Shown here: piece after piece, positions 1 to 53,238 of the stretch
Layout: every line of letters starts with the position of its first letter
Numbering within the stretch: the first letter of the stretch is position 1
NCBI GenBank assembly: GCA_001724265.1
Contig: MEDY01000263.1
Span: forward strand, 1 to 53,238
DNA from: Rhizaria sp. SCN 62-66
Taxonomy: Eukaryota
DNA: 53,238 nt
Direction: 5' to 3'
Position numbers and translations under genes: made by a program
Notes under the pieces: generated by a model
Databases searched by the model: none
What the model was told of the DNA's origin: nothing
What the model saw: only the letters and a program-made list of their open reading frames with translations

Positions 1-489
1 CTGCACACTGGCAGTCGCGGTGGCGCGGGCAACAGTCGCGGTGTCGGCGGGAGTCGCAGTCTCGGCCACGGCGAGGGTGTGCTGGGCCGTATGGCGAGTC
101 ACGAGAGCGGCGGCGCGACTGACAGCAGCAGCAACAGCTCTGATAGCAGCTCTGAAGACGACGAGGAGCGCGGCCGCGCTCCTGTTGCATCTGTCGCCGC
201 CACCGCCCCTGCTGCGCCTGTGTCAGCACCAGCGGTGACCGTTGGCGGATCTGCGCAGTTGGGTGACGTTGCGCTTGAGGGCGCGGCGGCGACTGCGTTG
301 TACGATGCTGTGGAGGCCGCGATATTGCGCGGTGATGATGAGCTGCTGATGTCGCGACCGGGGGGCCGGCCGCCGCAGGGGCTGCCGCGGCCGCAGGGGC
401 TGGTGCGCGGCGGGCCCGGCGCCGCTGCGGGGGGACTGGTAGCGATCGGAGCGGCGGCGGAGAGGCCGCAGCGCAGGCCGCAACACTGA
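1..489 (+). CDS. 3' end of an unknown low-complexity protein (5' truncated by window edge)
   Basis: Frame 1 is open from base 1 to TGA at 487-489. GC-rich coding-like sequence (SSSEDDEE, Ala-rich) drops abruptly to an AT-rich spacer after the stop. Confidence 0.7.
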   Translation: MHTGSRGGAGNSRGVGGSRSLGHGEGVLGRMASHESGGATDSSSNSSDSSSEDDEERGRAPVASVAATAPAAPVSAPAVTVGGSAQLGDVALEGAAATALYDAVEAAILRGDDELLMSRPGGRPPQGLPRPQGLVRGGPGAAAGGLVAIGAAAERPQRRPQH

Positions 490-820
490 GTGCGAGAACT
501 CGCGCCTTATCGTAAGTGTTGCGACGCCACCACTTAAGAAAGCACCATAATGCAGTGTGACTGCACGAAATGACTACTCTTGATTATTAAAAGTTATATA
601 GTTTTGATCCTGATGGAATACAAGTCCTACTATTGTATTAACAAAGAAAAAAATCAGAAGTAAAATGTTGTTTCAACTCGGTAACAACACTACGTTGACA
701 TGACACGTATAAAGAAAGAAACAAAGAAACTCTCACACGAACAGAGACACTGAACTCAAAAATATTTTTAACTAAACAGCACAGTCACGACACACACTCA
801 TTCACTTGCATTCAGCGCAT

Positions 821-2862
821 TTACTTCTTAACGATCTTGGAGCCGAGGTAGATACGCTTGAGCAGCGCGGTGTGCTTCCATGGATGCTGCTTACCCTGGG
901 ACACGGTGTAGACGTCCTTAGCAACATGGAAGATAATCTCCTCGATATGCATGTCAGTACGCGGAAAATACTTCATAAGCGAGTTTGTGAACATACCGTT
1001 GTCCTTGTTCTCATCAGACCCGTCGCCGGCCGTGAAGCCGGGCGCCGCCGAGAGAACGACCATCGACGAACCGGTTGGGTATAACGCGGCGAGCCCCGTC
1101 TTGGCCGGGGCCGCGGCGGCACCGCCGGCGCCGGAGCCGCGGCCGCGCTGCTTGAGCTTCGGCGGCGGCTTGAACGGGTTGTTGCGGCACGCATCAAGGA
1201 TGATGATGTTGGTGTTGCAGTGGTCCTCCATCGACTGGAGCACGAACTGAGACGACATGTAGCCCGAGAGCGCGTCCTCGGTGGCGTCCTTGGCGGTGAA
1301 GCCGTCGGCCGAGAGTTCAGCCGAGGTGAAATTACCGTGCATGAGGTAGTTCGACCCCTTGATCTCAATCGCGTGGCCCGCAAAGAAGAAGAACGCGACA
1401 CAGCCGTCGTCGATCTTCTCACGCGCCTTCAGCCTCTCAACGAACTTGGCGACGACAGCGGCGAACTCGTCGTACGTCATCACGTCGAGCGCAGTTACGA
1501 CGTTAAACCCCAGCGCCTTGAGCTCGCGCGTCATCGCCTGTGCGTCGTTGTACGGGTTCTTGAGCGTCGCACCGGGCTGGATGTACTTGGAGTTTCCCAC
1601 CACAAGCGCCTCCTTGGCCGTGATCTGCATCACATCCGCGGCATCCACAGCGCCACCGGGGGCAGCGCCGTTCTCACGCGTGTACATGTCCAAGAACGCC
1701 TCCGAGGTCAGGTCAAACCCGGCGAGCACGGCGGCGTGCTGTGCGTCGGTCACGCCGAGGTCCTTGCGCGCTTTCCGCAGCAATTCCTGCTCTTTGGAGG
1801 AGATTTCGCCGTCAAACAACGCCATCGCGAGGAACTCCTTATACTTGGCCAGCGCAGCGGCGTCGGCGCCGCGCTCTTCCTTGCGAGGGGCTGTGAGCGT
1901 GATGCAGGAGGCTTTGCCGCCGCCGGAGCCGCAGTCGCAGTAAAAGTCCTGCACTCCAACGAATTCCTTGCGGTGCGATTTGTGGTTGCACGCCTGGCAC
2001 GTCTCGCAGACGCCGAAGTCGCCGCCGGCCGCGGCGGAGCATTCGACGCACTTCCACCACTTCTGCTTGTGGAAGTTGGCGCCCGTGGCCGTGAAGGTGC
2101 ACATCCCGTCCTTAACGGCGCGCGCGATAGCGGCGGGCATGTCCTTGGGCCCCGTGAGCGAGCCGGCGCGGGAGCCGCCTTCGAACATGTCATCGTGGTC
2201 GTGGCCCGCCTCCGCAGCCGTGGCGGGGGCGGCGGCGGCGGACGTGTCGTCGATGGTGATGCCGGCGAGCGTGCGCGCAAGAGCGAGGTCGGGGATCGCG
2301 CCACCGCGCGCGGCGTCCTCGGCAGAGCGGCCCTTCTGGTCGCGGATTCCGACACCGGCACCCGCGGCAATGAGCGCGTCGACGATCTCGGCGTTGCGCT
2401 TCTCGGCCGCGGCAATAAGCGCGGTCTGCCCGTCGGAAGCCTGCTGGTCGACATCGGCGCGCGCGGCGAGGAGAATCTCCAGCGCGGGGAGGTTGTTGCG
2501 CTGCGAGGCGACAAGCAAAGGGAAATCACCCAGGTCGTCGGTCGCGGACAGGTCGGCGCCCGCGGCGATCACGGCGGACATGTAACGCTCGCGCTTAAGG
2601 ATGTAGGCCGTCGCCATCAGCGCGGTCCACTTGTCCAGGTCGGAGATGACGTTAGGTGTGGGCGCCACTGCGAGCTGCGCTGCGAACGTGTCGAAGTCAT
2701 CGCAGTCCAGCGCGTCGAAGAACTGAGAAGGGGATAAACGCGAGTGATTTCAAAAACGCAAGAGTGTGTGAGTACTGGGTAGGCATGAAGTAAGAGTGCG
2801 CGCAGACAAAGGGCTGACAGGAGAAAGAGACGTACCGCTCCGTTGTTGAAAGACGGAGGCAT
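821..2862 (-). CDS. Ankyrin repeats + UBR-type zinc finger + TerB-like helical domain + Peptidase C14 caspase/paracaspase-like protease; exons 2862-2836 and 2722-821
   Basis: Ankyrin motifs (GDFPLLVAS, GQTALIAAAE). UBR-box pattern CTF..TG..F..Q.WW.C..C...GVC..C..C.H..H...FYCDCG. Helical segment ALFDGEISSKEQELLRKARKDLGV. Caspase motifs ALVVGNSKY, LKNPYNDA, FFFAGHA (His), ILDACRNNPF (Cys), SAAPG..A.DG, GKQHPW. ATG 2862 splices in phase 0 to the long ORF. Ends TAA. Confidence 0.9.
2723..2835 (-). other. Spliceosomal intron (113 nt, phase 0) of the caspase-like gene
   Basis: GCG|GTACGT donor and CTTCTCAG|TTC acceptor. The join gives MPPSFNNGA-FFDALDCDD in frame and replaces the GTG start in the ORF track. 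Confidence 0.85.
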
Positions 2863-3360
2863 GGTGCAACGAGAAACGGGAGAAACCGGAGCTTAACGCT
2901 TGGTTCTGTGTCGCCGGTGTAGGTTCGTACTAATCACGGAAGCGCTTAACTAAAAGGGGGAAATAGACAATAAGTCTTCTTCAAACGCAGAGAAGTGTCC
3001 ACTTGTCGTTTGACAGAGCCATCAGCGCCCTGCAGCAATGCACATTTGAACGAGCTCTGGGGGGCGAGGCTGGCTTGGCGGCTAACGCCCGAGGAGCGTT
3101 TCAAATGTGGCTGGTGATTCAAAGAGTCTGTTCTAGGTCATAAGTCCGTCATCGGTTAAATTCGTCCAGGTATGCTATTTAATAGACTTCTAGAAGTACT
3201 TTTCTCATTTGGAAATTTGATTATCTTTTCCTACCCCCCCACAATCCAGGCTCTCCTCAGGCTCGTTTCGCCCAACAACGACCACAGCAAACTTCACTTG
3301 TTTTCCTCTCTGACTGTCTCTAGAGTGCTTCGCAAGCGCTCTCTTTGGCCCCGCCCGGCA

Positions 3361-6300
3361 ATGAGTAACTTTAAGAGTCAGATGGTGACTCCCGCGCTGG
3401 ACCCGAACACTCAGACGCCCGCGATGGGCGTGAATAACTACGAAGACACCGTCCGCTTCAACTTCGGCTCCGTCCGCGGCCGCGTGATCCGCAACCCCAC
3501 AGCAGCGGCGGCCGAGATGGGCGCGCACTTCCCCGAGCCGCCCTGTGCCGACGCCACGCCCGAAGTCCGCTTGGGCGTGCTCAAAGAGCGCGAGCGCAGC
3601 TGGGGCAAGCCCAACACCGTCCGTTACCAGCAACTCCCTACTCGTGCCAGCACAGCCCGCGCCGAGCGCCCGGCCTCCGCCAGTTCCCGTCGTCCGTCCT
3701 TGTCATCGGGCTACGGCGACGAGGGCTACGGCTACGGCGACGCCGCGCGCGACGACGACCAGGAGGCCGCCCAACGTCTGCGCGAGTTAGAGCAGGAGGT
3801 CTCCGCTCTGAAGCTCGCACGCGCGGAGGCCGAGCACGCCGCCGCCGCCGCACGCATCTATTCCGCGCCCTCATCCTCATCCTCTGCCGCTGCGCTTAGT
3901 GCAGTGTGTCCGGACGTGCTCGCGCCCGAGCTGGCCGTCGCGACGCGGCTGGTGGGCTCACTTGACGCGTCGGCGTCGCCGCGCGCTCTGCAGGCAGCGC
4001 TGGACAGGCTAGCTGAGCTGCGCCGCGCCAACGCGGACACACTCGCGCGCACTGAGGCGCGCCTCTATGGGCCCCCGCAGCATGGCGGCGCTGGCGCTGC
4101 TGGTGCTGGTGCTTTCAGCCACGCACACGCGGCCTCTGTCGCGCCCACTGCGTCCTCTTCATCATACAGCTACGGTGGCTACGGCGACTCGCAGTCTGCC
4201 GGGAATCCCAGTCACGGGTACCCCATGAATGCCGACGAGCTCGCCGACCCGTCCGCGATGCGCACACAGTACCCCGAGGCCGCGCCCGCCGCTTTCACCC
4301 GGCGCCCCGGAGGCGCCGCGGCCGATGCGCGCGCCGCCCGCGCCGTCGCTGGCCCCGCGTCCGCCGAGCGCTGGCGCAAAGCCGTAACCGTGCCGCAGCC
4401 GTTTTCCTTTGCGGCGCGCGATGAGGGCGCGCGCGTGGCCACGGCGGCCGCGATCGACGCGCTGCGGCCTCCGTCGGCCGCACAGACCGCCGCGCCCGGG
4501 GCTGGCTCCTCGGCGGCGGCTGCGGCGGCGGTAGCGAATCCGGGGTCGTTCGCGCAGCAACTGCGCGGGGACACACACCGCGGCGGCGGCGGTGCACAGC
4601 GCCACAACACCACCGCCGCTGCAATGGGCCGCGAGCAGAAAGAGCAGGAGCAGCACGACGATGACAACGACGAACCGGACGAGGGCAGCCACGGCGGCCA
4701 CGGTGGCTTCGGCAGCGGCTCCCGTGGTGTCACGCTCACTCGCCCTACAACGGCTCCAGCAAAGCCCTCTCCCGCCTCCGCCTCCGCTGCTGCTCCTGCG
4801 TCCTCCGCAACTGCGACTGAGAGCGAGGACGAGGACGAAGGCATTGTTTCCGCCGCCGCCGCAACCGCCGCCGCGCTGGCCGCCGCGGGTGACTCTTCCC
4901 TTCCCATTGCCAAACGCCGCTTTCTCGCCGACCTTGCCGCACGCAAGGCCGCCGAGGAATCCCAGCTGCGCGCCCGCTTCCGCGCCCGCGCCGTGCCCGC
5001 CGCGGTCCGCGAGCCCCGTTTGGCGGCACTCGAAGCCCGCCGCGCCGAGGCCGCTGCGGCGCGCACTGCGGCGTTCCGCGAGGAGCTCGCTGCGAGCATG
5101 AAGCCGTTCGCGTTCGACGAGCGCGACGCGGCGGCGGCGGCGGAGAAGGCGGCGCGGGAGGGCAAACAACAGCAGCCGCGGCGACCGCAGTCTGCGACGC
5201 CGCCTGTGCGCGCGTTCGGCTCCTCTACTGCGCGGCTGGGCGGCCCGCCTGTGGTGATGGGCGCGCCAGTGTGGGCGCACAGCAACGGCGGCGATGACGC
5301 GAAAGATAAGGATGACAAGGACAAAGAGGAGAAGAAGCGCCCACTGGGTGCGATCCCGTGGGCGTCGCGCGTTGAGCTGCTCGGGGCCAAGACCGCGGCG
5401 GACGAAGCAGAACGCCGTGCGCGCATTAAAGAGCGCGCGCAGTCGTTGTTGGAGCAGGCCGCGCTGCCGGAGCGCATGGCCGCTGATGCCGCGCGCGCCA
5501 AGTCCCGCAAGGCACTCGCCGACGCCGAGGCCGCTGTCGTGCGCGCCGCCTCCGGGGGCGGGGAGACCGGGCTCGGCGGTGACGGCAGTCAAGGCGGTTT
5601 CTCGCAGTCGCGCGGTGTGTCACTGCTTGCCCCCGCCGGCGCCGGCGCCGCTATGGACGGCGCTGTGGCGGATGCGGTGATGGACAGCTCATCGAGCAGC
5701 GGTTCGCGGTTGCGACGTGGTCGGCGGCAGCCGTTTGACTGGGACGCTGATCTGACGTTCAAGCCCCGCGTGCGGTCCTCAGTGCCGGACTACAACGCCC
5801 TCAAGGGCAAGTTCGACGCCGAGCTGGAGGCACGGCGGCAGGACTTGCGCCCGACGCGGCCTGTCGCTTTCTCGTTCGAGGCCCGCGAGGCGGCCGCCGC
5901 GGCTGTGGCGGCTGCTCGGGAGGAAGAGGCCGCGAAACAGCGCGCCGCGGCGGCTGCAGCGGAGCGGGAGGCCGCCAAGACGCGCCCCGTGCGCGTGGCG
6001 CCCGGAAAGGGCGCGGTGAAGCCATATCAGAGCGACCCGGCCGTGGTGCGCGCGATCGAGGAGCGCCGCTCGCGCGCCGCCGAGGCAGCGCGAGAGCGTG
6101 AAGAAGAAGCAGCGGCGGCGGCGCGGATCAAGACGGCTGAAGCGCGGCGCAAGCTTGCAGGGTACTTTGCGCGACAGGGCGTGGACCCGCGGACGGGGAA
6201 GCGCGTCGACGAGGCCGCTGCGGAGGCCGCGGTGGCTGAGGGGGACGCGCAGGCCGCCGAGGGCGACGGCGAGGGGGAGCATGGAACGCGCGGGATCACG

Positions 6301-6627
6301 ATCACGCGGCCCGGCAGTGCGCCTGCAACTGCAGCCGCGGCTGCGGGCAAGGCAAAGAAGGCTGAGGCTGATGACCCGGTGGCGAGCGCGATGCGCGCGA
6401 GCGCGGCTGCGTGGCGCGAGCAACGGCGCGCGATGAAAGCCCGTGTGGCGCAGAGGCCGCTGCTGGTCGAGAGCGACTGTGACGACACGAAGCGGCTCGA
6501 GCGGCGCCGTCGTGCGCTGCTGTCCGTCAAGGACAGTCTGGACCGGCAGGGACTAACGAACTATGACCGCTGGTTTGACCGCGAGGAGCTCATCCTACTC
6601 GGACTCGCCGATGCCTTCAGTGTCTAA
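3361..6627 (+). CDS. FAM161: FAM161-family (UPF0564) centriolar/ciliary microtubule-binding protein
   Basis: Motifs VTVPQPFSF, RFRARAVPAAVREPRL, LAASMKPFAF, ERRARIKERAQSLLEQAALPERM, TFKPRVRSSVPDY, PTRPVAFSF, RVAQRPLLVE. ATG 3361 is preferred because the ORF extension from 3172 looks intronic or UTR-like. Ends TAA. Confidence 0.8.
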   Translation: MSNFKSQMVTPALDPNTQTPAMGVNNYEDTVRFNFGSVRGRVIRNPTAAAAEMGAHFPEPPCADATPEVRLGVLKERERSWGKPNTVRYQQLPTRASTARAERPASASSRRPSLSSGYGDEGYGYGDAARDDDQEAAQRLRELEQEVSALKLARAEAEHAAAAARIYSAPSSSSSAAALSAVCPDVLAPELAVATRLVGSLDASASPRALQAALDRLAELRRANADTLARTEARLYGPPQHGGAGAAGAGAFSHAHAASVAPTASSSSYSYGGYGDSQSAGNPSHGYPMNADELADPSAMRTQYPEAAPAAFTRRPGGAAADARAARAVAGPASAERWRKAVTVPQPFSFAARDEGARVATAAAIDALRPPSAAQTAAPGAGSSAAAAAAVANPGSFAQQLRGDTHRGGGGAQRHNTTAAAMGREQKEQEQHDDDNDEPDEGSHGGHGGFGSGSRGVTLTRPTTAPAKPSPASASAAAPASSATATESEDEDEGIVSAAAATAAALAAAGDSSLPIAKRRFLADLAARKAAEESQLRARFRARAVPAAVREPRLAALEARRAEAAAARTAAFREELAASMKPFAFDERDAAAAAEKAAREGKQQQPRRPQSATPPVRAFGSSTARLGGPPVVMGAPVWAHSNGGDDAKDKDDKDKEEKKRPLGAIPWASRVELLGAKTAADEAERRARIKERAQSLLEQAALPERMAADAARAKSRKALADAEAAVVRAASGGGETGLGGDGSQGGFSQSRGVSLLAPAGAGAAMDGAVADAVMDSSSSSGSRLRRGRRQPFDWDADLTFKPRVRSSVPDYNALKGKFDAELEARRQDLRPTRPVAFSFEAREAAAAAVAAAREEEAAKQRAAAAAAEREAAKTRPVRVAPGKGAVKPYQSDPAVVRAIEERRSRAAEAAREREEEAAAAARIKTAEARRKLAGYFARQGVDPRTGKRVDEAAAEAAVAEGDAQAAEGDGEGEHGTRGITITRPGSAPATAAAAAGKAKKAEADDPVASAMRASAAAWREQRRAMKARVAQRPLLVESDCDDTKRLERRRRALLSVKDSLDRQGLTNYDRWFDREELILLGLADAFSV

Positions 6628-7260
6628 GCCAACGACGCTGTGTGGGTATATTTTGAATAATGTCAGTTTTTTGAGAAGAATAAAATACTTTTTTTCGTGA
6701 ATCTAATCATTCTAATATATTTGTAATATGTTTTTATTGAAGGATTCTCATAATTTGAAACATTTTTTTCAGCTTTAGCTCTTTTCTCAATGTCCATTTC
6801 GATCGAATGTGAAAAATGTCGATCGCCTGAAGTTGATGTCAGCTTTTTAAGGAATTGAAAATTGTATTTTCATCGTCACTCCGATTTTATTGGGGAGGAT
6901 CTTTCAAAATCATTGCGAGACACTGTAACATGTGTTGTCGATGTCACAACACTTGTACAATGTCGCAGTACTTCACGAACCTCTAGAGTTCGAGTCAAAA
7001 TCACTGAGTTGCTTTTGCACAAGTTCACAGATATCACATTTTAAACTCATCATTTGTCATATTGCCACATATTTGGGGTGATAAAAGTTTGTTATACCAC
7101 GGTTTCAGCGCCAACTAGTGATCAAAGCTGAAAGTAAGTCATTAGTTACACGTTACAAGTGTTCGGGTCGTGAAAGATCACACCATATTTCCCACATTGC
7201 TTTGCGCCGTACATGTGTTCACATCATACATAAACTCACGTTCAAACAAGAGTGGTCAAA

Positions 7261-9969
7261 TCACATAGGCCGAAAGGATTGGTGCACAACCGACACTTTT
7301 GTGGTTTGAGCACCAATGTTGCATTTCTTCTCACAACGCGCTTCAAAGCACTGCAGCAGCGCGGAATTAAAGGGCTCATCGCCGCTGTCGTGATTTGCAG
7401 GCACACTACCTTCCACACAGGACATCACACGTCCAACAGGTACAGCGCCGCGAAGCAGGCTCACAGGGCACGGCTTATACGTGATAAACCACAGCAAACC
7501 ACCAGCACCCACGAGATTATCAGACCAGCGAGGTGTGTACGTGCCGGGAAACATCAAAACAGTGCCAACAGGATAATGTTCTGCAGTACCAGCACCTGAA
7601 GTTGGCGTGGTGTTCTCGCCGTAGACGATGTTGCTCTCAGGAAGTGACACTGGTGTACTTGCACAGGAGGCTCCAGATCCTTGGTATTTTCCAGCCCACA
7701 AGGTGACAAACGGCAGTGATGCTGGTCTGCTCAAACCCGGCGGCACAAAGCACGTGTGGAGTTCGCTTCCAAGAACCTTGCTTTTCGCAGCAAGACGGAA
7801 GTGCGCCGAATTGCAAGGAAACACATTATCTTGAAGCCGAATGCCGAGAGAATAACTTACTACTTGCGGCCCAGTCGTGACAACACCCAGCTGAAAAACA
7901 ACATCAGACGCGCTGGTCCCAATATGCTCAGCTTGTTCCCGAGCGTTCAAAAGAACGCACTCACGTGCCCTCGCCTGCAAGAGAGACAACGCAGCTGCCG
8001 ACGGCGGGCCGTTTTCCCGTGTAGCCGCAGGAACCGGTCGACACACGTGGCGATGATCATAGCGCGCAATAGGTCGCGGACAGCCGCTCTCTTCCAGAGC
8101 ACACGCAATATGCGCGTCAAACGCCTTCTGCCAATCGTTGTGAGGCTGTGCAAACGTGCGAACATCTCTCACAGTCGTCAAGTGCAGCTCTTCAGTCGCG
8201 GCAGTATCAGGTGCAAGAACACCCATGCCTGCAAGAAGAGCGCGCAACTGCCCCAGCTCTTGTTGCGAGTCAGCACCAGCGATTTCCTGCAGGCAGTCGT
8301 CATAGCGCAGAAGCTCGAGTGCTTGCAGCCCGCGATTGGTAATAAGCTCCGTAACGAAGGGGTTTTCCGACCCAACACGACTGACGCTGCTTATCATCTT
8401 GCGCAGCACACGCAGAAGCAACCCCGGCTGATCTGCACCCGATGGCAGGGCATCGATTCGTCTCTCGTGCTCACGGTTTGCCAGCACAAAGTACGTCAGA
8501 AGTGTGCAGCAAGTCTTCATTGCACCGCACTCAAGCAGGCGCTCTGCCACATGCGGCAAGTCTGCAGTTAAGCTCAAAATGCTGTCAAGCAAGAAAGCCA
8601 CGTTGCGTTGTAGCTGGAAAATACCAAACAGTGACTTGTAAATGCACACATCTTCACAGCTGGAAAGTATCTTCGTGAAAGCATTGGCATGAATGAACCG
8701 GTGCGCAAACCCAGGAATACGGACTACCAACGTCGTAAGTATGCCAAAAAACCACTTCGTAGCTACACTAGAGCTCAAGTCGCCATGCAGCTCAATTTGA
8801 GCCAAAATGTGGTCCACGCGTCGGTCCGTAAAAGCGCAAGCAAACGCGTCATCGTCGAGGATGCCAAGGAACTTTTGCAGCCTGAACTGATGACGCTCCT
8901 TTTCAAGGTTCAGCAATGGCTCGAAGTCCTCACTCGCCACAAAGTGCGCAATGTCCCCACGACGTTGCATGGCGACTGCATCGTCAACAGCGCCGTCATT
9001 GTTGACGCTATCCTCGCCACAACAGAACAGTTCGATCAGTAGAGGGTAGACGGCAGTGTAGACTTCAGCGTTGCAACATGGTCCTCTCGGCGAGTGACGC
9101 TGCATGATAGTGTACAATAGCGGAAGAAACTCAGCTACCGCGGCATACGAAAGCCGCGGCACGGCCACAGAGTCGACGGTGCGACTTGAATACATTGCGG
9201 AGATAGCGCCGAACAACAAATTGTAGCGACGGATGTACTCCGACATAAACAGCCGTGGAGGCACTAGGTTCTGCAACTCGAGCACGCGCATATACAGCTG
9301 CAGATGCGACAATGCAGCGTACCGAGTGGGCGTAGCGAGGATTGACGAGGTGGCCATACCCGCTACAAGGGCGAGAATGGAAGTCTCGAGCTAGAGATGG
9401 CGGAGATGGGGGATACAAGCAGTAAGCTTGTCGACAGCACCGCTTTCAGCAAGCAGTTCAATGCCACCGGGAAAGCTAGCAACGGCTTTAATTACCCTGA
9501 TAATGCTCGGAAATCGATCCCTTGCATTGAGCTCGTCCGTGTCGCCGGTGAGCTTGAGGGACTGCAGAAGCAGCTGGACGATCCCGTTGTCACGGAGCAC
9601 GAGGACTGTAACTGACTTCGAGCTGGAGTTCAAGAGAAACATCAACTGAGAATCCAGTTCGTACAAGGCTGCGAGCTCTGTCGACAGACTGGTGGCAGCA
9701 CCCAACACGGTATGGAGGCGGGTGTAAGCATCATGGTTCTCCGGCACAGCAGACGCTAGGCGGAGCGGATTCTTATAAATACGTTTTGTTCTTGACACTA
9801 TTTGGCCCATTTGAGCGAGGTGAAAGCTTGTTGTGAGCGTCAGATAGAAGACTATAACACTCGTACGTATTGCTTCTAAGCAACAGCGATACTGCGGAAC
9901 TTCGATATCTCCACTGTGGGTTGGTAGCTGCGAGGATATGGTTGAGAGAAAGGAGAATTGCTGGTCTGC
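7261..9969 (-). CDS. Large helical-repeat (ARM/HEAT-like) protein with a divergent C-terminal cyclophilin-like domain; interrupted by one in-frame TAG at 9393-9391 (recoded, spliced out, or pseudogene)
   Basis: ORFs 9391..9810 and 7261..9357 share one frame, separated only by TAG plus 11 sense codons, and the frame stays open upstream to 9969. Leu-rich amphipathic segments (LLECGAMKTCCTLL, LAESGAVDKLTACI). C-terminal GIRLQDNVFPCNSAHFR and WFITYKPCP...VPVGRVM resemble cyclophilin elements. Start unresolved. Ends TGA. Confidence 0.55.
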
Positions 9970-10274
9970 TCAGCTTGGACTAATGGCATCATTTTACTGA
10001 GTATTTAGCAGTTCTAGAAAAAAAAGAATATTTCGACCAGATGGAAATATACATTTGAGTGGACACAAATGGCTCTCACACGTTTATTAACGATGTTTCT
10101 ATCGTGTATTCTGGTGCTTTTGATCAAGCTATGTTCCACCACATTCAGTTTGTACCAGCGGGAGCATTTCGAGGCTCGTATCAGATCTCAGTAATGTTAA
10201 CGTTGACAAATGGGATTGGAAACTGAACATTTATTAATACCCGTATTTTTGTTAGTAATCAGTTTTGAATGTAT

Positions 10275-10359
10275 CCACGTATCGCTTCACTGGTAAAGCG
10301 CCTGGGTCGGTCGTGGCTCAGTTTTGAGTTCGATCCCTTGCACGCACTTTTTTTTTTTT
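10275..10359 (+). ncRNA. tRNA-like / Pol III-type element (degenerate tRNA, tRNA-derived SINE or small ncRNA)
   Basis: D-arm-like CGCTT-CACTGGTA-AAGCG, hairpin CTGGGTC/GGCTCAG, B-box GAGTTCGATCC at 10326-10336, then a T12 run at 10348-10359. Acceptor and T stems pair poorly. Confidence 0.45.
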
Positions 10360-11346
10360 AACGCCAAACAAATTGTCGGTGCGTCCAAGGCATCCAACAT
10401 GTCGCTTAGCATCACTCATCAAACCCCTTACATCGTCAAGTAATTCAGGTTGCCTTAAAGTCCCTTCTTGCTTGGCTGAGCACAAGAAGAGCGCGACGCG
10501 CAGAACTGCAGCTAACTTGTTCAAAAATGCTTCAAATTGCATTGAAAGAAACAGATGAGAAAGGGAAGTGTATTTTCTGGTTGATGTGATCCATGTTTCA
10601 AGAGATACACCCACGAGAACAACGATGAAAGGGAACAACGCGAGAAGAGCAAATATACTACGTGTGTGGACTCAGCGCGGCACGGGTCACACACTTGACA
10701 ATGTGTCGGCAGCTAAGACAAAAAAGGCCAAAAAAACACAAAAACAAAAAAGAAGACAAAGAGACACAAGAAAAGTCGACAGAGAAAAGCGTGATTAAAT
10801 CGACTCCAGACAAAACAATACCATAAACTTCAGGTCACTTGTGGTGCCTGAGGCGACTTTGAAGCACTGTCTGCCGTCGACAACACTGCAGCACATCACA
10901 TCCCTCCGGATACGGGACGCAAGCGCTCACAAAGAGCAATTATGACAGAGAAAGTGTGCTCACAAAGAACATGTGATGAAATGCGATGCTGAATTAGTGC
11001 GGTAAAGTCAGTGCGCACGTGATTGTAGACCGAACACGTGACAAGTGTGAAGCGACAGAGTGTGGATTGACATTTGAGCAAGGTGTTATGCAAAGCGCAG
11101 ATGCCGACACCAGGCCAAGAGCATAGCAACGGAGGAGCGCGCAACAGGGCAGCAGACATTCATTCAGAGCCGCCCTAAGTATAACCAACCACAACAAAGC
11201 AGGAGCACGCCCAACAGCGCCAACAGACAACAACAGCAACAGCGGCGGTGTAAACTAACGACGATGATTACCTTGACAGCGTCGCTGAGAGCTTCACTCC
11301 AAGCTAACTCGCTTAGAAGGTGCCCTCCCAGACAAGCCATAACACA

Positions 11347-11390
11347 GCGAAGCAAAGCCTCCCACATCGCGAAGCAAAGCCTCCCACATC
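11347..11390. repeat. Perfect 22-bp tandem duplication GCGAAGCAAAGCCTCCCACATC x2
   Basis: Read directly: 11347-11368 and 11369-11390. Confidence 0.9.
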
Positions 11391-11583
11391 GCATTATCCA
11401 GCTACAACACTACCTTGCATAACTCCAACGTGTGTCTCCACACTGAGTCAGCACGACGAAAAGCAGAAATCACCCAGCAAAAAAACGATGCTTTACACCC
11501 AAACAGTTAAACACGACATTGGTGACGTTCGTCACCAATAAAATGTTTTGTTTATGTTTATAACTGTCGCTGCTGATGTGATT

Positions 11584-12420
11584 TTAGATCGTCACTGTGC
11601 TGGGGAGCCCGTACACCGGAGTGGGCACTGCCGGCACAGCAGGCACAGCCGGCGGCGGCTGGGGCGTCTGCAGCGGCGGGTGCAGCGCATACGCCTCTGC
11701 ATCAGCCGCAGACCGCGGCGAGGGTGCCGTGTCGTACCGTGGTGACTCAGCCGAGTGCACCTTAGCGTTCTGCAGCGGCTCACCGAGAGGGGGGACGTGG
11801 ACCTTGGCCTTAGAGGGGTCGTATTGGGCCTCGCGCGGCGGGACGCGGCCGCCGGCGCGGCGCGGAGGCACCTTAACGCGGTCGTCGGCCAGAGCCTTGA
11901 AGATCTTGTTGAAGCGGTTGACTGCGATGATGACCTGAACGGCGCGGCGGAGCTTGCGCTTGGCCTGGAGAAGCTTGATGCGGTCGAGGTGATCCTGGCC
12001 GAACGCGCGGTCAGTGGCAATGCCGTCGGCGACCCACGGGTGCTTGAGGACTTGAACAGACGTGAGGCGCTTGGCGGGGTCAACGGTGAGGAGACCGCGA
12101 ACTAGGTCTTTGGCTTCGGGGGAAATGTCGTCCCAGTAAGGAGCGGGGAAAGAGTAGTCGCCACGCTTGATCTGCTCGTAGAGCTTCGCGGTCTGCTCGT
12201 GGTAAAACGGCGGGAAACCGCAGAGGAGGATGTAGAGGATGACCCCGATGGACCACAAGTCGACCTGCTTGGTGTAGGGCTCGTTCTTGAGGATTTCGGG
12301 CGCAACGTAGCCGGGGGTGCCGCACGCGGTGGTCATCTTGCTGTGGCCCTTGCGCGACTTGGCGAGGCCGAAATCGGTGATCTTGACGGGCGCCATCGCC
12401 GACTCGTTCTGGTAGATCAG

Positions 12421-12451
<31 letters not shown>

Positions 12452-12888
12452 TTGATCGAGTGTAAGTAGTGGATTGCACTGATCAAATCTCTGACGAGCT
12501 CAGACGCCTCGCGCTCGGAGTAGGACCCCTTGGCGACGATGCGGTCGAACAGCTCGCCGCCGGTCAACAGCTCCATCACCATGTAGATGCGCTTGGGCGT
12601 CTCGTAGATCTCGAACAGACGCACGCAGTGGTCGTGTGTGATTTGACGCATGATGCGCACTTCGTCGTACACGACGGCCAGCTCTTCGTCAGTGATGTTG
12701 GTCTTCTTGACAACCTTGACGGCGAACTCAGCGCCGTCAGCCTTGCGCACGGCACGCTTGACGGTCGCAAAGCTGCCCGCGCCGAGCTTGTCCTTGATAT
12801 CGTAGAACTTAGCGATGTCGTCGGTGCGCGTGCGCTTGGACGCGGGCGTCGTTGTTGTCGACGACATGCACCCCATGGAGTTGCCCAT
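11584..12888 (-). CDS. Ca2+/calmodulin-dependent protein kinase (CaMK1-like), probably N-myristoylated
   Basis: LGAGSFATV, AVKVV, HRDLKPEN, DFG, TACGTPGYVAPE, DLWSIGVILYILLCGFPPF. CaM-binding-like helix AKRKLRRAVQVIIAVNRF. N-terminus MGNSMGC. Ends TAA. Confidence 0.93.
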
Positions 12889-13480
12889 TGTGCGGTGAAC
12901 GGCAGACGCAAGGGCGCGGGAAAAAAGCTGCTAAGAGGGACTCGAGCCGGAGGTTCAAGGAGAAAGGCGAAAGAGGGGGAGAGAGTGCTGCGAGGAAGAG
13001 GTGCAGCAAACAGGAGAGGAGCAAAGTGAGATTTTAAAACCGTTATGAAATAAGAACTTCACGGTATATTTATGCTCCGTGATCAAAATAGATGAAAATA
13101 TCGTTATCTTTTTAACCAATACACAAGATGAAATTCCATTCTGACGACTGAAGGAAGCGCATATCACATCCGCGCCCATGCTCTTCGGGTACCACTTGCT
13201 CGCTGCAAGCCGACTGGCCGGACGATTTTTAGGAACTGGACTGCTTTTGTTCGAGATTGCTTCGTCAGCCTGGCTGTTATTGCCAACTCTACAGGGCATT
13301 CCTGCGGCCGTAGTTAGTGCATTTGACGCTAATTTCAGTCATATTACAAGTTGTCAGTACTCTTTACTTTTGCGGTATCTCACCAACTGCTCTGCAATGC
13401 CCTCGTTTTCTTCTTGCTTTGTTCTCCTTTTCTCCCTGCTCCTCTGACTTCTGCATGCTCAGTGATTCTTGGCTGTCACC

Positions 13481-14419
13481 ATGAGGATGAGCAAGATTGC
13501 GCTGCTTTTCATGGCGGCCGTGCTGGCGCACATGTTTGTGTCCACGACCGCCTTCTTCGACCGTATTGGCGGTGGCGGCGGCGGCAGCTGTGGTGGTGGC
13601 GGTGGCGGCGGCGGTGGCGGCTCCTGCGGCGGCGGCTGCGGTGGTGGCGGCGCTGCGGAGCCCGAGGAGGACAACGCCCCTGCCCCGCCGACCGTGTTCC
13701 CTCCTTCGAACGTGATTTACGCGTTCACGGGCAAGTCCCACACCGGCAAGTCGTTCGTGGCCCACCGTTTCGGCGCGCTTCTCGAGGCCCAGCAGACGTG
13801 GAATATCTCCGTCGTTCCCATCTCCTTCGCCGATTTCGTCACCGAGCAGTTTGCCACCGAGTCCGGTCTTGATGCCGCGCGCCTCAAGACGGACTACGAC
13901 TACCGTGACGAGCATTTTGCCAAGATGAACAAGTTCAGCCGTGAATACCGCGCGAAGCACCCCATGTGGCTCGTTGACCCCGCGCTCGAGTGGGCGCTTG
14001 CTAAGGTCACCGCGGGCGCTGTCAAGGACAACGGCCAGCGCCGCGCGTTTATCTTCGACGACGTGCAGTTCCGTTTCCAGCTCAACGCGCTTGAGAAGCT
14101 CGCCTCGGCCAACGCTCCCCGCAAGACTGACTCCGAGTCTGAGAGCAAGGAGGCCGAGAGCAAGAAGACCGAGGAGGCACAGGTTCTCACCGCTCTGCCC
14201 AACGCCGAGCTCGTCACTGTGCGCCTGACCGCGCCCGATGAGGTGCGCAAGACCCGCGGCTGGCGCTCTGGACGTGTCCCTTCGTCGGCGGAGACTGACT
14301 TTGACACTCTGCCCGCTAACTACTGGACTAAGAGCTTTGATAACGCGGGTTCTGGTGAGGACGTTGTGCAGGTGGATAACTTCCTTGCGCAGCACCTTCT
14401 CCGTACTATTGCCAAGTAA
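13481..14419 (+). CDS. Animal-type phosphomevalonate kinase-like P-loop kinase with N-terminal signal peptide and Gly/Cys linker
   Basis: VIYAFTGKSHTGKSFV, EQFATESGLDAARL..DYDYRDE, FIFDDV, TVRLTAPDEVRKTRGW, SSAETDFD are colinear with PMVK-family motifs (FSGKRKSGKDFV, EQYAQEHGL, VRVVA...RQQRGW, AESECGLD). Hydrophobic leader MRMSKIALLFMAAVLAHMFVSTTA. Ends TAA. Confidence 0.75.
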   Translation: MRMSKIALLFMAAVLAHMFVSTTAFFDRIGGGGGGSCGGGGGGGGGGSCGGGCGGGGAAEPEEDNAPAPPTVFPPSNVIYAFTGKSHTGKSFVAHRFGALLEAQQTWNISVVPISFADFVTEQFATESGLDAARLKTDYDYRDEHFAKMNKFSREYRAKHPMWLVDPALEWALAKVTAGAVKDNGQRRAFIFDDVQFRFQLNALEKLASANAPRKTDSESESKEAESKKTEEAQVLTALPNAELVTVRLTAPDEVRKTRGWRSGRVPSSAETDFDTLPANYWTKSFDNAGSGEDVVQVDNFLAQHLLRTIAK

Positions 14420-14835
14420 ATGTGTGGTACGGTAGCGCCATGAGTTGATAACGTAATTATAGAAAACTAGAAACACTTGTGGGCGTGGGGGCGATGCTTG
14501 TTGCATCTCCTTTCTTGCGCTACACACACACTTCGTGATACAAAGAAACATTCCACCAACACATGATTTTCAAGATCTATGAGTAGTTGCAACTGTTTGT
14601 AATTGAGAGTTTATTGTGATTGTGATTTGAGATAATTCAGAAAATGGCTTCAAAACAACACGGCCACCACAAACGATACTTTTTTTCAAGTTGTTCCGCC
14701 CAAGCCGACGACACGCCAATGTTCAAGTCGATTTCGGGACTTATCATCATGCAAAGCGGACCAATCAGACATACATGTAAACAATTAAATTATAATTTCA
14801 TATTTCCATTTCATTTTCCTTCTCATTCCTGCAGC

Positions 14836-17800
14836 ATGGTTCCTGCTGCCTCGGGAACAAGTCCCTGTCGAGGCAGGGGCGCAGCAGGGCTGCTTTGGCT
14901 TTTCCTCGCCGCCGTCGCCGCGCTCGTGTGTGCCGCCGCCGACGTCGATATCATGCAGCCCATCGCCACTACCCCGCCCCCGGTACGTTCTATCTTCATA
15001 TCGCAGTGCGATTCAGTCAATCAAGCGTTTTCCTTGGCAGATGTGACCGAGTAAATCTCACCTTCCATCCACCTTGCTCTTCGCTTCCTCCTGCGCTTTT
15101 GACTCAATATCTCTTCTCGACTGCAATGATTTGACTTCTGACTACGCGACCGTGTCGTTTGAGTTTAGTTCCCCGAGGCCGAGCCACATCCGCGGCCTCC
15201 ACTGCGTTTAGCGCGCAGTTTCACGGGTCCCGTCCCGACCAACACCTTCGGTCTGAACCTGCTTGTCGGCGAAGGTGACATGCCTCTCTACGCCCAGCCC
15301 TACACTCTGCGCGCACTCGCCACAGGCCCGCGCGGCATCGTCGTCTCGCAGACCGACGCGCGCGTGCTAGGCCCCTCAGTCGCCGGCGACCGCGCGCGCA
15401 CACGGTACTACCTCGCACCGTTCACAGTCGCTCTCGGTGTGACCGCTGCTGAAGCGAGTCAAACCGCACTGCCCGCGGTGCGCCGGTTCGAGGTCGAGGC
15501 GCTGGACACGTTCGCCGCGCGCATTCACTTCCCACTCGCTCCCACTAACGCAAGCACAAGCGCAAGCGCTAGTGAGAGTGAGAAACCTGTATTAGGCGGC
15601 GCGTCGCTGCGAGTGCCGGTGGTGCGAGGCATGGCATACGTGACCGCCGAGTTCACACAGGCAACGCCCGTGATATTCTCGGAAGCCGTGGTTCTGACCG
15701 CAAACGGCCGCCCCGCGCCCGGACCTGGCTCCCCGCTGTCGTTAAGCTGGAAGCCTGTTGTGACGGGGAAACCTGAGGGCGCGCGCGTGTGCGAGGTTGA
15801 GTTAGGCTTCAACAACGGGCAAACGTGGCTGTTGTTCCTCTTCACACCGGCCGGCGCCCCCGCGCCCCACGCGTTATTGCACAAGTCGCGGTGGGGCGCT
15901 GACGCAGCAGCGCGCGCCCGCGGTGATGAATCCCCCGTCGGGCTCGGTTACGCGTCGGCGTTGATGGCAGACGCACCGTGGACCGGCGTTCTCCGCCTCG
16001 CTAAGCTCGAGCAACGCGCGGGCGCGGAGCCCGCTGCAGTGGTGTCGGCCCGGCGCGAGCTGCTGCGACGCCACGCTGCTGTGGTGCCGCTGGGTGCCGC
16101 GTTGACCGCGAAGATCGAGCGCGGGACAGAGGCTGACACACGGGCCGCCGAGAGGGACGCTGACGCAGGCGCGGGGATGCCGCGGGACTCCACGGCGCCG
16201 ACAGCAACGGATCCTAGCAGCACGGCCGTGTTCTCGCTCCACTGGCGCACGATAGACCTGGGCACCGGCGTCACGGACGCCGACGATACCGTCACGGGTG
16301 ACCGTGAACAGAAGAACCGTGAGCAACAGCTCCTGCATATGGCACTCCCGCACCAGCTGGACGCGATGGGCCTCGAGGCCGCCGACCGGCTTCCGGCGGG
16401 ATCACCGGAGCGCGCCTTGGTGCCAGCGCCAGTGCCAGTGGGCGGGGACGCCGAGCCCCCCGCGGCGGCCGTGACTGCAGCGGCAGTGCGCGAATTAGAC
16501 AGCGAAGTGGATCGAAACCGCGACCGTGACCGCGGCAGCAACCGCAGCCGCGACATCGCGACAGACAGAAACCACGTCCACGCACGCACCCGCGGTGACG
16601 ACGTCTACAACGACAGTGCAATCAGCGCGAACAGTGACTGGCTGACCCAGTGGGCGCAGGCGCGCTCGCGGGCGCCGCAGTCAACTGTGGCCGCTGTGCA
16701 CGCCAGCGAGGCCGCGCACAGGGCTCTGCGGCGCGCCGCCGTGCCGCGGGGGATGCCGCCGAGCCGCCTGCTGGCCACGCGCGCGGAGGGCAGCCCGCTG
16801 CAGCCCAGTGTCGGCAGCGGGATCAGCGGCGCGGTCAGGCGGGCGGCCGCGGTGTTGACAGGCGCCGCAGCGGTCGCTGAGTCGGCTGCCGCGCAGGCCG
16901 CCGCTGAGGTCGCTGCGGAGGAGGCGCGCATGCGAGAGCACCAGCGCCGGTGCATGCTCAAGAGTAAATTGCGTAAGAATAAAAACGGCGGTTGCGCTCC
17001 GGTGCCGGCGCCGGCGACCGTGCTTGACACGCATTTCCGCACGAAAGAGCAGCAAAAGCAGGATAAAGACAAGAAGCACAAGGACAAGCCGCCCAAGCAG
17101 GCACTGCGTGGCTCTCAAAGCGCAACAGTGACTCCGACAAGTCTGTGGCAGCGGTCCACGACCAAGGGCCCTATGCGCGGCGTTATCGGCGGCACGTGGC
17201 GACTCCGGGAGCCCTTACCAGCGCCCGCTGCGACTGCATTGCTGCCCGCGCGCCCCCCGCGGAATGAGACTGCGCGCGCGCTCTTGGACGCGCTTGATCT
17301 CGACTTGGGCGCAACAGGTGCAGCGCAGACACGGCGGTTACTGCGGGCAGTGCGCGCGGACGGCGTGTACACCTCGGGCAAAGAGCTCTGGCGCCACGCA
17401 CAGTTGTGTTTGACCCAGCGCGCTCTGTTGTCGCAATACCCGCCCCAGAGCGAGTCCACGCTGACCGAGCGACTGGCGGTGTTGCGGGACGGCGGTGACG
17501 CCGCGGCGACGCGCGCTGCTGCAGAGGCGGCGGCCCCCGGCGCGCGCGCGACGCCGCTCGGCAAGGGCGACGCGGAGCTGAGGCTGCGGCGGTGCGTCGC
17601 GGCGCTGGCGCTCGGACTGGGGCATTTCCCGCGCGGCGCCAACGGGAACCCGCTGGTGTGGGACACGACGTGGGGCGGTGTCGCTGGGTCGCTTGGACTC
17701 GGCACAAACGCGGATCCGCTGGTTGACTTTGGTTCGTCGTATTATAACGATCACCATTTCCACTATGGGTATGTTGTTGCGGCTGCGGCTGCGTTGGAGT

Positions 17801-20244
17801 CGCTCAGTCCAGGCTGGGCCGCGCGGCCTGCGATCGAGTCCGTGACGGACAAGGCCAAGAACAAGGACCGTGAGAGTGACGCAGCTGCTGTGGCCGTTGA
17901 GACGAGAACGAAGCCACACGGACGCGGTAGCAACGGCGAGTGGGTTGACGCACTGTTGCGAGACGTAGCCAACCCTAGCGACTCATCGTCATCACACTCG
18001 CACCAGACTGATGCGAATGCAAAGAAGCAACAGAGTAGTGTTGACACTTACTTCCCCCGTCTGCGTAATATGGACGTGTTTGCCGGTCACTCGTGGTCAC
18101 AGGGCCTGTTTGGCTCGTTCGACGGCAAAGACCTCGAGTCAACCTCAGAAGAAGTACATTTCCACTACGCTGTCGCTCTCTGGGGCCGCGCTACACAGCG
18201 GCCTGCGGTTGAATTGCTGGGTCGTGCGTTACTCGCAGTCGCGGCGCGAGGGTTCCGGCGGTACTTTTACATCGCGCCGGAGACCGTGAGCAGCACGAGT
18301 GCCGCCGCCGCCGCCACGGGTACCAATATTACCGGTGCAGACGCGCTGACCGTGCACCCGGCTCGTTTCGCGCGCAACTGGGCTCCTGGCATTACCTTCG
18401 AAGGCAAAGTCGACTACGCCACGTGGTTTGGCATCAACCCCGAGTATATCCACGGTATCCAGATGTTGCCCGTGTCGCCCGCGCTGGCTTTCACGCGGCC
18501 ACGCGCGCACGCCGCGGGCGAGTGGGCCGCCGTCGTCGCGCCGGTTGCCGCCGCGCTGAGGACTGCGTGGGCTGGTGTGCTATGGCAGCACCACGGGGTG
18601 ACCGACCCACGGACCGCGTTTACTCACCTGGGCGCGCTTTTGACCCACGACCGACCGGTGGACAACGGAATGAGCCGCACGTGGGCCCTGCTCGCAGCCG
18701 CCACAGCGCCAGAGCCAGCGGCGGGGACGGGCCCGCGCGCGTGGGAGCTCGCCGGGCCGCGCGGGGCCGCGTTCCCCGACCTGTTGCGGGCGGCAGGGAC
18801 GGCCGGGGGCGCGGCGGCGGGCGGAGGGGCGCAGGGCGCGTGGGGGCTCAGGGCGGAGACGGCGCCGGCGGGCAGCCACACTGGCGGCGGGCCAGTCAGC
18901 GATCCAACAACCGACCAAGACAAAGACAATAACACGGACACGGAGGGAGATGAAGACGGCGGTACAGGGCTTGTCGTGCCGGTCGACCGCGAGTTCCCCG
19001 CGCTAGAGCTCGGCATTCCCGTTGATTTCACCGGACACGGCGTCGGCGTCGGTCTCGGCCGCAGCGGCGACGAGTGGTCAGCCATCCACAGCCACACCGG
19101 CGGCGGCGGGACCAGTGACGGAACGTCTGGGACCGACGCGGGAACCCATGGCCCCGCCGTGGTGCCAGGCGTGCACGGCCACGGCGCGGCTGCGGGGGCA
19201 CCGTGGGCTGCGCTGTGGGCGCTGGTCTGCGTCTGCGCGGTGATGGTGCTGGCGCTGGCGGCCGTGATGACGCGGTGGGTGCATGAGCGGCGCCGTGCTG
19301 ACGCAGCGGAACACAAGGTCGAGCAGCTCGCATTGGCCGGACTCGCGCATGGGGACGGTAGCAGCAGGGCAAGAGACGCGCATTTACAGTCGCAGGCACA
19401 GGCGAGGGCTGCGGCTGAATGCGACCCACACGCGAGTGCGTTCCCCAGTCAAGCCCACGGTCAGCATCCGGCTCACGGTCACAGCGCGCAGTCGCAGAGG
19501 GCGGCACGTGCGGGGCTGAGTGCGGGCGTGTTTGGCTCATACGGTGTCGGCAGTAAAACCGCACAACAACAACAACAACAACATCAGCAACAGCAGCAGC
19601 CGTGGACTGCAGACGCAGGCTCTGGCGTCGGAATGAGTGGGTTTGACGGTGGCGCAGGCCACATGGAGCAGCAGTTTGACGACCGTGATCGTGGGGTTGA
19701 GATGGGCCGACTGGGAGCGCCGGGACACACGCCAAACCACAGTCAAAGCCATGACCACAGCCAAAACCTCGACCACAGCCAGAGCCAGAGCCAGAGTCAG
19801 AGTAACGGCAGCGCAACAAGTGCGCGTAACAGTGCAAACAGCGGTGGTGGCGGCGGCGGCGCACTGCCGCCGCTGCCGTCACCGCGCCTGCCCGCACAGC
19901 CCGCCGGTCGGTCCACAGGCACCGCCGCAGGGACCGGCACGGGTCCCACGGGTACCGGAGGCGCAACACTCACGAGTACTGGTGGCGCAGCGCCCACGGT
20001 TGGTAGCGGCAGTGGTGTCGGCGGCGCTGCTGCGGATGCGGAGGAAGTGGAGTTGCGCATCCCCCTCACGCCGCGTCTCGACCACAACAACAACTACGGC
20101 CAAGAAGACGGTGGCCAAAACCAGGCTCAGGGCCAAGGGCAACAGCAGAGGGCGGGGACGTGGGAGTCGCAGTCGCCTTCACCGTCACCGGGCGCGGCGA
20201 GCAAGGCATTCTTGTGGTCGCCGCGGCCCGTGCAGCGTCGTTGA
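14836..20244 (+). CDS. Glycoside hydrolase family 81 endo-1,3-beta-glucanase, type I membrane topology; exons 14836-14982 and 15169-20244
   Basis: PVPTNTF..NL.VGEG..PLYAQPY, PVVRGMAYVT, YTSGK, WDTTWGG, DFGSSYYNDHHFHYGY, GHSWSQGL...DGKDLESTSEE, EYIHGIQMLP. Signal peptide in exon 1 and TM helix at about 19201-19281. Ends TGA. Confidence 0.92.
14983..15168 (+). other. Spliceosomal intron (186 nt, phase 0) of the GH81 gene
   Basis: CCG|GTACGT donor, CTGAC branch-like motif near 15138, TTTAG|TTC acceptor. Joins the signal-peptide exon in frame to FPEAEPHPRPP. Confidence 0.85.
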
Positions 20245-20254
20245 TCCACAGATA

Positions 20255-20350
20255 AACTGTGAGCAAGTGAACGTGAGCAAGTTAGACCGTGAGCAGGTGA
20301 CTGACCGTGAGCAAGCACCACAGCGCAGTGACCGTGAGCGAGCCACCGTG
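20255..20350 (+). repeat. Degenerate short direct repeats (core GACCGTGAGCA, about 6 copies) just 3' of the GH81 stop
   Basis: actgtgagca, aacgtgagca, gaccgtgagca x2, gaccgtgagcg, caccgtgaca with variable spacers. Confidence 0.7.
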
Positions 20351-20574
20351 ACACGAAGCCAGCCAACGCCAACCCGACTGTTATCTCGACGCCAGCGCAG
20401 GTGCAAGCGCAACGAGACGACGCATGATGCCTCACGAGTAAATGTAACATACTGATCCTCATCACGCAGATACCGCACCTCCACAGCACCAGTCACTGCG
20501 TGCGCTGGTAATGCACACTCGCCCCCATTGATTGATGTTAGCTTAAATACAGTTCGTATAGTATCACTTAAATA

Positions 20575-20699
20575 TAGCTTAGCAAAAGCTTTTTACGTGA
20601 GCTCTTTAGCTTCGCAAGAAGAGTTCAATAATGCAACAATGTGAATCGAAACGATGCGTAACTGCATAACAGCTCACGTAAAAATCTTTTGCTAAGCCA
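20575..20699. mobile_element. 125-bp MITE-like element with terminal inverted repeats and TA flanks
   Basis: 20577-20603 GCTTAGCAAAAGCTTTTTACGTGAGCT matches the reverse complement of 20671-20697 at 26/27 positions. TA at 20573-20574 and 20700-20701 could be a target-site duplication. Confidence 0.6.
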
Positions 20700-20710
20700 T
20701 AGTATTGCGC

Positions 20711-21481
20711 TTACGCAGAGGGCTTAGCCGGCTCCTCAGCAGCCTTCTGCGTCTGAGACTGCGCCTGAGACTGCGACTTCTGCTGCAGAGCGTCCTGCTT
20801 CGCCTGGTGTTCAGCAATCGCCTCCGCGTTCAGTGCCTGGAACCCGACAATACCGTCTGAGATCGACAGCGCATCGACGCCGACAAGGCGGAGGCAGCGG
20901 GCGGCAACCTCGGACCGCTTGCCCGAGTGGCAGAGGACGTACACGCGCATCCCAGCGTACCGCTCCGCGAGCATATCGTCCTCGAGAAGCTCCTGCAGAG
21001 GGACGTGCTTCGAGTCCTTGAGGTAGCCGAACATCTCGCGCTCGTCAGCGCCGCGCACGTCGAGCACGACGTCGCTCGAGGACAGCGTCAGACCAGAGAA
21101 CTCCTCAGCGGTCAGGGTGGGGACGCGGTCGGTGTAGAAGCGGTAGTAGCCGCGCGCACGGTTGAGGATAGACCGGGACGACGAGGCGTTGACTGGCAGG
21201 AGGGAAGAGCGCGAGGGGGCGGAGGGGAGCAGTGCGGAGCGGCCGCGGAGGGACGGGGCGGGAAAGACGCGCACGGGCTGGTTTGTAAAGAGCCGCGACG
21301 CAACAGAGACAGAGGCGGGCGCGGCGGTGCTGGCGGCGAGGAGAGCGAGTTTGTTGCTGTTGATGCTGGTGCTGCTGGACGCGAGGAGCGACTTGGCGAC
21401 GGAGACGCGCGCGGGCATGAAGGAAACGGAGCGGGAGACGCTGCGGACAACGCCGGCAACGGAGGAGGCACGGGCAAACAT
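20711..21481 (-). CDS. Single-domain rhodanese (sulfurtransferase) with probable mitochondrial presequence
   Basis: VVLDVRGADE...GYLKDSKHVPL and active-site loop LCHSGKRSE. N-terminus MFARASSVAGVVRSVSRS is Arg/Ser/Ala-rich with no acidic residues. Ends TAA. Confidence 0.88.
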   Translation of the reverse strand: MFARASSVAGVVRSVSRSVSFMPARVSVAKSLLASSSTSINSNKLALLAASTAAPASVSVASRLFTNQPVRVFPAPSLRGRSALLPSAPSRSSLLPVNASSSRSILNRARGYYRFYTDRVPTLTAEEFSGLTLSSSDVVLDVRGADEREMFGYLKDSKHVPLQELLEDDMLAERYAGMRVYVLCHSGKRSEVAARCLRLVGVDALSISDGIVGFQALNAEAIAEHQAKQDALQQKSQSQAQSQTQKAAEEPAKPSA

Positions 21482-21732
21482 GGGGGAACGCTTGACGGTC
21501 GGGGGACTGCGAAGGGCAGACTGGTATGCGCGGACGAAGGGGCGGGTTAGAGGCTTAACGTGCTTTTGCGCACCTGTTGATGAAAGTTGGCGGGACAGAA
21601 AACATAACGGGTTTGATAGGAGCATAAGTTTATAACAATGTCAGAAATGTATATTTGACTATTATAGTAATATATCTCACTTTTTAGCGGACATCTGCGT
21701 CTGACAACTCGTTTCTTCTCCAGTGGTCTACG

Positions 21733-23652
21733 ATGCTGCCAGGCGCTCCCACAGTTTCTGGAGCAGCACCAGCACCGGCTGCCGCCGCCGTGCCGGAAGA
21801 GTACCTTGAGTATCCCGACTCCTGGCTCGCGGTGTCCCCCCTGGGCCTGGGCTCGGGCTCGCGCACGCGCCTCCAAGGCGGCAGCAACGGCTCTCAGGAC
21901 CCCTCCATTCCCGCCCCTCAACCCGGTCCCGGCCATGTCTTGCTTTCGCGCGCGCTCGCCACACAGCAGCCTCTCCACGTCCTCGTCCGCGGCCGCCGCC
22001 CGCGCCTGCCCGCGGGCCACTCCGCGTCCGCCGTCGTTGCCCGCGCCGACCTCGGCTTGCGCGCGGTCGTCACCGGCACTCTCCTGGCTTGGGACCGCCG
22101 CGGTTCACTCGTTCTCACAGACGCCACCGAGCGGGCTTGGCGCTTGGAGCCGTTGCCGCTGGCGGGGGGCGCGCCGCCGCCGCCGGGGCTGTTTCCACCT
22201 GCGAAGCGTGCAGCGACACCGGGTGGCTCACCCGCGGCTGTGTCTTCACTGACGGGATCAGCAGCGGTGATTGTGCAGTTACCCTCACACTCGTTATCGT
22301 CACAAACGGAGGGACAGGGGCAGGGGCAGGGGCAGGTGCGTTCACCGCTGCAGCCGACGGTGCTGTGGGGTGCCGGCGACGATTCGAGGCTTCACAGTCC
22401 GACGCGGCCGCATCCGCAGCCGCAGCCGCCGCCGCAACAGGGAGCCGTTAGCAGCGGCTCGAGTTACGCTCAAAGCCAGTATCGAGGCGAGTTCGCGGAT
22501 GGTGACGCCGACGACGACGAAGAAGACACACACGCCTACGGCAACTCCACCACGGGCGTTACCGGTACCAGCCGTGACCGCCACAGCATTAACCCGAAAA
22601 GCAGCAGTACACCCGGCACTGGTTCCAACTCCAGTTCTGTCTCCGCTCTAGCGAATGTGACAAATTCACACCAGGCTGCGTCTGCTGCTGTTGCTGCGAT
22701 ATCGAATGCGACCAGTGCACAGCAGCCCCTTTGGGGCGCCACACCCTCGCCGTTTGGCTCCGCGTCTTCCCCCTTTGGCGCTACACAACAACCTCTATTC
22801 GCGACACAACAACCTCTATTTGCTGCACAACCACCCCTGTTTGGCTCCAGCATGCCCCCATCCGCACAGTTTGCTGCGCAAACCGCATTGTCCCTCGCGC
22901 CCTACACAGCCTCCTCAGTAACCACAGTTTTTACACCAGTCGTCGCGCCGGGGACATCTGGAGTCGCGTGTTCCACATATGGAGTCACATCAGGGGCCAC
23001 GGCTGCGCCTCGTGTCGACGCTTTAGTGCTCCGGCGCCGTGAACAAGCGGCAGCGGAGCTAGCCCGTGCCCAGCGCATTGCGAGCGAACAAGAGCGTGCT
23101 TTGGAAGCAGCAGACGCCAAAGCAGCTGCGATCGCAGCGAAAACGGCTGCGGAGGCTGCCAAAGCGGCCGCAGATATTGCCAATGCAGCTGATGCTACCA
23201 AGGCGAAAAGTGCGTCAGCTTCAGAACAGAGCGTAAACGACACCGCAGACAGCAGCAACGCACGGTCACTGCTGTCGGAGTCTGACGTTCTTGTATCGGC
23301 GGCCGCAAACGCGGTTGGCAGCTCTGCGGCTGCGGGCGGAGCTGGTAATGCGAGTGCGAGCGCTACGGCGGAGTGTGGCCACAGCGACGAGACTGTGTCA
23401 CCGCCTGAGGGCGCGGCTGTGTGGGTTGTCCGCTCCCGCACTCTGGGTCACATGGCGCTGCGCTTTGAGACAGTGGCTGCAGTGGCTCTGGGCTCAATAG
23501 CGGCAGCGGCAGCGACACAGCCGCCTGCGAGCATGGTGCCGCCTGGGATGGGCCCGCCACTTGATAAGCGGGTGCGCGGGACGGTGAATACTGACACAAA
23601 TAGCATTGATCTTACGTGCGGAGGCGTTCCAGTGATAATTCACACTGTCTAA
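21733..23652 (+). CDS. Lsm11-like Sm-fold protein with a very long insert between Sm1 and Sm2
   Basis: Sm1-like LLSRALATQQPLHVLVRGR...GLRAVVTGTLLAWDRRGSLVLTDATE (about 21934-22130) and Sm2-like RSRTLGHMALRFETVAAV (about 23430-23485). Compare Lsm11 [26 protein letters not shown] and RHINQIFIRGENVLLV. Ends TAA. Confidence 0.65.
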   Translation: MLPGAPTVSGAAPAPAAAAVPEEYLEYPDSWLAVSPLGLGSGSRTRLQGGSNGSQDPSIPAPQPGPGHVLLSRALATQQPLHVLVRGRRPRLPAGHSASAVVARADLGLRAVVTGTLLAWDRRGSLVLTDATERAWRLEPLPLAGGAPPPPGLFPPAKRAATPGGSPAAVSSLTGSAAVIVQLPSHSLSSQTEGQGQGQGQVRSPLQPTVLWGAGDDSRLHSPTRPHPQPQPPPQQGAVSSGSSYAQSQYRGEFADGDADDDEEDTHAYGNSTTGVTGTSRDRHSINPKSSSTPGTGSNSSSVSALANVTNSHQAASAAVAAISNATSAQQPLWGATPSPFGSASSPFGATQQPLFATQQPLFAAQPPLFGSSMPPSAQFAAQTALSLAPYTASSVTTVFTPVVAPGTSGVACSTYGVTSGATAAPRVDALVLRRREQAAAELARAQRIASEQERALEAADAKAAAIAAKTAAEAAKAAADIANAADATKAKSASASEQSVNDTADSSNARSLLSESDVLVSAAANAVGSSAAAGGAGNASASATAECGHSDETVSPPEGAAVWVVRSRTLGHMALRFETVAAVALGSIAAAAATQPPASMVPPGMGPPLDKRVRGTVNTDTNSIDLTCGGVPVIIHTV

Positions 23653-24105
23653 TTTATTATATACAAATTCTGTGTTATTTAGAACATATATAGATCCAAT
23701 TTTAACTCTTTTTGTTTTTCCGTCCCTGGACCAAGGCGGGCTTCGGTCGGACTTCTCGGTTGCTCACGGTCACCACAGATCGCCAGTCAGCCAAACAAAC
23801 GCGCGGCACTGGCGGCGCCGCCCTCCGCGAGTGGACATGGGCGCCCGGCGCGGCACTCAACTGGTTTTCAAAAGGCGTATTGCGGGATAACTAGTTCCGG
23901 TGTTGTTGTGCGATATTTTTATTCTTTTGTTCGTGGATGTAACGCGATATGTGCTGTACCGGTGGGGGATGATCCCGGTCGCAAGACCTGCTTGGAGCAT
24001 CGCCTCGCCCGAGTTTTGTACAAGCCCTCTCACCCGCACTTTCCGTCTTTTACTCTTGTTTATCCAGCAGGCTCTCGCGTCGTCTTAACGTATCTTAGTT
24101 AAGAG

Positions 24106-27100
24106 ATGTCGCAGCCAACCAGTGCTAATATAGGGGAGTCGCTTCCCCCCGAGCGCGGCGACACAACGAACGACGTTGCCTCCCCGAGCCCTCCCACTGC
24201 TGCTTCCTCAGCGCCCTCGTTCCCCGTCGAGCCCCACTCTAATGCCGCCGCCACTGCCCCCTCAGACGTCGGCACTAAGCCCCCCACCGCCTCACACAAC
24301 TCCCCCACGCTGAAACCATACACCGACTCCATGGCGTGGGGGCCACTGCCCGATTACCACTTCGCCGCTTTCTCCGACTCTCGCCACACGCTCGCCCCTT
24401 CCACGTGGGACGCGCCGCCGCCTTCGCTCTTCTCCAGAGTCGGCGGCCTTGGCAACTCCGGTCTCGGCGTCAATGTCGGCGGTGCTCCTGGCGCGTTTTC
24501 ACTCGCGCCGAGCTCGTTAACCGGCGACAACAGCCATAATTCACTCACTAACCCAGCTTCGTCGTCCTCCGCCGGCTCTGCGTTCTCAACGCTCGGTAGA
24601 CTCAGCACCACGGGGTTCAACTTCACCGCGACGCTTCCGCCCCAGGCTCCCGCGGACAGCTCCTCCGCAGCAGCCCTCTCGTCCTCGTCCTGGTCTCTTC
24701 TCTACCCCGCCGAGAACACCGAGCTTCACAACAACGGACGCGGAACTGGCACCAGCTCTAGTCCGACCGCCTCTGTTTCGGCCGCCGCGACTGACACTCT
24801 CGCAAAACTGGGCCCCGAAGCGTTTGAGCCCATCGTGCCCTCACCGGAAGCGTCACCTGGCTTTTCCGCCTCTGTCGCTGCCCCCGCGCCTACTCTGACT
24901 CTGCATCGGTCCGTCTCTGGCTCCGTCGCTCACGCCACGGGTGGCAAGGACCCCGTCGCCGCCGCTGCGGGCGCGACCGGCGCGAAGTTAAGCCGCAGCG
25001 CCGCGCGTCTAGCCGCCAAAGCCGCCGCCGCCGCCGCCGCGGGCACCGGCCCCCGTCCCCCCGGTGCCACCGCTGGCGCCGCACAGCCTCAGTCCCGCGC
25101 CGCGCTCAGTGCTGGGCTCGGAGCCGGGTTTGGCGGCCTGGGCGCGGGCGCGGGCGTCAACGTCTTCCGCGGGCCCGCCGCGAACAACAGCAACAACAAC
25201 AACGCGCAGTCGCAGGGACAGGGACTGGGACTAGCGCGTGGTAACGGCAGCCCTGCTGGCGCTGCACGGACTCTCTCCCCGTCACAGTCATATTCGCTGT
25301 CCCAGTCGCAACTGCGCACGCTGGACTCGTCAGCAGCGTCCTTTGTCCCCAGCGGCACCGGCTTAACCGCGCTATTGGCCTCCGCACAGCCCTTTGCCAC
25401 CCCCTCAGCGTCGTCCGCCGCCTCCCCTGCTGGCGCAGCAGCCCGCCCCGGCCTCGTCCCCGGCTCTGGTTCTGTCCCAGGCTCTAGTGGCTCTGGCGCT
25501 GGCTCTGGCTCCGGGGCAACCCGTGCGCGGTCTGCCGGCCGTGTCCAACAACATCAACTCGCCGCTGTTGTCGTCAGCGGTGTCGAGACGGGCCTCGGTA
25601 ACGCTGGTGACAACAACACATGGACTCCCGCTAGTTTCGCTACCAGCCCTGAGTCCGCTGGCGTCACCCCCGGTGGCGGTGAGAGCGAGTACCTCGACCA
25701 CGGCCACGCGCACGGTAGTGGTACCCCAGGTGTTCACGGTCACCCGGACGCCGCTGGTTCCGCCGCCGCCCTGCCCCCGCGCCCCGAGACCCGGTCCAGC
25801 ACCCGCGCCGAAGCCCGCGCCGAGAGCCACAGCCACAACCGCGCCGAGAGCCGCTCCAGCGCGTCCAACCGCGTCCGCCACGAACCCTACCTCGGCGACG
25901 TCGGCGCTCCCGGGGCGATGCACGGTCCGCTTTGCCACGCCGCTGCCGATAACGACGCGCGACAGCTGCTTGCGCTGCTTAAGTCCGGCGAGCGCGTCTC
26001 CGCCGCCGGGCCAGACGGGGCGACTGCGCTGCATTTCGCCGCCCGCGCCGGCGCGGCGGCCTGTGTGCGGCATTTGCTCGCCGCAGGGGCCGACGCTAAC
26101 GGCGCTGCGGCCGCGGCGGCGATGCAGGTCACCGCGCCGCTGCTGCTGGCCGCCGCGGGGCCGTCGGAACCGGAGACGGTGGAAGTGCTGCTTTCGGCGC
26201 GCGCCTCTGTGGACGCCGTGGACCGCGACGGTGAGACGGCGCTCATTCTCGCAGCGCGCCGCGGCCACGGGTCAAAGGTCCGCTTGCTAGTAGACTCCGG
26301 GATCACTCTGGCGGCGCAGAACCGCAAGGGGTGGGACGCGCTGCTCGAGGCAGTCTCTGGTCAGCACGTCGGCGTGGTCCAACAACTCCTCCGCGGTCGC
26401 GCCGCGTTGGCGACGACGCTGCCTAACGGCCGTGGCGCGCTGCACATCGCGGCCCAGCGCGCGTCGTCGGACATGTGCCGCGCGCTGGTCGCCGCGGGGG
26501 CGGATGTCAACGCGGCTTCGCTGCCGTCGGACGGACAGTGGACGCCGCTGATCCTCGCCGCGGGTCGCTGCTCAGTTCGCGTTGTGTCTGAACTTCTCGC
26601 TCTGGGCGCGGATGTCAACGCGGCGACCGCGGAGGGCTGGACCGCCGTGCACTGTGCTGCTGCAGATCTGTTGCGGCGGACACGCACCAACGCCTCCCCG
26701 GCGCAGAGCCGCAACAGCAACAACGTCGACCGCGGCGACGATGGCTCAACCCCGGTCTCCGCGCTCAATGGCAGCAGCGGCAGTAGCAGCGGCGGGGGAT
26801 CTCGCAACAAGCGCCGCGCGACCGACGCCGAGGAGGCTCACCGCCGGGATCAAATCGCCACTGTGCGCGCGCTCATCCTCGCGGGTGCCGATGTCGCCAG
26901 GCCGAATACGCACGGCTTCACGGCCGTGCACTCCGCCGGTCAGGCCGGGGAGATCCGTGTCGTCCAGGCCATCGCCACAGCGTTGGAGGCCGCTTTGCCC
27001 GACGGCCGCGGTGCTGCTCTGTTCCGGAACTTGCTAGACACGCCCAACGGGTGCCATTTAACGCCGCTGCACCACGCCGTTCAACGCGGTGACGTCTCGA

Positions 27101-29028
27101 TGGCGCGCGCTCTGCTGGATCTGCGCGCGGACCCTAACGTGGTGACCCCGAACCGGCAGCAAGCTGCGTTGCACTGGGCCGCCAACCAAGGTCTCGGTGA
27201 TGCGATCGAATTGCTCCTCGCCGCGCGCGCCAACGTCAACGCGGCCCAGTCTGGCGGGTGGACCCCGCTTCAGGGCGCGGCGGCAAACTGCTTCCCTATG
27301 GCCGTGGACCGCCTGTGCCGCGAGACCGACCTCATGATCGATCTCTCGGGCTCCGACGGCCGGTCTGCTCTGACCCGCGCCGTGGGATCGGGCCCCCGCG
27401 GCACGCCTGCTGATGTGGCAGTCGAATCCGCCGCGCGTGAGAAAATCGTTACTTCGCTCATCGCACGCGGTGCCACGGACCGGCTCGGCGCTGCACTGGC
27501 TCTGGCGGTCTCCCACGGCTGGCTAGGAGCGGCGGAAAAGCTCGCCGCGCTGCACGTCAAGCAGCTTCAGCTGCCCAAGTCCGCCGCGTCGGTCCGCGTG
27601 CTGGAACAGCTACCGGCTTTCGCCCACCCGCAGTCGGTGCAGGCCGTGGCGTCGGGGCTGGCGCAAGTCAGACCGGCGCTGGTGGCTGCCGCGGCCGCCG
27701 CGGTGACGACGGTGGTTGCCGGGCAGCCGCTGCCCGTGGCGCAGCATATCGCATTCAATGTTGAGCCCCCCGCTGCTAACAGCGCCGCGATTACTACTGA
27801 GGCTGAGCCCGCTGCTACTGCTGTCGCGAATGCGAGTGCTAGCAGTGCTGTTGCAGAGGCTGCGAGACCGATTGGCGAGCAATCTTCTGCGACGTCCGTC
27901 ACTGCAGCGTTGCTCGCTGCCGCCGCTATGGCCGCTGCACAGGCCTCTGTCGCCGCAAATTCTGCCAATAGCACCGACAACAACGCTAGTAAGAGTAGCA
28001 AGACGGCTGATTCGGTCCACGAGCAGTCTTCTGTCGCCGACTCTGTGGGTGCTGATCCCAAGTCTAGCGCTGCTACCTCCGGCGCTGACGACTCCTCTTC
28101 TGCGTCCGCGTCCACCTCTGGTTGTGCCTCCGCCTCAGCGTCCGGGTCAGTTTTGGCTCAGTCAGCGCCAACGGCCCAGTCTGCGCTCGAGCTGCTCCGT
28201 GGCCTCGACCCCTCGGACCCGTCCTACGCTGAGCGTCTGGCAGCCGCGGCGGCGGAGTTTGTCGCCAGCGCCGGGCTGACGGCCGCGCGGCCGGGCGACA
28301 ACGGCGGGTTCTACACCGCCGCAATGAGTGAGATGGCTGATGCGGCCAACGCGATCAATGCCTCCAACGCCGCCGCAGCTGTTGCCGCTGCCACTGCAGT
28401 TGCTGCGGCGAACGCGTCGTCACAGGCCCACGCGCAACAGTCGCAGTCTCAGACAAACCAGGCTTCCTCAGCCGCCAGTGAAGGTGAATCAAACACTGTA
28501 TCGGTCGGTGTGAAGGAGTCCCCAGAGGCGCAGGCCGCGCACGCACTGGCGTTGTCTGTTCAGCATCAGGCGCAGATTCACGCGCAAATCCAGGCGCAGA
28601 TGGCTCAGCACCAGCACCAGCACCAACAGCAAATGCAGCAGCAACGCCAAAAGCACAAGCAGATGCATGCGAGTCAGGGCGGCGGTCTGCAGAGTACGTC
28701 TCTTGCCGCGTCGGCACATGCACAGCTTGCGCAACAGCTGATGCTCGCCAACTCGATGCAGCAGCAGCAGGTCCACGCTCAGCAGCAACAGCAGAATCAG
28801 CTGAATCAGCAGCAGCGTAATGGTCCGATCGACAAGGCACAGCAAGCGTTGATTCAGACACACGCTCTTGTTCAAGCGCAGGCGCAAGCTCAGGTTGCCG
28901 CCGCACAGGCGCAGGCGCAGGCCCATGCTCAGGCGCAGGCCCATGCACAGGCGCAGGCGCACAATGGTGGTTACGCCAGTCAACCTGGCTTCCCTGTGCC
29001 TGTCGGACTCGGTTTGCAGCATTTACTG

Positions 29029-29063
<35 letters not shown>

Positions 29064-29086
29064 ACAGCAGCTGCAGCAGCAGCAGC

Positions 29087-29141
<55 letters not shown>

Positions 29142-32052
29142 GCAACAGCAGCAGCAGCAGTCTAGTCAGCAACAGCAGCAGCAGCTGCAGCATCAGCAGT
29201 TCCAACAGCAGCAGCAGCAGCAGCAGGCTCAACAACAGCTTCAGCAACACCAGCAACAGCAACAGCAACAGCAGTACCTTAGCCAGCGTTTGGCTCCGGT
29301 GCACGTCCACGGCGGCGGTGGCAAGAAGGGCAAACAGCCCCGCTCCCCCAACTCCCTTGTCCCTCCCGACGGTGGCAACGGCAACGGCGGCGCTGACGAC
29401 GACTCCGAGTCCGCCGCCTCTGCCAGCAGCAGCCACCACGGAGGTCTGATGCTAGACAACGCTCTCAGCCACCGCTCCCCGCAGACCCTCGCGCTGCCCC
29501 CGGATGGCTCCCCGCGGTCCGGCCCCGTCACGGCGTCGCCGTCGAGCTCCAGCGGTGCGCCCTGGGGCCGCCGGTCTGACCTGTACATGGCGGCGTCACA
29601 GGGCAATCTGGCGCAGATGCGGGCCGTGATGGCGCAGGGCCGCGTCGACATCGACGGCATGGACACCGAAGGCGTGACGGCTCTAGGCGTCGCCGCCTGT
29701 CGCGGCCACACTGCGATCGTTGCCGAGCTCATCCAACACAACGCGAATGTCGACAAGCCGAACCGGTCTGGGTGGCGCCCGTTGCGGTCAGCCATTTCCA
29801 ACGGCCACGTCGGTGCTGCAATGCACCTTGTAGCCGCCGGTGCGCGCGCCGACGAGCTGACTCAGCAGGGCCAGTCACTGCTACACTTTGCCGCCGGGCT
29901 GGCAAACCCGTCGTTGACCCGTTTGCTCGTACAGGCCGGCGCGCCAGTTAATGCGCGTACCCGCGACGCCGGCGCTACTGCGCTGCACTTCGCGGTGACC
30001 GCGGTGACGAAGCGCCGCCACGACCCGCAGAGCGAGGTGTACCTCGACGCGGTGGGCTCTGTCCGCGAGCTTCTTGCAGCGCGTGCTGATCCCTCACTGC
30101 GTGATGCCGCCAAGGGGCGGTCCGCGCTGCACTGGGCGCTTCACGGTGGTTTGACTGATGTCGTCGCGCTTCTGCTGCAAGTGTCACCGGCGACATTGCC
30201 GCAGCTGGTGAACCAGCGCGACGCTCTCAAGCACTCACCGCTGACAATCGCGGTCGACTACTGCGTCCACGCCGCGTCGACCACCCTGGCGATGGCTGCG
30301 GCGGCGCCTGACCCGTCGTCGCCCACGGCCACCGCGGCTCTCTCCGCCGCCATGGCGTCGACCTCGGCCCCGTCCCCGCTGCTGGAGCTGCTGCTCAACG
30401 CACGTGCCAGTCCGGACTCGACCGACGGCCGCGGGTGGAGCGCGCTGCACATCGCCTCCGAGGCCATGCATCCGGGTCTTGTCGGTCAACTCCTCGGCGC
30501 CGGTGCGAACTCCCTCGTCATCACGCCGACGGGTGCGAGCCCGCTGGACGTACTGACTGAGGCGAGTAAGCGCACGCCTGATACCATGCAGCGCCGCATC
30601 GTCGACACTTTGCTGCGGTCAGCGCGTGACGCACGGCTGCTTGCGCTGCAGGCGACCGCGCAAAACGCCGTGGCCGCGTCCGCGCCGCCGCCCAGTGCCG
30701 CGCTTGTTGCCGCCGCCGCCGCAGCTGCTGTCGCCGCTGCATCGCAGGGCGGCGTGCTGCCCCTTGGGTTCCCGAACTCGCTCATGTCCGGTGGCGGCGG
30801 CGGGGGCGGCGCTGGTAACGGCGCTGACGGCGGGGGGTTCAATCCGGCGATCATGGCATCGATGGCGGCCAATATGAACATGAATATGGGTGTGAACTCC
30901 GGTGGGAGCATGAATAACATGAATGGGATGAATAACGTGCAAAACATGAACGCGATGATGCAGCTCAACAACCAGTTGCACAACCAACTCCAGCAAAATC
31001 AGATGAATTCACTCGGAATGGCGGGCATGGGTGTCATGAACGGCGGTATGAACGGTATTAACGGCGGCATGAGCATGAACGGTATGCAAGGCATTTCGGG
31101 CATGAACGGCAGCATGAGCGACGGCATGGGTCCCATGAATGGTATGAACAACATGAACGCAATGTCTGGGATGTCTGGTATGAACGGCATGAATATGCAG
31201 GGCATGAACGGCATGGGTCCCATGACCGGTATGATGCCCATGGGTGGCGGTCTAGACATGAACGGTAACATGAACGGTAGCCTTGGTATGATGGGCGGCA
31301 TGGGCGGCCTTGGTGGCGGTCTGTCCCAAATGAACCCCGGTCTCGGTGGTCCCGGCAATATGAACGGCAACATGAATGGCATGGGCGGTGGTATGGGCGG
31401 ACTTTCGGGTGGTCTCGGTCTGCCTGGACTTGGTGGTTTCCCACAGCCGACGATGCAGTCGCACCCGCAGCAAATGCAACGCCATTCGTCCCAACAGCCC
31501 CCGTCACAGTCGCAATTCAACGATAATAACGGCGGCGGGGGCGGTGGCAGTGGGGGCCAATCTTCCGCTGCTACGTCAGCGTCCGGCACACCGTCGTTCG
31601 GCGCCCTCGGCAGCGGCGGCCCGCTCACCACTCTCAGCGGCTCCGGCATGAACGGCTCCAGCAATAGTCTTAACAATGGCGGCTCTGGCGGTGGTATGTC
31701 CGGTTCTGCCACTGGCTCCGGCTCTGGCTCCCCACACTTGCACCCACATCCGCACGCGCTCGCGCACTCGCACTCGCACGGTGGCGGTCTTGGACAGGCA
31801 CAGGCGCAGTCGCAAATGCGGGCGCAGCCGCAGCCGATGCGGGTGCCGCGGCTGCCGGGCCACCCACAACAGCAGCAAGGGCCGGGACAGCTGGGTCTGA
31901 CTGGCCTCTCAGGGCTTGCGGGGCTCGGCGGCGGCAACGGCGCTGGGTTTAACGGCTTTGGTGCGATGCCGTACCCGATGCTTACACCGCAGCAACAGCA
32001 ACAACAGCAGCAACAACAACAACAGCAACAACAGCAGTCGCAGCAGGAGTAA
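24106..32052 (+). CDS. 2648-aa protein with two ankyrin-repeat blocks, polyQ tracts and a Met/Gly/Asn-rich low-complexity tail
   Basis: Uninterrupted ORF. Many G.T.LH.AA motifs at about 25921-27560 and 29572-30620, Gln tracts at 28560-29275 and 31990-32047, MNGMNGM-type region at about 30850-31440. Ends TAA. Confidence 0.9.
29032..29274 (+). repeat. CAG/CAA trinucleotide repeat encoding polyglutamine
   Basis: Q13-L-Q29 at 29032-29160, including a pure (CAA)n block, followed by further interrupted Gln runs. Confidence 0.95.
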
Positions 32053-35000
32053 GATGCAAACATGATAAACCTGCATAGGCACCAAATGCCCTTCAATTGC
32101 TGTTGTCGCTGTTGTTTTGATCTTGATAACGCCTGTCTCAGTTTCTTTGTCTTCCTTCTGTCTCCGTTTTTAGACGGGACCATTTCTTTATTCTTGTCTC
32201 ATCCATCTTGCCTTTCTGCATTACTTTTCTCTGTGTCGAGCTCATGTTCCTATCTTGTGTTTCGTTTTATAATTATTATTTCTTTTGTGCTGTTTGTCAA
32301 CGTATTCGTGTCGTGTGTATATCATACGTGTGAGGTTTTATCTTGTTAGGTTTTATCTTGTTTTGTTTCTGTTAAGCGTCCCACTTTTGTACAATCGACT
32401 CTAGATATCGATGTGGTTAAGGCAACTACTTCAGACTACCTTTTTTCCTTCTTAACTCATTTTTCCTTCTTCACTTTTCGCATTCTTTTTGTTGGCCATA
32501 TCTTTTGTTGTAAAGTTTGAATGGAATTCTCACGTGATTGACTTTTTCACTATTGACATTAAGTCTAGTTGTCGTTGTCGTGTCGTTGCTGCCGACTTAG
32601 CGCACAAACACAAAAACACTTCCACACTCTCACAATAGCACCATCACATGTACTCACATCTGCGCATTGCACACACACACATGCACATTCCGCACCATAT
32701 TCCACCACAACTTGTATTGTTTGCGCCGCACAGCACTGCTTTGCCTTGCCGTTGCCGCAGTTTATCACTCCACTCTTCATACGCCCACTCTGCACACGTT
32801 TTATTCGTCCCGTATTATTGTCTCTTGCTTCTCACACACATGCCCGCACTTGAGTCTGCGCCTGTACATGACATTTCTATCCGTATCAGTGTCTGAGTGT
32901 ATTTGTGTTGGCGATGTGGTGACTGTTCCTGCTCATGTGGCTATTTGTGCCGCTACTGCATCTGACCGTCTTCCGCATCTCTTGCATGCGAGAACACTCG
33001 ACGCACTACTCAGCGTCGCGCGAAATTCGCGTTGCGATACGACACGATACGGTGTGGTGTGAAGTTTGAATGCACGCGCAATATGTGTGCAAAGTGGAAC
33101 CAGTGTGTCATCATTCTGCCGCGCAATGTGCGCTGTATTTTTGATGGCCGTTTTAGCCATGACTTTCAGTCTATCGACGGCAGTGAGGTGCTCGCTAACT
33201 AGAGCTAAGAGCTCATGATGCGAGTCTCTCTGTTCGGACGCTCTGCACTGGGGTTGTCACTGCATGCATGTGGAGTATTGATGATTCTCTCTTTACCATA
33301 ATTAAGTTTACCCAACAAAAGTGTACACGTAGTCCCAAGTAATATTCTATATGTAGTATTTATATCAGCATCTTTCATCATCATCATATTTTTTTTATAA
33401 CATTCTTTTTTTAACCACCGCACGCTTTTTGTTTGTCGTACCCAAACTCCTCTCGTGGCCGCAGTGCTTGCCTCACCCACTCCCACATTCAATTACACTG
33501 ACACCTACACTCGAACGCGTTCTTTGCCTGCGTCCTTGAGCGTGTCCGTGGCAGTGTCTGGTACTGACCAAGCCCGCCCGCGCTGGCACACACTCATGCG
33601 CTATCGTTATAGCGCAGCCGCAGGTCCGCGTGCCCCTCGAATGTTTAATCCCAACTCCTTTCTTCCCAACGTACACCACCACAAACACGATTACCATCAC
33701 TTCATCGGCACATATCTCGCACGGATTGCGTATACCACGCATTGCGTGTGCGTGTGTGTGCTTTTCTTCTTCGTTTTCCCCACTGCTGCGAATGGAGCCC
33801 ATGCTCATCCATGCACTTCACTGTTGTCACAGTTCAGTTATAACACACACTTATTGTATACTCACACAGTCACACGTTATGCTATGACCCGCTGGATCGC
33901 TCACTCACTCACGCGTCTCAGTGCGTTTTTTTGCTCAGAGTAACTGTGCCAGTCGTTACAGTCTCTCTTCCCGACCAAACTCTGAACGCGACTGTGTCAT
34001 TTTAATTTGTACTTTATGCCTGTGACTGTGCCTATGACTGTGATTGTGCGGCAACTGCTGCCCCGCACTCAACAGATTTGCCCAATAGATACTGTGACCA
34101 TACCACTGGACAAGCGGTATCTGAGGACATTAACGAAGCACGCCGATTTTTGTGGCTTGCTTGCACTTTACTCACTAATTCTTCCCCACCCGTATTATTC
34201 ATCTCTGCGGACGGGCTATACGACGTATATAAGCACCGCTGCTACCCGCTTTATTGGTCTAATTTCACACCCATCACCATTGTCTAACACCTCACTTGAT
34301 AACAAAACAAAAACAAAACAAAAAGAACAATAACATTCATTTCAAAAATTTACATAACAAAAAAACACTATTCAAAAATAACACAACACACACTATGTCA
34401 CATGTCAGTTTTCTTTATAACAATTATTTCCCTTCCGAAAACGCAACCTCTCGCAAATCATATCCTGTCGTCTCAACTAACAAGAAAGAAAGCAAGAAAC
34501 CTCAAGAATGCTTCGCTAGGACTTGACTGTTTTCCCCTTCATCATCGACAACACCCCCGTGCCCTCTGCTCAGTGTGCTCTCATCCCGCTTACTTTTTAC
34601 TGTTGACCTTTGCGTTCCTCGATAACGCTATTTCTTTTATTGCTTTTGGTTCTACTTGTCTATTACCGTTTCCTGTTTGTCCTTTGTCTTTTGCGTTTTT
34701 CGTTTTCGGTTTTTCATTCAGCGTAGATGTTTCTTTGCATGTCTTTCTAAATATTAGCTTAACCTAGCATTTTGTCGTGATTGATTCTACTCTCTCATTC
34801 GCCTCCGTCGTCATCGTTGTCGTAATCACTCCATTACACCATATCCTTCTGCACGTTCTTGTACATTGTATGTTAGTACTCGTTCTCTCTCTCTTGCGCA
34901 CACTTACTCGTCCACACGAATCGCGCGTGATGGTGTGAGTGGTGCTCATTGGGGACGGTATTTATCGCTCCACGGCGCGCCACTGTTGCCGTTGCAGTGT

Positions 35001-37361
35001 TGTTGTTATTGTTGTTGTTTCTGTTTATGTTGTGGCTGCTAATTGTATAGTCGGATCGCCCAGCCACACACTCACACGCACACACAACACACTTGCAATC
35101 ACACCTAGTCACGACACACGAGTCCAGTTCGACATACAATCATCGACTTCCCACCACACAGAACAACAAAGCACATCGCCAACGAGCACAGCTTAGCACC
35201 GACCAGTGCTTCGCACAATCTTTCTCTAGTTGTGCGTCCCGCACTCCACTGACTCGAACTCGTATAATATCACAGACACATCAGCCCAGCTGTTGCGGGC
35301 GATCACCTGACGGGGAGCCTGGTCGCACTGCGTTGCATGCTGCGAGGAAGCTTGATGAGGACGCGAGCGAGTGCTGCTGCGTTGAACACACAATCTCCTC
35401 GGTCGCATTGGCTTTATTTCGTGTTTTTGTATCGGTTCTTTGTGACATATTCGGAAGTTATTACTTTTTTCTTTTTCTTCCCTAGGCTTTTTTTTTGTCA
35501 TTCCCTTTTGTTTTGTTTTGTCAGCTCCCTCTTTATAGCGCACTCGTACGTACACTCAGTCATCCAACACAACGTATGCTAGTTTGCTCGTTTTATCGGA
35601 CCTTTTACAGTGCATTAGCACAGCTCCACCCCAAAGCATAGCATAGCAGAACACACCCTAGCACGCCGCACTGCGTAACTGAGGGCGGCGGCGGGCATTT
35701 GAACATGGAGACCCTGTCCCATCACTGTCAGTCGCTCTCGTTATCGCTGTCGTTGTCTACATTAACCCTACCACTGAACAGTTGATGTTTTAGAACATGT
35801 TAGATCACGCTGTTTACACTACAGTGTGGCACTTTTTCTACTTTGTTGTTTGTTTGATAACGACGAAACGTCTAGTATTAGCCACTTCTCTCTTCTTTCT
35901 TCTTTTGTCCATTCACTTTTCTTCACGTTGTTTGTTCGAACGTACAACTCAACCAACATTCACTTGCGCTTGTGAATATCACATGATACACTTCTGAACT
36001 TAGTTTACACAAATATCACACTTCATTTTCTCCTTTACTAGTATATGTTGTTGTCAAGGGGGAGCACTCGCGTCTGATCGCCTTTTTGACCAAAAACTGA
36101 TGAATGCCCGAAGGCCAGCTTGATTACATTACAATGGTTGCTCGTTGGCTGGACTGTCGAGAATTTTTGCAGTCGCCGCCATTCCTCTCTCTCGGACGCG
36201 GCTCGATCCACGAATGGCACCGGAACTGAAAAAATCGACCAAAAAAATGCTGCAAATTAAATATGTTAATGAAGTACGTGAATATGAGAGTGAAAAGAAG
36301 AACATACGAGACGAATAGATCGCGTGCGTATCACAAGCGTAGATTTTGTATTGTTTCTGGTTTTGCTGTCATATTTGGCCGCGGTATCTCGTCCCAGCCG
36401 ACGAACTAAGCCGGTTCAACTCCGACTTGTCACGCCGATGACTGGGGACTTCAGGAGAGACAACCACGGACGGGGCGCCCTCGCGCCACCGGGCAAATCT
36501 CCATACGAAAGTACTCAACGAGTTTCCGTAGTGAAGAGGCTGGGGGGATCGCGAGGGCTGCACTGCTGCAAGAAAACTAGCGTAACGGGGAAGGATCAGG
36601 TAAAAAATAGGTGGGGTTGAAGCGACACACGGCGTGCATAACCATAATCGTATCACAAATACTATAAGCCGACACACGTCCAGATAGAGCTGGGACGAGT
36701 GAAAAAACAACAACAATAAGGATGTGTGTGGACTATGGTTTACCGCCTACAGCCGAACTTAAAGGTTACTTTCTTCATCACAAAGCAAAGCTAAACTCAG
36801 AGAGCAGAACAGTGCCGTACACCGCAGCTGGATCGCAACGTGGGCTGCTTTGTTAAGTGACAAGGGAGGCGTCTCAGTCATGAGTGCGGTGACCTGTGAG
36901 ATTGTTTTTCCGAGTCTGATGTTGGTCCGCATTTTGGCAATGTCTGTCACAAGCATGAAATAGAAACGAACATGCCTCCAGCATGTTTAATGTCTTCATG
37001 GAATTATGATCACAAACCATCATGTGAACATGGACAGAGCAAAGCAGAGCAGAGCAGAGCAGACAAGCAAGCAAATGGAACGAAGTTTTGGGGTGTCAAT
37101 CGATTTTTAAAAAAAATATGAAAACAAAAATTGCTGAAAATAAACGGAACGAAAGACACCGCACCGCACTAGAGCGCGCTATAAGGAAGGGCATATCACC
37201 ACTGCATCATGTGTTCGGAAAGAAAAAACACTATGAAAACAACCGCGTGTTGTTTTCAGAGTTGCATGAACGAAACACTCGATGTTTACACACGTATATG
37301 GTACACACGGTTAAACAGTGTGCGCGTGTGCGTGTGTGTGTTGCAGCGGTGTAATGTAAGC

Positions 37362-38399
37362 TTACGAACGCTGGGGGATCTTCGCAACGCCACCGCCATT
37401 GCCACCCTGTCCCAGCCCGCAAATCACACCCATATACTTCTCATCATCGATATCCGACTCGAAGTAATCCTTCCGCATCTTAAAGAACGCCGCCGCGGTG
37501 AGGAGCGCGTCAGAGCCGGCCTGATGCTGAGGTCCCGTACGGTTGACTTTGAGTGTCTCAGCGACTTTTTGCAGTCCACCACGGAGGTTCTCGCACGACT
37601 TCATCATGTACTTGAGGTCGTAAATAACAGGGCAGTAGAGCTGAAGCGTGTCGAAGAACGCTTCCTGTGACGCAGGCATGTTGTTGCATGTGAGAAGCTT
37701 CAGCAAGTAGCCGAAATCAAACCCGGCATGGAAAGCGATCCACCTTACCTCAGGGTTAAGCACGATGCCAGACGTCATTAGAAGCTCGCCGAAGTCGCGC
37801 CACTCGATGCCGCGCGCGGTCAGCAGGTCAAAGTTGATGCCGGAGTGAGAGAGCAGGTTAACTGCGTCGGCGGCGTGGACGTCCTTCTCGCGGTTAAACT
37901 TGAAGTTGAACTGCCAGCAGCACATATTGGGAATGTAGTTGCCGTCCTTGTCGCACAGGCAGATGCCGAGCTGGATGACGCGCAGCGCGTCGACGTTGTG
38001 GCGCACTGTGGCGTAGTGGTACTCGGCCGAGGAGCGGAAGGTTTGGGTGGGACGGGCGACGACGCCGGGGAATTCCGTGTCCATAGCAACGTAGTTATAG
38101 GTGTCGATGAGCTCGTTGATCTTGCGGAACTCTTCCTGGAGGTTGTCCGCCCAGACTTCGATGATTTCCACACGGCACTGTGTTGGGGCGAGGGCGAAAT
38201 AAGATCAGAGAGGATTGAATGGACGGTGAGGAGACGGAAAAGGATTAAGCGTTATCAGTCAAACGGTGAAGGAATGTGAAAACATAGAGCGTGAAGTTAA
38301 GCGCACCTTGTTGTCAGATGGAACAGCAATGTCCTGGAGAGGGTCAGCGGGGGGCATGACCACGGGTGGGACCCCGGGAGGCCCAGTACGGGTCGACAT
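37362..38399 (-). CDS. CAF1: CCR4-NOT deadenylase subunit CAF1/POP2 (CNOT7/8); exons 38399-38307 and 38177-37362
   Basis: EVWADNL, YVAMDTEFPGVVARP, WQFNFKF, FHAGFDFGYLLKLLT, YDLKYMMKSC, GPQHQAGSDALLT (DEDDh residues intact). Ends TAA. Confidence 0.97.
38178..38306 (-). other. Spliceosomal intron (129 nt, phase 0) of CAF1
   Basis: AAG|GTGCGC donor and ACACAG|TGC acceptor. Joins a 31-codon ATG exon in frame to CRVEIIEVW. Confidence 0.85.
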
Positions 38400-39001
38400 T
38401 ATCTGTCTTTGTGTGGAGTTGTGGTTGTGTAGAGTCTAGGGCGAGAGTCGCCTGCTAGCGGTGCGTAGAAAGGTCTCTGCAGCTACTCGCACAAAAACGA
38501 GGCGGTAAAGACGGTCTAGAATAAAGAAAAATGACAAAGAGATCCACAGTGTAATTGTGAGTGCTTCAAAGTGGTTCGAGAGGGACGAGCTGAGCGTCGT
38601 CGCCACAAAACGAGTCGGATGCAGTCCTGGCACTGGATGGGATGCGAGACCACGATAGAGAGCAAAACGAGTGAAGTTTCTGAACGAATCGCAGACTTAA
38701 AAATTCTGTTGCGTAGGCACTTATTAATCTGACGACGCTGTCTGTCATAAACCCGGTCACAAGATGAATCCCCTACCTCAATTCATTTTTGGTCAGCCCT
38801 CTTTTTTTCGGTCCAAAGCTTGGCCAAGAGAGCCGTTGAAGGTTCAAAACTTGGTGCGCTTAAAAACACAAGCTAAACATCATGCACAATCGTCATTTTG
38901 ATTTAAAATTTAAAACACTGATATTAAATGCTATGAATCATTTAAATTACTTATAAAACCTTTTCTGCACTCTATGTGTGTCACTTTCCAACAGATCTGA
39001 G

Positions 39002-40564
39002 ATGCCGCAAGGGGACCCTTTCCAGGAGAAGGCCTATCGCGGCCACAAGGGCTCCGTCACCTCAGTGGCATTCAACCCGAACCAGAAGCAAATCGCTTCA
39101 GGCGGTGACGACGGCGTTGTCATGATCTGGTACATGGATCCCCAGCTACGCGCGCTACGTTTCCTCGGCCACTCTGGTCCCGTCACCCATGTGACCTACT
39201 CGCCCGACGGTTCCCTTGTCGCCTCCGCGTCAGTGGACGGCACCGTCCGCCTCTGGGAGCCCACAGTGCGCGGCAAGTCCGCCATTCTCAAAGCCCATTC
39301 TTCCGCCGTTCGCAGCGTCGGCTTCTCCCCCGACGGCCGTTTACTCGTCACAGCGTCCGACGATAAATCGGTCAAAGTATGGAACGTCGCCGCCCAACGC
39401 TTCGTCTGCTCTCTTTCCGGCCACTCGAACTGGGTCCGCGCCGCCGCTTTCTCCCCAGACGGCGAGCTCATCGCCTCCGCAGGCGATGACAAGACAGTGC
39501 GGCTGTGGGACTGGCGCGCGCAACGCTGCGTCCACACCTTCTACGAACACTCCGGCGCGGTCAACGCCGTTGCTTTCTCAGATTCAGGCGCTGTCCTCGC
39601 CACCGGTGCCTCGGATAACACAGTCAAGGTCTGGGACGTCGCGTCCCTCCGCCTGCTTCAACACTACGCTGCCCACGCCGCGCCGATCGCCTCTCTGGCC
39701 TTCGCCGGCCGTGGGCAGACCCAGTCCTTGCTCTCGGCTGGTGAGGACGGGGCGCTCAACGTCTGGGCTCTGGCTGAAGGCCAGCAGCGGTACGCCATCG
39801 CGGGCCACCGCGGCGCTGTGCTGGCCGTGGCCGTGGCGCCCGGGTCAGCGCGCTTTGCGACTGGAGGTGCCGACGGCGCTGTGCTGGTGTGGAACGCTGG
39901 CGCTCTCGCCGATGATTATAATCCCCACAGTAACACGGCTGCGCAGACTGCTGCCCCGGGTGCCACGGGCACGGCGCCGAAGTCTGCGCGTGCGGCGGTC
40001 CGGCCGGCGACTGCGACGACTGCGGCTACTACGAATGCGGTACCTGTGAGTGCGCGTGCGGCTGCTGCATCGGCACGTGTTCCTCCAAGCGCCCGCCTTA
40101 ACGCGAACAGTCACAGTGTGAATCCGCTTAGCAACAGTGTGCATAGCGCCAACACTGCTGCTTCTGCCGCTCAGTCTGTCAACTCTGTTACTAAATCTGC
40201 TCCTATCGCTTTGCAGTCTGCTGTTTCCCAGTTTGCAGCTCAGTCTAGCTCTGGTAACGGTGCTGCCCCAGTCCCAGTCGCGAGTGATGCGACGGGGACT
40301 TCTGCGGCCGTGCTGTCTGCTCTGTCCGCGCTCTCTGCGCAACTTGGCGCTGTAGCGGCCGCAGTGTCCCGCCTCGAGAGTCGTATGGACGCCCAGGAAG
40401 CCGCTCTTGCGCAGCAGGGCTCGATGTTGAGTCAGCAGGGCGCGGCACTGAGTCAACAGGCGGGGGCGCTTGAGATGCTCCGGGCGGAGGGCCGTGAGAG
40501 GGATGTGCTGCTGGCGGAGGCGCTCGGGGTCGACACGGGCGCGACTGCTGATGGCGCAGAATGA
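39002..40564 (+). CDS. POC1: POC1 centriolar protein (7 WD40 repeats + C-terminal coiled coil)
   Basis: DPFQEKAYRGHKGSVTSVAF, QLRALRFLGH, LKAHSSAVRSVGFS, SLSGHSNWVR, LLQHYAAH. C-terminal LSAQLGAVAAAVSRLESRM resembles the Poc1 motif. A short upstream exon is not excluded. Ends TGA. Confidence 0.9.
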   Translation: MPQGDPFQEKAYRGHKGSVTSVAFNPNQKQIASGGDDGVVMIWYMDPQLRALRFLGHSGPVTHVTYSPDGSLVASASVDGTVRLWEPTVRGKSAILKAHSSAVRSVGFSPDGRLLVTASDDKSVKVWNVAAQRFVCSLSGHSNWVRAAAFSPDGELIASAGDDKTVRLWDWRAQRCVHTFYEHSGAVNAVAFSDSGAVLATGASDNTVKVWDVASLRLLQHYAAHAAPIASLAFAGRGQTQSLLSAGEDGALNVWALAEGQQRYAIAGHRGAVLAVAVAPGSARFATGGADGAVLVWNAGALADDYNPHSNTAAQTAAPGATGTAPKSARAAVRPATATTAATTNAVPVSARAAAASARVPPSARLNANSHSVNPLSNSVHSANTAASAAQSVNSVTKSAPIALQSAVSQFAAQSSSGNGAAPVPVASDATGTSAAVLSALSALSAQLGAVAAAVSRLESRMDAQEAALAQQGSMLSQQGAALSQQAGALEMLRAEGRERDVLLAEALGVDTGATADGAE

Positions 40565-40852
40565 GCCTGGAAATGTGCGAACGCTTTTCCTGAGTGGTTT
40601 ATCCAGCTCTGGTCTGTGAAGGGCCATACAGACTGATGTGTAATGTGGGGCCAATTTGGAGCCTGCAGACATATGCAGCATTTTTATAACGTGGTTAAGT
40701 GCACGACGCGTCATTGCCGAAAAAATACAATCACAACAACTCCTGCTTTAACATCATCAGACGCTTCTAAACATGCGATATGCGTATGATCGAGATCCTA
40801 ATACCATCCGTCTCCGGCACCATAGTGCGCTTGCCAGCGTAAATTAACTTAT

Positions 40853-41627
40853 AAGTTTTATGAGACAAAACGTAGATTTCGTGCAAGAGAGAAGATAATT
40901 GCTCAAAGGTCAAGTGAATACGCGCCGTTAGGCGCACGTGCATGCAAGCAGCAACACTTAACCGAGCTCACAAGAGAGCGTGCGCACAATGATGCACTTG
41001 AGCGTAAACTTGAACCGAACCGTGCCCTTGGTGGACAAGAACAAGTTGTACTTGAGCAAAAACAACAGCGTAAGCGTGCACGTGTGCGTGAATGTCTTGG
41101 AGAACAGTAGCGACTTCAACATCAATGGCAGGAGCGGCTGCGGCCAGCGCAACGCAGTAAAGCATACTCTACCAAGGCTTTTCATGTGAATCAAACGCTA
41201 AGCAAGGGCAGGAACAAAAGCAAGAGCAGATGAATGAGTGAGAAGTGTAGCTCGTGAACCGAAGAGATGATGGTTTGCCTTTGTTTCGATACGTTCCACG
41301 CGTACTCCCTGCCCCTGTAACCGCTGACATGCGCTCGCCGCGGAAACCTGAATGAGTTGAGCAACAATAGCAGCAGTGACGCCGGTCATAGCACGGATAC
41401 AAGTGTGTGCGGTTTGTGTCTCACCGATTATGTTGCTTAAAACGCTCCCTTGCTTTCACATGTTACACTGTGGTTGCATTGATCCGTGGCTAAAGCAGCG
41501 CCTTAGTTGCCCAATTTATCGGCACAACTTTGCTGAGTTATTGAATGAGTACAAGTTCAGTTCTTGCAGCGTTTTTGAAGATGAGGTATCGACGATTAGG
41601 ATGCAGATGATTCGGATGTTAACATGA
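40853..41627 (+). pseudogene. Decayed coiled-coil + RING-H2 E3 ligase gene
   Basis: CAVC...LKTLPCFHMLHCGCIDPWLKQRLSCPIYR has the last Cys replaced by Tyr and a shortened loop. Upstream E/Q/R-rich frames (ALERKLE..EQKQQRKRARVRE; LPLFRY) are broken by several TAG/TGA stops and frameshifts. Boundaries are approximate. Confidence 0.7.
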
Positions 41628-42016
41628 GCGCGTTAGAGCCAAGAAATGAGTATTAATCGTCGTAAAGCCACGATGATATCGATAACTCTAGGTAAATCAA
41701 ATGTTTTTTAAATATGATCATATTCAGGTTTGTACAAAGTTCTCTCATAAAACTTACTTGAAGATGATGCGTCAGATCACTCGGTCACTTCGAACTGAAA
41801 AGTCGTCATATCTCGATGAAAGAAAAGGTTCATGTGTTGTATCCAGGAATTCTAACAGTATGGCCTTTTACAAGCTCTGTGCTAAGCAGTATATGAACAT
41901 AACTGGCCTGGAACGCAAGCTGAGTTCGCGTCGAAGTCAATCTTGTGCAAGTTCAGACAAAAAGCCACCCAACGAATTGATACCACATATAAAACAAACA
42001 TCAATTGCTTGCAAAT

Positions 42017-43352
42017 TCAAAAGCCGTCGTAAGCAAAGCGACTGTGCGGCACAACGGGATCAATAAAAGGCATCGTCGGCCTCGCCGCAAAGACAGACAC
42101 CTCCGCCTTACTCGCCCCATCACCGCCGCTCTGAACTCCAACAGCAGATACAGCCGCTGCATTGGCAGCGGCGGCGCGGGCCTGCCCGGCCGCTGCCCGC
42201 CGAAGCCCCGCAGCCGGCGCCGCAGCAGCGCGCGCACGCGCCTCTGTGTCAACAGCAGCGGCTAGCTCCCCTGCGCTCACAGTCCGCGAGAGAGAGCTGC
42301 CAGGCGCCGAACTCCCGTTTGTGGTGGAAATAGCGGAAGCGAGTGGGAGCACGCGTCCCCAGTGTTCCCCACCGTAGGGCTGCTGCTGGGCTCCCAACCG
42401 GGCGCGGCGGGCTTCGGCGCGCGCGGCGGCGGCGGCAGCCTCGGCTGGGGAGGGTTGGAACTGGCGGCCGAGGCCTTTACGCGCGCCGGCAGCGGGGATG
42501 GCTGCGGCGGCGACGGCGAGGGCCGGGGTGAAGGCGGCAGCGCCGGCGGCGGAGGTCGTCTGCAGCTGCGACTGCAGCGGCAGCGATTGTGAATGTGATT
42601 GCGGCTGAGACTGCTGCTCCTGTTGTTGTTGAGTGGATGCGCTTGAAGTGCTAGTATCGTCGATGGGAAGTAGAGCCAGAGCAGCGCGGTTACGGCGGGC
42701 CTGCGCGGCTGCGTCGGCCTTACTCCACGCCGTCGTCATTGCAGCACCGTTGTCGAGAGCATGAGAGGCCGAGCTCGCGTTCGTGGAGGTGATGGCGGCG
42801 TTAGTGCTGTCTGTGATGTGAGGTGCAATGGCGCGGTGTGCGGGAGCAGTCTCCCAACGGGCAACGCTCGCAGCGCGCGCGGTCAACGGCGCCATAGCAT
42901 AGGCGGCACGGAAAGCCTCCGCCAGAGTCGGCTAGCTGTTGGCACCAGCGCTAGAGCGAGAGCTAGAGCTAGAGCTAGAGCTAACAGTGTTGTTGCTGTT
43001 GATTGTGTAGGAGCCAGTGGACGCTAGGACTGAAGAGCGTGATACCGAAGTCTTTGTGGCGGCAAACGCGCCGTACGTGGCGTTGCTAGCCTGGATCGTG
43101 TTCAAGCTCGCGTCAGTGATGGGAGAGGCGGAGGCGGATGTGTGGAGGGGCGCGACACGGGAGTGGTCACCTGAGAGCTGTGCTGCTGTGTCTGGAGGGC
43201 CTAATAGGGTACCCCACGGGACGGCGCCGAGGTGTGGGTGGCTAGGGGGGATAGTGAATGGCTTTGTCGCGCGGTGAGGCTTGACGGGGCGGGCCGTGCC
43301 TGGCTGCATGCGAGGCGGCATGATGAGTTTGGGCTTCTTGTAGTAGAACTCT

Positions 43353-43414
<62 letters not shown>

Positions 43415-43583
43415 GGCCGGTCACAAAGCCAATGCAGAAAGAAGGAAAATGGAAAGTTCATGAGTGCTGATAAATATGATATATAATCTATCACGATTTT
43501 GTTTACATAGTTTATCGGAATGTCGTCTAACGGAGATTGTGATGATCATATCCAATGTGAATTTTCGCAGAGGGTGGAAGCAT
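42017..43583 (-). CDS. Unknown protein; predicted exons 43583-43532 and 43350-42017, with one in-frame TAG at 42934-42932
   Basis: ORFs 42932..43321 and 42017..42895 share one frame (..GANS-TAG-PTLAEAFRAAYAM..). Acceptor (CT)nTCAG at 43351 and a phase-1 donor C|GTTAGA at 43531 give MLPPSAKIHIGYDHHNLQFYYKKPKLIMPP. Ends TGA. Confidence 0.65.
43355..43412. repeat. (AG)29 microsatellite forming the polypyrimidine tract of a minus-strand intron (43351-43531)
   Basis: Perfect dinucleotide run abutting the minus-strand CAG acceptor. Confidence 0.9.
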
Positions 43584-43774
43584 TGGAGTTGTGTGTCAGT
43601 CTACCAAGCCACAGCTCGGTGCCGGCAGTTGATCTTTACGAGTCGCGAGAAAGAATAAATCAAGGTGTGCTGTATTTATACTATATCCACGTTATAATAC
43701 CATATCTAATCTATATCTATCGCATATTCATAAACTTCCCCACGCTATACTTCAAGTGAGGCAGGGCGTGCAAC

Positions 43775-45043
43775 ATGAGCCAGCACAAGTCGCACCCAGA
43801 ACAGCAACATGAGCCACAAAGCGAACCAGACGAACAGGAAGCAGAGATTCCCTCCGTCTCCGACTCTGTCGCAGACATCCTTGCGGCCACGCGACTCGAC
43901 AGCGACCCAGACACGCTTTCCGCGCGTCTCTCCCATCGCATGTCAAACCCCGTCATGGCCGCCGCCATCGCCGGCCTCAACTCCCCTCAACCTCAGCCGC
44001 CACTGACACATGGGGAGACTCCCGCCGGAGGCGACGACGACGACGAATCCGCCGGCACGTGGGTATCCCGCGCCGACATCTCTCGCGTCGCCGCGATGAA
44101 ACGCGCCTTCGACTACGCCCGCAGCGAGCTCGATGACGCCCTCGACCGCGCCGCCCGCGCCGAGGCCGCCCTCGCGACCGCGCGCTCTGACGCCGCCTCC
44201 GCGTCCCTCGCAGCCGACGCCGCGCTGGTCGCCGCCCGCGACGAGCGCCGCCGCGCGCTGGACGAAGCCCGACGCGCCCGCGAGCGCGCAAGCGACGCTG
44301 ACGCTCGCGCCGCCGCTCGGTTAGCCGAAGCGCAGACTCTCCGCGCTGACAAAGCCGCGGCGGAACGGGAGGCCGCCGCCGCGCGCGCCGAAGCCGACAA
44401 AGAGCACGCGCACGCCGTCACGCTCGCCGGGAAGCTCGAGCGCGCTGCTGCAGAGGCCGCGCGCGCCGAGGATGCCGCCGCTGAGGCCGCCGCGAGTGGG
44501 AGCGCCGCCGCCGTCGCGACAGCCCGGGCGGAGGGCATGCGCGCAACCGTGGCGGAACAGGCGCTGCTGCGGGCGCGGCGCGAGCTGGCCGCCGAACGCG
44601 CTGAGGCAGATCGGCTGCGGGGGGCCGTAGAGCAGCAGAGGGCGGCGCTGGCGGCGGCGGCGGGCGCGGCGGCGGCGGTGGAGCGGCTTGAAACCGCGGT
44701 GGCTGACCAGCAACGCGGCTTAGCGGCTCTGGCAGCCGCGGCCACAGGCAACTACAACAGCGCCGGCGGTGGGGTGATGGCTGGCAATAGGGATGCCGTG
44801 GTCAAGGCGGCGGTGGCCGCGCAGGCGGAAGCACATGCCGCTGCTGTGGGCAAAGCCGGCAGTGACGCCGCCGCTGCGGTGGCCAAGGCGGCCGAGGCGG
44901 CGGCGGCGGCGGCGCGGGCAACGGCGGTGGCGGAAGCCGTGGTGACGGGCGTGCGCAGTCGGATCAGGGGGATTGCTGCGGTTGGCGCGGCAGTGTCAGC
45001 GGGAGCGCTTGCATTAGTCTTGGCTACGCTTGCTTTGGCATGA
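43775..45043 (+). CDS. Coiled-coil protein with C-terminal hydrophobic tail anchor, function unknown
   Basis: Long A/E/R heptad-like region. Ends GIAAVGAAVSAGALALVLATLALA-TGA with basic residues (RSRIR) just before. No signal peptide. Confidence 0.75.
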   Translation: MSQHKSHPEQQHEPQSEPDEQEAEIPSVSDSVADILAATRLDSDPDTLSARLSHRMSNPVMAAAIAGLNSPQPQPPLTHGETPAGGDDDDESAGTWVSRADISRVAAMKRAFDYARSELDDALDRAARAEAALATARSDAASASLAADAALVAARDERRRALDEARRARERASDADARAAARLAEAQTLRADKAAAEREAAAARAEADKEHAHAVTLAGKLERAAAEAARAEDAAAEAAASGSAAAVATARAEGMRATVAEQALLRARRELAAERAEADRLRGAVEQQRAALAAAAGAAAAVERLETAVADQQRGLAALAAAATGNYNSAGGGVMAGNRDAVVKAAVAAQAEAHAAAVGKAGSDAAAAVAKAAEAAAAAARATAVAEAVVTGVRSRIRGIAAVGAAVSAGALALVLATLALA

Positions 45044-45095
45044 TGGGACTACAGTGTCACCGGGAGCGCTAGCATGAGTCTTAGCAACACTCGCT
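44991..45095 (+). repeat. Imperfect 44-bp duplication of the tail-anchor coding segment across the stop codon
   Basis: 44991-45034 versus 45052-45095 (cagtgtca.cgggagcgct.gcat.agtctt.gc.ac.ct.gct). Confidence 0.8.
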
Positions 45096-45508
45096 CCCAT
45101 GAGAGAGGGTAAAGTGACAGCAGCTGTTTGGACAGACTCGTTTAGCTTCGGAATGCTGGTGTATCGCGATATATAGAAGGCGTATATAGTCTTTGACTGG
45201 CCATAGTACTAAGACAACTGCATAAAATGCAACAGATCACGTCATATATTAGCATATATACCTCTACAGACCACAGAGCAGACCAAGAATTGCGGGCGCT
45301 TAACTTAGTAATAGGAACTAGACTGGCCAGCAATGTGTTATGTACAGTGTAAGTGTACTTGTTGTTTGTGTAATAACCCTTATATTCAGCGAACTCAATA
45401 CATTTACTCGAGTCTTCGAACGAAGCAAGTGTGAGTCCCAGTCTAAAGTCTAAAGTCAACGAAACCAGTTGTTTTAGCATGATTTGTTGCTTTATCGCAG
45501 ACTTCAAC

Positions 45509-45531
45509 TCAGAAGCGACGACGGCCACCAC

Positions 45532-45570
<39 letters not shown>

Positions 45571-46861
45571 GGTTTCCACGGAAACTACCGTCACGGTCAC
45601 CGCCACCGCCGCCGCGGTTGAAATCACGGTCACGGTCACCACGGTCACGGCCACCGCCCTCGCGGCCACCACGCCCACCGCCACCGCGGTTATCGAACCC
45701 ACGGTCCCGCTCGCGGTCACCACCACGGTCCCGCTCACGGTCACCACGGCCGCGGTTGAAGTCACCACCCGAGTGTTCACGGTCACCACCACGGTCGCCA
45801 CCAACCCGGGGACCCCACTGGTCCTGCTGACTCGGCTGCTGGTTACCACCACCGCCATGGTGCTGTGGGTGGTTGAGGTACTGCAAGTGCGGCGGCAGCG
45901 GCTCCCCCTTAGCACGCAGCACGTGCGCCTCAGCGACCCCCGGAGGAAGCGCCCCTTCGCTGCACCGACCGGGCTGAGCCCGGCACAGCGCCTGCGGACC
46001 GGCGCGGGTCAGACCTAGCCCGCCGCCGAGCCGCCGCGGCCGCCAGTCGCGGTGTGTGCGGGCACGCTCTGTGTCGACGACAACACGCCGGCCCTGCAGA
46101 GGCTGGCCGTCGGCCTCGGCGAGGGCGCGGTTGAAAGCGTCGGCGGTCGCAAATTCGACGAAGGCGTAACCGGCGGAGCGTCCTGACTTTGTGCGCGGGA
46201 TAATGACCTTTGTGACAGCGCCGAAGAGAGCGAACTCGGTCCGCAGGTCGTCCTCGGTGAGGGTGTAGGGGAGGCGACCGACGAAGGCGGTGAGTGAAGG
46301 GTTGGAGGTCCAGCCAGAGACGGTAGACGATGAAGGATCGTTCGGGGTGTCTGTGTGATGTGATAAGAGCAAATTGTGCAAACGCAAAGATAAAACAGCA
46401 ATGGGGCAAAGGGGCGAGGGGATTGAGTGAGTACAGATCGCAGAGAAGTGAGACATTGTAAATCAAGCCATTATAGTGTGTTACCCTGATACAAACGGTA
46501 TCCTACAGAGATAAATAAATTTCATAGAATTGTGATTTGAAAGCAGGTAAAGAGATAGTGAGTTGTGAGCTCTCAGTCCTTGCTTTGGACCTCGGTAAGA
46601 ATACGTACATGTCTCGAGGCCCTGCGCAATGCGAGCAGCGGTCTCTTCCTCGCGGGCCTCGGCAATGGCAAGCTTACGCTCAGCGCGCGACACCACAGGC
46701 GCAGGCGCAGGCATCTCGCGGGCCAGGAAGCGTGTGTAAGGCGCGACGCCCTCATAGCTGGCGGCAGAGTCAGAGCGGCGCGTCTCGAGGGGTGCCGCGA
46801 ACGGCAACGGGGGCCGCGGCGCAAAGAACGCCATCACCTGCGGCGGCAGGTAGTGAGACAT
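45509..46861 (-). CDS. SNRNP70: U1 snRNP 70 kDa protein; exons 46861-46609 and 46350-45509
   Basis: MSHYLPPQVMAFFAPRPPLPF N-terminal domain, RRM (TAFVGRL, SAGYAFVEF), VVDTERARTHRDWRPRRLGGGLG, RD/RGG tail. Ends TGA. Confidence 0.96.
46351..46608 (-). other. Spliceosomal intron (258 nt, phase 1) of U1-70K
   Basis: ACAT|GTACGT donor and CACAG|AC acceptor, giving GLETYTPNDP in frame. Confidence 0.88.
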
Positions 46862-47466
46862 CGCGGAGCGAAGGGGTGGCTACGGCAGAAGCGGTAGCGG
46901 CGCGGGTGGAAGTGGTTAGGGCTGAAGTGGACGAGTCTTGCGGAGTGCACGTCTCAGCGGGGGGAAAGGGACGTCTCTATGGAAGCGGAGATGCACAGAA
47001 TATAAATTTCAATTAAGTGTCAGAGTAAATATTGACAGCTTCAGTGCATGCAAACTATACCGATGCTTAGTGTCGGTGTCTATGGGTCAATAATCAACGT
47101 CATATTATCGCTTCTGTCGACTGCTGTCCGAATGACCGTGAGCAACGATCGGGTTGATCAGTCAATTTGCGATAGCCTCAAGTGCCATAGAGAGCTCGCT
47201 AATATATATGGCACTCAAATATTGTTAATCAATGTGGCGAATCTATATGCTCTTTGATTGCTACATGCATTCAATCACGTTATCCTAGTCTCTGAAATGA
47301 AACGCCACTGTGATCTTATCTCACTCATGTGCTCCCTCCTCAACCCCACTTCCGCCCACTTTTCCCTTTCCGAACCTTCACCTTTCAAGTTTTTTTCACG
47401 CCATCCCACAGGCGTTGCTTTATCCTACGCAGAGACACCGTGCTACGACTTTAACCTTATCTCCCA

Positions 47467-50400
47467 ATGAGCGCGGCGTGTCCCCCTGCGCCGGCGCTGG
47501 CGGCCGCCCACCGTCCTTTGCCTCTACACGCCCTCCACGCCTCTGTCGGCATGCGCCCCGGTGCCACCCAACTGCGTGGGAACGGTCTGCCGCTTACTCG
47601 CGTTTCCTCTTCCTCTGCTGCCGCCGCGCGCGGGCTGGAAGCGTTGCTACACGACCCTGGCGTCGCTGCCGCCTTCGCCAGCGGACCCGGCGCGTTAGCC
47701 CATTCAGCGCCTCCGGCGCCTCTCCAGTCCACCACCACCACAAACAACAACTTGAACTCTGGCTCGCCGGCGCGGTTCAACTCGCTGGGGCTCGCGCCTG
47801 GGTCCGCCGTGGCGCACGCGCAGCCCGAGCGGCGCCCGTACGTTCCCGCCGCGGTCGCTGGCCCGAATAGCCCCATCGGCAGCGCGGGCGCCACCCCGCT
47901 TGTGGCTGCGACGGCGGAGAACCCGCTCGGTCTGCCGCTGGAAGCGCGGGCTGCTTTGGCGCAGTCCGCCGCGAGGGGCGGGCCCGGTCGCGCGCATCCG
48001 CCGCCGCTGCGGTACGCGGGGCTCGAACTTCCCTCCGCTCCTGGCCTTGACGGTGACAGCTCCACCACAAACGACGACAACAACAAGCTGAACAACAACA
48101 ACCTGAGCACGAATATCGGCGCTGCAGCCGCGGAAGCGCACGCCAACGATCTCGCAGCCCGTGGTTTTGTTGCCGGTCGAAATGCGCTCGACTTCGCGCG
48201 TGAGACCAGTGTCGCGCCGGCGACTCCGCCGCGCGGACTGAGGACTGACGCGGGCACTCAAACCCCCAGCGCTTTTTCTTCTCACAGCAACAGCAACGGC
48301 AAAGGCAACGGTATCGGTATTGGGGTTAACACCGCCGCTGCGACGTCACTGCTGCTTCCCCCTGCACTCCGCGCATGCTCCCCTCTGGCCCCCTCACGCG
48401 CCCTCGTCTCCGCCCCTTTGCCCGCCCGCGCCGCCGCGGCACTGCGATCGCACCCTTTGTGGTCACAGGCCTCCCCGGCCGCGCTGGCAGCTGCCGGTGC
48501 CGGTCTTGGCGAGCTGCTACGACGCGACTTAACTTCGCGTTTCCCAGCACTCTCTGTCCCTGCACCTGTCGCGCTTGATCTGGCTGCAGTTGTCACCGGC
48601 TTAACTTCTCGAGACGCGGGTACTTGTGGCGGCTTAACTTCTGGAACAGGTTCGGCAAACTTAAGTGCGGTGCTTGTGCATGCGTCTGTGGAGCGAAGGG
48701 AGGAGGATCATGCACGTGCAGTTGCTTTCCTGCTTGAAAGGGCTGCTGCACGTGTGATTGAGCTGCTTGCACCGACTGAAGCAACGGCGATAAACGCAGA
48801 TAACAAGAACAACACACACAGTGGCAAGAGTCAGACAAGTGGTAACTCAGTAGCAGAGTCGCCGGTGCAGTATCAGCACCCACTGCTCCGGTCGCATCAA
48901 TGGCCTGCTAGCACAGTCGCCTCAGCGGGTTTCGCGACTCCGTCAACCGCGACTACGACTCTGACTGGCACTGGCGCTGGCGCTGGCACTTGCGCTGGGG
49001 TTGAGAGCAATGCGGAGTCCGTGGCAGCACTGACGAGTAGAGGTTTTGCTCCCGCGTCAAGACCGCAGTCACCGCGCAACGCACAGGTACACTCGCATGT
49101 TCCATCACATGTCCCGTCACAGGTTGAGTCACATGCGCAGTCGCCAAAGGGCACTGTGGGTTCTGGGCGGTGGGTGGCGGATAGCGGCGCCTTGCCTCCC
49201 GCTGCCACGGTGACCACGTGTGCTGCCGAGGTGAGCCACCGACACAGTCTCGGTCATGGTCATGGGTGCTCTCACACGCATGGTCACACGCATGTTCATA
49301 CTCGCGGTCACACTCGCTGTCACAGCCACAGTCAGGGTCGTGGTGAGACTGAACGCAAACGCGGTTCGTCTCCGTCCCAGTCTCGCTGCCGCCGTTGCCG
49401 CTCCGCCGCCGCCGTCGTCACCGGCACCGGGTGCGACAATCACGCAGCAACGACTGCAATCATGCAGGGAATGGAAAAAGAGGGGCAGCGTGAGCGCCGC
49501 CGTCAGCTGCGTGACATCCTCCGCAATCTCGCGTCCACATCAACCGTCGCTGACTCCACAGCAGACTCGAGTGCGCTGCTCTCAAGCCCGCTTTCCTCCA
49601 GCCTTCACACTGCGCTGAAGCGGGGCTCAGCTGGTGCTGGGGAGAGGCGTGACGAAAGCAGGGTGTCTGCCTTGCGTGCTGCAGTAGCTGCTTCGACTGC
49701 CGCCGCCGCTGCTGCTCGCGCAGCTGCGGCGACTGCGGCGGTGGAAGACGCGAACGACGATGAGGACGATGGTGGTGGCTCTATGGGCGTGTACGACGAC
49801 TACAACGTGTACGACTATGACGCCGACGACAGCGCTGACGAACAACAACAGCAGCAACAACAGATTTCTCAGATGCAGCAGCCAAACTGGGCAGCAGCGG
49901 CGCCAGACACTGCGTCTGCACCTGTTCCCGCTTTCCGCAACCATCAACAGCAACACCACAGTCAACAGCAGCAGTCTCAGTCTCAGTCTCAGTCTCAGAA
50001 GCGACTGTGGTATGATGACGAGACTCAAACGCTGCCGCCGCCCTCGCCGTCACGCGAAGCTGTTGGTGCCTGGCGTATCAGCGAAGCCGTCGGTCCATGG
50101 CCCCAGAGACAGCTGCAGCAGCAGCAACATCAGCAACGGGCTCAACAGCAGCAGTATGCAGACACCGAAGCAGCCGATGACTACGTCAACAACAACAATT
50201 ACTCCGACAACAACAATTATTCCAACGGTAACAACGATGATGGCTATGACGACGAGGTTGAGGGTGAGGCCGAGGCTGACTACGATTCGGCTCCCGCTTT
50301 CACACAGCCCCAGGCGCCTCCCCAGGGCCCCAGCGGTGGGGCTGCATGGCTCCTCCAGCAGCCCGAGCTTGCCGGTCTCGGCCCCTCGCTCATCCCCATC

Positions 50401-51408
50401 GCCCCCCGAGCTCCGCTCCGGCCCGCCCACGCCTCCCGCGCCGCCGCAGCCGCCGCGGCGTTCCGCGCCACCGCGGCGCTGACCGGCCGCGACGTGTGCC
50501 TCGCTGCCGGCGCCCGGGTGCGGCCCCTGGCGGCTGCGCTCCGCGCGGACAACGGCGACAGCGCCAGCGGCAGCGCGTTCGATGACGACGACGAAGATGG
50601 TCGTGTCACTGGCGAAAAGGACGCTGAGAAGCCTGGAACGGAGGATGGAGCTAGACCTGAAGCTGACGCTGATGCTGGAGCTGGAGCTGGAGATGGGAGT
50701 GTGATTGCTGAGGTGGGTTTCGCCGCTCCGGGCCTGCGGTGGGACTCGACCGCTCCCAACTCTGGCGCCGCTGTTCTGGACGCCGCCACCCGTCTGATCA
50801 CCGCCCGCATCCTCCGTTCTGGCCTCAGTGAAATCCACACTGCGCTCGGCCGTTTCGCTGCCGGAATCGAGCAGGCCGAAGAGTCAGCCGCACTCGCCGC
50901 CGCCGCAGCCGCGGACGCTGCGGCCGCGAGGGCCAAGGCGGACCGCGCTGCTGCGGCCGCGGCTGAAGACGCTGCTGAGCAAGCGCGTCTTGCGGAGCTC
51001 GGCTTTCGCAACACCGCTTCCGATGACAACAACTACGACAACGACAACGACAATGATGATGATGATATTGTCGGGGGAGACGGCGCAGCGCTGAGTCTTG
51101 GTAAGCCAGTGCCGTTGCCGCCGCTGCCCGATATCGCCGCTGCTATGGCGCGAGCCGCGGCGCAGGCTGATGCTGACTCAAACGCCGCCAACGCCGCCAC
51201 CGCCGCCGCCAACGCGGCTGAGTTTGCGGACACTGAGGCGGCGTTGGCTGGAAACAAATGGAAGCCTCCTGTCGTCCCGTTGCCTCTGCCTCTGCCTTTA
51301 CCGGTCCAAATCCAACAGCAGCATCAGCAGCATCAACTGCAGTCGCAGGCACAGCGGGCGAACCCCACAGTCAGTCCGCGTGAGCCTCTCGGGAAACTCC
51401 GCTTTGCA

Positions 51409-51439
<31 letters not shown>

Positions 51440-53022
51440 CAGCAGCAGCAGCAGCGGCAGCCAGTAGTGCGGGAGCCGGCTCCGGGGTGGGTGTGGCAGT
51501 GGCAAGGCCTCCTGGTGACGGCCCCGGCGCTGGCGCCAAGGGGCCGCCGCGGCGCAGACGGCGGGTGGCTAGACGCGCGCGCGGGGGGCGCGTGCGGGGG
51601 AGCCTGACTCTGGAGCAGATTCCCGAGGGCGGGGGCGCGGATATGGACGACGATGACGACGACGAAGAGTACATTGACGATGATTATGATGACGATGCAA
51701 GCGAAACCGACTATATCGACGACGCCGAGTCCGAGTCGGCTACAAACAGCACCACCGCCGCTGCCGCCGCCTCTGCCGCCGCCGCCGCTACTGATGCTGC
51801 TGCCCCCGCCGTCAGCGATGATAACGAAGCTGACGAATACGCCGACGACTTTGCCGACGACGACAGCAACAACGCCAACTCCAACAGTGCAGCGACTAAA
51901 GCAGTCGCGCCTTCTTCTTTGCTATCCCCTGCTGACTCAGCAGCTGCGGGGGCGGCGCCCGGTTCAGCTCCCGCCTCTGGCCGCCGAACCGGCACCGGCG
52001 GCCCTGCGCTGAGCCTCGGCGCCGCCGGTCGGCTAATCGCGGATAGGGCCCGCGCCGCCCGCGCCGCTGCCTCCCTAGTCGCAGTGGCGCAGGACGCGGT
52101 CATGACGGCGCAGTATACGGGTAAAGACGCGTTTGTACAGGCTGCCGTGAACGCGCCCGACGCCGCCGCCGCTGCTGCTGCGCTTGGGTCTACGCCGGAG
52201 GCTGTGAAGGCACCGGTGATTCAGGATAAGGATGAATATGATTATGGTGACGATGCGTTTGAGTCTGCCACCCCCGCTGCCGCTGCTCCCGCTGCGGTTG
52301 TTGGTGCTGCGTCGATTGCGCCGACCGCAATCGCACTCGGCTCTGTCCCCGCTAGCGCACCCCCTGTTGCTCCGAATGGTGATACCGATGAGAGCTTCGA
52401 GATCGACGTTCCTGACTCTGCCCGCATCCCTGCCGCTGGCACAGCCACTGCCACAGCCAGTCAATCTAGCACTGGAGGACCTGCGGCGGCGGTTAAAAGC
52501 TCTCTCCCGTCTGGCATGCCTCCGCACGGCTCCACCGCGGCCGCCTTTGCCGCCGCGGCAGCTGAGGTTGTAGCGCGCTCTGGCGGCGGTGGGATCTGGC
52601 CCGATTTGCCGGGGGAAGTCGACGAAGATGCAAATCTTTATAATAGCAACACTGGTAACAACGCTGGCGTTGGGTTTCTCCCGTCGAACTCGCATTATAG
52701 CCACAACAACAACGCCGTCTCCGCTGTTGCTGCGGCGACGAGAGGCACTGGGGCGCGTGGCCCCCCGTCGGTGACCGTTGCTGCCGGGGCGGAGATTGAG
52801 GACGAGTACGCCGACAACAACAACTTCGGTTTCCCGTCCTCAGCCGTTGTTATGGGGCGCAATGGTAGCGACGGCCGGAGTGCTTACCCGCCTGCGATGC
52901 GCACGCCCGCGGTGCCTGTGGCAGCGGTTGTGGATGGCCGGGGAGAGTCGGATGTTGAGATTGAGCTTAGCGGGGATGAGCAAGAGAATGAGACTGATAT
53001 CGAAGTTGAGCTCTCTGACTAA
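47467..53022 (+). CDS. 1851-aa largely low-complexity/acidic protein of unknown function
   Basis: Uninterrupted 5.5-kb ORF with the same composition as neighbouring genes. Ala, Gln, Asp and His tracts, no recognisable domain. Ends TAA. Confidence 0.8.
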
Positions 53023-53238
53023 CGGGGAAAACGAGTAATATAGCTTAAGTTATGACTCGTAAGACTGACATCGCACCCCAGAGATCCGTCGCTGATATAT
53101 GCTAACAATATCGGGGAGCTGTGTGAGTATATTATATAAGTACCCCCGATGTAGAGGTTTATGAAAAAACGTGTTTTCCGCGATTTTCGCGCCTTGGTGC
53201 GCACTTTTCTATTTCACTACGAGCGAAATATTCCATCG

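Follow-up and report, generated by a model that had tools for sequence, protein, structure and literature searches.

Within the 53,238 nt stretch of DNA analysed here (hereafter the window) lies a gene whose product combines ankyrin repeats, a zinc finger, a helical unit and a caspase-like protease domain in a single polypeptide, and the question it raises is whether a reader of protein N-termini has been joined directly to a protease. A two-exon model on the minus strand (Table 1) gives, after splicing and translation, a product of 642 aa from the gene at 821–2862, and so reproduces both the coordinates and the length that had been predicted for it. Removal of the intron is required because the frame opened by the ATG at 2862 stops after 81 aa if left unspliced. 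At 113 nt the intron is not a multiple of three, and the N-terminus formed by splicing looks like that of one of the orthologs (P0027). Residue numbers are those of the protein encoded by exon 2 (P0001), and nine is added to convert them to full-length numbering. The motifs quoted in the original prediction (ALVVGNSKY, NPYNDA, FAGHA, LDACRNNPF, KLKQRGRGSG and QHPW) are all present in the translation. A protist, and thus eukaryotic, source had also been proposed, and this agrees with the presence of the intron, with the neighbouring genes on the contig, which are eukaryotic (kinase, GH81, FAM161 and CAF1), and with the GC3 of exon 2 (0.85, vs 0.83 in the adjoining kinase gene). We take it to be nuclear, from a protist that is probably a stramenopile, and to specify a cytosolic, multi-domain cysteine protease.

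Table 1. Gene model and protein features of the protease gene, by position in the window.
Feature	Position	Strand	Details or evidence
Exon 1	2862–2836	minus	ATG + 8 codons, MPPSFNNGA (9 aa)
Intron	2835–2723	minus	Spliceosomal, GT-AG, 113 nt; GTACGT, pyrimidine tract, CAG; GC 0.50
Exon 2	2722–821	minus	633 codons (2722–824) and TAA stop (823–821)
Ankyrin-repeat module, residues 1–157, about five helix pairs	2252..2722	minus	Pfam, PDB matches, AF2
Acidic, Ala-rich disordered linker, residues 158–194	2141..2251	minus	AF2 pLDDT <50 for 158–192
S-R-A-G motif in linker, residues 184–187	2162..2173	minus	Conservation in orthologs; coordinates checked
UBR box, UBR4/BIG subtype, residues 205–276	1895..2110	minus	PDB phmmer, ligand conservation
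Single TerB/ENT/Tic110-like helical unit, four helices, residues 286–351	1670..1867	minus	AF2, profile search
Peptidase C14 domain, paracaspase-like, bacterial type, residues 365–626	845..1630	minus	Pfam, PDB, Foldseek
Catalytic His450 in FAGHA	1373..1375	minus	Invariant 32/32; codon checked
Catalytic Cys512 in LDACR	1187..1189	minus	Invariant 32/32; codon checked
Basic Gly/Ala-rich disordered loop after catalytic Cys, residues 518–542	1097..1171	minus	AF2

The order of the modules, from ankyrin repeats through UBR box and helical unit to C14 protease, had been read correctly and is borne out by Pfam, matches to PDB sequences and the AF2 model. The ankyrin module is detected by two Pfam models (Ank_2, E 3.1e-13; Ank, E 5.1e-10), matches DARPin and ankyrin sequences in the PDB, and is modelled with high confidence (pLDDT 92–98). 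NCBIfam returned only partial ankyrin matches for the window protein, to far longer effector models and all far under the cut-offs. Pfam detected in it neither a death-fold domain nor NACHT or TIR, and at E<=1 it listed no ubiquitin-ligase module (RING, HECT, hemiRING, F-box or PHD).

The full architecture was found in five lineages, represented by the window protein, P0027/P0003, P0004, P0029 and P0142. In a tree of C14 domains made up of these five orthologs and bacterial-type domains, the five proteins form one clade (SH-aLRT 99) on a long stem of 1.23 changes per column. The fusion is rare, and a description of the architecture was not found in the literature searched, in keeping with the earlier remark that it was not a recognised one.

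The protease domain is the best conserved module of the protein (45–71% identity among orthologs) and matches Peptidase_C14 (PF00656) over nearly the entire profile (positions 4–232 of 233; E 6.9e-29, 101.6 bits vs a cut-off of 21.4). AF2 models it as a caspase fold, mostly with pLDDT >90. Whether judged by sequence, by profile or by fold, its closest relative of solved structure is the human and mouse paracaspase MALT1 (PDB 3v4o, 3uo8, 6f7i): MALT1 accounts for 10 of 10 matches when the domain is searched against PDB sequences with phmmer, is the top match of the family profile (5.6e-28, with caspase-7 at 2.5e-9), and is the top match of the model in Foldseek (E 6e-15, TM 0.79 normalised to the target; caspase-9, 8e-10). 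Metacaspases were found neither among the 10 PDB sequence matches, nor among the best 60 profile matches, nor among the Foldseek matches listed. The claim that the protease is closer to paracaspases and bacterial C14 proteases than to metacaspases is thus upheld. Metacaspases (types I–III) are also C14 proteases of protists and algae, and those of type I, with an LSD1-type zinc-finger or Pro-rich prodomain, likewise carry an N-terminal zinc finger; that the window protein is such a type I enzyme was ruled out, as no metacaspase was among the matches listed and the finger is UBR-type, not LSD1. Metacaspase-like proteases are described as common to bacteria and eukaryotic phytoplankton, with a bacterial origin proposed, in a paper (Choi and Berges 2013, PMC3734836) in whose main text neither 'ankyrin' nor 'zinc finger' is used of these proteases.

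The context of the catalytic dyad is the same as in MALT1 (AGH and LD-x-CR). In the family profile, H450 and C512 align with the AGH and DMC (LDMCR) active-site motifs of MALT1; the dyad is intact, as had been stated. Together with G449, D510, D393 and D567, H450 and C512 are invariant in 32/32 aligned family members and in 5/5 orthologs. In the profile alignment, the counterparts of D393, D510 and D567 lie in the MALT1 motifs PLVD, LDMC and AFE, and the residues that anchor a P1 arginine in MALT1 are given in a passage of PMC4626109 as Asp365, Asp462 and Glu500. By alignment, then, all three acidic P1-Arg anchors have counterparts, and an acidic S1 pocket equivalent to that of MALT1 is predicted to be kept, which makes autoprocessing at Arg plausible. 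Overall identity to MALT1 is only about 20–22%.

Outside the protease domain the protein differs from MALT1. Paracaspases are defined by an Ig-like domain directly after the protease, those of type 1 having death and Ig domains before it as well, and in MALT1 the Ig3 domain that follows the protease domain also regulates it. The window protein stops seven residues past its C14 domain, so a domain of the MALT1 Ig3 type is absent, a point against the reading preferred below. Pfam reports ankyrin repeats in it and neither a death nor an Ig domain; in place of the death, Ig and Ig3 domains of MALT1 it has the N-terminal ankyrin repeats, UBR box and helical unit.

The zinc finger had been described as a UBR box, and this identification stands, with a subtype (UBR4/BIG) added by its PDB matches and ligand set. 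Neither the window protein nor its finger taken alone is matched by Pfam zf-UBR (PF02207) even at E<=10, so the module was identified via PDB sequences and an ortholog. UBR-box proteins make up all 11 PDB matches obtained by phmmer at E<=10, the best being plant BIG (9qt9, 3.4e-12), UBR4 (8j9r, 1.3e-8) and FBXO11 (1.2e-5). PF02207 does match ortholog P0004 (30.9 bits vs a cut-off of 25.2), the one lineage of the five with a Pfam zf-UBR match, and Atlas features for the finger are zf-UBR clusters at 0.90–0.92. Eleven putative ligands (C208, C225, C228, C239, C242, C245, H247, H250, C262, C264 and C273) are invariant in 5/5 orthologs. The predicted set of nine Cys and two His has the three-zinc pattern of the UBR4 subtype, as that pattern is set out in part of PMC10687169, where C1724 of UBR4 is described as taking the place of a His at Zn2. 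UBR4 (p600) and BIG (8j9q, 8j9r, 9qt9) share these nine Cys and two His, including the Cys at Zn2 ('subfamily 2'). The box in the window protein differs from theirs by a longer loop and a one-residue shift before the first His.

In the same part of PMC10687169, D1715 of UBR4 is described as holding the N-terminal amino group, and two Phe as binding Arg or aromatic side chains. UBR4 F1671, F1713, D1715 and C1724 align with F217, Y261, D263 and C273 of the window protein, positions that are invariant or aromatic in 5/5 orthologs, with D263 and Y261 invariant in 5/5. Judged from the alignment, the box keeps the residues by which UBR4 takes hold of an N-degron at its alpha-amino group and first side chain, and their conservation makes the sensing of N-degrons plausible, in line with the preferred reading set out below.

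The UBR fold alone is no guarantee of N-degron binding, and the alternative that best survives is that the box is a structural zinc module or ordinary interface, as in FBXO11 (UBR6), with the ankyrin repeats choosing targets and other inputs regulating the enzyme. FBXO11 is itself among the PDB matches, its UBR box is stated in a passage of PMC5606531 not to bind N-terminal signals, and Pfam zf-UBR misses four of the five lineages. Further points in the same direction are the replacement of UBR4 E1670 and K1708 by N and G in the window protein, and one Cys of the box that is spaced differently between orthologs. AF2 confidence is low over the region (pLDDT 43–59). Against a purely structural role, all five lineages retain the amino-group Asp together with the two aromatic residues of the pocket, despite module identities of only 33–53%, and the top matches are UBR4 and BIG, not FBXO11. 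We regard a box that reads no N-terminus as somewhat unlikely.

The reading we tentatively prefer, at a little short of even chances, is that of a protease specific for Arg/Lys in which the UBR box recognises free N-termini and thereby recruits substrates or gates the enzyme. The C14 domain would cleave after Arg or Lys, and the UBR box would bind free N-termini with Arg or an aromatic residue in first position, both of these specificities being predicted from conserved residues. The box and the ankyrin repeats may then either bring such proteins to the protease or switch the protease on once an N-terminus of this kind arises, while the helical unit would join reader to protease and perhaps serve self-association or regulation. 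Autoprocessing might take place at the basic loop after Cys512 or at the S-R-A-G motif of the linker. That loop, for which AF2 gives pLDDT <50 at residues 522–539, lies at the place of the intersubunit linker, and contains K/R in all five orthologs. The linker between ankyrin repeats and UBR box (residues 158–194) has an identity to the orthologs of 8–24%, and the R-A-G of its S-R-A-G motif is invariant in 4/4 orthologs (in P0142, MAFFT shifts the motif by one column, and a run of S-T-R-S-A fits [ST]-R-[AS] by eye), suggesting S-R-A-G as a candidate site for cleavage after Arg. When a protease cuts after Arg, that residue stays with the upstream fragment, so the products of the enzyme itself need not be UBR4-type N-degrons.

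A different use of the same parts, and the one in the original prediction, would be a sensor-gated protease of cell death or immunity. Here neo-N-termini left by another protease, such as a viral, parasite or upstream caspase-like enzyme, would be sensed by the UBR box, and the ensuing oligomerisation would activate the C14 domain and, with it, a programme of stress or cell death. Induced proximity is what activates caspases and paracaspases, and mammalian NLRP1 is activated by N-degron recognition of the cleaved sensor. The scheme is consistent with the conservation of the UBR4-type ligand residues and with nearest relatives that are paracaspase-like domains such as MALT1, and a generic PADLOC 'caspase' model matches the protein at E 3.3e-11. 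That match, however, is confined to the catalytic domain and is equalled by a bacterial homologue, and the lack of any death-fold, NACHT or TIR match in Pfam also argues against the scheme, which we consider quite unlikely. A defence role was not adopted from PADLOC, where the matches were confined to the generic caspase model and weak PDC-S48 matches (E ~1e-3) over the helical unit.

The nearest non-orthologous sequences are bacterial 'caspase family' C14 proteins and orthocaspases, among them ones from Mesorhizobium, Bradyrhizobium, Roseibium, Acidobacteriota and Bacteroidota, which are 29–37% identical to the window protein across the entire C14 domain. Orthocaspases are described in a section of PMC6426788 as cleaving after basic residues, and pseudo-orthocaspases are mentioned there as occurring in bacteria. 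The bacterial proteins share the AGH, LDACRNNPF and Q-x-PW motifs with the window protein, but differ from it in carrying signal peptides and domains such as PG_binding, Sel1, SH3, MORN, TPR or FGE-sulfatase. No UBR box or helical unit was seen in bacterial C14 proteins, two loci of which were inspected: these (L001 and L046) had given unusually long matches and were considered as fusions with the helical unit, and one proved to be a pair of tandem C14 genes and the other to have an unrelated C-terminal extension.

The existence of pseudo-orthocaspases, and the Ala that follows the catalytic His where the bacterial relatives have Gly, could be taken to mean that the domain is catalytically silent or a scaffold only, but the invariance of His450, Cys512 and the three acidic S1 residues, in what is the best conserved module of the protein, makes such a pseudo-protease very improbable. 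The idea of an artefact, whether a chimera created in assembly or gene calling or contamination from a bacterium, could draw on the bacterial character of the C14 domains that come closest outside the orthologs (of 619 stretches matched by pattern in the collection of bacterial and archaeal genomes, 594 were confirmed as relatives) and on the truncated, prokaryote-style ORF that is the database gene call for this sequence (P0002), but it is effectively refuted by the layout of all four modules in one unbroken 633-codon exon, the GT-AG intron, the agreement in GC3 with adjoining eukaryotic genes and the recurrence of the architecture in four other lineages, and runs counter to a UBR box that matches eukaryotic proteins only in the PDB and Atlas clusters with zf-UBR that are eukaryotic.

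Caspase-type proteases generate neo-N-termini, and N-termini are what UBR boxes read; to our knowledge the two activities are otherwise found in separate proteins, connected via ubiquitin ligases. The N-recognin E3 ligases UBR1–7 couple the UBR box to a ligase module, and UBR4 and BIG are E3/E4 ligases of about 5000 residues, whereas the box studied here sits in a 642-aa protease in which Pfam finds no ligase module. The conserved fusion can be taken as a 'Rosetta stone' hint of a direct coupling between N-end recognition and proteolysis. Taken furthest, the idea is of an 'N-recognin protease' contained in a single polypeptide, with a UBR4-type N-degron reader wired to a paracaspase-like protease and not to a ubiquitin ligase, a proposal that we put forward as an unlikely one. 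If it were true, proteins with Arg or aromatic N-termini might be cut and not ubiquitylated, forming a ubiquitin-independent N-degron branch in eukaryotes; or a neo-N-terminus produced by a foreign or upstream protease might turn the enzyme on, which would be the protist counterpart, in compact form, of the mammalian route from N-degron recognition of a cleaved sensor to caspase activation. At 642 aa, the protein offers a small and tractable test of whether N-terminal recognition recruits substrates to, or gates, a paracaspase-like protease. It also allows the specificity of a UBR4-type box to be studied outside a 5000-residue ligase, and lets one ask by what route a protist domesticated a bacterial-type C14 domain.

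The remaining module, between reader and protease, is conserved and is confidently modelled as four helices (pLDDT 84–96). It had been called TerB-like, a label of which one part survives: the module is a conserved repeat unit that the TerB model touches, but falls short of a complete TerB domain. Pfam TerB (PF05099) scores 12.3–17.7 bits against a cut-off of 24.4 and covers profile positions 80–115 of 118 only, and Pfam ENT reaches a level similar to TerB (17.2 bits vs a cut-off of 28.5). With the helical-unit profile, nothing under E 0.3 was found among PDB sequences. Foldseek gave no PDB match to the model at E<=0.001, the best being the ENT domain of EMSY (E 1.3), and there was no TerB structure among the matches listed. 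An Atlas search with the unit gave a best feature score of 0.76, below the lead level, and its structural neighbours were mixed, with one TerB/ENT cluster. A profile search, in turn, retrieved 618 relatives at E<=1e-3, and a Pfam scan of 92 of these (E<=0.001) returned ENT in 55, TerB in 37, Tic110 in 29 and DUF533 in 11, with the ENT and TerB models matching one and the same repeat unit. The module is one unit of a widespread helical repeat that is touched by the Pfam ENT, TerB and Tic110 models, and that present Pfam models do not catch cleanly. Many relatives have 2–6 units, compared with one in the window protein, where the unit is below threshold for every model. The hallmark of the repeat, Y..L..A..DG.I...E...L..LR, is present in the helical unit of the window protein, whose relatives are the ones matched by the TerB (PF05099), ENT (PF03735) and Tic110 (PF16940) models.

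The gene is encoded on the minus strand, in a stop-to-stop frame of 642 codons that has no ATG near its start, and the unspliced frame of an ATG at 2862 closes at 81 aa. Removal of a short intron joins this ATG to a long second exon to give a 642-aa product, the length stated in the original prediction, and the N-terminus of the spliced product is similar to that of the ortholog P0027. The third-position GC content of exon 2 (0.85) compares with 0.83 in the neighboring kinase gene. Both the intron and the true N-terminus were missed by the public gene call for this protein (P0002) and by a GTG-started ORF of 615 aa. The motifs quoted in the original prediction are all present in the translation, and its description of the protein holds except for the TerB label. 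An antisense plus-strand frame had no family support and was set aside as a shadow frame, as is typical in GC-rich coding DNA. Pfam detects ankyrin repeats (Ank_2, E 3.1e-13) and a C-terminal Peptidase_C14 domain, and an AlphaFold2 model, based on an alignment of 32 sequences, has a mean pLDDT of 79.6. The results show a four-module gene that is intact and conserved.

Features of the gene, its protein and the surrounding DNA (nucleotide positions are those of the window; residues are those of the 633-aa exon 2 protein, to which 9 is added for the full-length protein)
Feature	Position	Strand	Remarks
Exon 1	ATG at 2862 plus 8 codons, up to the intron start at 2835	-	MPPSFNNGA; read from sequence
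Intron	2835-2723	-	113 nt, GC 0.50; GTACGT, pyrimidine-rich stretch, CAG at 2725-2723
Exon 2	2722-821	-	633 codons and TAA
Stop-to-stop frame	2749-821	-	642 codons
Public gene call P0002 and GTG-started ORF	821-2668	-	P0002 from an internal Met, 598 aa; ORF 615 aa
Antisense frame	1085-2737	+	550 codons
Ankyrin stack	residues 1-157		about five helix pairs; AlphaFold2, confident
Disordered linker	residues 158-192		AlphaFold2 pLDDT <50
S-R-A-G motif of linker	2162-2173	-	
Zinc-finger region	residues ~205-276		AlphaFold2 low, pLDDT 43-59
Four-helix unit	residues 288-351		AlphaFold2, confident
Caspase fold	residues 365-626		AlphaFold2, confident
Peptidase_C14 (Pfam)	residues 372-624		E 6.9e-29, 101.6 bits
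Disordered loop in caspase fold	residues 522-539		AlphaFold2 pLDDT <50
FAM161A/B homologue	3172-6627	+	centriole/cilium family
CaMK-type kinase	11584-12930	-	
GH81 beta-1,3-glucanase	15169-20244	+	
Giant ankyrin-repeat frame	24103-32052	+	2649 codons; Ank_2 E 9e-76
GCA repeat	29028-29274		imperfect, ~81 copies
Low-GC region	32001-36000		GC 0.45 (flanks 0.60-0.70)

Two word-indexed searches covered 5.8 billion proteins; the query was the full protein in one and residues 195-633 in the other, and in each only the 8000 candidates sharing most words were scored. They recovered the truncated database record (P0002) together with three other full-length clusters: P0003 (members P0027 and P0028; 56-63% identity), P0004 (48-53%) and P0029 (46%). 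A fifth protein of this architecture, P0142 (639 aa), came from an exhaustive search with a profile of the helical unit; it has a C14 domain as well as ankyrin repeats, a UBR-like finger and the helical unit. Among the structural neighbors of the zinc finger is an atlas cluster (63 members; representative of 639 aa) that may belong to the same family. No description of the architecture was found within the body of papers searched, which did not extend to subscription journals or to databases of domain architectures. 'Metacaspase-like proteases' common to bacteria and phytoplankton, for which a bacterial origin was proposed, are described by Choi and Berges (2013, PMC3734836), whose main text does not use 'ankyrin' or 'zinc finger' in connection with them. 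Within that body of papers, the protein stands as a new domain architecture among C14 proteases.

When the C14 domain alone was searched against PDB sequences, all ten matches at E<=10 were MALT1 (best 4e-5). A family profile that combined 4 orthologs with 28 bacterial relatives matched MALT1 at 5.6e-28 to 3.6e-26, followed by caspase-7 at 2.5e-9, and there was no metacaspase among the best 60 of the 182 PDB sequences matched at E<=1. Foldseek likewise ranked MALT1 first (3v4o, E 6.1e-15, TM 0.79 normalised to the target), with caspase-9 behind at 7.8e-10. Six residues (G449, H450, D510, C512, D393 and D567) are invariant in all 32 aligned sequences and in all five orthologs. When the profile is aligned to MALT1 chain 6f7i_A, D393 falls on the Asp in PLVD, D510 and C512 fall on D and C in LDMC, and D567 falls on the second of the two Glu in AEAFE. 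With the catalytic Cys of MALT1 taken as C464, the paired acidic residues are D365, D462 and E500. PMC4626109 names these same three residues as those that anchor the P1 arginine in MALT1. The domain is shown to be paracaspase-like, of the bacterial type and with an acidic S1 pocket, and the enzyme is predicted to cut after Arg or Lys. Unlike MALT1, which has an Ig-like domain after the protease domain, the protein has none, since it stops 7 residues beyond its C14 domain.

For the zinc finger, the Pfam zf-UBR model did not score on the protein, either whole (E<=1) or as an 86-aa segment on its own (E<=10), nor on P0003/P0027, nor on P0142 at E<=1e-4, and is not in the precomputed Pfam list of P0029; on P0004 it reached 30.9 bits against a cut-off of 25.2. 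Residues 175-364 gave 11 distinct matches to PDB sequences at E<=10, and all 11 were UBR-box proteins, which bears out the original prediction of a UBR finger: Arabidopsis BIG (E 3.4e-12), the human UBR4 UBR box (8j9r, 1.3e-8; 8j9q, 2.1e-8), full-length UBR4 entries (~1e-6), FBXO11 (1.2e-5 and 7.5e-4) and another UBR-type protein (~0.01). A protein-atlas feature search with residues 198-280 returned zf-UBR clusters with scores of 0.90-0.92, and this set accounted for 23 of 30 hits. According to PMC10687169, the human UBR4 box holds three zinc ions, Zn1 by two Cys and two His, and Zn2 and Zn3 by seven Cys, with Cys1724 in place of the His of UBR1/UBR2; the N-terminal amino group is held by Asp1715 and the backbone of Phe1713, and Arg or aromatic first residues are bound by Phe1671 and Phe1713. 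In the PDB sequence alignment, Cys1724, Asp1715, Phe1713 and Phe1671 correspond to C273, D263, Y261 and F217, while E1670 and K1708 of UBR4 are replaced by N and G. Nine Cys, two His, D263 and Y261 are invariant across the five orthologs, and position 217 is aromatic in all five (Tyr in P0029). Given these matches, residue pairings and ortholog conservation, the finger belongs, judged by sequence, to the UBR4/BIG subtype of UBR boxes, with a ligand pocket that appears intact. We infer that it may bind N-termini, although a UBR fold alone is no proof of such binding, since N-terminal signals are reportedly not bound by the UBR box of FBXO11 (PMC5606531).

Residues 286-351 show good conservation (33-55% identity to orthologs) and are modeled with confidence as four helices, in the full model as well as alone (pLDDT 82.5 alone). 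They had been predicted to be TerB-like, and a sequence relation to the second half of TerB stands, but judged by Pfam threshold, coverage and fold match they are not a full TerB domain. The TerB model scored 12.3 bits on the whole protein and 17.7 bits (E 0.0045) on a 79-aa piece, against a cut-off of 24.4, and spanned only positions 80-115 of 118; on the same piece the ENT model was level with it (17.2 bits; cut-off 28.5). A four-sequence profile found nothing significant among PDB sequences (best E 0.33), and Foldseek gave no PDB match at E<=0.001, the best being ENT domains of EMSY and a trypanosome protein (E 1.3-1.4, TM 0.55), with no TerB entry among the ~40 matches listed down to rank 50. 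Against 1.84 billion representative proteins, the profile of the unit matched 618 at E<=0.001, of which 44 reached E<=1e-10, and many of these relatives have two to six matched stretches, with the tandem consensus Y...L..A..DG.I...E...L..LR..L.I....H. Pfam (E<=0.001) assigned ENT to 55, TerB to 37, Tic110 to 29 and DUF533 to 11 of 92 of the best 100 relatives (all but eight longer than 900 aa), and the ENT and TerB models match the same or adjacent units within single proteins. Elsewhere the unit co-occurs with PARP, PDZ, cNMP-binding/POPDC, ankyrin, SnoaL and HTH_AsnC domains. The protein thus carries one unit of a helical repeat that is widespread and, by sequence, akin to the second half of TerB and to Pfam ENT/Tic110; this family seems not to be cleanly captured by any one current Pfam model. 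Because a lone unit is present here where relatives have pairs, one idea is that the unit could self-associate.

The nearest non-ortholog proteins match the C14 domain only (~24-36% identity) and differ in carrying bacterial accessory domains (PG_binding_1, Sel1, SH3_3, MORN, FGE-sulfatase, TPR and WD40); the few named ones come from Roseibium, Xanthobacteraceae, Mesorhizobium and Allosphingosinicella. When one genome per bacterial and archaeal species was scanned, at least 619 stretches matched; 594 of the 619 listed encode a relative, identity among the best 80 is 29-37%, and the relatives belong to Proteobacteria, Acidobacteriota, Bacteroidota and Desulfobacterota. On inspection, two bacterial loci with long matches came down to C14 genes in tandem or to an extension that is unrelated; in one, L001 of a Desulfobacteraceae MAG (2731-4646), two adjacent tandem C14 genes each have their own signal-like N-terminus. 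For a maximum-likelihood tree, 99 of 102 candidate C14 domains were kept, three being dropped because the match covered <=200 query positions. This tree, from a quick search without bootstrap, rooted at the midpoint only and without eukaryotic paracaspases or metacaspases, unites the five full-architecture proteins as one group (SH-aLRT 99), whose stem measures 1.23 changes per column. It shows that the fusion arose once, and does not indicate the donor.

The original prediction read the protein as a stress, immunity or cell-death protease that could sense cleaved N-termini and autoprocess at Arg, and this reading is plausible; a PADLOC scan of the protein gave nothing specific. The UBR box may bind free N-termini, this binding may couple to substrate recruitment or to activation of the protease, and the protease would cleave after Arg or Lys. 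Autoprocessing might occur in the basic loop at residues 518-542, or at S-R-A-G, the sole conserved element of the otherwise unconserved, disordered ankyrin-to-UBR linker. The latter is shaped like a candidate site for cleavage after Arg, the P1' residue being small; its R-A-G is invariant in four of four orthologs, and in the fifth, P0142, the motif is shifted by one column in the alignment, where by eye S-T-R-S-A fits [ST]-R-[AS].

Besides this gene, the window has long frames for a CaMK-type kinase, a GH81 glucanase and a FAM161 homologue, and others for a 2649-aa ankyrin protein, a WD40 protein and a CAF1 nuclease. The best named relatives of the kinase are from ochrophyte stramenopiles (Pylaiella, Ectocarpus, Tribonema, Ascophyllum, Aureococcus and Chrysoparadoxa), so the host is likely, on the basis of this one gene, to be of stramenopile origin. 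The FAM161, kinase and GH81 neighbors hint at a flagellate stramenopile using laminarin-type glucan. Further along, the low-GC region shows a strong negative GC and AT skew, and a search there for a long open frame found none. An imperfect GCA repeat lies within the giant ankyrin-repeat frame.

What the first reader, a model, noticed from the sequence alone, without database searches (positions are those of the whole stretch)
42017..43583. Possible non-standard genetic code: TAG never ends a gene but sits in frame inside genes
Seen: the 16 gene ends I can support use TAA (9) or TGA (7), never TAG. Here a GC-rich, normal-looking frame reads AAC AGC TAG CCG ACT CTG and continues about 305 codons with no other lesion. 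A second in-frame TAG is at 9393-9391. If a quarter of stops were TAG, 0 of 16 has probability 0.75^16, about 1%. Known: UAG-only reassignment with UAA kept as stop is rare in nuclear genomes (reported as Leu in an uncultured rhizarian, Gln in Iotanema spirale, and in a few ciliates). Inference: UAG may be a rare sense codon or efficiently read through. Caveats: only two cases, no TAG among hundreds of Gln codons in the polyQ genes, and a 54-nt GTTAGC...CTAG intron could remove this TAG in frame.
Basis: partly seen in the sequence, partly recalled or inferred. Interest (0 to 1): 0.8.

Follow-up and report, generated by a model that had tools for sequence, protein, structure and literature searches.

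The report
UAG probably read as sense codon
In this uncultured wastewater protist and in relatives from another metagenome, TAG never ends a gene but sits inside otherwise intact, conserved genes, so it is probably translated rather than read as a stop; this is a rare kind of genetic-code change and direct proof is still missing.

Summary
0 of 16 gene ends in the window are TAG (9 TAA, 7 TGA). Two in-frame TAGs exist, at 42934-42932 and 9393-9391, both on the minus strand.

TAG at 9393 lies inside a conserved coding sequence. A full-length relative aligns in one stretch across it, so no intron can remove it. The 139-codon ORF that ends at this TAG recurs letter for letter on 6 contigs.

TAG at 42934 has coding sequence in the same frame on both sides. 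Homology to the only relative starts 2 codons after it and 11 codons before the first Met. The 54-nt intron is neither confirmed nor excluded.

New evidence comes from 16 related loci in one other metagenome. They carry 11 well-aligned in-frame TAGs against 1 TAA and 1 TGA, and 0 of 17 gene ends are TAG. In six close paralogs TAG arose about as often as an average missense change (5 seen, 6.1 expected). TAA and TGA never arose (0 seen, 8.4 expected).

Best reading, about 0.57: UAG is not a working terminator in this lineage and is a rare sense or read-through codon. No tRNA(CUA), eRF1, peptide or genome-wide tally was available. The amino acid is unresolved.

The parts
42932..42934 (-). In-frame TAG no. 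1, the focal site
   Evidence: It lies between two ORFs in one frame. No other letter is reported here in 2 RNA and 2 DNA/unknown runs, but cover of this exact spot is not shown.
42935..43321 (-). Upstream half of gene 1: 129 codons from the first ATG, low-complexity and rich in Ser, Thr, Ala and Pro
   Evidence: The coding score is 0.174 per codon in this frame, against -0.31 and -0.41 in the other two. Confirmed genes of the window score 0.12-0.46. No Pfam family. No relative found for this part.
42017..42931 (-). Downstream half of gene 1: 304 codons ending in TGA
   Evidence: Its only relative is P0007, at 42% identity and E 4e-25. Homology starts at T165, which is 2 codons after the TAG and 11 codons before the first Met, M176. 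It runs to the shared C-terminus FIDPVVP.SRFAY.GF.
42932..42985 (-). Candidate 54-nt in-frame intron (GTTAGC...CTAG), not confirmed
   Evidence: Read. It is made of Ser-codon repeats (TRF unit GCTAGA, 5.7 copies) and has GC 0.56. The one proven intron is pyrimidine-rich with GC 0.47. No joint is listed here, but 114 joints were not shown.
9391..9393 (-). In-frame TAG no. 2, codon 140 of an 849-codon gene
   Evidence: It lies opposite Ser in P0003 and P0009 and opposite Gly in P0004, in gap-free local alignment.
7261..9810 (-). Gene 2: a lineage-specific family with an ARM/TPR-like N-terminal part and a conserved C-terminal domain (...WFI.YKPCP.SLLRGAVPVGRV...), ending in TGA
   Evidence: The gene callers split it into a 139-aa ORF (P0132, on 6 contigs) and a 698-aa ORF that starts at M152 (P0002, on 3 contigs). 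No Pfam family. The Atlas gave leads only.
38178..38306 (-). Proven spliceosomal intron of the CAF1 gene, used as the reference for what an intron looks like here
   Evidence: A joint 38177->38307 (skips 129, GT..AG on the minus strand) is seen in RNA runs X7 and X5 and not in X3 or X4. Phase 0, 5' GTGCGC, 3' CACAG.

Best explanation
In this uncultured eukaryote, and in relatives that share one lineage-specific gene family, UAG is no longer an effective terminator. Genes end in UAA or UGA only. The few in-frame UAGs are translated through, by a cognate tRNA(CUA) or by efficient near-cognate decoding, so both interrupted genes give full-length proteins.

UAG is a rare, disfavoured codon. It occurs about 0.13 times per 1000 codons in the window and about 1.5 per 1000 in the relatives' fast-evolving family. 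This fits an early or inefficient stop-to-sense reassignment.

Shown:
- The positions of the TAGs.
- Homology and coding signal across them.
- The lack of TAG terminators in the sample.
- The excess of TAG over TAA and TGA in the relatives, and its missense-like rate of appearance there.

Inferred:
- That ribosomes actually read UAG.
- Which amino acid is inserted (Gln is a weak best guess).
- That the window's organism shares the trait of the relatives.
For: (1) 0 of 16 gene ends in the window are TAG. 0 of 17 ends in the related loci are TAG: 11 family ends that are not independent, and 6 other genes. For 22 roughly independent ends, P = 0.007 at a 20% TAG share.

(2) TAG no. 2. The 837-aa relative P0009 aligns to residues 29-843 in a single stretch across the TAG (E 3e-156). 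P0003 and P0004 do the same. The TAG fills one aligned column, so it is not in an intron. The exact 139-aa ORF ending at this TAG is on 6 contigs from 3 sources, so it is not a one-off assembly error.

(3) TAG no. 1. The upstream ORF codes in the same frame. Protein homology to P0007 begins 2 codons after the TAG and before any ATG.

(4) Relatives: 16 loci from 117 pattern matches.
- Read by eye, there are 11 in-frame TAGs with paralog alignment on both sides, against 1 TAA (L006) and 1 TGA (L013).
- From codon content, nonsense mutations should be 46-48% TAG. P(11 or more of 13) = 0.006.

(5) Six close paralogs, with 3,526 homologous codons, hold 7 TAG, 0 TAA, 0 TGA and 1 frameshift.
- Their pairwise dN/dS is 0.35-0.61.
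- In columns with a majority ancestor, 5 TAGs arose against 6.1 expected at the missense rate.
- 0 TAA or TGA arose against 8.4 expected, P = 2e-4.

(6) In L003 the conserved C-terminal FRPV follows a TAG and precedes the family's usual TGA.
Against: - No tRNA gene was found in the window or in the 16 loci. eRF1 and the rest of the genome were not available.
- The residues opposite TAG in the nearest paralogs are S, S/K, H/Y/L/F, P/Q, D, Q, L, K and E. No single amino acid stands out. Nearly all are one-step neighbours of TAG, as nonsense mutations would also be.
- TAG is absent from 4,215 codons of non-family genes on the related loci (L008 1,930; L016 2,028; L001 257). The family has about 1.5 per 1000 codons. 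The three internal TAGs of L008 all lie in the family gene (P = 0.025).
- Some family members are clearly pseudogenes: frameshifts in L010 and L015, fragments in L013 and L016, and an in-frame TAA in L006.
- In the window TAG is at least 30 times rarer than comparable codons. None occurs among 604 Gln codons counted in 11,662 training codons.
- The link between the window's organism and the relatives is one shared family at 28-52% identity.
- TAG no. 2 was not checked against reads.
Confidence: 0.57

Rival explanations
1. The code is standard. TAG no. 1 is removed by a short in-frame intron whose acceptor is the AG of the TAG (54 nt, or a longer one from an upstream GT). TAG no. 2 is a fixed nonsense mutation in one dispensable member of a large family, or the gene now works as two ORFs. 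The lack of TAG terminators is chance plus a low TAG share. The relatives' TAGs are a separate matter.
For: - GT..AG boundaries exist and the length is a multiple of three.
- The lineage does have introns.
- In three paralogs a conserved TAG just before the B-box marks a sharp drop in similarity, as a 3' splice site would.
- 0 of 16 has P = 0.07-0.19 if TAG ends only 10-15% of genes.
- In a rhizarian with the standard code nearly all known ends are UAA (Panek 2017, passages read).
- The population is nearly clonal, with 6 variable places in 20 kb over 4 runs, so a nonsense allele could be fixed.
Against: - The candidate intron is a Ser-codon repeat that continues the low-complexity coding sequence. 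It is unlike the proven pyrimidine-rich intron.
- No such joint is listed, whereas the CAF1 joint is (not conclusive).
- This reading needs three coincidences in one 53-kb window.
- It leaves the relatives' TAG-only pattern in the same family unexplained.
Confidence: 0.2
2. The in-frame TAGs are ordinary premature stops in a decaying multigene family, that is, pseudogenes or a silent gene reservoir. This applies to the relatives and to gene 2 of the window.
For: - Frameshifted and fragmentary members exist: L010, L013, L015, L016. L006 has an in-frame TAA.
- The residues opposite TAG are one-step neighbours of TAG.
- TAG is the commonest expected nonsense codon, at 46-48%.
- The TAGs are concentrated in the family.
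Against: - In six close paralogs there are 7 TAG but 0 TAA and 0 TGA in 3,526 homologous codons, with only 1 frameshift.
- At the neutral rate, 26 TAA or TGA and 19 TAG would be expected.
- dN/dS is 0.35-0.61, not 1.
- ORFs stay open for hundreds of codons after the TAGs.
- It does not explain TAG no. 1 or the missing TAG terminators.
Confidence: 0.1
3. UAG is still a stop, but at these genes it is bypassed by gene-specific programmed readthrough. There is no change to the code as a whole.
For: In-frame TAGs are rare and concentrated in one family. Both window TAGs are followed by C, which from my recall is a leaky context in eukaryotes.
Against: - The base after the TAG shows no preference in 18 sites: G4, T6, A2, C6, counted. 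No shared downstream motif is visible there.
- The TAG positions differ between paralogs, which is unlike a conserved programmed site.
- It does not explain the absence of TAG terminators.
Confidence: 0.08
4. Restorative A-to-I RNA editing turns UAG into UGG (Trp) in the mRNA, as in filamentous ascomycetes.
For: In those fungi editing corrects premature UAG codons in otherwise intact 'pseudogenes' (search listing and abstract starts).
Against: - Trp is opposite none of the 11 well-aligned TAGs, nor opposite either window TAG.
- No A-to-G difference is listed at 42933 in the RNA runs, though cover is not shown.
- TAG terminators would be unaffected, yet none is seen.
Confidence: 0.05

Closest known systems
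UAG-only stop-to-sense reassignments in nuclear genomes: rhizarian exLh (UAG=Leu) and Iotanema spirale (UAG=Gln) (Panek et al. 2017, PMC5304391, passages read); phyllopharyngean ciliates (UAG=Leu or Gln) (McGowan et al. 2024, PMC11687900, abstract read)
   Same: Only UAG is affected. UAA and UGA remain the terminators. UAG is absent from gene ends. In-frame UAGs occur in conserved genes. UAG use is uneven between gene classes; in exLh it is rarest in ribosomal protein genes.
   Different: In exLh UAG is common (384 in 71 genes) and sits at conserved Leu positions. Here it is very rare (2 in about 12,900 codons; about 1.5 per 1000 in the relatives' family), sits mostly at variable positions and shows no consistent amino acid. 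No suppressor tRNA or eRF1 change could be examined. The host lineage is unknown. The best named relatives of the window's CaMK-like kinase are rhizarian (Plasmodiophora 62%, Lotharella 61%), which is only a lead. The GC content is unlike the one sequenced sainouroid, Rosculus vilicus (37.7%).
Amoebophrya sp. ex Karlodinium veneficum, in which stop codons also appear in frame within genes (Bachvaroff 2019, PMC6394959, search listing and abstract start only)
   Same: Stop codons appear inside otherwise normal genes of an uncultured or poorly sampled protist. From my recall, they are rare there.
   Different: There all three stop codons are involved. Here only TAG is. TAA and TGA are selected against inside genes.
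Restorative A-to-I editing of premature UAG in Fusarium and Neurospora (PMC10776026, PMC4817773; search listing and abstract starts)
   Same: Otherwise intact genes carry in-frame UAG in the DNA.
   Different: Editing yields Trp, and no Trp lies opposite any TAG here. The fungi keep TAG as a normal terminator (recall).

Membership tests
Nuclear UAG-only stop-to-sense reassignment | In-frame UAG inside conserved coding sequence, not removable by splicing | tested here: met
   TAG no. 2 fills one column of a gap-free local alignment with three relatives. 11 such sites occur in related loci. TAG no. 1 is undecided.
Nuclear UAG-only stop-to-sense reassignment | UAG not used as a terminator, while UAA and UGA are | tested here: met
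   0 of 16 ends in the window and 0 of 17 in related loci. The sample is small and no genome-wide tally was possible.
Nuclear UAG-only stop-to-sense reassignment | In-frame UAA and UGA remain selected against | tested here: met
   0 seen against 8.4 expected at the missense rate in six paralogs, P = 2e-4.
Nuclear UAG-only stop-to-sense reassignment | UAG maps to one amino acid at conserved positions | tested here: inconclusive
   The residues opposite TAG are mixed. Similarity-weighted BLOSUM sums rank Q first, then S, then E. Nearest-paralog sums rank E first, then Q. Only one site (L006) faces a conserved residue, Glu.
Nuclear UAG-only stop-to-sense reassignment | Cognate tRNA with a CUA anticodon | not testable with these tools
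   No tRNA gene of any kind in 53 kb of window plus 16 loci. No genome is held.
Nuclear UAG-only stop-to-sense reassignment | Altered eRF1 recognition of UAG | not testable with these tools
   eRF1 is not in the window, and no genome is held.
Nuclear UAG-only stop-to-sense reassignment | UAG present in mature mRNA, and peptides spanning it | tested here: inconclusive
   RNA contigs were laid over TAG no. 1. No joint and no changed letter are listed, but no listed contig is shown to bridge it. No proteomics was available.
Short spliceosomal intron (for TAG no. 1) | GT..AG boundaries and removal in RNA | tested here: inconclusive
   The boundaries are present. Removal is not seen among the 15 listed joints of 129. 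The composition is unlike the proven 129-nt intron.
Pseudogene family | Mixed stop types, frameshifts and relaxed constraint | tested here: not met
   In six close paralogs: 7 TAG, 0 TAA, 0 TGA, 1 frameshift, dN/dS 0.35-0.61. The feature is met for L010, L013, L015 and L016 individually.
Programmed UAG readthrough | Conserved site with a stimulatory 3' context | tested here: not met
   No preference at the +4 base in 18 sites, and positions differ between paralogs.
Restorative A-to-I editing (UAG to UGG) | Trp at the homologous position, and A-to-G in RNA | tested here: not met
   Trp is opposite 0 of 13 sites. The RNA letter test is inconclusive.

The most novel reading that the evidence does not exclude
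An uncultured protist lineage, possibly rhizarian, recurs in bioreactor and wastewater metagenomes over about ten years. It may be caught at an early stage of a UAG stop-to-sense change. UAG has already been purged from gene ends and is only now re-entering coding sequence. It enters at the rate of an ordinary missense change and therefore appears first in a fast-evolving gene family. That would be a natural snapshot of the 'codon disappearance then capture' route, which known UAG reassignments, with their abundant UAG codons, no longer show.
Probability: 0.4. Interest if true: 0.8.

Novelty: new member of a known kind. Interest (0 to 1): 0.66.

Why it matters
Nuclear code changes that affect UAG alone are known from only a few lineages. 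A further, independent and apparently young case would help test how stop codons get reassigned.

There is also a practical consequence. Standard-code gene callers already split these genes in public protein sets: gene 2 is stored as separate 139-aa and 698-aa proteins. Eukaryotic bins from wastewater metagenomes would therefore be mis-annotated.

The missense-rate test used here asks whether TAG appears as often as expected while TAA and TGA do not. It can be applied to any multigene family from a metagenome when no genome is at hand.

Tried and rejected
- Whole genome and earlier findings were not available.
- tRNA and Rfam scans of the window found nothing. The tRNA scan of the 16 loci found nothing.
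- Reads. I laid runs X7, X5, X3 and X4 on 33239-53238.
  - The CAF1 intron was confirmed.
  - For TAG no. 1 there is no listed joint, gap or changed letter.
  - Only 15 of 129 joints and 31 of about 3,060 contig pieces were shown, and none of those bridges 42932. Bin depth there was 1.13 (X7), 2.51 (X5), 4.4 (X3) and 0.05 (X4).
  - I therefore draw no conclusion on splicing.
- Searches for DNA of relatives:
  - P0007 in metagenome contigs: 598 pattern matches, none confirmed.
  - Family A1 in viral contigs: 49 matches, none confirmed.
  - Family A1 in prokaryote genome contigs: 61 matches, none confirmed.
  - A 60-base exact stretch across TAG no. 2 in genome contigs: 0 matches.
- More relatives of gene 1. 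Only P0007 turned up, both in the word-indexed search (1 of 8,000 scored candidates) and in the full HMMER search of 1.84 billion representatives. The upstream half therefore has no homology support.
- Exact look-ups of the two halves of gene 1: not in the collection.
- L003 TAG at 382 (M-NDTNDF-TAG-B-box). I first took it as strong evidence. I rejected it because the same TAG is conserved in L008 and L010 and similarity collapses upstream of it, so it is probably a splice acceptor. It is left out of all counts.
- The 285-codon TAA/TGA-free frame at 34931-35785 has 3 TAGs, but its coding score is -0.10 and the sequence is strand-skewed and low-complexity. It is not a gene.
- Amino-acid identity of UAG: unresolved.
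- Taxonomy:
  - Cluster look-ups carry no names.
  - The Atlas gave only 'Eukaryota' for CAF1 and sub-threshold leads for gene 2.
  - The named kinase hits are a weak pointer to Rhizaria.
  - Rosculus is excluded by GC content.
- A literature search for a Rhogostoma or Cercozoa genome with a code change in wastewater found none among the 12 listed of 604 papers.
Full report
**What the window is**

The window is eukaryotic DNA with GC-rich genes and AT-richer spacers. Long single-exon ORFs lie on both strands. Pfam finds:
- a metacaspase with ankyrin repeats,
- FAM161,
- a protein kinase,
- GH81,
- a rhodanese domain,
- a large ankyrin protein,
- CAF1,
- a WD40 protein,
- an RRM protein.

No whole genome is held for it. 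The window has no tRNA and no Rfam match. The same DNA occurs in bioreactor, wastewater, activated-sludge and fuel-cell metagenomes from 7 studies. 12 of 14 listed runs hold at least part of it, and 4 hold half or more of its sampled words. It is therefore an uncultured protist.

The nearest named relatives of its CaMK-like kinase, among single-domain hits, are:
- Plasmodiophora (62% identity),
- Lotharella (61%),
- an amphipod transcriptome record (63%).

An unnamed metagenome protein is 86% identical. This is only a weak pointer to Rhizaria. One true intron was seen: 129 nt, GT..AG, in CAF1. It is spliced in RNA runs X7 and X5 and not in X3 or X4.

**Checking the observation**

My tally of gene ends is 9 TAA, 7 TGA and 0 TAG out of 16. 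Seven ORFs of 90 or more codons have a positive coding score and end in TAG. Five are antisense shadows of real genes and two are the upstream halves of the interrupted genes. The chance of 0 in 16 is 0.01-0.19, depending on the assumed TAG share of 25-10%. From my recall, most eukaryotes lie near 20%. No further credible in-frame TAG exists in about 12,900 genic codons.

**TAG no. 2 (9393-9391)**

With the TAG read as X, the gene gives an 849-residue protein. Of 8,000 scored candidates, 4 were significant:
- the window's own called protein, which starts at M152 just after the TAG,
- three relatives at 32-40% identity.

In the alignment the TAG fills one column, opposite Ser or Gly, with homology on both sides. 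A longer member of one relative's cluster aligns to residues 29-843 in a single stretch (39% identity, E 3e-156). An intron cannot explain this site, because removing one would delete aligned residues. The exact 139-residue ORF that ends at this TAG is stored from three sources on 6 contigs, and the 698-residue remainder on 3 contigs. The TAG is therefore reproducible across assemblies. I could not lay reads on it, because the single call was used elsewhere.

**TAG no. 1 (42934-42932)**

Both halves are low-complexity and have no Pfam family. The upstream 129 codons score as coding in the same frame: 0.174 per codon against -0.31 and -0.41 in the other frames. Confirmed genes score 0.12-0.46.

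Only one relative exists, in two different searches. Its homology starts at T165, 2 codons after the TAG and 11 codons before the first Met. The relative has 31 more open codons upstream. Translation must therefore enter from upstream in one of three ways:
- through the TAG,
- by a splice that uses the TAG's AG as acceptor,
- from a non-AUG start.

The 54-nt candidate intron is a Ser-codon repeat with GC 0.56. It is unlike the proven pyrimidine-rich intron. The laid RNA contigs list no joint, gap or changed letter there, but they do not demonstrably bridge the spot. This site remains open.

**Relatives**

A scan of JGI metagenome contigs with the gene-2 family returned 16 loci, all from one metagenome. 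They have GC 0.48-0.62 and 28-52% identity to gene 2. Translating the matched frames showed in-frame TAGs in most of them.

I count 11 TAGs that have paralog alignment on both sides:
- L001-137
- L002-785
- L003-3046
- L004-1236
- L006-127
- L007-479
- L008-8372, -8504 and -9188
- L009-841
- L011-1554

Against these there is 1 TAA (L006-457) and 1 TGA (L013-1395). Four further TAGs lie in poorly aligned stretches and were left out: L005-857, L007-701, L009-955 and L015-422.

A raw tblastn count gave 14 TAG, 2 TAA and 7 TGA in 7,315 codons. That count includes low-complexity hits and the evident pseudogene pieces. One TAG that I first counted (L003-382) was dropped. It is conserved in three paralogs at a point where similarity collapses, so it is probably a splice acceptor.

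The family genes end in TGA (10) or TAA (1). Six other genes on these loci end in TAA (4) or TGA (2). None ends in TAG.

**Is the family just decaying?**

From its codon content, nonsense mutations should be 46-48% TAG, so a TAG majority alone proves little. 11 of 13 has P = 0.006.

The stronger test uses six close paralogs (L001, L003, L004, L007, L008, L010):
- Their homologous extents run from the contig edge or the B-box to the conserved final TGA or the contig end. Premature stops do not define them.
- They hold 7 TAG, 0 TAA, 0 TGA and 1 frameshift in 3,526 codons.
- Pairwise dS is 0.22-0.38 and dN/dS is 0.35-0.61.
- Using each member's single-step changes from the majority codon, stop-creating changes accepted at the missense rate would give 6.1 TAG, 4.5 TAA and 3.9 TGA. 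At the synonymous rate they would give 19, 14 and 12.
- Observed in those columns: 5 TAG, 0 TAA and 0 TGA. P(0 given 8.4) = 2e-4.

TAG thus behaves like an ordinary amino-acid change, while TAA and TGA are purged. This is what a sense codon looks like and what pseudogenes do not look like.

**What speaks against a simple genome-wide sense codon**

- Non-family genes on the same loci have no TAG in 4,215 codons. In L008 all three internal TAGs are in the family gene (P = 0.025).
- In the window TAG is far rarer than codons of similar make-up.
- The residues opposite TAG are mixed. Gln or Glu score best, weakly.

A recent or inefficient reassignment, in which TAG accumulates in proportion to a gene's rate of change, would fit all of this. 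That is an inference. The step from the relatives to the window's organism rests on one shared family.

**Mechanism and rivals**

My best reading, about 0.57, is that UAG is not an effective terminator in this lineage and is decoded as a rare sense or read-through codon. The rivals are:
- standard code with an intron, a nonsense allele and chance (0.20),
- a pseudogene family (0.10),
- site-specific readthrough (0.08). No +4 or motif preference appears in 18 sites.
- A-to-I editing to Trp (0.05). No Trp lies opposite any site.

**Comparison with what is known**

UAG-only reassignments with UAA and UGA kept as stops are described for:
- the rhizarian exLh (Leu; 384 in-frame UAGs in 71 genes; ends 56 UAA and 15 UGA),
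- Iotanema (Gln) (passages read),
- phyllopharyngean ciliates (abstract read).

This case shares the pattern. It differs in how rare UAG is, in the lack of a consistent amino acid, and in the unknown lineage. If confirmed, it is a new member of a known kind. My literature searches listed no such report for a wastewater protist. Those listings covered 30 of 191 and 12 of 604 matching papers, so this is not proof that none exists.

Noticed in passing
window 38178-38306 (-): CAF1 (CNOT7-like) gene has a phase-0, 129-nt GT..AG intron after 31 codons. It is spliced in RNA runs X7 and X5. It is the only intron demonstrated in the window, and most genes look like single exons.
   Followed up: yes
window 32050-37350: A 5-kb AT-richer stretch with strong strand skew (GC skew about -0.2, AT skew about -0.2) and no credible ORF. 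Small RNA-run contigs lie on it (for example 33306-33613, 34522-34803, 35647-35938). It may be a long UTR, non-coding RNA, or DNA carry-over in the RNA libraries.
   Followed up: partly
window 36574-37240: Run X4 shows a depth spike (647 against about 8 elsewhere) in the bin that holds a (CAGAG)n repeat at 37035-37063. It is probably a short repeat shared with other DNA in that sample.
   Followed up: no
window 13364-14569: Two overlapping long ORFs lie on opposite strands. The plus-strand ORF 13466-14419 has the better coding score (0.45 against 0.12) and holds a (GGC)28 tract, so it is probably the real gene. Both ORFs end in TAA.
   Followed up: partly
window 3160-6627 and 38957-40564: A FAM161 homologue and a WD40 propeller protein are present. 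FAM161 is a centriole and cilium protein (recall), which suggests the organism has a flagellated or centriole-bearing stage.
   Followed up: no
window 24103-32052 and 47455-53022: Very long low-complexity proteins, including an 81-unit GCA/CAG tract (29028-29274) read as polyGln, and Met/Asn/Gly-rich runs. No TAG occurs among these Gln codons.
   Followed up: partly
L003 361-480, L008 8261-8370, L010 555-710: Some members of the gene-2 family in the related metagenome start with a B-box zinc finger. A conserved TAG directly before it marks a sharp loss of similarity, so it is probably a 3' splice site with the first exon further upstream.
   Followed up: partly
L007 479-961: The family ORF runs on through a second TAG into a remnant of a ubiquitin C-terminus (ESTLHLGG) and a complete ubiquitin-like domain (Pfam E 1.5e-24) that ends in TAA.
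   Followed up: no
L006 457: This is the single in-frame TAA in an otherwise well-aligned family member that also carries a TAG opposite a conserved Glu. This copy may be a true pseudogene.
   Followed up: no
window 33239-53238: Only 6 variable positions were listed over 20 kb in four runs from three studies dated 2017-2025. The population looks nearly clonal across plants and years.
   Followed up: no
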